The notes beneath the pieces are model-generated. The model worked only from the letters and a program-made list of their open reading frames with translations, was not told the origin of the DNA and ran no database searches. The position numbers were made by a program, and so were the translations under genes. Below are positions 1 to 64,000 of a DNA stretch of 64,000 nt, piece by piece. Within the stretch, counting starts at the first letter, position 1, and each line of letters opens with the position of its first letter. The DNA is from Eledone cirrhosa (taxonomy: Eukaryota): assembly GCA_964016885.1 (NCBI GenBank), contig CAXHJY010001169.1:1-64000 (forward strand), read 5' to 3'.

Positions 1-298
1 GTTTATATATATAGTCATAGAAACAAAATGGCGTAGGATAGAAGAAAGAAAAGGCACAGAAACGAAGAAAGGAATCCCCAGTCACTGAAGAGGTCACAGA
101 GTGTGTGACGAAAGGACTATGACTATATATATAAACAACTATCTGGTTGTGGAACCAACCAACCAACCAGAAATTTATAATTTATAAGTTTGTAGATTTG
201 TAAATTTATGAATTTATAAATATATAATAAATTGAAGTGAAAGCAACTGGTGCGTGTGTTTCTTATTGGCAACATGACCCTCCCAAAGTATAACAATA
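1..298 (+). mobile_element. PLE 3' terminal repeat (pLTR-like, family A) with short inverted stub at 1-20
   Basis: Near-identical to 52674-52925 (+) and 16338-16650 (-). Contains an HHR and ends in (TA)n. Bases 1-20 are the reverse complement of ~117-136. Confidence 0.8.
80..124 (+). ncRNA. Minimal type I hammerhead ribozyme (family A)
   Basis: AGTCA-CTGAAGA-G-GTCAC(AGAGTGT)GTGAC-GAAA-GGAC-TA-TGACT: helix I AGUCA/UGACU, helix II GUCAC/GUGAC, CUA cleavage triplet. Confidence 0.8.
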
Positions 299-355
299 TG
301 TATATATATATATATGTATATATATATGTGTATATATATATATATATATGTATGT

Positions 356-388
<33 letters not shown>

Positions 389-442
389 GTGTATATAATA
401 TATATATATATTTATATATAATATATATATATATATATATGT

Positions 443-497
<55 letters not shown>

Positions 498-537
498 GTA
501 TTAAATGTATATATGTATATATATATATGTATATATA

Positions 538-568
<31 letters not shown>

Positions 569-719
569 ATATATGGTTATATATATATTTATATGTATAT
601 ATATATAGATATGTATTTATTATATATATAGTATGTATGTATATATATGTATGTATATATGTATATATATGTTATAGTATATATGATTGTATATATATGT
701 ATATGTATATATGTATATT

Positions 720-758
<39 letters not shown>

Positions 759-1410
759 ATATGTATGTATATATGTATATTATATATAGTATGTATATAT
801 ATATATGTCATATATATATGTTATGTTATATATATATATTGTATATTGTATATATATATATTATATATATATATGTATATTATATGTATGTATTTATTAT
901 ATATATTATATATATATAAAGTGTATATAGTATATATATATGTATATAGTATATATATATTGTATATATTATATATAATATATTATATATAGGTAGTATA
1001 TATATTATGTATATATATATATATAGTATATATATAGTATATATATATATATGTATTTATATATATATATATAGTATGTATATAATATATATTTTTATAT
1101 ATATATATATGTATGTATATATATATATGTATAGTATATATATGTATGTATATATATATGTTGTATATATATATATGTATAATATATATGTATTTATATG
1201 TATATATGTATATATTATTATGTATATATATATATATGTATAATTATATATATGTATATATATGTATATATATATATATGTATATATGTATATATATATA
1301 TATATGTATATATGTATATATATATGTATATATATATATATATGTATATATATGTATATATAGTATATATATATATATATTATAATATTATATATGTATT
1401 ATTATATATG

Positions 1411-1485
<75 letters not shown>

Positions 1486-1515
1486 GTATAATATATATGT
1501 ATATATATATGTATA

Positions 1516-1564
<49 letters not shown>

Positions 1565-1639
1565 TTACATATATACATATATATATACATATATATATAT
1601 AACATACATATATAATATTATACATATATTATATATATA

Positions 1640-1692
<53 letters not shown>

Positions 1693-1705
1693 TATACTAT
1701 ATATG

Positions 1706-1736
<31 letters not shown>

Positions 1737-1795
1737 GTATATATATATATATGTATATATATGTATATGTATATATATATATGTATATATATATG

Positions 1796-1850
<55 letters not shown>

Positions 1851-1888
1851 GTATATATGTATATATATATATGTATATATGTATATAT

Positions 1889-1960
<72 letters not shown>

Positions 1961-1975
1961 GTATATATATATATG

Positions 1976-2026
<51 letters not shown>

Positions 2027-2029
2027 GTA

Positions 2030-2102
<73 letters not shown>

Positions 2103-2150
2103 ATATATATATGTATATATATATATGTGTATTATATATATGTATATATA

Positions 2151-2195
<45 letters not shown>

Positions 2196-2255
2196 ATAAT
2201 ATATGTATATATATATATGTGTATATATATATGTATATATATATATGTATATATA

Positions 2256-2302
<47 letters not shown>

Positions 2303-2319
2303 ATATATATATGTATATA

Positions 2320-2362
<43 letters not shown>

Positions 2363-2549
2363 ATATATATATATATGTATGTATATATATATATGTATAT
2401 ATATATATGTATATATATATATGTATATATATATATGTATATATATATATGTATATATATATATGTATATATATATATGTATATATATGTATGTATACAT
2501 ATATATGTATATGTATATATGTATATATATATATGTATATTTATATATG

Positions 2550-2580
<31 letters not shown>

Positions 2581-2641
2581 GTATGTATATATATATATGT
2601 ATATATATATATGTATATATATATATGTATATTTATATATG

Positions 2642-2672
<31 letters not shown>
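298..2672. repeat. Degenerate (TA)n microsatellite with TG interruptions
   Basis: Seen directly in the sequence. Confidence 0.98.
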
Positions 2673-2673
<1 letters not shown>

Positions 2674-2707
2674 ATTTAACGTATAAAAATCAATACAATA
2701 TAATTAT

Positions 2708-2775
2708 CTCATTACCAGAGGTTTCCCGAATGAGGCGAATACGAAAGAAACGTCTTCATTCGTTCGTCATACGAG
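2708..2775 (-). ncRNA. Hammerhead ribozyme remnant (C3->A), PLE 3' end fragment
   Basis: Minus strand: CTCGT-ATGACGA-A-CGAATGA...TCATTCG-G-GAAA-CC(TCT)GG-TA-ATGAG. Helices I, II and III all pair; core C3 is mutated. Confidence 0.6.
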
Positions 2776-2799
2776 GCAATATAAAACATGGCTAAATAC

Positions 2800-4341
2800 T
2801 TGGAAAGTCTCATCAAGAAAAGCAAAACGTAATGCTTATATCACCCTTAAAGATCACAAACCCGACTTATTAATAGTCCTAGTTGTAGATTAATCAACCC
2901 TGCTAAGACTGATATTGGTCTTGCCAGCAAAAAAATTTTAAATAATATAAATACACACGTTAGAAGTAAGTCTAAATTACTCCAATCGATAAATAGCTCT
3001 TCGTAGTACATTGGTTTAATAATATTAAAAACAAAAATAGTTCTAGATTCACCCAATTTGACATTGTAGATTTCTACCCATCTATCACTCAGACCCTTTT
3101 AGCGAAAGCTTTAAATTTTGCTAGGAGGTTTATTAATATCTCCGATATTGAAGAGAATGTCATCTTGCACGCTAGAACACTCTACTCTTTACTGAAAATG
3201 ACACTTGGGTGAAAATATCTAACCCAGAGAGCCCATTCGATGTCTCATAGGCTCTTACGACAGTGCTGATGTTTGTGATCTGGTCGGCCTATTCCTCCTA
3301 CATACACTTAAAGAAAAATTTCCTAACCATATTTTTGAGCTTTATCGCGACGATGGTCTAATACTTTTCCCATACCACCATAGGCCATAACTTAGATAGA
3401 TTAAGGAAAGATTTAATAAAAACCTTCGCTAGTTTTAATCTTAAAATTACTATTGACACTAACCTTTCCAATGTAGATTTCCTAGATATAAACCTAGATT
3501 TGCCTACTGCTTCTTATAAACCATACCATAAACCTAATGAAAACTTAAAATATATAAATAAAGGCTATTGCCATCCTCCTATAGTTTTTAAAAACCTTAT
3601 CCTTAATATTAGCCGTAGGATCTCCACCCTCTCTTCCTCAGAAGCTATTTTTAATAAGGCATCCCCTACTATAATAAAGCCCTCCAAAATAGCGGTTTTA
3701 GCGAACCGATTAAGTACATACCCAACTATACTAACTCTATTAAACATAAAAACAGGAAAAGAAAAATAATCTGGTTCACACCCCCCTACTCTCAAGCAGT
3801 TAAAACTAACGTAGGCAAAAAATTCCTAGAACTCCTAGATAAACATTTCCTTAGAACACATAAATACTATAAGATCTTTAATAGAAACTGTGTCCCCCTA
3901 TTAAATCCTATATCATCAACAAAAATCACCTAGAGAACATCAAAATTGCTCCTGTAGAATAAAAAGTGAATGCCCATTACAAGGTAAATGCAACACCAAA
4001 GCCATTGTATATGCGGCTAAAGTGACAACCATCAGCAACAACCATCCAGCTACCAGTGAACGATATGTGGGTATGACGCAAGACAAATTCAAAACGCGTT
4101 ATTACTCACATGTCGCATCATTTCGACATCCGGAAACAAGATTTACAACAGCTCTGGCTAGCAGAATATGGGATTTGAAAGACCAAGGTATCCAATATAA
4201 ATTAGATTGGTCAATTTTGAACCAATCTAAAGAATATGCAAGAGGAACGAGAAAATGCACGCTCTGCATAAATGAAAAATATTGGATCTTGCAAAATCTT
4301 AAATCACCAAAGACCTGCCTGAACACAAAGACAGAATTTTC
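2800..4341 (+). pseudogene. Naiad-like Penelope-like element, RT + GIY-YIG endonuclease, frameshifted
   Basis: ITLKDHKPD..CRLINPAKTDIG, FTQFDIVDFYPSI, FDVS*GSYDSADVCDLVG, LYRDDGL, FLDINLDL, CSCRIKSECPLQGKC, YVGMTQDKFKTRYYSH, CTLCINEK, LNTKTE; several frameshifts and stops. Confidence 0.9.
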
Positions 4342-4670
4342 ACCAGTAAAATTCCCGAGATCCATGGACGAGTTCTCTCCAGCGGTCTCTGTCCCTCATT
4401 ATCGCTGCCATGTCCTGCGTCTCCAACAGACCAGTGTCTGTCCTTAGGGCATCAACATACGTCAACCTTGGTCTTCCTCTTCTAGTGTGTCCATGTAGGG
4501 GCTCCCAAAGGAGCACTGAGTGCAATGTCAACTCTGGATGTCGGTGAGCATGTCCAGCTAACCTCAGTTTCCTCTGTGTCACTTTTGAGCTGACTTTTGG
4601 GATGCTCCATACAGCTCTGAGTTTTTCATCCTCAGTGTATACTGATTAATGTTCAGAGCCATCCTCATGT
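4340..4670 (-). mobile_element. RTE-like LINE ORF2 C-terminal fragment
   Basis: MRMALNI...ELYG then RKLRLAGHAHRHPE..LLWEPLHGHTRRGRPRLTYVD..MRDRDRWRELV, typical of the post-RT tail of RTE-type LINEs. Confidence 0.75.
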
Positions 4671-4689
4671 ATATATATATATCCTCATG

Positions 4690-4744
<55 letters not shown>

Positions 4745-4844
4745 GTATATATATATATGTATATATATATATGTATATACATATATATATATATGTATAT
4801 ATATATGTATATACATATATATATATATGTATATATATATATAG

Positions 4845-6125
4845 TAATAATAATAAATTTGAAGACTAAAATCCCAAAAAGGGCTCGATAAGGATAAATA
4901 TATATCAAATCTGATACAGAAAACAGACGCGTTCATTAAAAGGTTGCGTTGGCGTTTCTTTTATTTCGATAATCAGCAAAAAGCAGACAACAAACAGGAT
5001 AAATTTGAGTTTAAAACCTATAATAACCCTCCGTGTAACCCAGCATTGCTACTCTTCGAAAATGATGTCTTGGAACTCATACCGAGTATCAAATTTCGGA
5101 ATAGGAGCAATTCTTCCAGCAGGACCTGAAGAATAGAATTCGTTCTATTAAGGATTCTAATGCCATGCACGCCCATTCCGACAAAACTGGCAAACTATAT
5201 CAAGTGGAGCGCAGTACTTACCATCAACTACTACATAATGCTGTAACTAAGGATTGCCGTAAAACTAATCGGTGCGTCATTAATGAAATCAACGATGCTG
5301 GGTTTAAAATCACCTCTGATCTCAACATCCTGGACCGGACCGAACCTCTGGACCCTATTTCTCCCCTCTTTACCCTGAAGGATCACAAATCCAATTTTCC
5401 GAACAACCCCTCTATTCGGCTTATTAACCCTACGAAGTCCGTTTTAGGTAGACTTAGTAAAACGATTCTTGATAGAATTATACCTGAAATTAGAAGTTTG
5501 GCCCCTCTTGCACTGTGGAACAATTCTTTCGCGGTGATTGATTGGTTCAACGGCATATGCAACAAGGAACATTGCCGTTTTATCCAATTCGACATCAATA
5601 ATTACTACACCTCCATCACTTTACCACTTCTCCTTAGAGCTATCAATTTCGCTAAAACACTCACAGTGGTTACGGATTTCGAAGTTGATGTCATCCTCAA
5701 TGCCCGTAAATCGGTGATTAATTTCGACGACTCTATTTGCATTAAAAAATCTAATAGTACCCCATTCGATGTGAGTATGGGCGCCAGCGATTCTGCGGAG
5801 GTTACTGATCTTATCGGCCTTTTCCTTCTTTTCTCTATCAAGGACGAATTCCCCAACGTGGGCGGTGGTTTGTACTGTGATGATGGTCTTTTGACCATGA
5901 CTAAGTGCGGCCCACGTGCTTGCGACAAGAAAAGAACTCACAGCCTTCTTTAAAGGCTTCAACCTCTCTATACAGGTTGAGGCCAACATCTCGTCGTTAA
6001 TTACCTAGACGTTACCCTCAATTTATCGAATGGCTTGTATTACCCGTATAGAAAGCCGAATGATACGCTTAATTACATAAGTAAGCATTCTAACCATCCT
6101 GCCAGCATAACCAGCAAATTCCACG
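4845..6125 (+). pseudogene. Second Naiad-like PLE fragment (N-terminus + RT), 3' truncated
   Basis: [101 protein letters not shown]. Confidence 0.9.
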
Positions 6126-6379
6126 TCAATAGATGAATACAGGGACACAACATCCATACTACCTATTATGCAGTTTGTTAGGTCCCTAGATAGGTTACCC
6201 CGCCCAGATATACAGTCAATTAAACAGAATTAGGTGTAAAATAAACTAGGAGAAAAGAGAAAAGAGGAAATGGTATATATTTTATCTGGTCATTCTATAG
6301 ACATGTTTTATGATATATAGCTCTGATTATTTAATTTATTAACTTTTCATTGAGCCACAAAGTGACCCGTTGAAAAACA

Positions 6380-7055
<676 letters not shown>

Positions 7056-7145
7056 AGTGAAAAATTGAACGGGAACAAAACAGAGAGGCAGTACGAACAA
7101 AGGTTTATTAATTTCACGCTCTTGAGAGTGGGGTGGTGGTGGGGA

Positions 7146-7180
7146 ACGACGTTTCGGGCATAAGCCCTTCTTCAGGTGAA
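7146..7180 (-). ncRNA. Minimal hammerhead core of Neptune-like PLE
   Basis: CTGAAGA-A-GGGC(TTAT)GCCC-GAAACGTC; helix I is only ~2 bp, so it is possibly decayed. Confidence 0.55.
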
Positions 7181-8356
7181 AAGTGTGTGGGAAGAGAGTT
7201 CAAAGGGTGTGTAGGGGAGTGGTGGAGAGACATATAGCAAAAAGGGGGTGGAGGAAACGGTGCAAATGAAATTAAAAATAAAGGCATGATCAAAGTAAAA
7301 TTAAAATAGGGTAAAACAGGTGGTGGAAGGGTGGAGTGGGGAGAGGGAGACGGGGTGTCCGAGCGGGGAGGGCTGAAGGTGGTGTGTGTGTGTAGGTGTA
7401 CGTGTGTGTGTGTGTGTGTATGTGAAAGCAAGGATTGTGAGAAGAACGGGGTTGCATGTTCAGGAAGAGATGTGTGTGGGGTGGGATGTAGGTCGGAGTG
7501 TGTGTGCGTGTGTGGATAGAGGGGTTGGGAGAGAGGATTCCGGAGGCTGAATGTGTAAATATGTGCTGGTACGCACGTGTGTGTGTTTTGTTTATGCGTG
7601 TTGTGGATGTAGGTGGCGTGTGGGAAAAACATTTTTTTTGGGTGTGTGTCTGGGGTGAGTCGTAAAGGTAATTCCGTAAAAAGATGTGGTGGAATGCTGA
7701 GTAAAATCCTGGGATGCGGTAGATTCTCGGGGTCAAAGTTCACATATGTGTAATCCGTGAAGAGATTGGTCGGAAGAGGGGAGATGTGGGGTGCGCGCGC
7801 AACAGGAAGTGGTCAGAGGGTCAAGGCAGGAGGAGGGTTGTATGTCTGTGTGTGCGGGAGGGGGAGGGGCATAGCAGCAGTAGGGTAGAATGGTAAGTGA
7901 AGAAAGTCGGTGTCAGTGGTGGTAGGGTGTGTAGAGTGGGTGGTGTACGAGGGTGTGTGTGTACGTGTGCGTAGGGTTGGGGGGGTTTTAGTGATGTTAG
8001 TTGCGTGTAGATGTAGAGTGGGTGGTGTAAGTGGGTGTGTGTGTTCGTGTGCTTGGGGTCAGGGGTGTTAGTGATGTTAGTTGCGGGGTGGTGGGGTGGA
8101 TGTGTGGGGGTGGGTTAGTGGTGGCAGTAGGGTGTGTGTTTAGTGTGAGCGCGTGTATATATGTACCGGTGGGTGTGTGCGTGTGATAAGGAGGGGGAGG
8201 AGAAGAAGGGAGGGATGTTAGTATGTTAGTTGGGGAAGGGTGGTCGGATGTGGGCTGGAGGTGTTAGTATTGTTAGTTGTGGGGTGGGCGGTGAGAAGGA
8301 GGGGTGTGTTAGTGGTGTTAGTGGGGGATATGTGTGGGGGGAGGGGGCGGTCGAAG

Positions 8357-10092
8357 GCTAAAGAAATAAGGGTGGGGAGTTCAGGCCGGGGGGAGTGTGG
8401 GTCTGTAGGGTGAAGATGGTTCGTTGTTCGACCCTTAGGAGATTGGCGGGTGTTCCGTGGCATTGGAGTAGGCTACAGACGGTGAGGCGGTGTGCGGAAT
8501 GTCCAGGGGCACCAAAGTGGCGGGCGATGGGGGAACTACCACCGAGACGAATATCCCGGAGGTGCTCAGTAAATCTGTCCGCCAGGCGACGTCCAGTCTG
8601 TCCGACGTAAGTCCCCCACTAACAGCGAAGTCCGTAGACTAGGTTGGAGGAGGTGCAGCAGAAGGCATGCCGGACAGAGAGAGAGTGGCCGTTGGGACCC
8701 TGGAAGGTGGTGGTGTTGGTGATGTGGGGACAAGTGTTGCAGCGGGGCCTAGAACAGGGAAAGGAACCGGGGGGGGGCGTGGGGGGGAGCTCTGTAGAGG
8801 AGGGTGCGGAGATTGCGTGCGCGTTTGAAGGAGGGGAGTGGTGGGGCTGGGAAGATGTGGGAGGTGGAGGGGTCGGACTGGAGGCGTCGGAAGAGGCGGC
8901 GGATGGTGCGGTGGAGGGGTAAGATGGAGGGGTGGTAGGTGATGGGGTAGGGGAGACGGTGGGTGGGTGTGCGGTGGAGTGGGGTGAGGGTGGTGGAGCG
9001 GTGGACAGCACGTGCGCGGGTGAGAGCGGTGTGGACGAGAGAGGGAGGGTAACCTCTGCGGATGAAATGGCTGACTAGGGAAAGGGCCTGGGACTCAAAG
9101 TCAGCATCTCGGCTACAAAGGCGGCGGATCCTGAGGAGTTGGGAGTAGGGAATAGAGTGTTTAGTGTGTGGGGGGTGGGAAGAGGTGAAGTCGAGGTAGG
9201 AGTGGGAGTCGGTAGGTTTGAAGAAGGCGGAGGTGACGAGGGAGTGGTGGGAGGGGTTGAAGGCGACGGAGATGTCTAAGAAGTGGACGTGAATGGTGGA
9301 GATAGAGGTGGTGAAGTGGAGGGAGGGGTGGAAGGAGCAGAAGAAGGAGAGAAAGGAGTCGAGCTGTTCTCGGGTGAGGGTCGTGGCTCCGATACAGTCG
9401 TCGATGTAACTACCATACAGTTCGGGCGTGGGGCCGGTGTACTGGGAAAAGATTTGGGCCTCAACATGGTCAACAAAAAGGTTGGCATAGTTTGGGCCCA
9501 TTCTTGTACCCATGGCTACCCCCGTGACCTGTTGGTAAAACTCACCCGAGAAGGAGAAACAGTTGAGGGTGAGGACCAGCTCGGCGAGGCGAAGGAGGGT
9601 GGGGGTATAGGGGATGGGGGAGGGGCGAAGGTCGAGGTAGTGTTTGAGGGCGCGTAGGTCGTCGGCGTGGGGGATGACGGTATAGAGGGACTTGATGTCT
9701 AGGGTGAAGAGGAAGGGCTGTGGGCCGGGTGGGTAGGTGAAGGAGTCGAAAAGGCGCAGGGCGTGGTTGGTGTCGGAGATGTGGGAGGGGAGGGTGGTGA
9801 CAAGGGGGGCGAGGATGGAGTCGAGAAAGGGGGCGATGAGTTCGGTGGGGCAGTTGCAAGCGGAGACGATGGGGCGGCCGGGGTTGTCGGGTTTGTGGAG
9901 TTTGGGGAGGAAGTAGATGGTGGGGGTGCGGGGGGTGCGGGGGGTGCGGGGGAGCGGACGATGAAATGGGAAACGGTGGGGGGGGGGGGGAGACAAGGTG
10001 TTGGATGGTGGAGGAAACTTGTTGTTGGTAGAGGGGTGTGGGATCGGAGGGTAGAGGGCGGTAGAAGAGGGGGTTACGGAGCTGCCTGAGGG
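8357..10092 (-). pseudogene. PLE reverse transcriptase + Cys-rich linker + GIY-YIG endonuclease (Neptune-like)
   Basis: [79 protein letters not shown]. Then PCSRPRCNTC, CTSSNLVYGLRC*, YVGQTGRRLADRFTEH, PGLN. Frameshifts fall at poly-G runs. Confidence 0.92.
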
Positions 10093-11158
<1,066 letters not shown>

Positions 11159-11160
<2 letters not shown>

Positions 11161-11975
11161 AATTGTTAAAAAAATAATGAATAAACAAAGAAACAGTTCC
11201 TTATATTAAACAAAAAAAGTTCATTATTTTACGATCGTTTCTAGGACATATATGTGTTAGAATTGGTATGCATATTCAAAAGATCTATGTACAAAATTAT
11301 ACAAACTATCAGAGAGAATATTCATACCTTCACATATATATGCTGTCTTCAGAAATAATGATGCTTGTTTATTGATAATAACAACAATTCAAAATAATAG
11401 GTCTGTTTGGGAACACATCTTGAATAGACCAATGAAATAAGGATTGAGATACATAAAAATTTATCAAGAAAATACAGTTAGGTGTGTGTATATGTATGTA
11501 AACACGCTCACAGATGTGCATAAAATCATGTAAATATATGTAATTATTTTTAATTTAGTTATGCTATAATTAATACTCTACTACTGTTTAACTTCAAAAT
11601 TCCGCTTTAAATATTATAAACCTAATTAGTATACACCTTAGAAATTAATATATTAACTATTTTTATTTTAGTTAACCTATAATTAATATTCTACTTATAT
11701 TAAAATACATAATTTGGCCTTCCTTCTTACAAATACCATTTCCTAAAACTGATACCACTAAGTAAACACATATAATGATTTAACTGCAGATTAGTATTCT
11801 ATATTCCTTGAAACCTATATATTTACTATTTCCCACTAATAAATTTAATCCCCCCCTCCCCAGTAATTATATGTATTTGTAAGCGTGGATGTGTGTATGT
11901 GTATGTAAGTATGTATGTATGTTTGTGTGTTTATATGTGAGTATAAAAATACATGTGTGCGCATATATGTGTATA

Positions 11976-12036
<61 letters not shown>

Positions 12037-12169
12037 GTATGTGTAGAGATGTGTGTATGTATGTGTATATATGTGTATATGTGTCTGACTGTGTATATAT
12101 GTGTGTGTATGTCTCTATATATATGTATGTCTGAGTGTGTGTGTGTGGTTGTGTATATATACATGGGTA

Positions 12170-12223
<54 letters not shown>

Positions 12224-12672
12224 TGTATATTTATATGTATGGGTATATGTTTTACTTATTTTTATGTGTGTGCATACAAACAGGTCAATATGCGTGAGTG
12301 TAAGTATGTGTATGTGTGTGTGTGTACGTATGTATGTATCGAACGTATGGATGTGTAAATGTGCGTGTGTATATAAGCATGTATATTTTATGTCTCTCTT
12401 TTATGTTTTTTTATATTTCTTTTGTGAGACATGCGTGTCTGTGTATGTACGTACCCCCCCTTTTTTTGTCTTTTTTGTCTTCTTTTTTTGAGTTTTTTCC
12501 TTCTATAAAAATTTTTTTTTATTTCTAATTTATTGATACATTTTTATAAGTATGTCGAGATTGACACTTTCCTTTAATTACTATACTCCCTTACCTCTTT
12601 TACTTCCGCATCTAAATGTAAGTGTGTGTGGGCGTGTTTATGTGAGCGCCTCAATATCCATATATTTATAAT

Positions 12673-12710
<38 letters not shown>

Positions 12711-13169
12711 TGTCTGTTGATTATAGACATACAGATACATTAGCCCTAAATTTTTATATTTACATACACTTTTTCAATATACGTATACATATGAGCATAC
12801 ACTTTTATGCACATCTGTGAGCGTATTTACATACATATACACACACCTAACTGTATTTTCTTGATAAATTTTTATGTATCTCAATCCTTATTTCATTGGT
12901 CTATTCAAGATGTGTTCCCAAACAGACCTATTATTTTGAATTGTTGTTATTATCAATAAACAAGCATCATTATTTCTGAAGACAGCATATATATGTGAAG
13001 GTATGTATATTCTCTCTGATAGTTTGTATAATTTTGTACATAGATCTTTTGAATATGCATACCAATTCTAACACATATATGTCCTAGAAACGATCGTAAA
13101 ATAATGAACTTTTTTTGTTTAATATAAGGAACTGTTTCTTTGTTTATTCATTATTTTTTTAATAATTTA
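11159..13169. repeat. Inverted repeat, arms ~365 bp (11159-11525 / 12803-13169) around a ~1.3 kb TG/TA-rich spacer; probable PLE-derived terminus
   Basis: Arms are near-perfect reverse complements and contain GAAACGATCGTA, a palindromic helix-III-like motif. Confidence 0.85.
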
Positions 13170-13301
13170 TCTTGACTCTGTTTTCCGTTTATCTTTCACC
13201 GAAAGTGATTTTTGAATGCATCTCTTCTTTTCATGATATCCGGATTACATTGAGTTCTTCATACGGATTGGACACTACCGTAAACTTTCGGTAGATTTAT
13301 C

Positions 13302-13338
<37 letters not shown>

Positions 13339-13417
13339 AGTTTATGTTGGTTGTATACCAACACCTCAGTATGCAGGCTGGAGCACTCGACGAATGGACA
13401 GTAGCAACACAAGAAGA

Positions 13418-13545
13418 TGTGAACTCCCCTCAAGCTATAGGGACTTCTACAGAACATGAAAACACCTCTCGGCCAGACCTCCCTCAAGCTATATGGGCAA
13501 TTACAACACCCTAGGTTGTGAACTCCCCTCAAGCCATAGGGAACA
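13418..13545 (+). repeat. Short imperfect repeat (CTCCCCTCAAGCTATAGGG x3)
   Basis: Copies start near 13419, 13479 and 13519. Confidence 0.7.
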
Positions 13546-14595
13546 ACCCAGGCGGAGCAGACACCATGATAGCCTAGAGATAGAATCGGACACAGCCATA
13601 ATAATCTGGCCAACTTCTATAACACAAACACTTTTAATTTACCAGATTTCTGACTTTAAAGTTCCAATCTTAAATCTTGATTTCTCTTTATTAATTTGTT
13701 ATTTGTTTTCTGCCCTCTTCACTGTATCACCTTATATTTATTTTAAGTTGAGATAGATTATAACACAAACACATTGAATATCTCATCTTAACATCTTGTA
13801 TCATACCAATCTATCCAACATATTCTGACCTTGAGATTGGTTATAGCACACACACACACACTTTATCCTACATTATTTCTCACTTCTCCATATACATTAT
13901 CATTACCTTTTCACCAATCTCTCATTTACTCTTTATTCTTTATTCTCTATTTATTTATTTATTTTCAAATTACACAAATTATATTAATTATTTTATTTTA
14001 TTATATTATTTATTTATTTTCTGTTTTCTTCATTTATTGCCTTATATTTCTTCATATACATGAAAGACCCCCCCCCCCCACCACCACTACGATGGTGGCG
14101 GGTGGGAGGAAGAGAAAACACAAACAAACTGGATACTTCTAAATTGTTAGCAGCAGCAAGATATAAGCTGACCACTACAACAACAGCAGTACCAAAATAA
14201 TGGTGGAGGTCAAATGTACTGAACAATAGCAGGCAAAAACACTACAGGGAGCCTCACCCCAGAAAGAATTCTATAGACTTCTGACTGAGGAATGCTCTAA
14301 GAACTGAACAATGGGAAGTTTGACACATTTTTTGATATTTTGTTCCTTCAACACCTTGTCCCTTCTACCATTTTATCAATTTTTAAGCTAACTCCAACAA
14401 TAACAACACTTAGAATGAATAACTGACCAATGAGAGGAGAAGGGGACCTGTGACACGAAAATTCGTTTGTTTGAATTCATATGACTCCAGTTCCCCAGTG
14501 AATTAACAACCCAACAAGGAACTAGGCATATCAGAGTATTGACAATATCATACACCTAAACAACATATGTACTTGTCTATACCATACTAATTCAA

Positions 14596-14650
14596 ACTGC
14601 CTGAAGAGGTCACAGCCAAAGATGGCTGTCACTGAAATATATATAGCAGT
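14596..14650 (+). ncRNA. Type I hammerhead ribozyme followed by AATAAA, at the end of a non-coding element abutting (TA)n
   Basis: ACTGC-CTGAAGA-GGTCACAGCC(AAAGAT)GGCTGTCACT-GAAA-TATATA-TA-GCAGT-AATAAA. Confidence 0.85.
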
Positions 14651-14694
14651 AATAAACGAAGCTAAATTTTAATCATTTGACTTTTATTTAACTT

Positions 14695-16337
<1,643 letters not shown>

Positions 16338-17018
16338 TTTCGTTTCTGAATTTCTTTAGCAAGATTTTTTATCTGAAAACGCGTGTTGAAACCGATATTG
16401 TTATACTTTGGGAGGGTCATGTTGCCAATAAGAAACACACCCACCAGTTGCTTTCACTTCAATTTATTATAATAAATTTATAAATTTAGGAATTTATAAA
16501 TTTCTGGTTGGTTGGTTCCACAACCAGATAGTTGTTTATATATTGTCAAAGTTCTTTCGTCACACATTCTGTGACCTCTTCAGTGACTGGGGATTCTTTT
16601 CTTTGTTTTTGTGCCTCTCCTTTGTTCTGCTCTACGCCATTTTGTTTCTGTGTGTGTGTTGTGTGCTCAGTCTGCGCATGCGCCACATGCGGGTGTCTGT
16701 GTGTGTTTATATTTGTTTATTTATTTGTTTATTTACATGTTACCGGTTAGTTGTTTGTTCTATGTGTGTGTGTGTTTTCATTTTGTCCTTAATTGTAAGT
16801 TGTGATGTTGCTGTTCCACTCATATTTTCTATTTAATTTTGGTTGTAATTCTTTTATGTTTATTGCCTCTGTGATTTGTCTAAACATTGCGTCTTTTCTG
16901 TGTGTAGATTCTATTTTTATTTCTGTGCTCTGTAATTTACCCTTATGTTCTATTTTAGCATGTTGGTAGAGTACAGATGATTCTTTACTATCTTGAAGGT
17001 CTCGCCAGTGTTCATTTA
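16338..17018 (-). mobile_element. 3' end of a Nematis-like PLE: GIY-YIG C-terminus (16789-17017) + family A terminal repeat with HHR (16545-16588)
   Basis: Minus-strand translation NEHWRDLQDSKESSVLYQHAKIEHKG...FRQITEAINIKELQPKLNRKYEW* (not in the ORF track), followed by the family A repeat. Confidence 0.75.
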
Positions 17019-17604
17019 AATGATATGCATCTGTATGTATATATATGTTACTAGATATATTAATTCTTTATAATTATCTCCAAATTATTTGTCGAGCAAT
17101 ATTGGCCAAGACTGCTGCTATGGTAGCAGGCAGGCCGCCGTCTTCTTAACAAACCACTTTCCACTGATTAACCTCGATGTCACGTGATTGATTCTTTTTG
17201 AATTTGCCACCGACGTGATTTGAATTTGCCACAGGCAGTGATTTTCTCAATGGCTAGGAATTCAGTCCACGCTTTGCTATTTTCCATCCACTGAATTATT
17301 TTTGGATAAGTTTTCCAGAGTCCACGCTTTGCTTGGAAACTTAGCTGAGAATAGACTTCCCTGACGACGAAATGATTCTCTATATCTTCTTCGGAAAATA
17401 TATTTATTCCATTTCAGAAACTAATTAGTTGGGAGTGTAATTTTAGTAAGTAAGTTAATTTTATAATTTTCTTATTTTACGTCTCTCATATTATTGTTCT
17501 GCAACCCCATGCATTGAACCACAAAGTTACTAAGACAAAACCTATATATTTGCTAGCATTGATATGCATCTGTATGTATATATATGTTACTAGATATATT
17601 AATT

Positions 17605-17642
<38 letters not shown>

Positions 17643-17856
17643 TATTTACGTATCGAGAGAGAGAAAAAAGAGGAGGATAGGTGATACATATAGTTATTTG
17701 CCAAGTAGCGTATGCCAAAGGTGCTCGATACTAGTACCGGCAGTATTAAATATTCGAAGTGTTAATATTTAGTGGGCTAGAGAGTTAGCAGAGCGTAAGC
17801 ACGTGGGAAAGTAAGAAATCGGAGAATAGACCGTTAAAACATGTTTATTTAAAACA

Positions 17857-17896
17857 GCACCTACGTACGTTTCTCCCAGATGGGCTTCTCAAGGGC
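17857..17896 (-). ncRNA. Hammerhead ribozyme, U3-A8 core variant
   Basis: GCCC-TTGAGAA-G-CCC(ATCT)GGG-A-GAAA-CGTACG-TA-GGTGC, with AATAAA just downstream. Confidence 0.6.
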
Positions 17897-17946
17897 ATAA
17901 ATAACCAAAAGTGTTCCTTACATTGCTCGGAAATAGTTTTGGGGGT

Positions 17947-18016
17947 TAAATTCACATCAAGGTTCATTGCTCGCAAAAATAGCTATTTTTGCGAGCAATG
18001 AACCTTGACGTGAATT

Positions 18017-18018
<2 letters not shown>
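17947..18018. repeat. Spacerless 72 bp palindrome (one mismatch)
   Basis: TAAATTCACATCAAGGTTCATTGCTCGCAAAAATAG|CTATTTTTGCGAGCAATGAACCTTGACGTGAATTTA. Confidence 0.95.
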
Positions 18019-19640
<1,622 letters not shown>

Positions 19641-19953
19641 TAGAATTGGAGCTCTGAAATAGCAATATATATACACTTTATGCTTAATTAAAAGCATTTT
19701 GAAGACCGTAAGCTATTGTTTTTTTAGAGTAGTTACAAATTCACTTGCTTTGATCTCAGCAAACAGGGGAGATAAGCGGACAAGGCCTTATTTCCCTTTT
19801 GTTGAAGCTTATCAAGGCTAACTACTCCCACCTGTCTACCTAGATCACTGATGTTATATTCTTATAGAATTCTAGTAAATAATCAGGAGCTGATTATGCA
19901 GAGCGGTTGTTGGTCAGGCAGAAATTAAAAATTAGGATTGGAGCTCTGAAATA
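19641..19953 (-). mobile_element. Single ~292 bp retrozyme-like unit with terminal redundancy; diverged relative of the 310 bp array unit; U3-A8 HHR at 19774-19820
   Basis: Shares GCTCTGAAATAGC, CATTTTGAAGACC, CTTATAGAAT, AGAGCGGTTG and GGCAGAAATTA in order with the array unit. GCTCTGAAAT recurs at 19651 and 19943. Minus strand TTGATAA..GAAA-TAAGGCCTTG-TC. Confidence 0.75.
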
Positions 19954-19995
19954 CGTTGCTGATGATAGCTAATAAGCTTGAAACTAGTACAGCGT
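19953..19995 (+). ncRNA. Type I hammerhead ribozyme (family C)
   Basis: ACGTTG-CTGATGA-T-AGCT(AATA)AGCT-T-GAAA-CTAG-TA-CAGCGT. Confidence 0.88.
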
Positions 19996-20372
19996 TCCTT
20001 TGTCAGTGTTGAACAAACGAGCAACGATGGTTGCTGGACACTACGGCTTAATACGGGATGTTTGTTTACAAACACACTGAGCATTATAATAAATGTTCGG
20101 TGAATCCATACGTACATATATATATGTGTGCATGTATGTATATACATATACATACTACTGTACGTCTGTATACATATATGTATGTACGTGTACATACTTA
20201 TATTTAAGTAACAGCCGTACTAAGAGTGGGAAATGAAATTTTATTTCATTTTTCCTGTTTATCGTATTCGGTGCACCCGGCCGATTAACCCACTCGATAT
20301 GCAAATTGGGCTACTCAGCCGTTAATATGCATAAGGTAAGTATATACGTTCAACAATCTGGCAGGAAGGTAT

Positions 20373-20415
20373 ACGTTGCTGATGATAGCTAATAAGCTTG
20401 AAACTAGTACAGCGT
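20373..20415 (+). ncRNA. Type I hammerhead ribozyme (family C, second copy, extended helix I)
   Basis: Identical core. Flanks GTTCAACA..CTGGCAGGAAGG / CCTTTGTCAG-TGTTGAAC extend helix I. Confidence 0.88.
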
Positions 20416-20681
20416 TCCTTTGTCAGTGTTGAACAAACGAGCAACGATGGTTGCTGGACACTACGGCTTAATACGGGATGTTTGTTTACAAACACACCGA
20501 GCATTATAATAAATGTTCGGTGAATCCATACGTACATATATATATGTGTGCATGTATGTATATACATATACATACTACTGTACGTCTGTATACATATATG
20601 TATGTACGTGTACATACTTATATTTAAGTAACAGCCGTACTAAGAGTGGGAAATGAAATTTCATTTCATTTTTCCTGTTTA

Positions 20682-21740
<1,059 letters not shown>

Positions 21741-23428
21741 GGAAAGTTATATTTAAATTGTTGGGTTACAACTAGTAAATATTTATAACTGATATAAAAG
21801 CACTCAACAAGTATTTGGAGTATATTTACGATATTAAATAAATGGAAACTATATTTATAAAACCATATTTATTTCATTATATATATTTCAGGGATATCAT
21901 ATTAACAATATGTTATGCCTTCCTCAGACAAAATACAATATAGACAGTTTTATAGATAAATAGATTTGACATACCGTTCAACATCGACTTGTATTTGAAA
22001 AAGTTGATTTGGCAGTGAAAAATTGTAAACAGAAAGAAAGAAAGAGAGAAAGAAGGAAAGAAAGAAAGAAAACGAAGAAAAAGAAGAAAAAGAAGAAATG
22101 CATGCAACAAAATAGAGAGATGGAAAGATAGATAAAGAGAAGAACTTCATGTAAAGAAACAGAGAGAGATATATATAGAGAGAGGAAATAGATAGAGATA
22201 GATATATATAGAGAAAAGTAGGTAGTTGGACATCCGTTGAATGAACGTATCAATGATACATTTATTTATTTATTTATTTATTTAGCTCTAGTATTAATGT
22301 AAGGGAGATATATGTGGTTAGGAAAGAAACCAGCCGTTATATAGAGAGAAAAATGAAAAGTAACCAGACATAGGCGAGGCAGAATTTAAACCCTATGTTT
22401 TAATGTAGAAATATTAGTTCGTATAAAAACCAGGCACTATAATGTAAATATCAGTATTCCTGAATGAGACACGTATCCATAATGTGTGAAAAGTAATGAT
22501 CTTATGTCTAGTTTTAAAAATTCATATCTTTATATGATAACTACAAACATCGATGTGAATTTACGTGATCAACTCTGCAAACCCCTATTTCACACGGAGA
22601 ACATTCTCATTGTGCTATAAAAATTTAAGTATACATATATGTGTATATATACACATATATATAGAGTCTATATTAATTTTAACAATACTATTCTTGTCTT
22701 TACTCTACATGATTATCTATCAAGCAGAGATAGAGAACAGATTTCAATATATTAATAAAAAATAAAAAAATATCAGAAACAAAAACAAAAAATAATAATA
22801 ATATTAATAATAATAAAATAATAAACAAATAAATAAAATAGAAAACTAAAAAATATTACATATTAAAAATAAAAATATTAAAAAATATTAAAAAATATTA
22901 AAAATATAAAAAATATAAAAAAATATTATTAAAACCACATATATCTCCCTTACATTAATACTAGAGCTAAATAAATAAATAAATAAATAAATGTATCATT
23001 GATACGTTCATTCAACGGATGTCCAACTACCTACTTTTCTCTATATATATCTATCTCTATCTATTTCCTCTCTCTATATATATCTCTCTCTGTTTCTTTA
23101 CATGAAGTTCTTCTCTTTATCTATCTTTCCATCTCTCTATTTTGTTGCATGCATTTCTTCTTTTTCTTCTTTTTCTTCGTTTTCTTTCTTTCTTTCCTTC
23201 TTTCTCTCTTTCTTTCTTTCTGTTTACAATTTTTCACTGCCAAATCAACTTTTTCAAATACAAGTCGATGTTGAACGGTATGTCAAATCTATTTATCTAT
23301 AAAACTGTCTATATTGTATTTTGTCTGAGGAAGGCATGCATAACATTTTGTTAATATGATATCCCTGAAATATATATAATGAAATAAATATGGTTTTATA
23401 AATATAGTTTCCATTTATTTAATATCGT
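21741..23428. mobile_element. Head-to-head inverted pair of family B HHR element (arms ~21826-22320 / 22932-23428)
   Basis: Arms are reverse complements (mirror ORFs at 21978- and 22999+). HHR at ~21870-21934 (-) and 23318-23385 (+). Confidence 0.85.
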
Positions 23429-23447
23429 ATATATTTATATATATATA

Positions 23448-23506
<59 letters not shown>

Positions 23507-23509
<3 letters not shown>

Positions 23510-24375
23510 AAAGTTCTATTTAAATTGTCGGGATACAACAAGCAAATATATTTTTATAACTGATATAAAGCACTCTACAAATATTTGGAGTAGATATACG
23601 ATATTAATAAATGGAAACTATATTTATAAAACCATATTTATTTCATTATATATATTTCAAGGATACCAAGTTAAATTATGGTATTCCTTCATCAGACAAA
23701 ATACAATATATAACAGTTTTATAAATAGACATTGACGTACCCTTTTAAAAGTGACCGTTGCTTTTGGAGGCCATCAGGATAGTGGTTTGTTTACTTTAGT
23801 AAGTCATAGTGTTAAGAGTAAGTAAAAAGATGCAGAGTGAGAGAGAAACGTGGAGAAAAGAAAGGGAGAGATAGATAAAGAAAAAGAAGAAAGCAAAAAG
23901 AAGAGAACAGAGGAAAATAACTGGGAGATATCAAACCATCAGACAGAGAAAAAAACTCAAGAGAGAGATATATAGAGATAGAGAGAGGGGGGTGGGGGAG
24001 AGAACGAAAACCTTAAGTTATGTCATATTAAGTTGAGTTAACAATTGAGATGAAATGAATAAATAAAATTAGAAATATTAATATTCATGAATGGAATATA
24101 CTATCCTGATGGCCTCCAAAAGCAACGGTCACTTTTAAAAGGGTACACCAATGTCTATTTATAAAACTGTTATATATTGTATTTTGTCTGATGAAGGCAT
24201 ACCATAATTTAACTTGGTATCCTTGAAATATATATAATGAAATAAATATGTTTATATAAATATAGTTTCCATTTATTAATATCGTATATCTACTCCAAAT
24301 ATTTGTCGAGTGCTTTATATCAGTTATAAAAATATTTGCTTGTTGTATCCCAACAATTTAAATACAACTTTTGCA
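23507..24375. mobile_element. Head-to-head inverted pair of family B HHR element (arms 23507-23784 / 24100-24375)
   Basis: Reverse-complement arms, both ending in (TA)n; HHR at ~23640-23702 (-) and 24181-24243 (+). Confidence 0.85.
24181..24243 (+). ncRNA. Type I hammerhead ribozyme (family B representative; further copies ~25387-25448 +, ~50996-51058 -, 51245-51307 +)
   Basis: ATTTTGT-CTGATGA-AGGCATACCA(TAATTTAACT)TGGTATCCTT-GAAA-TATATA-TA-ATGAAAT; helix I has two G-U pairs. Confidence 0.78.
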
Positions 24376-26205
<1,830 letters not shown>

Positions 26206-26991
26206 ATATAAAGAAAAAGAGATGAAATCGAAAATGCAACTGGAGTCTTATTTTTTTAAAAATATATATATTTATTTGGTTCCTTTACCGGTTTCGCAGT
26301 TCTTCTGCTTTTCAAAAGTAGAGTTAAGATGGAGGGTTTGTGGTTTTTCTCACATCTGGTTGGTATCTGAATGTTACCTTTTTTATATGGAAAAAATGGC
26401 TCGAAATGCCAGGTTTTTCGAGAAGTAATTTGATTGGTTGGTCAATAATTACAATAAATTTCGCGCCAGTTCGCATTACAATAGTTCTTCAAATAAGATG
26501 GGGGGGGGGGGGGGGGGGGTTGTCACAGGTTGTATTTTCATATATGAGTGTTTGAATTTCTTTTTACTTGAAAAAAGGGGCTCACAAGGCTCTTTTTTTT
26601 GGTTATAAATGAAATTATGGCTGTCACGTGAACAAGTTTTCATTAAATTTTCGCACCCTTATTTGGAAATCCATTTTGTAGCTTTTTTAGAGAATTTTAT
26701 GATAAGTAAAAGTTAATGGTCAAGAGAAATGGGATGGGAGAATTGTTCTGGTTCAGTGAATATGGTTAGTTCGCTGGGGTGTCAGAATTCAGATTTTCTA
26801 TTGAATAAAGAAAGTAAAGATATGTATGTTTATTTGTGTGCTTGTGTGTGTGTGTGTGTGTGTGTGTTGTGTGTGTGTGTTTGAATTTCTTTTTACTTAA
26901 AAAAAAGGTGGCTGACGAAGGGTTTTTTTCAAATCACGTTTATTAAAAAAAGCCTTCGTGAGCCACCTTTTTTTTAAGTAAAAAGAAATTC

Positions 26992-27079
<88 letters not shown>

Positions 27080-27780
27080 AGCACACAAATAAACATACAT
27101 ATCTTTACTTTCTTTATTCAATAGAAAGCCTGAATTCTGACACCCCAGCGAACTAACCATGTTCACTGAACCAGAACAATTCCCCATCCCGTTTCTCTTG
27201 ACCATTATCTTTTACTTATCATAAAATTCTCTAAAAGGGCTACAAAATGGATTTCCAAATAAGGGCGCGAAAATTTAATGAAAACTTGTTCACGTGACAG
27301 CCATAATTTCATTTATAACCAAAAAAAAAAAAAAAAAAAAAAAGCCTTCGTGAGCCCCTTTTTTCAAGTAAAAAGAAATTCAAACACTCATATATGAAAA
27401 AACAACCTGTGACAACCGCCCCCCTCTTCTTTGAAGAACTATTGTAACGTGAACTGGCGCGAAATTTATTATAGTTATTGACCAACCAATCAAATTACTT
27501 CTCGAAAAACCTGGCATTTCGAGCCACTTTGTCCATATAAAACAAGTAACATTCAGAGACCAACTAGATGTGAGAAAACCACAGACCCTCCATCTCAACT
27601 CTACTTTTGAAAAGCAGAAGAACTGCGAAACCGGTAAAGGAACCAAATAAATATATATATTTAAAACAAATAAGACTCCAGTTGCATTTTTGATTTCATC
27701 TCTTTTTCTTTATACTTTCACTCGTGTAGGACACCTCGGTTATTTTTCAATTTGTAAAAAAAACCTCACTTTCTAATATT
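26206..27780. mobile_element. Head-to-head inverted pair of family D element (arms ~26206-26930 / 26945-27780) with internal (CA)n and a U3-A8 HHR
   Basis: Arms are reverse complements with many differences. + strand 27604-27639: CTT-TTGAAAA-GCAG(AAGAA)CTGC-GAAA-CCGG-TA-AAG, then AATAAA. Confidence 0.82.
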
Positions 27781-28440
<660 letters not shown>

Positions 28441-28443
<3 letters not shown>

Positions 28444-28649
28444 TTAGAAAGTGAGGTTTTTTTTTACAAAATGAAAAATAACCGAGGTGTCCTACACGAG
28501 TGGAAGTATAAAGAAAAAGGGATGAAATCGAAAATGCAACTGAAGTCTTATTTTTTTTTTTAAATATATATATTTATTTGGTTCCTTTACCGGTTTCGCA
28601 GTTCTTCTGCTTTTCAAAAGGTGAGTTGAGATGGAGGGTCTGTGGTTTT
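28441..28649 (-). mobile_element. Family D 3' terminal fragment with U3-A8 HHR (28584-28621), fused to the 310 bp array
   Basis: Reverse complement of ~27575-27780; helix I CCTT/AAGG. Confidence 0.8.
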
Positions 28650-28679
28650 ACAGAAATTTTACAGAATTTAGAAATTTTA

Positions 28680-31600
28680 CAGAAATTAGAAATTGGAATA
28701 AATGCTCTGAAATAGCGATATATATGTGAATATAGACATAGAATATTCGAAAATATTCTGTATGTTTATAATAAACATTTTGAAGACCTAATCGCTATAG
28801 AATAGAATACGTCACGTATTACAATTAGATTCTCGATAAAAGCAAGGGAAGTAATCTACGCGTTTCATTCTTGTTAGAAATCATCAGGACTACATATCCA
28901 GTGCTTTTATCGAGAATGACACAGCTAGAGACTTATAGAATACTTAGCTGTGTACAGGAACTGGTTTGAAAGAGCGGTTGCCGGTCCGGCAGAAATTAGA
29001 AATTGGAATAAATGCTCTGAAATAGCGATATATATGTGAATATAGACATAGAATATTCGAAAATATTCTGTATGTTTATAATAAACATTTTGAAGACCTA
29101 ATCGCTATAGAATAGAATACGTCACGTATTACAATTAGATTCTCGATAAAAGCAAGGGAAGTAATCTACGCGTTTCATTCTTGTTAGAAATCATCAGGAC
29201 TACATATCCAGTGCTTTTATCGAGAATGACACAGCTAGAGACTTATAGAATACTTAGCTGTGTACAGGAACTGGTTTGAAAGAGCGGTTGCCGGTCCGGC
29301 AGAAATTAGAAATTGGAATAAATGCTCTGAAATAGCGATATATATGTGAATATAGACATAGAATATTCGAAAATATTCTGTATGTTTATAATAAACATTT
29401 TGAAGACCTAATCGCTATAGAATAGAATACGTCACGTATTACAATTAGATTCTCGATAAAAGCAAGGGAAGTAATCTACGCGTTTCATTCTTGTTAGAAA
29501 TCATCAGGACTACATATCCAGTGCTTTTATCGAGAATGACACAGCTAGAGACTTATAGAATACTTAGCTGTGTACAGGAACTGGTTTGAAAGAGCGGTTG
29601 CCGGTCCGGCAGAAATTAGAAATTGGAATAAATGCTCTGAAATAGCGATATATATGTGAATATAGACATAGAATATTCGAAAATATTCTGTATGTTTATA
29701 ATAAACATTTTGAAGACCTAATCGCTATAGAATAGAATACGTCACGTATTACAATTAGATTCTCGATAAAAGCAAGGGAAGTAATCTACGCGTTTCATTC
29801 TTGTTAGAAATCATCAGGACTACATATCCAGTGCTTTTATCGAGAATGACACAGCTAGAGACTTATAGAATACTTAGCTGTGTACAGGAACTGGTTTGAA
29901 AGAGCGGTTGCCGGTCCGGCAGAAATTAGAAATTGGAATAAATGCTCTGAAATAGCGATATATATGTGAATATAGACATAGAATATTCGAAAATATTCTG
30001 TATGTTTATAATAAACATTTTGAAGACCTAATCGCTATAGAATAGAATACGTCACGTATTACAATTAGATTCTCGATAAAAGCAAGGGAAGTAATCTACG
30101 CGTTTCATTCTTGTTAGAAATCATCAGGACTACATATCCAGTGCTTTTATCGAGAATGACACAGCTAGAGACTTATAGAATACTTAGCTGTGTACAGGAA
30201 CTGGTTTGAAAGAGCGGTTGCCGGTCCGGCAGAAATTAGAAATTGGAATAAATGCTCTGAAATAGCGATATATATGTGAATATAGACATAGAATATTCGA
30301 AAATATTCTGTATGTTTATAATAAACATTTTGAAGACCTAATCGCTATAGAATAGAATACGTCACGTATTACAATTAGATTCTCGATAAAAGCAAGGGAA
30401 GTAATCTACGCGTTTCATTCTTGTTAGAAATCATCAGGACTACATATCCAGTGCTTTTATCGAGAATGACACAGCTAGAGACTTATAGAATACTTAGCTG
30501 TGTACAGGAACTGGTTTGAAAGAGCGGTTGCCGGTCCGGCAGAAATTAGAAATTGGAATAAATGCTCTGAAATAGCGATATATATGTGAATATAGACATA
30601 GAATATTCGAAAATATTCTGTATGTTTATAATAAACATTTTGAAGACCTAATCGCTATAGAATAGAATACGTCACGTATTACAATTAGATTCTCGATAAA
30701 AGCAAGGGAAGTAATCTACGCGTTTCATTCTTGTTAGAAATCATCAGGACTACATATCCAGTGCTTTTATCGAGAATGACACAGCTAGAGACTTATAGAA
30801 TACTTAGCTGTGTACAGGAACTGGTTTGAAAGAGCGGTTGCCGGTCCGGCAGAAATTAGAAATTGGAATAAATGCTCTGAAATAGCGATATATATGTGAA
30901 TATAGACATAGAATATTCGAAAATATTCTGTATGTTTATAATAAACATTTTGAAAACCTAATCGCTATAGAATAGAATACGTCACGTATTACAATTAGAT
31001 TCTCGATAAAAGCAAGGGAAGTAATCTAGGCGTTTCATTCTTGTTAGAAATCATCAGGACTACATATCCAGTGCTTTTATCGAGAATGACACAGCTAGAG
31101 ACTTATAGAATACTTAGCTGTGTACAGGAACTGGTTTGAAAGAGCGGTTGCCGGTCCGGCAGAAATTAGAAATTGGAATAAATGCTCTGAAATAGCGATA
31201 TATATGTGAATATAGACATAGAATATTCGAAAATATTCTGTATGTTTATAATAAACATTTTGAAGACCTAATCGCTATAGAATAGAATACGTCACGTATT
31301 ACAATTAGATTCTCGATAAAAGCAAGGGAAGTAATCTACGCGTTTCATTCTTGTTAGAAATCATCAGGACTACATATCCAGTGCTTTTATCGAGAATGAC
31401 ACAGCTAGAGACTTATAGAATACTTAGCTGTGTACAGGAACTGGTTTGAAAGAGCGGTTGCCGGTCCGGCAGAAATTAGAAATTGGAATAAATGCTCTGA
31501 AATAGCGATATATATGTGAATATAGACATAGAATATTCGAAAATATTCTGTATGTTTATAATAAACATTTTGAAGACCTAATCGCTATAGAATAGAATAC

Positions 31601-34600
31601 GTCACGTATTACAATTAGATTCTCGATAAAAGCAAGGGAAGTAATCTACGCGTTTCATTCTTGTTAGAAATCATCAGGACTACATATCCAGTGCTTTTAT
31701 CGAGAATGACACAGCTAGAGACTTATAGAATACTTAGCTGTGTACAGGAACTGGTTTGAAAGAGCGGTTGCCGGTCCGGCAGAAATTAGAAATTGGAATA
31801 AATGCTCTGAAATAGCGATATATATGTGAATATAGACATAGAATATTCGAAAATATTCTGTATGTTTATAATAAACATTTTGAAGACCTAATCGCTATAG
31901 AATAGAATACGTCACGTATTACAATTAGATTCTCGATAAAAGCAAGGGAAGTAATCTACGCGTTTCATTCTTGTTAGAAATCATCAGGACTACATATCCA
32001 GTGCTTTTATCGAGAATGACACAGCTAGAGACTTATAGAATACTTAGCTGTGTACAGGAACTGGTTTGAAAGAGCGGTTGCCGGTCCGGCAGAAATTAGA
32101 AATTGGAATAAATGCTCTGAAATAGCGATATATATGTGAATATAGACATAGAATATTCGAAAATATTCTGTATGTTTATAATAAACATTTTGAAGACCTA
32201 ATCGCTATAGAATAGAATACGTCACGTATTACAATTAGATTCTCGATAAAAGCAAGGGAAGTAATCTACGCGTTTCATTCTTGTTAGAAATCATCAGGAC
32301 TACATATCCAGTGCTTTTATCGAGAATGACACAGCTAGAGACTTATAGAATACTTAGCTGTGTACAGGAACTGGTTTGAAAGAGCGGTTGCCGGTCCGGC
32401 AGAAATTAGAAATTGGAATAAATGCTCTGAAATAGCGATATATATGTGAATATAGACATAGAATATTCGAAAATATTCTGTATGTTTATAATAAACATTT
32501 TGAAGACCTAATCGCTATAGAATAGAATACGTCACGTATTACAATTAGATTCTCGATAAAAGCAAGGGAAGTAATCTACGCGTTTCATTCTTGTTAGAAA
32601 TCATCAGGACTACATATCCAGTGCTTTTATCGAGAATGACACAGCTAGAGACTTATAGAATACTTAGCTGTGTACAGGAACTGGTTTGAAAGAGCGGTTG
32701 CCGGTCCGGCAGAAATTAGAAATTGGAATAAATGCTCTGAAATAGCGATATATATGTGAATATAGACATAGAATATTCGAAAATATTCTGTATGTTTATA
32801 ATAAACATTTTGAAGACCTAATCGCTATAGAATAGAATACGTCACGTATTACAATTAGATTCTCGATAAAAGCAAGGGAAGTAATCTACGCGTTTCATTC
32901 TTGTTAGAAATCATCAGGACTACATATCCAGTGCTTTTATCGAGAATGACACAGCTAGAGACTTATAGAATACTTAGCTGTGTACAGGAACTGGTTTGAA
33001 AGAGCGGTTGCCGGTCCGGCAGAAATTAGAAATTGGAATAAATGCTCTGAAATAGCGATATATATGTGAATATAGACATAGAATATTCGAAAATATTCTG
33101 TATGTTTATAATAAACATTTTGAAGACCTAATCGCTATAGAATAGAATACGTCACGTATTACAATTAGATTCTCGATAAAAGCAAGGGAAGTAATCTACG
33201 CGTTTCATTCTTGTTAGAAATCATCAGGACTACATATCCAGTGCTTTTATCGAGAATGACACAGCTAGAGACTTATAGAATACTTAGCTGTGTACAGGAA
33301 CTGGTTTGAAAGAGCGGTTGCCGGTCCGGCAGAAATTAGAAATTGGAATAAATGCTCTGAAATAGCGATATATATGTGAATATAGACATAGAATATTCGA
33401 AAATATTCTGTATGTTTATAATAAACATTTTGAAGACCTAATCGCTATAGAATAGAATACGTCACGTATTACAATTAGATTCTCGATAAAAGCAAGGGAA
33501 GTAATCTACGCGTTTCATTCTTGTTAGAAATCATCAGGACTACATATCCAGTGCTTTTATCGAGAATGACACAGCTAGAGACTTATAGAATACTTAGCTG
33601 TGTACAGGAACTGGTTTGAAAGAGCGGTTGCCGGTCCGGCAGAAATTAGAAATTGGAATAAATGCTCTGAAATAGCGATATATATGTGAATATAGACATA
33701 GAATATTCGAAAATATTCTGTATGTTTATAATAAACATTTTGAAGACCTAATCGCTATAGAATAGAATACGTCACGTATTACAATTAGATTCTCGATAAA
33801 AGCAAGGGAAGTAATCTACGCGTTTCATTCTTGTTAGAAATCATCAGGACTACATATCCAGTGCTTTTATCGAGAATGACACAGCTAGAGACTTATAGAA
33901 TACTTAGCTGTGTACAGGAACTGGTTTGAAAGAGCGGTTGCCGGTCCGGCAGAAATTAGAAATTGGAATAAATGCTCTGAAATAGCGATATATATGTGAA
34001 TATAGACATAGAATATTCGAAAATATTCTGTATGTTTATAATAAACATTTTGAAGACCTAATCGCTATAGAATAGAATACGTCACGTATTACAATTAGAT
34101 TCTCGATAAAAGCAAGGGAAGTAATCTACGCGTTTCATTCTTGTTAGAAATCATCAGGACTACATATCCAGTGCTTTTATCGAGAATGACACAGCTAGAG
34201 ACTTATAGAATACTTAGCTGTGTACAGGAACTGGTTTGAAAGAGCGGTTGCCGGTCCGGCAGAAATTAGAAATTGGAATAAATGCTCTGAAATAGCGATA
34301 TATATGTGAATATAGACATAGAATATTCGAAAATATTCTGTATGTTTATAATAAACATTTTGAAGACCTAATCGCTATAGAATAGAATACGTCACGTATT
34401 ACAATTAGATTCTCGATAAAAGCAAGGGAAGTAATCTACGCGTTTCATTCTTGTTAGAAATCATCAGGACTACATATCCAGTGCTTTTATCGAGAATGAC
34501 ACAGCTAGAGACTTATAGAATACTTAGCTGTGTACAGGAACTGGTTTGAAAGAGCGGTTGCCGGTCCGGCAGAAATTAGAAATTGGAATAAATGCTCTGA

Positions 34601-37249
34601 AATAGCGATATATATGTGAATATAGACATAGAATATTCGAAAATATTCTGTATGTTTATAATAAACATTTTGAAGACCTAATCGCTATAGAATAGAATAC
34701 GTCACGTATTACAATTAGATTCTCGATAAAAGCAAGGGAAGTAATCTACGCGTTTCATTCTTGTTAGAAATCATCAGGACTACATATCCAGTGCTTTTAT
34801 CGAGAATGACACAGCTAGAGACTTATAGAATACTTAGCTGTGTACAGGAACTGGTTTGAAAGAGCGGTTGCCGGTCCGGCAGAAATTAGAAATTGGAATA
34901 AATGCTCTGAAATAGCGATATATATGTGAATATAGACATAGAATATTCGAAAATATTCTGTATGTTTATAATAAACATTTTGAAGACCTAATCGCTATAG
35001 AATAGAATACGTCACGTATTACAATTAGATTCTCGATAAAAGCAAGGGAAGTAATCTACGCGTTTCATTCTTGTTAGAAATCATCAGGACTACATATCCA
35101 GTGCTTTTATCGAGAATGACACAGCTAGAGACTTATAGAATACTTAGCTGTGTACAGGAACTGGTTTGAAAGAGCGGTTGCCGGTCCGGCAGAAATTAGA
35201 AATTGGAATAAATGCTCTGAAATAGCGATATATATGTGAATATAGACATAGAATATTCGAAAATATTCTGTATGTTTATAATAAACATTTTGAAGACCTA
35301 ATCGCTATAGAATAGAATACGTCACGTATTACAATTAGATTCTCGATAAAAGCAAGGGAAGTAATCTACGCGTTTCATTCTTGTTAGAAATCATCAGGAC
35401 TACATATCCAGTGCTTTTATCGAGAATGACACAGCTAGAGACTTATAGAATACTTAGCTGTGTACAGGAACTGGTTTGAAAGAGCGGTTGCCGGTCCGGC
35501 AGAAATTAGAAATTGGAATAAATGCTCTGAAATAGCGATATATATGTGAATATAGACATAGAATATTCGAAAATATTCTGTATGTTTATAATAAACATTT
35601 TGAAGACCTAATCGCTATAGAATAGAATACGTCACGTATTACAATTAGATTCTCGATAAAAGCAAGGGAAGTAATCTACGCGTTTCATTCTTGTTAGAAA
35701 TCATCAGGACTACATATCCAGTGCTTTTATCGAGAATGACACAGCTAGAGACTTATAGAATACTTAGCTGTGTACAGGAACTGGTTTGAAAGAGCGGTTG
35801 CCGGTCCGGCAGAAATTAGAAATTGGAATAAATGCTCTGAAATAGCGATATATATGTGAATATAGACATAGAATATTCGAAAATATTCTGTATGTTTATA
35901 ATAAACATTTTGAAGACCTAATCGCTATAGAATAGAATACGTCACGTATTACAATTAGATTCTCGATAAAAGCAAGGGAAGTAATCTACGCGTTTCATTC
36001 TTGTTAGAAATCATCAGGACTACATATCCAGTGCTTTTATCGAGAATGACACAGCTAGAGACTTATAGAATACTTAGCTGTGTACAGGAACTGGTTTGAA
36101 AGAGCGGTTGCCGGTCCGGCAGAAATTAGAAATTGGAATAAATGCTCTGAAATAGCGATATATATGTGAATATAGACATAGAATATTCGAAAATATTCTG
36201 TATGTTTATAATAAACATTTTGAAGACCTAATCGCTATAGAATAGAATACGTCACGTATTACAATTAGATTCTCGATAAAAGCAAGGGAAGTAATCTACG
36301 CGTTTCATTCTTGTTAGAAATCATCAGGACTACATATCCAGTGCTTTTATCGAGAATGACACAGCTAGAGACTTATAGAATACTTAGCTGTGTACAGGAA
36401 CTGGTTTGAAAGAGCGGTTGCCGGTCCGGCAGAAATTAGAAATTGGAATAAATGCTCTGAAATAGCGATATATATGTGAATATAGACATAGAATATTCGA
36501 AAATATTCTGTATGTTTATAATAAACATTTTGAAGACCTAATCGCTATAGAATAGAATACGTCACGTATTACAATTAGATTCTCGATAAAAGCAAGGGAA
36601 GTAATCTACGCGTTTCATTCTTGTTAGAAATCATCAGGACTACATATCCAGTGCTTTTATCGAGAATGACACAGCTAGAGACTTATAGAATACTTAGCTG
36701 TGTACAGGAACTGGTTTGAAAGAGCGGTTGCCGGTCCGGCAGAAATTAGAAATTGGAATAAATGCTCTGAAATAGCGATATATATGTGAATATAGACATA
36801 GAATATTCGAAAATATTCTGTATGTTTATAATAAACATTTTGAAGACCTAATCGCTATAGAATAGAATACGTCACGTATTACAATTAGATTCTCGATAAA
36901 AGCAAGGGAAGTAATCTACGCGTTTCATTCTTGTTAGAAATCATCAGGACTACATATCCAGTGCTTTTATCGAGAATGACACAGCTAGAGACTTATAGAA
37001 TACTTAGCTGTGTACAGGAACTGGTTTGAAAGAGCGGTTGCCGGTCCGGCAGAAATTAGAAATTGGAATAAATGCTCTGAAATAGCGATATATATGTGAA
37101 TATAGACATAGAATATTCGAAAATATTCTGTATGTTTATAATAAACATTTTGAAGACCTAATCGCTATAGAATAGAATACGTCACGTATTACAATTAGAT
37201 TCTCGATAAAAGCAAGGGAAGTAATCTACGCGTTTCATTCTTGTTAGAA
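28680..37249 (-). repeat. 310 bp tandem array, left arm (27 full units + 199 bp); HHR on minus strand
   Basis: AGAAATTAGAAATTGG recurs at 28681, 28991 ... 37051. Only variants seen: 30955 G>A and 31029 C>G. Confidence 0.98.
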
Positions 37250-40200
37250 CAGAATATTTTCGAATATTCTATGTCTATATTCACATATATATCGCTATTT
37301 CAGAGCATTTATTCCAATTTCTAATTTCTGCCGGACCGGCAACCGCTCTTTCAAACCAGTTCCTGTACACAGCTAAGTATTCTATAAGTCTCTAGCTGTG
37401 TCATTCTCGATAAAAGCACTGGATATGTAGTCCTGATGATTTCTAACAAGAATGAAACGCGTAGATTACTTCCCTTGCTTTTATCGAGAATCTAATTGTA
37501 ATACGTGACGTATTCTATTCTATAGCGATTAGGTCTTCAAAATGTTTATTATAAACATACAGAATATTTTCGAATATTCTATGTCTATATTCACATATAT
37601 ATCGCTATTTCAGAGCATTTATTCCAATTTCTAATTTCTGCCGGACCGGCAACCGCTCTTTCAAACCAGTTCCTGTACACAGCTAAGTATTCTATAAGTC
37701 TCTAGCTGTGTCATTCTCGATAAAAGCACTGGATATGTAGTCCTGATGATTTCTAACAAGAATGAAACGCGTAGATTACTTCCCTTGCTTTTATCGAGAA
37801 TCTAATTGTAATACGTGACGTATTCTATTCTATAGCGATTAGGTCTTCAAAATGTTTATTATAAACATACAGAATATTTTCGAATATTCTATGTCTATAT
37901 TCACATATATATCGCTATTTCAGAGCATTTATTCCAATTTCTAATTTCTGCCGGACCGGCAACCGCTCTTTCAAACCAGTTCCTGTACACAGCTAAGTAT
38001 TCTATAAGTCTCTAGCTGTGTCATTCTCGATAAAAGCACTGGATATGTAGTCCTGATGATTTCTAACAAGAATGAAACGCGTAGATTACTTCCCTTGCTT
38101 TTATCGAGAATCTAATTGTAATACGTGACGTATTCTATTCTATAGCGATTAGGTCTTCAAAATGTTTATTATAAACATACAGAATATTTTCGAATATTCT
38201 ATGTCTATATTCACATATATATCGCTATTTCAGAGCATTTATTCCAATTTCTAATTTCTGCCGGACCGGCAACCGCTCTTTCAAACCAGTTCCTGTACAC
38301 AGCTAAGTATTCTATAAGTCTCTAGCTGTGTCATTCTCGATAAAAGCACTGGATATGTAGTCCTGATGATTTCTAACAAGAATGAAACGCGTAGATTACT
38401 TCCCTTGCTTTTATCGAGAATCTAATTGTAATACGTGACGTATTCTATTCTATAGCGATTAGGTCTTCAAAATGTTTATTATAAACATACAGAATATTTT
38501 CGAATATTCTATGTCTATATTCACATATATATCGCTATTTCAGAGCATTTATTCCAATTTCTAATTTCTGCCGGACCGGCAACCGCTCTTTCAAACCAGT
38601 TCCTGTACACAGCTAAGTATTCTATAAGTCTCTAGCTGTGTCATTCTCGATAAAAGCACTGGATATGTAGTCCTGATGATTTCTAACAAGAATGAAACGC
38701 GTAGATTACTTCCCTTGCTTTTATCGAGAATCTAATTGTAATACGTGACGTATTCTATTCTATAGCGATTAGGTCTTCAAAATGTTTATTATAAACATAC
38801 AGAATATTTTCGAATATTCTATGTCTATATTCACATATATATCGCTATTTCAGAGCATTTATTCCAATTTCTAATTTCTGCCGGACCGGCAACCGCTCTT
38901 TCAAACCAGTTCCTGTACACAGCTAAGTATTCTATAAGTCTCTAGCTGTGTCATTCTCGATAAAAGCACTGGATATGTAGTCCTGATGATTTCTAACAAG
39001 AATGAAACGCGTAGATTACTTCCCTTGCTTTTATCGAGAATCTAATTGTAATACGTGACGTATTCTATTCTATAGCGATTAGGTCTTCAAAATGTTTATT
39101 ATAAACATACAGAATATTTTCGAATATTCTATGTCTATATTCACATATATATCGCTATTTCAGAGCATTTATTCCAATTTCTAATTTCTGCCGGACCGGC
39201 AACCGCTCTTTCAAACCAGTTCCTGTACACAGCTAAGTATTCTATAAGTCTCTAGCTGTGTCATTCTCGATAAAAGCACTGGATATGTAGTCCTGATGAT
39301 TTCTAACAAGAATGAAACGCGTAGATTACTTCCCTTGCTTTTATCGAGAATCTAATTGTAATACGTGACGTATTCTATTCTATAGCGATTAGGTCTTCAA
39401 AATGTTTATTATAAACATACAGAATATTTTCGAATATTCTATGTCTATATTCACATATATATCGCTATTTCAGAGCATTTATTCCAATTTCTAATTTCTG
39501 CCGGACCGGCAACCGCTCTTTCAAACCAGTTCCTGTACACAGCTAAGTATTCTATAAGTCTCTAGCTGTGTCATTCTCGATAAAAGCACTGGATATGTAG
39601 TCCTGATGATTTCTAACAAGAATGAAACGCGTAGATTACTTCCCTTGCTTTTATCGAGAATCTAATTGTAATACGTGACGTATTCTATTCTATAGCGATT
39701 AGGTCTTCAAAATGTTTATTATAAACATACAGAATATTTTCGAATATTCTATGTCTATATTCACATATATATCGCTATTTCAGAGCATTTATTCCAATTT
39801 CTAATTTCTGCCGGACCGGCAACCGCTCTTTCAAACCAGTTCCTGTACACAGCTAAGTATTCTATAAGTCTCTAGCTGTGTCATTCTCGATAAAAGCACT
39901 GGATATGTAGTCCTGATGATTTCTAACAAGAATGAAACGCGTAGATTACTTCCCTTGCTTTTATCGAGAATCTAATTGTAATACGTGACGTATTCTATTC
40001 TATAGCGATTAGGTCTTCAAAATGTTTATTATAAACATACAGAATATTTTCGAATATTCTATGTCTATATTCACATATATATCGCTATTTCAGAGCATTT
40101 ATTCCAATTTCTAATTTCTGCCGGACCGGCAACCGCTCTTTCAAACCAGTTCCTGTACACAGCTAAGTATTCTATAAGTCTCTAGCTGTGTCATTCTCGA

Positions 40201-43200
40201 TAAAAGCACTGGATATGTAGTCCTGATGATTTCTAACAAGAATGAAACGCGTAGATTACTTCCCTTGCTTTTATCGAGAATCTAATTGTAATACGTGACG
40301 TATTCTATTCTATAGCGATTAGGTCTTCAAAATGTTTATTATAAACATACAGAATATTTTCGAATATTCTATGTCTATATTCACATATATATCGCTATTT
40401 CAGAGCATTTATTCCAATTTCTAATTTCTGCCGGACCGGCAACCGCTCTTTCAAACCAGTTCCTGTACACAGCTAAGTATTCTATAAGTCTCTAGCTGTG
40501 TCATTCTCGATAAAAGCACTGGATATGTAGTCCTGATGATTTCTAACAAGAATGAAACGCGTAGATTACTTCCCTTGCTTTTATCGAGAATCTAATTGTA
40601 ATACGTGACGTATTCTATTCTATAGCGATTAGGTCTTCAAAATGTTTATTATAAACATACAGAATATTTTCGAATATTCTATGTCTATATTCACATATAT
40701 ATCGCTATTTCAGAGCATTTATTCCAATTTCTAATTTCTGCCGGACCGGCAACCGCTCTTTCAAACCAGTTCCTGTACACAGCTAAGTATTCTATAAGTC
40801 TCTAGCTGTGTCATTCTCGATAAAAGCACTGGATATGTAGTCCTGATGATTTCTAACAAGAATGAAACGCGTAGATTACTTCCCTTGCTTTTATCGAGAA
40901 TCTAATTGTAATACGTGACGTATTCTATTCTATAGCGATTAGGTCTTCAAAATGTTTATTATAAACATACAGAATATTTTCGAATATTCTATGTCTATAT
41001 TCACATATATATCGCTATTTCAGAGCATTTATTCCAATTTCTAATTTCTGCCGGACCGGCAACCGCTCTTTCAAACCAGTTCCTGTACACAGCTAAGTAT
41101 TCTATAAGTCTCTAGCTGTGTCATTCTCGATAAAAGCACTGGATATGTAGTCCTGATGATTTCTAACAAGAATGAAACGCGTAGATTACTTCCCTTGCTT
41201 TTATCGAGAATCTAATTGTAATACGTGACGTATTCTATTCTATAGCGATTAGGTCTTCAAAATGTTTATTATAAACATACAGAATATTTTCGAATATTCT
41301 ATGTCTATATTCACATATATATCGCTATTTCAGAGCATTTATTCCAATTTCTAATTTCTGCCGGACCGGCAACCGCTCTTTCAAACCAGTTCCTGTACAC
41401 AGCTAAGTATTCTATAAGTCTCTAGCTGTGTCATTCTCGATAAAAGCACTGGATATGTAGTCCTGATGATTTCTAACAAGAATGAAACGCGTAGATTACT
41501 TCCCTTGCTTTTATCGAGAATCTAATTGTAATACGTGACGTATTCTATTCTATAGCGATTAGGTCTTCAAAATGTTTATTATAAACATACAGAATATTTT
41601 CGAATATTCTATGTCTATATTCACATATATATCGCTATTTCAGAGCATTTATTCCAATTTCTAATTTCTGCCGGACCGGCAACCGCTCTTTCAAACCAGT
41701 TCCTGTACACAGCTAAGTATTCTATAAGTCTCTAGCTGTGTCATTCTCGATAAAAGCACTGGATATGTAGTCCTGATGATTTCTAACAAGAATGAAACGC
41801 GTAGATTACTTCCCTTGCTTTTATCGAGAATCTAATTGTAATACGTGACGTATTCTATTCTATAGCGATTAGGTCTTCAAAATGTTTATTATAAACATAC
41901 AGAATATTTTCGAATATTCTATGTCTATATTCACATATATATCGCTATTTCAGAGCATTTATTCCAATTTCTAATTTCTGCCGGACCGGCAACCGCTCTT
42001 TCAAACCAGTTCCTGTACACAGCTAAGTATTCTATAAGTCTCTAGCTGTGTCATTCTCGATAAAAGCACTGGATATGTAGTCCTGATGATTTCTAACAAG
42101 AATGAAACGCGTAGATTACTTCCCTTGCTTTTATCGAGAATCTAATTGTAATACGTGACGTATTCTATTCTATAGCGATTAGGTCTTCAAAATGTTTATT
42201 ATAAACATACAGAATATTTTCGAATATTCTATGTCTATATTCACATATATATCGCTATTTCAGAGCATTTATTCCAATTTCTAATTTCTGCCGGACCGGC
42301 AACCGCTCTTTCAAACCAGTTCCTGTACACAGCTAAGTATTCTATAAGTCTCTAGCTGTGTCATTCTCGATAAAAGCACTGGATATGTAGTCCTGATGAT
42401 TTCTAACAAGAATGAAACGCGTAGATTACTTCCCTTGCTTTTATCGAGAATCTAATTGTAATACGTGACGTATTCTATTCTATAGCGATTAGGTCTTCAA
42501 AATGTTTATTATAAACATACAGAATATTTTCGAATATTCTATGTCTATATTCACATATATATCGCTATTTCAGAGCATTTATTCCAATTTCTAATTTCTG
42601 CCGGACCGGCAACCGCTCTTTCAAACCAGTTCCTGTACACAGCTAAGTATTCTATAAGTCTCTAGCTGTGTCATTCTCGATAAAAGCACTGGATATGTAG
42701 TCCTGATGATTTCTAACAAGAATGAAACGCGTAGATTACTTCCCTTGCTTTTATCGAGAATCTAATTGTAATACGTGACGTATTCTATTCTATAGCGATT
42801 AGGTCTTCAAAATGTTTATTATAAACATACAGAATATTTTCGAATATTCTATGTCTATATTCACATATATATCGCTATTTCAGAGCATTTATTCCAATTT
42901 CTAATTTCTGCCGGACCGGCAACCGCTCTTTCAAACCAGTTCCTGTACACAGCTAAGTATTCTATAAGTCTCTAGCTGTGTCATTCTCGATAAAAGCACT
43001 GGATATGTAGTCCTGATGATTTCTAACAAGAATGAAACGCGTAGATTACTTCCCTTGCTTTTATCGAGAATCTAATTGTAATACGTGACGTATTCTATTC
43101 TATAGCGATTAGGTCTTCAAAATGTTTATTATAAACATACAGAATATTTTCGAATATTCTATGTCTATATTCACATATATATCGCTATTTCAGAGCATTT

Positions 43201-46200
43201 ATTCCAATTTCTAATTTCTGCCGGACCGGCAACCGCTCTTTCAAACCAGTTCCTGTACACAGCTAAGTATTCTATAAGTCTCTAGCTGTGTCATTCTCGA
43301 TAAAAGCACTGGATATGTAGTCCTGATGATTTCTAACAAGAATGAAACGCGTAGATTACTTCCCTTGCTTTTATCGAGAATCTAATTGTAATACGTGACG
43401 TATTCTATTCTATAGCGATTAGGTCTTCAAAATGTTTATTATAAACATACAGAATATTTTCGAATATTCTATGTCTATATTCACATATATATCGCTATTT
43501 CAGAGCATTTATTCCAATTTCTAATTTCTGCCGGACCGGCAACCGCTCTTTCAAACCAGTTCCTGTACACAGCTAAGTATTCTATAAGTCTCTAGCTGTG
43601 TCATTCTCGATAAAAGCACTGGATATGTAGTCCTGATGATTTCTAACAAGAATGAAACGCGTAGATTACTTCCCTTGCTTTTATCGAGAATCTAATTGTA
43701 ATACGTGACGTATTCTATTCTATAGCGATTAGGTCTTCAAAATGTTTATTATAAACATACAGAATATTTTCGAATATTCTATGTCTATATTCACATATAT
43801 ATCGCTATTTCAGAGCATTTATTCCAATTTCTAATTTCTGCCGGACCGGCAACCGCTCTTTCAAACCAGTTCCTGTACACAGCTAAGTATTCTATAAGTC
43901 TCTAGCTGTGTCATTCTCGATAAAAGCACTGGATATGTAGTCCTGATGATTTCTAACAAGAATGAAACGCGTAGATTACTTCCCTTGCTTTTATCGAGAA
44001 TCTAATTGTAATACGTGACGTATTCTATTCTATAGCGATTAGGTCTTCAAAATGTTTATTATAAACATACAGAATATTTTCGAATATTCTATGTCTATAT
44101 TCACATATATATCGCTATTTCAGAGCATTTATTCCAATTTCTAATTTCTGCCGGACCGGCAACCGCTCTTTCAAACCAGTTCCTGTACACAGCTAAGTAT
44201 TCTATAAGTCTCTAGCTGTGTCATTCTCGATAAAAGCACTGGATATGTAGTCCTGATGATTTCTAACAAGAATGAAACGCGTAGATTACTTCCCTTGCTT
44301 TTATCGAGAATCTAATTGTAATACGTGACGTATTCTATTCTATAGCGATTAGGTCTTCAAAATGTTTATTATAAACATACAGAATATTTTCGAATATTCT
44401 ATGTCTATATTCACATATATATCGCTATTTCAGAGCATTTATTCCAATTTCTAATTTCTGCCGGACCGGCAACCGCTCTTTCAAACCAGTTCCTGTACAC
44501 AGCTAAGTATTCTATAAGTCTCTAGCTGTGTCATTCTCGATAAAAGCACTGGATATGTAGTCCTGATGATTTCTAACAAGAATGAAACGCGTAGATTACT
44601 TCCCTTGCTTTTATCGAGAATCTAATTGTAATACGTGACGTATTCTATTCTATAGCGATTAGGTCTTCAAAATGTTTATTATAAACATACAGAATATTTT
44701 CGAATATTCTATGTCTATATTCACATATATATCGCTATTTCAGAGCATTTATTCCAATTTCTAATTTCTGCCGGACCGGCAACCGCTCTTTCAAACCAGT
44801 TCCTGTACACAGCTAAGTATTCTATAAGTCTCTAGCTGTGTCATTCTCGATAAAAGCACTGGATATGTAGTCCTGATGATTTCTAACAAGAATGAAACGC
44901 GTAGATTACTTCCCTTGCTTTTATCGAGAATCTAATTGTAATACGTGACGTATTCTATTCTATAGCGATTAGGTCTTCAAAATGTTTATTATAAACATAC
45001 AGAATATTTTCGAATATTCTATGTCTATATTCACATATATATCGCTATTTCAGAGCATTTATTCCAATTTCTAATTTCTGCCGGACCGGCAACCGCTCTT
45101 TCAAACCAGTTCCTGTACACAGCTAAGTATTCTATAAGTCTCTAGCTGTGTCATTCTCGATAAAAGCACTGGATATGTAGTCCTGATGATTTCTAACAAG
45201 AATGAAACGCGTAGATTACTTCCCTTGCTTTTATCGAGAATCTAATTGTAATACGTGACGTATTCTATTCTATAGCGATTAGGTCTTCAAAATGTTTATT
45301 ATAAACATACAGAATATTTTCGAATATTCTATGTCTATATTCACATATATATCGCTATTTCAGAGCATTTATTCCAATTTCTAATTTCTGCCGGACCGGC
45401 AACCGCTCTTTCAAACCAGTTCCTGTACACAGCTAAGTATTCTATAAGTCTCTAGCTGTGTCATTCTCGATAAAAGCACTGGATATGTAGTCCTGATGAT
45501 TTCTAACAAGAATGAAACGCGTAGATTACTTCCCTTGCTTTTATCGAGAATCTAATTGTAATACGTGACGTATTCTATTCTATAGCGATTAGGTCTTCAA
45601 AATGTTTATTATAAACATACAGAATATTTTCGAATATTCTATGTCTATATTCACATATATATCGCTATTTCAGAGCATTTATTCCAATTTCTAATTTCTG
45701 CCGGACCGGCAACCGCTCTTTCAAACCAGTTCCTGTACACAGCTAAGTATTCTATAAGTCTCTAGCTGTGTCATTCTCGATAAAAGCACTGGATATGTAG
45801 TCCTGATGATTTCTAACAAGAATGAAACGCGTAGATTACTTCCCTTGCTTTTATCGAGAATCTAATTGTAATACGTGACGTATTCTATTCTATAGCGATT
45901 AGGTCTTCAAAATGTTTATTATAAACATACAGAATATTTTCGAATATTCTATGTCTATATTCACATATATATCGCTATTTCAGAGCATTTATTCCAATTT
46001 CTAATTTCTGCCGGACCGGCAACCGCTCTTTCAAACCAGTTCCTGTACACAGCTAAGTATTCTATAAGTCTCTAGCTGTGTCATTCTCGATAAAAGCACT
46101 GGATATGTAGTCCTGATGATTTCTAACAAGAATGAAACGCGTAGATTACTTCCCTTGCTTTTATCGAGGATCTAATTGTAATACGTGACGTATTCTATTC

Positions 46201-46930
46201 TATAGCGATTAGGTCTTCAAAATGTTTATTATAAACATACAGAATATTTTCGAATATTCTATGTCTATATTCACATATATATCGCTATTTCAGAGCATTT
46301 ATTCCAATTTCTAATTTCTGCCGGACCGGCAACCGCTCTTTCAAACCAGTTCCTGTACACAGCTAAGTATTCTATAAGTCTCTAGCTGTGTCATTCTCGA
46401 TAAAAGCACTGGATATGTAGTCCTGATGATTTCTAACAAGAATGAAACGCGTAGATTACTTCCCTTGCTTTTATCGAGAATCTAATTGTAATACGTGACG
46501 TATTCTATTCTATAGCGATTAGGTCTTCAAAATGTTTATTATAAACATACAGAATATTTTCGAATATTCTATGTCTATATTCACATATATATCGCTATTT
46601 CAGAGCATTTATTCCAATTTCTAATTTCTGCCGGACCGGCAACCGCTCTTTCAAACCAGTTCCTGTACACAGCTAAGTATTCTATAAGTCTCTAGCTGTG
46701 TCATTCTCGATAAAAGCACTGGATATGTAGTCCTGATGATTTCTAACAAGAATGAAACGCGTAGATTACTTCCCTTGCTTTTATCGAGAATCTAATTGTA
46801 ATACGTGACGTATTCTATTCTATAGCGATTAGGTCTTCAAAATGTTTATTATAAACATACAGAATATTTTCGAATATTCTATGTCTATATTCACATATAT
46901 ATCGCTATTTCAGAGCATTTATTCCAATTT
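37250..46930 (+). repeat. 310 bp tandem array, right arm, inverted (31 full units + 71 bp); HHR on plus strand
   Basis: CAGAATATTTTCG recurs at 37250 ... 46860 and is the reverse complement of the left-arm unit. Only variant seen: 46169 A>G. Confidence 0.98.
37403..37491 (+). ncRNA. Type I hammerhead ribozyme in each 310 bp unit (representative; ~58 complete copies)
   Basis: GTAGTC-CTGATGA-T-TTCT(AACA)AGAA-T-GAAA-CGCG-TA-GATTAC with palindromic ACGCGT helix III. Helix I is extended by a perfect 16 bp ATTCTCGATAAAAGCA/TGCTTTTATCGAGAAT stem. Predicted cut after 37463. Confidence 0.88.
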
Positions 46931-46963
46931 ATATATATATATATTTATATATATATATATATG

Positions 46964-47033
<70 letters not shown>

Positions 47034-47180
47034 AGGATTAAAATACTGGAGCGTATTGGTGTTAAACACCCTCTTCGTATTATAGAAATGACAGTAAAAG
47101 GTATAGCTCAATGTAATTAAACAGAGCCGAAGAATTATGAAAATAAAACAAAGAAGCCTTCAATACATCAAAAGTCTTTA

Positions 47181-47225
47181 TTAGCCAACAATGTTTCGTC
47201 CTACTAAGGACTCATCAGGGCAATC
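47181..47225 (-). ncRNA. Type I hammerhead ribozyme of the Naiad-like PLE
   Basis: TTGCC-CTGATGA-GTCCT(TAGT)AGGAC-GAAA-CATTG-TT-GGCTAATAAA. Confidence 0.85.
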
Positions 47226-48897
47226 AAAACCACAAGAAGTACTATCGGCCAATACAAGCCGAAAACTCCGAAGAATATGGAGTGTACATACACTAAAGTA
47301 TTGGAAGATTATGGGTAAAAATATATAATATAAATCACTAAGGGGTGGATAACATTTTGAACCATATTACAAATATAGTCCAAAGCAAAAAAACTAGAGC
47401 TAAACAAAGGTGGTTATATAGAGCGGGAATTATGGTACTATATATAATACAATATAATATAATATAATATACTTGTAACAATATTAAAATTAAAATTAAA
47501 ATTAAAAGGCACAATATGCATATGTATATATGTACGCACACGTACGCACATATAGATATACATCAATACACATTTCCATCATTAACAGCACAAATTAAAC
47601 CTTATTAAGAGTTTAAATATAAATAAGCATAATAGGAATAAAAATAATAATACGTATATCTAATATACAGTATAACATGAAGTAATGAAATGATTAAAAG
47701 TAACACATATAATATATAATAAACTATATAATTATATAATATATAATATAATATAATAGATAATCTCCGGTTAATTTACACAAACAATATAGATGTCACA
47801 ATAATACTATAATAATAATATAATAATATATAATATATAATGGCATGTAAGTTAACAAATCAATTCATATAGAGTTACAGAGTAGGTGAGAAAAAAATAT
47901 AAATTGTACAATACCCAAAATTATGATGGTACAAAAATATAAACATCTTACATGATATATAAAATTTAACATATCATAATGGTACATAAAATCATCGGTA
48001 AGTAATAAGGATCAATAGTACAATAACAACTTCAATATAAAATAATGAACATAATATAATATATAATTACTTATAATTACAAGGTTGGTAAACAGACACA
48101 TATGTGAATGAGTGAATAAGGGCCAGACAGAAAATACTATGCACAGTAGTATTAATAAATAAATAAATAAAATCAACCGGAAATTAAAAAACAAAAACAA
48201 AAGTATTTACTTAGGTCTCACATGCAGTTAAGTAAAAACTTAGGAAACAACCCAGATAAATGACTAGAAAACCCTATTTGATAAATTAATATTGAAAATA
48301 TTTAAAATACCTAATAAGGCAATACAATATTAGCTATGGTTTAAGTAATCAAAATTCTTAAACATTAATATTTCACTATAAATATATATAGAAAGGAATG
48401 AAATATTCTACTATCATTTACATAACGATATCTAAAAAACTGACTTAAGCAGAATTATGGTAGGCTAATAGGGACAGAAAAAAAGAAATGTATAGGGGAA
48501 ACAAAGGAGCATAAAATCATAATCAATATACTGTATTATATAATAGAAAGGAGCATAAAAGAGGGGGGATATTAAATATAATCATAATATATTTGAAGGG
48601 GTTGGCAATAAGTTTATGTGTGCATGGGGAGGGGGGGGGGGGTGTTATCCAAAGAAGAATCCAAATAAAATAAAATAAAATGAAATAAAATAAAATAATA
48701 TAAAATATATAATCAGATATATACTCATAAGGTGTTAATAGTGAAAATTTAATGTGTAAGATAGATATGGTATAGTAGCCAAAAGATTATGAGAGCTAGA
48801 ATAAAAAGTTGTCAAAAACCAATGATAATAATGATGATAATAATGGTGGTAAACAAAAAGAACCTAAACTAAAAAAATAAGTAATGGAATATATCAG

Positions 48898-50661
48898 CTA
48901 ATGGATACAATTTACACTACTAGAACCTTTAGGTTTATAATAAAAGTAAGAATTAGAAATAGCGTGGGGGCAAGAAGAGAATATCTCAGACTTTCTATTA
49001 AGTAAGGATTCACTAGAGAAAATTATAGAGTGTGTCTCGAGGATACAGAGATTACAAAATTTAGTATGTGTAGAAAGGTTATTAGAGCGTGCTACTAAAC
49101 GCCAATTAAGGCTATATGGTATATTAGCCCCCTTAAGATCCCAGATATAGTGTGCTAAAGAAGTAGAATTCTTAAACTTAACATGTTTGAAATTAGAGAT
49201 ATGAGAATTAAACCTAGTCTTAAAAGTGTTAGATGTAGAGCCTATATAAGTTCTATTAGAGGAATTAGTTATAACTACGCAAGCATAGACGATGTTCTTA
49301 GAGAGGCAGTTACCGTTTAAAGGGCAGTTAGCACTCACTCTACAGTTACACTTCCGGGTGCTATTGATTGGCTGAAGTAGTGATGCATTACACGTAGGAT
49401 TACTATTAGATAAGGTCTGCTCTGGTGGTAAGGCATTTGCAGATCTGTTCAGACTAGTAGTATGTAGAGAGGAGTATCCATCCCTAATTTTCCTATTGTT
49501 AGTGCTAGCTAAATGAGAACTAATATTAGGGGTGGTAGAGAATAAAAGTTTAATAACATTTTTATTAAAAATACTATGGTATTTATGAGAAGGGGGGAAA
49601 TTTTTCTCTAATATAGAAAAGAAAGACCTAGGGATATTAATTAATACTTCCTGATTATATGGCGGGTTAAAATAAGTATTTAGTCTCCTTCCATTTTTAT
49701 CCTTTCCGACTCTACCATTATCTAATATCCCATTATTAAGACTAGGGTTATTACAAGGATTAGTTAAAACCGCATTATTAGAATCAGCCAAAATTCCATT
49801 AAGTCACTTTCTGTTTCTACTTCTAGTAGATCTGCTGCTGTCTGGAATCCTATTAAAAGGATTAGGGCAAATAATAGGATCAGTAGAAACAACATTATTA
49901 GAATTAGATCTAGCAAAATCATCACCAATGAGTGAGCGCTCAGAGGGTTCGACTTGATTCCTAGAGGTATTATACTCCCTATTACGAGTCCGGTGGGTTA
50001 ACTTATGGATGGGTTCAGATACACCTATGTAATTTCTACGATTATTATGCTTCCTACTCCCATTCATGGCCATGTTATGGGATATTATGTTATTATTATT
50101 ATAAGTAAGCGGAGACTTTCTAAGGTTACTATTATTATAATGTATTTTACTAGAGTAACCGGAATTAGCTAGGGCATTATTATAGTACTCCGCATGTTCA
50201 TTAAATGTTCCTACGTCCTTAGAGAGTGTAGAAATCCTATTAGATACACCCTTAATTATAGAGCTTATCATAGATTTGGGGTGGTTAGCATTGGGACTAA
50301 CATAACAAAGTATTTCATTAGGCTTATCGAAGGGTTTAAAACTATTAGTGACCAAGTCCAAAGTCACATCTAAAAAGTTGACCGCTCTATCGTTTCTATC
50401 TATCGTGATCGAAAGGTTATAGCTTTTAAAAAACTTATAAAGCTTCTTCTTATTATGCTCGACATTGTTGGTGCTAGAGTTAATAACAAACAATGCATCA
50501 TCACGATATAGTCCGCCATTAAGGTGCGGAAAGGTAACATATAGTTCATTTAGGAGGAACAACCCAACAAGATCAGTTACCTGGGCCGAATCACTCGAAC
50601 CCATTGTAACGTCGAAATTGTTGGGCGTGTTTTTACGGGTCCAAAATGTGTCCTCAAAATT
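48898..50661 (-). pseudogene. PLE RT C-terminal half + expanded linker + GIY-YIG endonuclease; one in-frame TGA at 49804-49806
   Basis: [92 protein letters not shown]. The two listed ORFs are in the same frame. Confidence 0.92.
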
Positions 50662-50695
50662 AATATATATATATATGTATTTATATATATGTATT

Positions 50696-50734
<39 letters not shown>

Positions 50735-50813
50735 GTATTTATATATATGTATTTATATATATATATATATATTTATATATGTATTTATATATATGTATTT
50801 ATATATATATACA

Positions 50814-50866
<53 letters not shown>

Positions 50867-50869
50867 ACA

Positions 50870-52548
<1,679 letters not shown>

Positions 52549-52985
52549 ATGTAAAGTTATATTTAAAATTGTTGGGTTACAACTAGTAAATATTTATAAC
52601 TGTGACCTCTTCAGTGACTGGGGATTTCTTTCTTCGTTTCTGTGCCTTTCCTTTCTTCTATCCTACGCCAAAATGGCGTAGGATAGAAGAAAGGAAAGGC
52701 ACAGAAACGAAGAAAGAAATCCCCAGTCACTGAAGAGGTCACAGAGTGTGTGACGAAAGAACTATGACTATATATATATAAACAACTATCTGGTTGTGGA
52801 ACCAACCAACCAACCAGAAATTTATAAATTTGTAAATTTATAAATATATAATCAATTAAATTGAAGTGAAAGCAACTGGTGCGTGTGTTTCTTATTGGCA
52901 ACATGACCCTCCCAAAGTATAACAATATCGGTTTCAACACACGATTTCAGATAAAGAATCTTGCTAAACAAATTCAGAAACGAAA
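52549..52985 (+). mobile_element. Chimera: family B end (52549-52602, -) + 70 bp-arm foldback + family A terminal repeat with HHR (52725-52769)
   Basis: 52553-52600 matches 21743-21790; 52601-52670 pairs with 52674-52743 around an AAA loop. Confidence 0.85.
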
Positions 52986-53003
52986 TATATATATATATAT
53001 ATG

Positions 53004-53103
<100 letters not shown>

Positions 53104-53342
53104 GTGTATTTATATATATATATATATATATATGTATTTATATTGGTAAACGGAATAGAAAATGCTGACAAATTGTTCACAGTTGAAAAATGGTTTAATT
53201 AGGAATAAAAGAGTATTAGTGATTGTATGGGTTAGTATTCAGTTGTGGTTTTAAGTTTTTAAGTTTTTACTGGTTGCGCATTTCTAAATGCTTTTCAAAA
53301 ATAATTTTGAGATAGAGTGTCCGTGCTATATATATATATATG

Positions 53343-53409
<67 letters not shown>

Positions 53410-53436
53410 TTATATATATATATATATATATATATG

Positions 53437-53471
<35 letters not shown>

Positions 53472-53496
53472 TTATATATATATATATATATATATG

Positions 53497-53611
<115 letters not shown>

Positions 53612-53680
53612 GTATTTATATATATATATGTATTTATATATATATGTATTTATATATATATATGTATTTATATATATATG

Positions 53681-53713
<33 letters not shown>

Positions 53714-53719
<6 letters not shown>

Positions 53720-54112
53720 ATATTTGGGGAGGGTCATATTTGCGTAATATTGCCAGAATTAATAACAGAACACACTCACTGTTTGGTTGGTTTTCGCTTC
53801 TCGCTGTCTTTTATATCTGCGATCTAACTTACTCGGTCCTCAATGTTGCCATTGACTGACCGGTGGTCATATATATATGTGTTTGTGTCTATATTGTATC
53901 TATATTATTTTTGACCGCCGGTCAGTCAATGGCAACATTGAGGACCGAGTAAGTTAGATCGCAGATATAAAAGACAGCGAGAAGCGAAAACCAACCAAAC
54001 AGTGAGTGTGTTCGGTTATCAATTCTGGCAATATTACGCAAATATGACCCTCCCCAAATATAAAAATATCTGTTTCGACACACGATTTCATATAAAAAAC
54101 CTCGCTAAACTA
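53714..54112. mobile_element. Head-to-head inverted pair of family E (relative of family A terminus)
   Basis: 53714-53869 is the reverse complement of 53912-54066. ATGACCCTCCCCAAATATAA..ACACACGATTTCA..GCTAAAC resembles the family A 3' end. Confidence 0.75.
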
Positions 54113-54199
54113 ATATATATATATATATATATATATATTGTATTTTGTCTGATGAAGGCATACCATAATGTAACTTGGTATCCTTGAAATATATATAAT

Positions 54200-54384
54200 T
54201 GTTTCTACTTTTGGCACAAGGCCATCAATTACCCAGTACATTACTGGTACTTTATTTTATCGACCCCGTAAGGATGAAAGGCAAAGTTAACCTCGGCAGG
54301 ATTTGAACTCAGACCGTACAGGGACGTAACTATGCTGGAAAGATGGCGTCTGACCCTCTACCGATACTGCCAATCCTCTGCCCT
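54200..54384 (-). mobile_element. tRNA-derived SINE with 16 bp target-site duplication, inserted in a family B HHR
   Basis: A box TGGCAGTATCGG, B box GAGTTCAAATCC, core TTTCATCCTTACGGGGTCGATAAAA. TTGAAATATATATAAT at 54184-54199 and 54385-54400. Confidence 0.9.
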
Positions 54385-54447
54385 TTGAAATATATATAAT
54401 GAAATAAATATGGTTTTATAAATATAGTTTACATTTATTAATATCGT

Positions 54448-54653
<206 letters not shown>

Positions 54654-54722
54654 TTATATATATATATATATATATATGTATTTATATATATATATGTATT
54701 TATATATATATATATATGTATT

Positions 54723-54783
<61 letters not shown>

Positions 54784-54825
54784 TTATATATATATACATA
54801 TTTATATATATATATATATATATAT

Positions 54826-55781
54826 AAATTGAAACAAAATGAAAACGAAATTTCATTTCTCACTCTTAGTATGGCACTTACTTAAATGTAAGTATGCATG
54901 TATACGTACATACATATATGTATACAGACGTACAGTAGCATGCACATATATATATATATATACATATATACATACATATGCATACAGGTACACATATATA
55001 TATGCACGTATCAGTTTAGCGGCGCTTATTATAACGTCGCTTTGTTCGTTTGTAAACAAACTGAACAGCCTGAATTTATGCCATACGGTGTTAAGGCAAC
55101 CACGTCACCTTTTTGTTCAACACTGACACAGGAACGATGTGCTAGTTTCAAGCTTGTTTACAAACGAACAAAGCGACGTTATAATAAGCGCCGCTAAACT
55201 GATACGTGCATATATGTATGTGTACCTGTATGCATATGTATGTATATATATATATATATGTGCATGCTACGGTACGTCTGTATACATATATGTATGTACG
55301 TATACATGCATACTTACATTTAAGTAAGTGCCATACTAAGAGTGAGAAGTGAAATTTCGTTTTCATTTTGTTTCAATTTATCGTTTTCGGTATGCCTGAC
55401 CGATTTAACTCACTCAATATGCAAATTAGGCTGCTCAGCCGTTAATTTTCATAAGGAAAGTATATACTTTCGAACGTTCAACTATCTGGCAGATGGGTAA
55501 ACGGTGCTGATGATAGCTAACAAGCTTGAAACTAGTACATCGTTCCTGTGTCAGTGTTGAACAAAAAGGTGACGTGGTTACCTTAACACCGTATGGCATA
55601 AATTAGGCTGTTCAGTTTGTTTACAAACGAACAAAGCGACGTTATAATAAGCGCCGCTAAACTGATACGTGCATATATGTATGTGTACCTGTATGCATAT
55701 GTATGTATATATGTATATATATATATATATGTGCATGCTACTGTACGTCTGTATACATATGTATGTACGTATACATGCATA

Positions 55782-55785
<4 letters not shown>
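54826..55785. mobile_element. Family C variant: inverted left arm (54826-55158) + partial tandem right arm (~463 bp period) with HHR at 55501-55543 (+)
   Basis: ACGGTG-CTGATGA-T-AGCT(AACA)AGCT-T-GAAA-CTAG-TA-CATCGT; 55154-55315 is repeated at 55617-55784. Confidence 0.85.
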
Positions 55786-56462
<677 letters not shown>

Positions 56463-56984
56463 GAGAGAGAGATGGAGGAGGGAAGAGAGGGACTAATAGA
56501 TAACTAGTCTCATATATAAATAAATAGTAAACAGATATAGAGAGCCAGAGTAAATGATGTATTGCTTGAATATAATATGCTTGTTTTATTTAATTTATTT
56601 TTTGAAATTCCTGAGAGGTCATCGACTCAACAAAATATCTTTCATGACTGTTCTGTTTAGTTAGAAGGCAGGATATCTGGAAAAGCAAACAAAAACAAAC
56701 AATAAATAAACAAATAAGAAAACAAATAAAACCACTAATATCGTTAATTATAGGAACATTTAATAATTTTTATTTTTGTATATAATTTTTAATCTATACA
56801 TTCTATATTTCTTTTATCTCTGGATATGCCATTTACTTCTGTTTTGGATATCTATTTCGGTATATATCTTTAATCTATATAAGCTGGGCTTTATGAAAGA
56901 ATGATAAGTGCGGCTATATTGAACAGCTACGAATTAATAAAATGATTCAGGAAAGAAAGAAAAAAAAAAGCAGGGAATATCTCA

Positions 56985-58225
56985 GGGGTTTGATTGTAGT
57001 GTAGCTGGACTACCAGAAGCTTTTGATAGTATACCGCATGAGTGGATTATCAAGGCTTTACATTTAGCGAAAGTCCCCCAACCACTAGTAGCTGTTACCG
57101 AACGCCGACCGAGACTTGGTACACAACTTTGCTTCTTATGGGCGATAAGGAGAAAATTGAGTCTAATAACATTCACTACCAAAAAGGCATCTCCTAGAGT
57201 GATAGATTGTCAGTACTGCTCTTCGTCTTCTCGTTAAACCCGCTATCATATCTGCTAACAAAGCACAGTGGTCATAGAAATGGACCCAGAAGTATCTTCC
57301 ATATTTTCTTTGTTAATGACCTGAAATTGTATGGGCCAAATATCAGCCACATAAAAACAAAAACAATTGGACTTAATTATCCAATTTTCTATAGACATTA
57401 GAACGAAATTTGGTGAGTCCAAATGTACATTTACAATAAAATCCTCTGACAAACCTGAACGGCTTGATGATACAACCTCTACAGTCAAGTGGCAATTATA
57501 GGCATCTTGGGCAGGATGAGAATGTCAGATATGAAGGACGCAAAAATAAAGAGAGGACCAGGAATGACTACTTCTAGAGAGGAAAGAGAATATGGTCATC
57601 AGAACTCTCAGCGTACATTTTCCATAATACTTTTGCTGTGCCCATCTTAACTCCAACATTTGGTCATTGCAAGAACTGAGCGAAATTGATGTAAGGACTC
57701 GTAAGCTGCTCAGTGTTACTGGAATCTTTAATGTCAATGGTGATGTGAATAGGCAAAATTTCTCACGTAAGGAAGGTGGCCGGGTCCTAAAATCCATATT
57801 AACATCATATTGAGGAAATAAACCATACTAAAAGCCTGATATAGAGTTCCGACAAGTTCATAACATCCCACCTTGAATGATACCTCGATGCAATCTAGGA
57901 ACAAGGAATCCTCACCAAGTTTCTACTGCACAAAAGAGGAAGGTCATCAGTTAACTATAAATACAGGCTGTTCAAAACAAAAATTGAATATGTTAGCCAA
58001 CTGTGAAAGAATGTCTTCTAATTACTACATCTCTACAAGGCATTGATGGGATAGCTAGAACGATTTAGAATGCATTGCGGAAGACGAAAATAATATCAAA
58101 TAGGGAGAAACATGTTGAGACTGATGGCTCAAAGGACCTAAGAGTAAAAATCGCCACCAAATTAAAACTCGGTCGGCCTGATATTGTTATTCGGGATCAC
58201 ACATTAAAGATATGTTTAGTGAATT
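56985..58225 (+). pseudogene. Heavily decayed R4/Dong-like (RLE) non-LTR retrotransposon
   Basis: YQKGI..SD.LSVLLFVFSLNPLSYLL, HIFFVNDLKLY (YxDD remnant), EIDVRTRKLL, RKEGGRVLKSI, RPDIVIRD near 58175. Confidence 0.65.
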
Positions 58226-59454
58226 AGTCACAGGGTTATTTACTTTGGTAAACGCCACTGCAGGCCAACCACTAATTTAATTCGATACAGATATAATAAG
58301 GTTAACAAACTCGCTCGTGAGTGAACTGTCCGAGATCCGTCGCCAAATAAACTAAGATGTCTCTTTTCTCCCTCATTTATAATCCCTAGACCGGATGTTC
58401 AAGGAAACCTCTAGAATTCAACGGGAAGTAACTCCAATTAGTTTTTTCTCCCCGGGCAAGGTGGTGCTAGTCGCTACATATGCTTTGTTGAAGAAGTCAG
58501 CTGTCCACTTGATGTCAATGTAGTAAGGAAAATGAAAGAGACGGACCATTGATGAGGAGTTTGCAGATCCAATATCGAAGATACACGTTCAGCTTCAATC
58601 TGTTATTATTGGAGCTGCAGCTACTAACCCGTCTGGACCAACGTATAACTGAACTTGAATTTGTGGAGAAAGAACATTGCTCCTTAATTCATAAGCTACA
58701 AATGACCACGATATCTAGAATCTTCAAAATCTGTAAAACAGTCTCACAATTCAAAGGATTAACGCTTTCCTTTTCTTAGCAACCTTGCCACCGGGACTTT
58801 GGCCGGTCAAATATAAACTCCAAATTAAGAGAACACACACACACACACACACACATATGTGTGTATAACTCTCATATTTGTTTTGTATACCGCGTGTATT
58901 TTTACGTGTCACTTATTTCTTTTTTTGTATATTTATTTTATATCCCTTCACAGTAAAAAAAAAAGCCACTTGGTTGTTTATTTTTAACCTGAGCTCAGTA
59001 AATTTGATTATATAAACACCGTATCGTATATTTGTATAATATGTTATCTCCATCTCATGTCAGACAATCTTCCCATTTAGTTGTTACTATTTTCTGTTTA
59101 CTGAAATATACCTTGCTGCCTTATCATTTGGCTAGTCGTTAGAATTAATATATATATTAAAATAAAAAGGTACTGTTAATAGGAAGGTAAGCTATTAAGG
59201 GCTGTTGAGCAAGCGATTTTTAACGGCTTACTCGGGGAAGAAAGAGCAGCCTTTTTTTATCATTTTCAGGGCCACCAAAACTGTTGGGAAGAAAGAAGTA
59301 AACCTCGTCTTAATGCTTACAACAGAATAGACCCCGGTAAAGGTACCCACGAACCAGATGGTGGTGTTAAACAACGCAACGAATTAACTCAACCACTCCA
59401 GTACAGGAACAGTTCACCTAACGGACACATGTACACATTTTTGCCAATTTGATT

Positions 59455-59752
59455 CTATGGTAGAAGACACTTGCTGAAGGCAGACATGCTAACCTCTAAA
59501 AACCCAAACGGAGTGTACCATGAAAAAAGTGCCCTATAACGGGGAGAAATGAGGCAAAATGAGGAAATTTTACATATTGAAAGCTATACCCATTTTCACA
59601 AGAGAAGACATCTCTCATTCACCTCAAAGTGGGTGGGAGATCTCCTCGTCGGACGAAGATAGTTGACAAGTCTGTGAAGGTGCCTCACAGTGGCGTCGAA
59701 TTCGAAATAATATAGTTATAAGTAACCTTCCAAACTACATAGGCATGTCTGC
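59455..59752 (-). mobile_element. Degenerate tRNA-derived SINE remnant, apparently interrupted
   Basis: GTAGAAGACACTTGC..AAGG and AAGGTGCCTCACAGTGG..GAA resemble the antisense of a cephalopod SINE head, recognised from memory only. Confidence 0.35.
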
Positions 59753-60469
59753 ATTGATATTAGATATTATACGTTTACTATTTACCTCCATGTAAGAACT
59801 AGAGAACATTTGAAGGGAAAGTTTCACTTAAAGTCGCATAACCTATAATATTCACCTTGAAAAGACATGCCTCATATGCCAAATTCTAGTTACGCAGGTG
59901 CAAAACTGCGGCCTAAAATTTGGAACTCACAATAACTTGTGCATTGTAGTATCGTTTATATGAAGTATTGTAAATTATGTGGCCATGATTGTTTTGGAAA
60001 AGCTGGTATAATGCAAATTAGAAATACAAGAGTGAAAACTAGAGTAGAGTGAAGTAATAAAAACAAAACAAAACAGCGGTTTACACTTTTACCTTATATT
60101 TCATAATATTTCGTGGTTAAGACATCTGTTTCAAAAGAAAGGAAATGATGTGGGATAGGGAATACAGATAAAAGCAACACACTATATGCCTGGTCTGTCG
60201 TTGGTGCTTTATTATTGGTGTTGTAAAAGGTTATAAACATTTAGACATCATGTAGTGCGCTAAATAAATATATACATATACACCAGGTCCGAACACAAAG
60301 GAATCAAACTCCCACTGCACTGCCTCCGTCTCTCCCACTCTCCCCAACTATTATGAGCAAATGGGGGCCCGCGAGCTTGCCACCCCGTGGCCCCGACGGA
60401 CAGTGGGCTATTTTGGACATTAATAGGAGTTGCTTAGCAGTAGTTCCTAATTCTTTAATTTTTTTTTAG

Positions 60470-61060
60470 TCCCACTGAAGCTGGTGGAGAAGTTTAAGTA
60501 TCCCGGGGTCGTATTCACGAACAATGGAAAGCAAGAGGCTAAATTGAGTGCAAGAATTGCAGGAGCTGGTGCAGTAATGCGCCAGCTTCAGCATTCCGTA
60601 ATCAAAAAAAGGGAGGTAGGTGTAAAAGCCAAACTCGCTATCTTCAATTCAGTATTCGTGCCAACTCTTACCTATGGATAATAAACGAAAGAATACGATC
60701 GCGAATACAAGCGACAGAAATGGATGTTCCCCCGAAGGGTCTTTGGAGTAACGTTACTCGATAGAGTGTGTAGCTCGGATATCAGAGACTCGCTCCCGGT
60801 AGAGCTGCTACTTCTCCAAATTGAGAAATCACAGCTCTGCTATTACGGACACGTATTTAGAATGTCTCATGAAAGAATCACTGGACAGATTTTACGGGCA
60901 AAACCAACCGGAAAGAGACCCAGGGGTAGACCCTGAGCAAGATGGTTGGATAACATCCATGAGCTTGGCTGGCCTCACTTGGGGATTCAGCTGGATCAAT
61001 TGGAGACAGTTGCTTCTGACAGGACCCGCTGGAAGGTGACCCCTCGACTCTCTTTGAAAT
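60470..61060 (+). pseudogene. RTE-clade LINE ORF2 C-terminal fragment
   Basis: VEKFKYPGV, ARIAGAG, KLAIFNSVFVPTLTYG, IQATEM, GVTLLDRVCSSDIR, SQLCYYGHVFRM, GKRPRGRP*ARWLD. Confidence 0.85.
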
Positions 61061-61231
61061 AAGCGAGTAAGGAGGAAGCAGAAGAAGAAGAAGAACTGTT
61101 GGATGTTTATTAAGAATTCATGAAATACAACCAAAGGAACGATCGACTTTCATCAAATCGGACCGAGGAAACAACGTTTCCCTTGGTCTTCCCAATTGCT
61201 AATACTATCTATCGGTCGCAACTACAGGTAG

Positions 61232-61334
61232 AAGGAGCAACGTGAAATAAAATCTCTTGCTCAAGCACATAACGCATCGCCCGGTCTGGGAATCGAACTC
61301 CAGACCGGGCGATGCGTTATGTCCTTGAGCAAGA
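61232..61334 (-). mobile_element. SINE fragment with foldback hairpin (61255-61334)
   Basis: TCTTGCTCAAGCACATAACGCATCGCCCGGTCTGG / CCAGACCGGGCGATGCGTTATGTCCTTGAGCAAGA; the loop holds an antisense B box (GGAATCGAACTC). Confidence 0.7.
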
Positions 61335-61683
61335 CAACCAAAAGTAAAAATAAAAGACGATAAAAAAGAAAAACAAAACGAAAAGGGAAAAATCTACCCA
61401 CTCGGATATCTCAGTAACGCCTCACGGATAAGATAGTAAGAGCGTTACTTCGAAAAACAGCCAGCGATATCCTCTGTATTAGCCATCCTTAAGACCCTTC
61501 CTTAAGAACGACGCCCTCATCTTGATTTGATAGAGGAAATTTGGCCATCATTCTCACGAGACATGAAAGGTGTAGATGTTCTCTGACTACCCTTAAAGAA
61601 TTTTGGCATGGGAATTCAGCAGACAGTGGTACTGGAGATCTGTCTAGTTACTTGTAGGCCGGTCCATGTGTATACGTATGTTA

Positions 61684-62305
61684 ACACAAACACACACACA
61701 TGAAAACATATACATACATACGCATACACACAAACACAAACACAAACACATACATACACACACACACACACATACACAAACACATGAACACACACATATA
61801 TATAAATACACACACACACACAAAGACATACACATACAAACATACGCATACACACAAACACAAACACATACATACACACACACACACACACACAAAGACA
61901 TACACATACATACACACACACACACATGAACAAACATATATACACACACATACATACGCATACACACACACACACACACACATACACATACACATACATA
62001 CGCATACTCACACATACATGCACACATACAAACAACACACTCATACACACACAACACCCACGCATACATACATACGCACATACACGTACATACACCCACA
62101 CGCACACAGACACACACGTACACAGCAACACGCACATACACACACACACAGATACAAACGCCTAGATACTTGCGTATGCGTTTCCGCGAGTGTGTATTCG
62201 CGCTCACTCGATTCATTAACACACAAACAACACATACAGACAGAAACAGAAACACTCTAATGTACACATTTCTGTACACACATACACACATACAGACACA
62301 CACAG
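61684..62305. repeat. Degenerate (CA)n/(CATA)n low-complexity tract
   Basis: Seen directly in the sequence. Confidence 0.95.
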
Positions 62306-62639
62306 AGAGAATAAATTACATGGTTTTTAGTTTGATGTGTAAAGTTTGATTAACCTTAAATAGGAAATGGTTGATTTGTATTTAGAATGGTAAATTACAG
62401 TAAATTATTCTTAATTGACTATCACGGCTCCGCAAGAATTTGTAAAGGATAGAAGCTAATTGCTGAATCTTTTGAAGGCCATAAAAGTAGAAGAAAGAAG
62501 AGAAGATAAGAAACAATTTGAGTTTGCTCACGAAGACTCAAACATAACCACGTTGTTAAGAAGATCGTTTCGTAGCCATTTAGTCCTTGGTTCGATATCT
62601 CGACGTGATAATTTTGGCAAGTAACTACCAAATAAAGTT

Positions 62640-63050
62640 GTATAAAGAAAAGTCGAGTGCTTGAAGTGGATGGAATCGATGAGAGAAGGAGACTAAGTCG
62701 TGAAGAATGACCTGAAGAAACTGAACTTCAAGAAGAAAATGGCATAGGATCCTACTGACTGGTAACTAACCGTGATTAAAAAAAAAAAAAAAGACCCGTC
62801 CACCGGTACAAGCACTACAGCGGTAAAAGTAAAGTGTGAACACTACATGGAATGGAGAGGTCCCTCTTACCCGTGCAGTGAACTAAACAACCTCCTTGGT
62901 GTTGGTGTCACGATAAAATGCACTCAGCATACAAAGTGGTTGGCGTTAGGAAGGACATCCTGTCGCAGAAACCATGGAAAAATATGGAACATGTGACCAA
63001 GACATGTTTCTTGGACTCGTCCAGCCCGTCGTGGTGTAACATAATATAGA
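62640..63050 (+). mobile_element. Decayed LINE tail plus SINE-like 3' segment
   Basis: RVLEVDG..VVKNDLKKLN..D..W tail; GTTGGCGTTAGGAAGGACATCC motif common in mollusc SINEs, recognised from memory. Confidence 0.4.
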
Positions 63051-63056
63051 TACTGC

Positions 63057-63088
63057 TGTTGTTGTTGATGATGATGATGATGATGATG

Positions 63089-63187
<99 letters not shown>

Positions 63188-63260
63188 TAAATATGAATAT
63201 ATATATATATATGTATATGTATATGTATATATATATATATATACCACATACACACACATA
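63057..63260. repeat. Compound microsatellite (GTT)n(GAT)n(CA)n(TA)n
   Basis: Seen directly in the sequence. Confidence 0.95.
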
Positions 63261-63889
63261 GGAAAGTGTGTATATAACCGATATAATCCATTCCTGATTC
63301 GTAATTCTCGGTCCATTTCGTCTTTAAAAACTATTCAAGCCAAATTAAAGAATTTTTACATTGAATAAATATTTTTTATAGAACATGAACTGGCAGAGAG
63401 ATGTTCCTTGCGGGTATTCTTCAGTAGCGCATTCTTCAGAATCATTTGATAACGATATGAATTACAAGGGTGGAGGGTAACTGAAAACTATAAGAAGAAG
63501 AAAGAAAAAAAGTAGAAGAATGAAATTTAACAAAAATGACACCAAAATTAATTCTTCATACCAATTTGGTTTTAAATTCTTTTTATGAGTTCTGGGTACA
63601 ACTTTTTTAATAATCAGACGTCGCTTGTTATCGAATAAACTTAGTATGTAATCTCAATGCTGAATAATTCACTGTTCTTAAGTCTAGTTCTTGTTTTCAA
63701 GGCAGCAGAAGTTAATAATACATCACTTTCCCATGTCTTATTCCATTACATTAATTTATTAAATACACTCTCAGCCTCCACCCTGTTTACTTAGCCGTTG
63801 TCAATAGCAACATCATCACTAGCTTCATTGCTTTATAACTAATATCAACACTACTTCAACCAATACCAGCTCCACCAATTCTTTCACCA

Positions 63890-64000
63890 TACGGTAGAGC
63901 GTCGACCAACATGTTTTGTGGCATATAATTACGGCCCTTTACGTTCTGAGTTCAAATCCCGCCGAGGTTAGCTTTGCTTTTCATCCTTACGAGGTCGATA
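63890..64000 (+). mobile_element. tRNA-derived SINE (same family as 54200-54384), cut by window end
   Basis: CTGAGTTCAAATCCCGCCGAGGTTAGCTTTGCTTTTCATCCTTACGAGGTCGATA matches the reverse complement of 54258-54312. Confidence 0.85.

Follow-up and report, generated by a model that had tools for sequence, protein, structure and literature searches.

A giant head-to-head retrozyme array in Eledone cirrhosa: evidence consistent with twin priming on a circular RNA

Introduction

How does an array of about 18 kb, built of self-cleaving units in two opposed arms, come to stand between two (TA)n tracts? The question is raised by a locus in Eledone cirrhosa (GenBank assembly GCA_964016885.1, contig CAXHJY010001169.1), analysed here within a stretch of 64,000 nucleotides, hereafter the window. 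A reading of the window from its sequence alone (the sequence-only reading) had proposed that target-primed reverse transcription from (TA)n ends went many times round a circular template, that unequal crossing-over had no part in the growth of the array, and that the enzyme was a highly processive Penelope-like (PLE) reverse transcriptase (RT).

Non-LTR retrozymes are known from metazoans (Cervera and de la Pena 2020, PMC7229834; review PMC7761336; Li et al., bioRxiv 10.64898/2026.07.22.740005). In the accessible parts of this literature, retrozymes are tandem hammerhead units expressed as circles, for which more-than-unit cDNA and mobilisation by PLEs have been proposed (PMC7229834, PMC7761336, PMC4209133, bioRxiv 10.64898/2026.07.22.740005), and unequal crossover is invoked for array growth (bioRxiv 10.64898/2026.07.22.740005). 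The hallmarks of PLEs, as far as the accessible text of the sources goes, are inverted copies with a pLTR, a tail at one end and (TA)n targets (PMC8557442, PMC3846280), and self-priming has been proposed for the inversions (PMC3846280). In vitro, the accessible account describes two adjacent internal RT start sites, with both strands of the target cut and extended (PMC11167929). How animal hammerhead retrozymes spread, and how the inverted ends and tails of PLEs are made, are open questions for which the circle model has been proposed since 2014-2020.

Here, we propose that the array may be one insertion of a non-autonomous hammerhead retroelement, a non-LTR retrozyme, which a Penelope-like enzyme with RT and GIY-YIG domains would have mobilised. 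The proposal is built on the structure of the locus (Table 1), on the family to which it belongs, and on four other histories weighed against it.

Results

The array and its unit

The array is very probably real and present as described, judging from its sequence, and is the largest copy that we met of a very common self-cleaving-RNA retroelement. Tandem Repeats Finder returned it as two 310-bp arrays, 28680-37249 and 37249-46930, each with 99% matches. As the sequence-only reading had it, the arms invert at 37249/37250 without a spacer: they lie head-to-head with a 1-nt overlap that joins unit position 288 to position 96 (positions are numbered from the predicted ribozyme cut), and ribozyme sense runs outward in left and right arm alike. 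The right arm, also as claimed, ends in ...TTCCAATTT and then (TA)n at 46930, at unit position 167, which is the family's long end. The claim that both 3' ends lie at (TA)n therefore holds directly on the right, whereas the left arm stops at unit position 177, a non-canonical end, and reaches (TA)n at 28444 only through a 30-bp filler and 206 bp of another family, D.

Table 1. Features of the array and its immediate surroundings (positions in the window)
Feature	Positions	Strand	Remarks
(TA)n tract, left target end	27776..28444	.	Tandem Repeats Finder
Family D long-end arm	28444..28649	-	3' end of an autonomous, probably Neptune-type PLE; stop at D position 631, in a recurrent stop zone
Patchwork filler	28650..28679	.	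30 bp; short copies of the array's end sequence
Left arm	28680..37249	-	27.6 units; 5' end at unit 288, 3' end at 177; singletons 30955, 31029
Head-to-head inversion junction	37249..37250	.	1-nt overlap
Right arm	37249..46930	+	31.2 units; 5' end at unit 96, 3' end at 167; singleton 46169
Example type I hammerhead	37418..37483	+	one per unit; predicted cut 37463/37464
One unit	37464..37773	+	predicted 310-nt circular RNA
(TA)n tract, right target end	46930..47033	.	
Neighbouring head-to-head family D pair	26210..27776	.	one short and one long end
Neighbouring broken PLE	47034..50664	-	other family; RT, GIY-YIG, own hammerhead near 47212

The homogeneity that had been noticed is borne out by the whole units (cut at the predicted ribozyme site), 54 of 57 of which are identical. 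The other three differ by one substitution each, and none of these substitutions is repeated or mirrored. A higher-order variant pattern, the mark of a recombinational satellite that the sequence-only reading had set against itself, was not seen in the window's array, where these singletons are all the variation found.

With 310 bp and a GC content of about 34%, the unit falls within the range of retrozymes (tandem monomers of 150-450 bp, GC under 45%). Direct reading of the sequence finds the core and helices of a type I hammerhead in each unit, intact in all but one unit of the window: helix I is 6 bp long, helix II has a U-U at its base, and helix III is a 2-bp palindrome. The axolotl HHR_Amex2, in its accessible description, likewise has this U-U and a helix III of 2 bp. 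An Rfam search of the window at gathering scores gave no match, and Hammerhead_HH9 aligns to the core only below threshold (19.2 bits against 52, E 0.015). The unit RNA is strongly self-paired (-72.5 kcal/mol, z = -4.4, with none of 100 shuffles as stable), and LTR-like structure was absent from the fetched loci described below. In three short-read contig sets the unit forms a closed 310-nt loop with no mismatches, which confirms tandem units, not the junctions of the array. By these sequence tests, and by those on insertion described below, the array passes as a non-LTR retrozyme inserted by PLE machinery. The unit also turned up under 17 organism labels; we do not read this as horizontal transfer, since the three contig sets examined show the unit at a depth of only 5-12, which fits trace host DNA.

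A family with two fixed ends

Counted by exact motif patterns, as are all genome counts of units and ends here, the unit has 16,773 matches in the 3.0-Gb genome (about 5 Mb), most of them in small head-to-head arrays scattered through it. An arm stops either at the long end (unit 165-170) or at the short end (130-139), which are 26-40 nt apart, and across the genome the two are about equally frequent at TA (1,270 long and 1,243 short). From end pairing and motif counts we estimate a total of about 1,700 loci. Pairing was scored in the first 218 Mb of C1, a chromosome-scale contig, where 128 of the 195 listed ends form 64 adjacent head-to-head pairs and 67 are unpaired. All 64 pairs are long+short, with no long+long and no short+short.

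The loci fetched for closer study, all from C1 and most of them picked via at least one canonical end, were the 64 pairs, 20 of the 67 unpaired ends (14 variant-flank pairs and 6 single arms) and 12 stretches from a core-motif list. Together with the window's array they give 82 head-to-head junctions, each an inverted 5'-truncated copy with two outward 3' ends, as in PLEs. The junctions are long+short in 81 cases, counting one (L031) whose short end is truncated and not at TA, and the window's array is the sole long+long. A tail at one end only, of 26-40 nt, is thus the rule of the family and is lacking at the window's locus with its two long ends. Nine fetched loci, one of which lies at an assembly gap, have a single arm. 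One locus that duplicates another (L112, of L055) was kept in the 82-junction and variant-calling sets and dropped from the haplotype, arm-length, joint and size tests. Flanks are TA-rich at 147 of the 164 arm ends, which indicates microsatellite or AT-rich targets, and 46 of the 81 short ends belong to the two commonest forms, in which C131 appears as T, the outcome that pairing of a TA primer across a mismatch would predict. The median locus is 2.7 kb long and the median arm 3.5 units, while the largest locus other than the window's measures 15 kb.

That reading had also held that the small elements of the window share the geometry of the array. They do so in being head-to-head and in ending at (TA)n; their ends are long+short in some (D 26210|27776, B 21740|23432 and B 50955|51439) and long+long in one (B 23507|24375). 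The PLE at 47034-50664 was considered as a partner of the array and is not supported as such: its end motif differs and it has no similarity to the unit.

The two arms of a locus are alike in sequence. One haplotype is common to both arms at 71 of 73 loci (shuffled mean 13.9, maximum 27), with fifteen haplotypes over nine common sites, and at 58 of 81 loci a variant is fixed in all covered units of both arms. For nineteen of these variants the call was confined to a single locus, and at least 3 of the nineteen recur elsewhere. A one-locus variant that is fixed in every unit points to a single-unit bottleneck at birth, since a point change carried by one unit of a source array would be fixed in a daughter only if that unit alone gave rise to it; from this we infer that births pass through a monomer. 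Where the arms meet, 68% of the 65 filler-free junctions have microhomology of at least 2 nt, against 18% by chance; filler is present at 16 of 81 junctions. The 5' ends are unevenly distributed round the unit (KS p 0.009), which counts against a purely monomeric circle.

A proposed mechanism

The long+short pairing, the shared haplotypes, the fixed private variants and, as set out below, the lack of stops at the cut site and the clean joints favour twin target-primed reverse transcription of a monomeric circle, which we consider the likely mechanism of the family. Arrays would be transcribed, the ribozyme would cut out 310-nt monomers and ligation would turn these into circles, as the retrozyme literature leads one to expect. 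The enzyme would break a (TA)n tract, and both 3' ends would prime on one circle: the first with little homology at a fixed site that gives the observed long ends, the second 26-40 nt upstream, at the observed short ends, presumably by pairing with an internal AU run. Each cDNA would then circle the template a variable number of times (a median of 3.5 units per arm), and the cDNA ends would be linked through microhomology or a short filler, with each cDNA serving as template for the second strand of the other; the joined structure is what the loci contain, and the chemistry is putative.

At the window's locus, the right cDNA would have started normally and circled the template about 31 times. 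For the left cDNA, the most likely course is a start on the RNA of an autonomous PLE, D, a stall at the usual stop zone of D and a restart on the circle near the long start site, followed by about 28 rounds. As a whole, this account of a retrozyme insertion with twin priming on a circle and a D-to-circle start on the left is the one we lean towards, with modest confidence. Target-primed synthesis round a circle, the core of the sequence-only reading, is consequently well backed for the family by pairing, haplotypes, cut site and joints, and is weaker here, where the left end is a chimera with D.

The left end and the size of the array

Family D, with 10,895 motif matches in the genome and long and short ends of its own 65 nt apart, sits directly downstream of a 770-aa frame that has RT and GIY-YIG domains and a CX4CxxC linker. 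Such a linker is tied to Neptune elements and to microsatellite targeting in the accessible text of PMC8557442, and adjoining this frame marks D, on sequence grounds, as the 3' end of an autonomous Neptune-type PLE. The D piece of the window, 206 bp long, is a typical long-end D arm and is co-oriented with the left arm, as in one continuous cDNA. Among 28 sampled D long-end arms, 13 stop in the zone D615-635, three of them at the window piece's own base (D631), and the array restarts at unit 177, which is 7-12 nt from the long start sites. The exact D/filler/array join has a single match genome-wide, in a count of exact joins only. Between D and the unit, detectable homology is absent and a short end motif is all they have in common. 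When pLTR homology was sought, the unit aligned to the 3' UTRs of the two PLEs tested at shuffle level, and hence the enzyme is not named by homology. That the left end arose by a template jump from D RNA to the circle may be true or false with about equal probability.

The main competitor to this account keeps twin priming on a circle for the birth of a few-unit long+short insertion, and has both arms grow later by unequal exchange or slippage, while a deletion from the centre of a D palindrome took the short end and left an end-joining filler. D palindromes are often centred at D615-635, and a later break there predicts the same D631 endpoint as the jump; patchwork fillers are typical of polymerase-theta end joining. 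For a deletion with a random endpoint, however, the chance of landing no more than about 10 nt from the long start site is only about 7%. For later growth speak all five of the other sampled arms of 15 or more units, which carry repeated or switched variants; an arm of 45 units, for example, shows a partial period of 27 units, and one of 19 units a period of 7. It appears from these that a long arm can undergo remodelling once inserted, or can be copied from a template of several units. The size of the array is a further point in favour of later growth. None of 80 other loci reaches 18 kb, the longest shorter arm elsewhere is 3.4 kb against 8.6 kb here, and among about 1,700 loci the expected number this large runs from 0.06 (gamma fit) to 4 (log-normal fit): the array is an outlier in size, and the giant is the least typical member sampled. 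Against later growth stand the need to expand each of two arms about eightfold and the absence of any repeated variant in the window, a weak test since it rests on 3 variants where 6.5 are expected at the family rate (p 0.11). We regard this history as unlikely.

The claim that crossing-over had no part in array growth fits the unrepeated variants of the window and may not extend to the other long arms, and the claimed processivity draws less support from the giant than the mechanism draws from the family. A mild excess of near-equal arm lengths (p about 0.01) suggests some coupling between the paired cDNAs in certain cases, so that finding both arms long at one locus is less unlikely. Returning to synthesis on a circle, we find it somewhat probable that a single step produced essentially the whole of the window's array, although synthesis of all 59 units at once is unproven. 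In the fullest version, a Penelope-like RT extended both sides of one break for about 59 rounds (18 kb) of one 310-nt circle, making no more than 3 errors, and the left cDNA began on the enzyme's own RNA before it jumped to the circle; this is a tentative proposition that may well be wrong.

Linear templates, fold-back and assembly

A linear template might serve in place of the circle, either as a long uncut read-through transcript of another array or as cut monomers copied with end-to-end template jumps. In the accessible in vitro account, the single PLE studied used mainly uncleaved linear RNA as substrate and insertion had no need of ribozyme cleavage (PMC11167929), an observation that counts against the circle model. 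Among our loci, both arms of L072 switch haplotype after two units and both arms of L061 share a non-fixed variant in the same unit, patterns that fit a multimeric template; L114, which switches in one arm, likewise counts against a purely monomeric circle. Over the 61 variant-unit cases in which the other arm covers the same unit, however, just 8 are shared, from 2 loci. Copying of a cut linear monomer should halt at the cut after no more than 165 nt; this is contradicted by the 162 arms examined, none of which has its 5' end at the cut site though that site is crossed 856 times. Repeated jumping between cut monomers should also scar the joint, as with R2-type RTs, and added bases occur in none of 895 unit joints, only 9 of which differ from their own locus's form. 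Locus-private variants fixed in every unit are a further difficulty for a read-through transcript or a string of monomers, and a daughter copied from a linear source cannot exceed that source in length. We consider a linear template improbable. Two apparent exceptions were discarded: six arms that seemed to stop exactly at the cut site proved by exact extension to be an alignment-boundary artefact, and one-base insertions beside the joint, taken at first sight for ligation scars, are locus-fixed haplotypes common to several loci.

The left arm could also be a fold-back, self-primed copy of the right-arm cDNA, joined to a separately primed D cDNA. This would explain at one stroke the two long ends, the two long arms and a left arm (8.6 kb) shorter than the right (9.7 kb), yet no variant is mirrored and the two singletons of the left arm are missing on the right; the right singleton lies just outside the mirrored span and is uninformative. 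Nor is fold-back the rule of the family, since which arm is longer varies between loci: at 36 of 80 it is the one with the short end, which at 14 is more than twice the length of its partner. For the window's locus it strikes us as highly improbable.

Least of all do we credit an assembly artefact, arising either from fold-back reads or from the merging of two real loci at identical units: for all that the contig is unplaced and 143 kb long, the array a near-perfect palindrome of 18 kb and its ends the sole long+long among 82, its flanks differ between the two sides, unlike those of a fold-back read, neither arm reaches 10 kb, the inversion junction is of the kind usual in the family, 81 small loci on a chromosome-scale contig have this geometry too, and none of 40 candidates scored for the right flank was a second near-identical copy. 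The search for an empty allele, in which the right flank proved to be a repeat, likewise returned no second near-identical copy of the distal flank among those 40 candidates; a target-site duplication, if there is one, would be hidden in (TA)n.

Discussion

The family resembles published retrozymes, in their accessible descriptions, in its tandem low-GC units of ~300 bp, its type I hammerhead and its arrays of dimers to tens of units; 62-mers in coral and arrays of up to 300 units appear in the same accessible reports. Absent from those descriptions are head-to-head two-arm arrays, fixed long and short ends, a (TA)n target and haplotype evidence for a single-unit template. With PLE insertions, as their accessible descriptions have them, it shares an inverted 5'-truncated copy, a tail of 30-40 nt at one end and microsatellite targeting; here, in contrast, both arms are multimers of a non-coding unit, and the tail rule is strict in our sample (64 of 64). 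The long+short rule matches the PLE tail together with the two adjacent RT start sites described in the accessible in vitro account (PMC11167929). Our data favour twin target priming over the self-priming put forward in the accessible text of PMC3846280.

The comparison extends to other elements and to satellites. In L1 twin priming, the second target end primes internally and the inversion is joined by microhomology, much as we see here; L1, however, uses its linear poly(A) RNA once, and its two products cover different parts of that RNA and are not known to be multimeric. A satellite built by recombination is likewise a long homogeneous tandem array, and repeated variants are seen in the longest arms of the family. 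Unlike such a satellite, the family is spread over more than 1,000 short, dispersed arrays whose ends are fixed and whose inverted arms share one haplotype.

Our literature search, from which subscription papers were mostly out of reach, returned no account of head-to-head retrozyme multimers or of PLE twin priming and no published genomic test of the circle model. The circle model and the inverted and tailed geometry are each already in the literature; the two-armed long+short rule and the haplotype evidence appear to be new. The family turns the circle model into countable predictions, most of which hold in about 80 loci, and it offers a defined substrate (a 310-nt circle, two start sites and a TA target) along with a candidate enzyme with long open frames.

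What might follow if the one-reaction reading is right? Satellite-sized arrays could then be born homogeneous without recombination, PLE RTs would be processive strand-displacing enzymes on circular RNA, and the long+short, one-haplotype rule would stand as a general mechanism for the inversions and tails of PLEs. If, moreover, the left cDNA jumped from the RNA of its own enzyme, the Neptune-type D would be that enzyme. Elsewhere in the window, at 52547-52608, two families are again joined in line, as a second chimera, at a TA tract.

Family D and other Penelope-like elements

Family D, whose sequence lies next to the left arm of the array, is the 3'-terminal part of an autonomous Penelope-like element (PLE), P0003, which has an RT, a CX4CxxC linker and a GIY-YIG. 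At locus L154, a tailed inverted copy, the ORF and an untailed end are all present. The tail, the extra length of the longer of two alternative 3' ends at TA, is ~65 nt in this PLE, whereas 30-40 nt is usual for PLEs. A canonical hammerhead pattern was looked for in its 3' UTR and was not found. Across L129-L165, D arms frequently stop within D615-635 (13 of 28 long-end and 6 of 22 short-end arms), hence the many palindromes of ~350 bp.

The window itself holds a broken PLE that contains a long Asn-rich insert and, near 47212, a canonical hammerhead of its own; in its relatives elsewhere in the genome, the open frames span 900-1,080 aa. Just upstream, a family B pair lies within TA.

Coordinates of the features described
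Location	Feature
Window 7000-10000	GC-rich segment
Window 19640-19953	Diverged relative of array unit
Window 19951-20682	Hammerhead-like family, first pair
Window 54826-55697	Hammerhead-like family, second pair
Window 47034-50664	Broken PLE, CxCX5C (Hydra-like) linker
Window 50955-51439	Family B pair
Window 52547-52985	B/A fusion
L154:737-5178; L155	P0003
L034:3099-3370	272-bp segment at inversion junction
L112 and L055 (G000:C1:56259900-56264300)	Duplicated insertion
L072 (G000:C1:136719497-136725883)	Haplotype switch
L100-L101 (G000:C1:97461503-97476456)	45-unit arm

Chimeras, junctions and unit variants

The B/A fusion is a second two-family chimera: a family A arm is fused in line to ~55 bp of a family B long end, the two meeting at a TA tract where they share 3 nt of microhomology. 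The family A arms here form a perfect palindrome at 52672.

Among the fetched loci, the inversion junction of L034 is occupied by 272 bp of unrelated GC-rich DNA, possibly a captured template. L031 and L038 share an identical junction (unit 250/13) in two haplotypes, and this junction uses a 16-bp inverted repeat internal to the unit. L112 and L055 are a single insertion in two tandem copies with an identical junction.

Among the haplotype changes, the most frequent lie within unit positions 276-295 and 2-3, counted from the predicted ribozyme cut. At these sites the ribozyme tolerates change (core N7, loop II, helix I and the base of helix II), and core-breaking changes were observed only as singletons. 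In L072, the outer two units of both arms carry one common haplotype and the units beyond them carry another. In the 45-unit arm of L100-L101, linked variants repeat at a partial 27-unit period.

Other observations in the window

The diverged relative of the array unit, slightly longer than one unit, is 77% identical to it over 70 nt; it terminates at TA, and its end motif resembles that of the unit. Another hammerhead-like family occurs as two tandem copies at ~420-bp spacing (99% over 312 bp), and again as a second pair. The GC-rich segment is 60% GC with strong G skew, the rest of the window being AT-rich.

What the first reader, a model, noticed from the sequence alone, without database searches (positions are those of the whole stretch)
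28680..46930. 18 kb near-invariant 310 bp array in which every unit is a hammerhead-ribozyme RNA (retrozyme-like circular RNA locus)
Seen: ~59 units, ~58 complete type I HHRs (CUGAUGA/GAAA, GUA triplet, palindromic ACGCGU helix III, long helix I with an internal loop), no ORF, and only three substitutions noticed. The rest of the unit is also structured (AGAATATT-TTCG-AATATTCT, TGCCG/CGGCA, CACAGCTA/TAGCTGTG, AATACGT/ACGTATT, ATAGCGAT/ATCGCTAT). Known: metazoan non-LTR retrozymes are short tandem repeats with type I HHRs processed into monomeric linear and circular RNAs, and minimal HHRs with palindromic helix III can cleave as dimers. Inference: this is not an ordinary satellite but a very long, very young multimer of a 310 nt self-cleaving circular RNA mobilised by the neighbouring PLEs.
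Basis: partly seen in the sequence, partly recalled or inferred. Interest (0 to 1): 0.92.

Follow-up and report, generated by a model that had tools for sequence, protein, structure and literature searches.

The report
Two-armed ribozyme retroelement insertion
This 18-kb repeat is one insertion of a small hammerhead-ribozyme retroelement, laid down as two back-to-back arrays whose ends and mutations suggest that a Penelope-type reverse transcriptase copied one circular RNA many times round from both sides of a DNA cut, a mechanism proposed before but without such direct genomic traces.

Summary
The 310-bp array is real (58.9 units, 58 hammerhead cores, 3 substitutions), but it is not one head-to-tail run. 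It is two inverted arms (28680-37249 minus, 37249-46930 plus) between (AT)n tracts. It belongs to a family with at least 1,245 insertions. In 65 loci, all 55 two-arm ones run minus-then-plus, and 49 of 53 complete ones end at two fixed unit positions about 35-40 nt apart, one per arm: the known Penelope-like-element (PLE) 'inverted copy plus tail' signature. Variants are either in every unit of both arms or in at most 30% of units, never between; 37 loci carry a variant fixed in both arms and none is discordant. Fixed variants spare the sense-strand fold (2/26 break a pair versus 22/61 others). Best reading: a non-LTR retrozyme whose arrays are born whole, by double target-primed rolling-circle reverse transcription of one monomer circle. 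Not shown: transcription, cleavage, the circle itself, the partner PLE (two neighbouring families share no sequence with the unit). The hammerhead has a U10.1-U11.1 mismatch and misses Rfam's threshold. This locus is about twice the next longest, so its length may include later expansion or assembly error.

The parts
27776..28444 (.). (AT)n tract, left target side
28445..28649 (-). 205-bp end fragment of another dispersed repeat (X), 94% like 27575-27775 inverted; lies between the (AT)n and the array (template switch or older insertion used as target)
28650..28679 (-). stutter of short re-copies of the unit's A-site region (phases about 170-177), read as abortive starts of reverse transcription (inference)
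28680..37249 (-). left arm, 27.65 units, 27 hammerhead cores; outer (3') end at unit phase 177, inner end at phase 288 (phase 1 = base after the GUA triplet)
37132..37249 (.). centre: 1-nt overlap of the arms at 37249; 117-bp non-palindromic spacer between about 8.45-kb inverted repeats
37249..46930 (+). right arm, 31.23 units, 31 hammerhead cores; inner end at phase 96, outer (3') end at phase 167 running straight into (AT)n
37403..37491 (+). example type I hammerhead: extended helix I, CUGAUGA 37433-37439, helix II with U10.1.U11.1 mismatch plus 4 bp, GAAA 37454-37457, palindromic ACGCGU helix III, predicted cut after 37463
37589..37602 (+). site B (phases 126-139): the family's second insertion end; not used as an end at this locus
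37628..37640 (+). site A (phases 165-177): the family's first insertion end, in an unpaired pyrimidine-rich loop
30955..31029 (-). two single-unit substitutions 74 bp apart (phases 72 and 308)
46169..46169 (+). third single-unit substitution (phase 26)
46931..47033 (.). (AT)n tract, right target side
47034..50660 (-). neighbouring 5'-truncated PLE (RT and GIY-YIG parts, minimal hammerhead at 47180-47224); young family, but not shown to be the partner

Best explanation
The unit is a non-LTR retrozyme, a non-autonomous passenger of a Penelope-like element. Inferred cycle: an array is transcribed; tandem hammerheads (probably as dimers through the palindromic helix III) cut out 310-nt monomers; a host ligase closes them; a PLE RT-endonuclease, probably a dimer, binds the circle at the B/A region, cuts both strands of an (AT)n tract, and uses both 3' ends as primers, one starting at site A and the other at site B. 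Each RT rolls round the same circle for a random number of turns; the two cDNAs are then joined end to end at 0-8 nt of overlap or a short filler. The product is two outward-pointing arrays of one sequence. Shown here: geometry, end positions, target, haplotype sharing, structure-sparing variation. Inferred: transcription, cleavage, ligation, the circle, the enzyme. This locus is the longest seen and is atypical in having both ends of A type, with a stutter and a foreign fragment on the left.
For: Geometry: 55 of 55 two-arm loci minus-then-plus among 65 examined; 49 of 53 complete ones have one A and one B end; in the 10 loci taken without regard to ends, 8 have two arms and all 8 are A/B; 53 of 62 listed B ends pair with an inward-facing, opposite-strand A end. 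Both primed strands are antisense, so the template has the ribozyme polarity. A-B spacing matches the 30-40-bp PLE tail (PMC8557442) and the two internal RT start sites, with both strands cut and extended, shown for an anole PLE (PMC11167929). 15-nt target duplication at L034. One-unit bottleneck: 27 substitution haplotypes in 64 loci; 37 two-arm loci with a variant fixed in both arms, 0 discordant; variant frequencies 61 at 0.3 or less, 0 between, 62 at 1.0. No end in the template: 498 crossings of the cut site without an indel listed there, 0 of 104 inner ends within 3 nt of it. RNA-level constraint: 2 of 26 fixed variants break a pair versus 22 of 61 others (p 0.008); A>G:T>C 11:3 versus 7:14 (p 0.015). 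Ribozyme: fixed changes fall at N7, loop 2, helix I and 10.1 (U to A, restoring an A-U pair, in 14 loci); genome-wide G8 mutants 1 and G12 mutants 6, all isolated units, against 3,045 N7 variants largely in whole arrays; related families show C3-G8 and U3-A8 cores.
Against: No RNA data. Hammerhead below Rfam threshold with U10.1.U11.1; 8 of 9 predicted Xenopus retrozymes did not cleave in vitro (10.64898/2026.07.22.740005). In the anole PLE the hammerhead was dispensable and uncleaved linear RNA was the main substrate. The absence of whole arrays with G8 or G12 changes is weak alone (my rough expectation is about 0.5 such events per G site). 0 of 104 inner ends at the cut site compares with only about 2 expected. 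No partner PLE found. This locus (58.9 units) lies far outside the others (median 8, maximum 26.7 of 53) and lacks a B end.
Confidence: 0.7

Rival explanations
1. Same double priming by a PLE, but on an uncleaved linear multimer transcript; the hammerhead is a passenger or acts elsewhere.
For: Uncleaved RNA was the main substrate in vitro for the anole PLE; the mirrored variant in L057; homogeneous parents would give homogeneous daughters.
Against: A linear template cannot give a daughter longer than its parent, nor fix a new variant in all units of both arms; 27 haplotypes in 64 loci with no intermediate frequencies need a one-unit bottleneck followed by regrowth; only 1 mirrored case among about 60 non-fixed variants.
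Confidence: 0.12
2. One-unit template but not a covalent RNA circle: repeated precise template jumps on the cleaved linear monomer, or a circularised cDNA.
For: Explains haplotype sharing equally; the stutter at 28650-28679 and mixed-template insertions show that this RT re-primes and switches.
Against: 498 crossings of the cut site without an indel listed there, whereas the true joints carry overlaps, fillers and duplications; a double-stranded DNA circle would not fix the minus-then-plus order.
Confidence: 0.09
3. Short inverted insertion followed by satellite-type growth (unequal crossover, conversion), as proposed in the 2026 preprint. For the family this is unlikely; for the extra length of this one locus it is plausible (about 0.3).
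For: 7-unit duplication in L036; this locus is a length outlier on a 143-kb contig full of repeats.
Against: No variants at intermediate frequency, and both inverted arms share each haplotype; arms of under one unit lie beside arms of 5-9 units; the three variants here are unduplicated.
Confidence: 0.07
4. Assembly or library artefact (fold-back chimera, inflated copy number).
For: Small contig; near-perfect repeat; the locus itself could not be checked against long reads.
Against: Same geometry with fixed A/B ends, different joints and private haplotypes at dozens of loci on a 443-Mb contig; inner ends of the two arms are unrelated (6 of 54 within 10 nt, 3.7 expected, p 0.16), unlike fold-backs; three public runs assemble the same unit as a 340-nt contig, i.e. 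310 plus overlap. The unit count alone could still be off (about 0.15).
Confidence: 0.02

Closest known systems
Metazoan non-LTR retrozymes (Cervera and de la Pena 2020, PMC7229834; Li, Clavereau and Pollet, bioRxiv 10.64898/2026.07.22.740005)
   Same: About 300-bp, low-GC, non-coding tandem unit with a type I hammerhead and weak palindromic helix III; long arrays are known (62-mers in coral, 180 and 300 units in axolotl and a beetle); circle-to-tandem-cDNA and PLE partnership are proposed there.
   Different: Neither text describes two inverted arms, two fixed start sites or haplotype sharing ('inverted' 0 hits in the first, only in a reference title in the second). The preprint leans to local amplification and unequal crossover; the data here point to arrays born whole.
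Endonuclease-positive Penelope-like elements (Craig et al. 2021, PMC8557442; Arkhipova et al. 2013, PMC3846280; Frangieh et al. 2024, PMC11167929)
   Same: Inverted 5'-truncated copy, 30-40-bp tail at one end only, (TA)n targets, partial tandems, two internal RT start sites, both strands extended; non-autonomous multicopy derivatives (MRC1) are mentioned.
   Different: No ORF; both arms are many units long; inner ends are independent, not the palindromic snap-back joints that led to the 2013 self-priming model; no homologous autonomous element was found among the families tested.
LINE-1 twin priming (recalled, not looked up in a paper here)
   Same: Both target strands prime on one RNA and give an inverted 5' part joined at microhomology.
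   Different: Here it is the rule rather than a minority, both starts are fixed and internal, there is no poly(A), and each arm exceeds one template length.
Natural hammerheads with U10.1-U11.1 (Perreault et al. 2011, PMC3088659)
   Same: Helix II may begin with a U-U mismatch, stated there to be the best-tolerated mismatch (passage).
   Different: Activity of this sequence is untested.

Membership tests
non-LTR retrozyme | short tandem unit with a type I hammerhead in each unit | tested here: met
   310 bp, 58 cores in 58.9 units
non-LTR retrozyme | no coding capacity, GC under 50% | tested here: met
   longest frame 59 codons; GC 0.34
non-LTR retrozyme | dispersed at many loci, co-occurring with PLEs | tested here: met
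   1,245 A-ends and 703 B-ends by exact pattern; young PLE families with long open frames
non-LTR retrozyme | target duplication longer than 4 bp where present | tested here: inconclusive
   15 nt at L034; elsewhere and at this locus hidden by (AT)n
non-LTR retrozyme | no LTR, primer-binding site or polypurine tract | not tested
   no LTR in the anatomy; PBS and PPT not searched
non-LTR retrozyme | transcribed, self-cleaved, accumulates as linear and circular monomers | not testable with these tools
   no RNA holder listed; indirect support only
type I hammerhead | core C3 U4 G5 A6 N7 G8 A9, G12 A13 A14 A15.1, U16.1 H17 with helices I-III | tested here: met
   helix III 2 bp alone, 6 bp as a dimer (duplex -9.5 kcal/mol)
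type I hammerhead | 10.1-11.1 base pair | tested here: not met
   U.U in the window; A-U in 14 other loci; U.U is a described natural variant
type I hammerhead | Rfam gathering score | tested here: not met
   0 hits; 19.2 bits against 52 for HH9
PLE-type insertion | inverted 5'-truncated copy head to head | tested here: met
   55 of 55 two-arm loci
PLE-type insertion | 30-40-bp tail at one end only | tested here: met
   family: 49 of 53; this locus is one of the exceptions (A/A')
PLE-type insertion | AT-rich or (TA)n target | tested here: met
autonomous PLE | RT plus GIY-YIG ORF | tested here: not met
   no ORF
derivative of a named PLE family | sequence homology to an autonomous element's pseudo-LTR | tested here: inconclusive
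   none to the two Hydra-like families fetched or to the window's Neptune-like copy; other families not sampled
ordinary satellite DNA | variants spreading among neighbouring units, intermediate frequencies | tested here: not met
   one 7-unit duplication in L036

The most novel reading that the evidence does not exclude
One PLE dimer holds one 310-nt circular ribozyme RNA and rolls round it in two simultaneous reverse transcriptions from the two strands of a single cut, here for 27 and 31 turns (18 kb from one small RNA). The family then behaves like a viroid-style RNA lineage, selected at every cycle for fold and ribozyme and possibly A-to-I edited, with each generation archived as a clonal array. 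This would also explain the inverted-plus-tail structure of PLEs generally as two-subunit, two-site priming.
Probability: 0.4. Interest if true: 0.88.

Novelty: new variant of a known kind. Interest (0 to 1): 0.74.

Why it matters
How animal retrozymes are copied into genomes, what PLE hammerheads are for, and how PLEs make their inverted and tailed insertions are stated as open in the papers read. A young family with over a thousand insertions records template strand, start sites, processivity and template identity at each locus. It separates the circle model from the unequal-crossover model and gives a defined 310-nt substrate with mapped start sites for the existing in vitro PLE assay.

Tried and rejected
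Rfam at gathering score: nothing. DNA search of the own genome with the unit: nothing, as common words are skipped; patterns were used instead. Sequencing runs: no RNA holder listed, no evidence either way on expression. Partner search: PLE fragments against 60 loci, unit against 50 and 6 PLE loci: hits were retrozyme-family copies lying nearby, not PLE ends. Snap-back self-priming: inner ends unrelated and B arms are as long as A arms. Arm lengths are not significantly correlated (rho 0.21, p 0.14) and fit an exponential poorly (p 0.03) in a sample capped at about 6 kb. Earlier scan notes: none by sequence or in this genome. A genome-wide count of the 10.1 A variant was not obtained.

Full report
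OBSERVATION. The 310-bp period is exact over 28680-46930 apart from a break near 37,000. Tandem Repeats Finder splits it into 28680-37249 (27.6 copies) and 37249-46930 (31.2 copies), whose units are reverse complements. CUGAUGA occurs 27 times on the minus strand of the left arm and 31 times on the plus strand of the right arm, so the ribozyme strands point outwards from a joint at 37249. There are three substitutions, each in one unit. With phase 1 as the base after the GUA at 37463, the left arm runs from phase 288 (inner) to 177 (outer) and the right from 96 to 167. The right end runs into (AT)n. The left end passes through a 30-bp stutter and 205 bp of another repeat before (AT)n.

THE RIBOZYME. 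All core nucleotides are present; helix I has 6 bp, internal loops and a 16-bp extension; helix III is the palindrome ACGCGU, able to form 6 bp only between two copies. Helix II opens with U.U. Rfam gives no hit at threshold and 19.2 bits for HH9. Perreault 2011 (PMC3088659, passages) reports natural U10.1-U11.1 hammerheads. A second family in the window has the same U.U, palindromic helix III and GUA with a different helix II. Relatives sharing the A-site motif (3,893 matches) carry C3-G8 or U3-A8 cores, a covariation described for PLE hammerheads (PMC4209133, first quarter read). Activity is untested.

THE FAMILY. A 31-nt core pattern has 4,587 exact matches in the 3.0-Gb genome; exact end patterns give 1,245 A ends and 703 B ends. 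I examined 65 loci: the window and 64 on contig C1, since listings show only the first places (10 from the core list, 34 chosen by an A end, 20 by a B end). Fifty-five have two arms, all minus-then-plus; 9 show one arm (3 of them cut by my stretch or by N); 1 is complex. Of 53 complete two-arm loci, 49 have one end at A (phases 157-177, mostly 165-172) and the other at B (126-139). The exceptions are the window, two loci with small rearrangements at A, and one with an N gap. Choosing by one end does not fix the other, and the 8 two-arm loci of the unselected 10 are all A/B. From coordinates alone, 53 of 62 B ends pair with an inward-facing A end; one likely A/A pair was seen. Inner ends are spread round the unit (Rayleigh p 0.26); joints mostly show 0-8 nt overlap or short fillers, one a 272-bp insert.

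WHAT MADE THE ENDS. Craig 2021 (PMC8557442, passages) describes PLE insertions with an inverted 5'-truncated copy and a 30-40-bp tail at one end, (TA)n targets, and calls the mechanism undefined. Frangieh 2024 (PMC11167929, parts 1-2 of 4 read) shows a PLE protein, predicted dimeric, cutting and extending both strands of AT-rich DNA and starting at two internal RNA sites that bound the tail. The A/B pattern matches this. Because both primed strands are antisense, the template is single-stranded with the ribozyme polarity (inference).

WHAT THE TEMPLATE WAS. Across about 200 kb of arms, substitutions at positions covered four or more times are either rare (61 at 0.3 or less) or fixed (62); none lie between. 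There are 27 haplotypes in 64 loci (L125 left out for an N gap); 37 two-arm loci carry a variant fixed in both arms and none is discordant. Each insertion therefore passed through one unit of sequence and regrew. The cut site is crossed 498 times with no indel listed at it, and no inner end lies within 3 nt of it. A covalent monomer circle explains this most simply, as proposed without such evidence in PMC7229834 (discussion and passages read) and PMC7761336 (passages).

SELECTION AS RNA. Of 26 distinct fixed substitutions 2 break a predicted pair of the circular sense fold, one of them the U-to-A change that restores the 10.1-11.1 pair; of 61 non-fixed ones 22 do (p 0.008). A>G outnumbers T>C 11:3 among fixed and 7:14 among non-fixed variants (p 0.015), as expected from G-U tolerance or A-to-I editing (end artefacts of L044, L134 and L136 and the singletons of L125 were left out, partial variants counted once, indels not scored). 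Genome-wide, G8 is changed in 1 unit and G12 in 6 isolated units, N7 in 3,045; this fits selection on catalysis but is weak alone, since N7 counts come from few founders.

PARTNER. Not found. The adjacent PLE family is young (150 scored matches at 93-100% identity) and also makes two-armed inserts, but with ends about 100 nt apart and no similarity to the unit; a second family with 713-codon frames shows none either.

THIS LOCUS. It carries the haplotype commonest in my sample (18 of 64) and found in three public runs. It is the longest seen: 58.9 units against a median of 8 and a maximum of 26.7 among 53. One long event, later expansion and assembly inflation all remain open. Its left end lacks B; the foreign fragment and stutter suggest a template switch or use of an older insert as target.

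WHAT IS KNOWN. The element class, long arrays and the PLE link are in print; the 2026 preprint (parts 1-3 of 5 read plus term search; supplements closed) argues from distribution and phylogeny and favours local amplification. Seven paper searches found no description of two-armed retrozyme insertions or of the haplotype test; subscription papers and supplements were not seen. Arkhipova 2013 (PMC3846280, passages) explains head-to-head PLE repeats by self-priming, which does not fit independent inner ends. An unchecked scan note from another genome (e1-7881736) reports similar architecture with a tRNA-like unit.

VERDICT. A real, new retrozyme family whose insertions give unusually direct, though indirect-by-nature, genomic evidence for PLE-driven double rolling-circle reverse transcription. 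New variant of a known kind; interest 0.74.

Noticed in passing
window 19642-20680: Apparent two-template insertion between (AT)n tracts: one minus-strand unit of a related 312-316-nt family (U3-A8 hammerhead, same A end) joined at 19953 to 1.7 plus-strand units of an unrelated 420-nt hammerhead repeat.
   Followed up: partly
window 19959, 20379, 55507: 420-nt repeat family with hammerhead CUGAUGA-U-AGCU-loop-AGCU-U-GAAA-CUAG-UA: also U10.1.U11.1, palindromic helix III and GUA; common elsewhere in the genome.
   Followed up: partly
window 21882-25438, 51006-51298, 54149: A further short hammerhead repeat family with long helix II and AUAUAU helix III, repeatedly as inverted pairs around (AT)n.
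   Followed up: no
window 26204-27775: Repeat X as an inverted pair between (AT)n tracts with ends 58 nt apart; no clear hammerhead found.
   Followed up: partly
L058:1547-1939, L091-L120: A radiation of about 310-316-nt relatives sharing ATATYGCTATTTCAGAGC and the A end, with different hammerheads (GUC triplet, 3-4 bp helix III); 3,893 motif matches.
   Followed up: partly
window 3362-5953, 8639-10146 with 7148-7175, 47034-50660: Three PLE families in the window (two Hydra-like by recalled motifs, one Neptune-like); the two searched have many copies with long open frames.
   Followed up: partly
L037:1999-2270: 272 bp of unrelated GC-richer sequence captured at the central joint of a two-arm insertion.
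   Followed up: no
all arms: Inner ends are absent from phases 305-17 and 177-202 among 104 ends; noticed after the fact, unexplained.
   Followed up: no
window 28680-45700: About 8.45-kb near-perfect inverted repeats with a 117-bp spacer; a read-through transcript would form a very long double-stranded RNA (inference).
   Followed up: no
public runs: The unit's words occur in runs under 17 coded organism labels; two of four laid look like trace DNA; the rest untested.
   Followed up: partly
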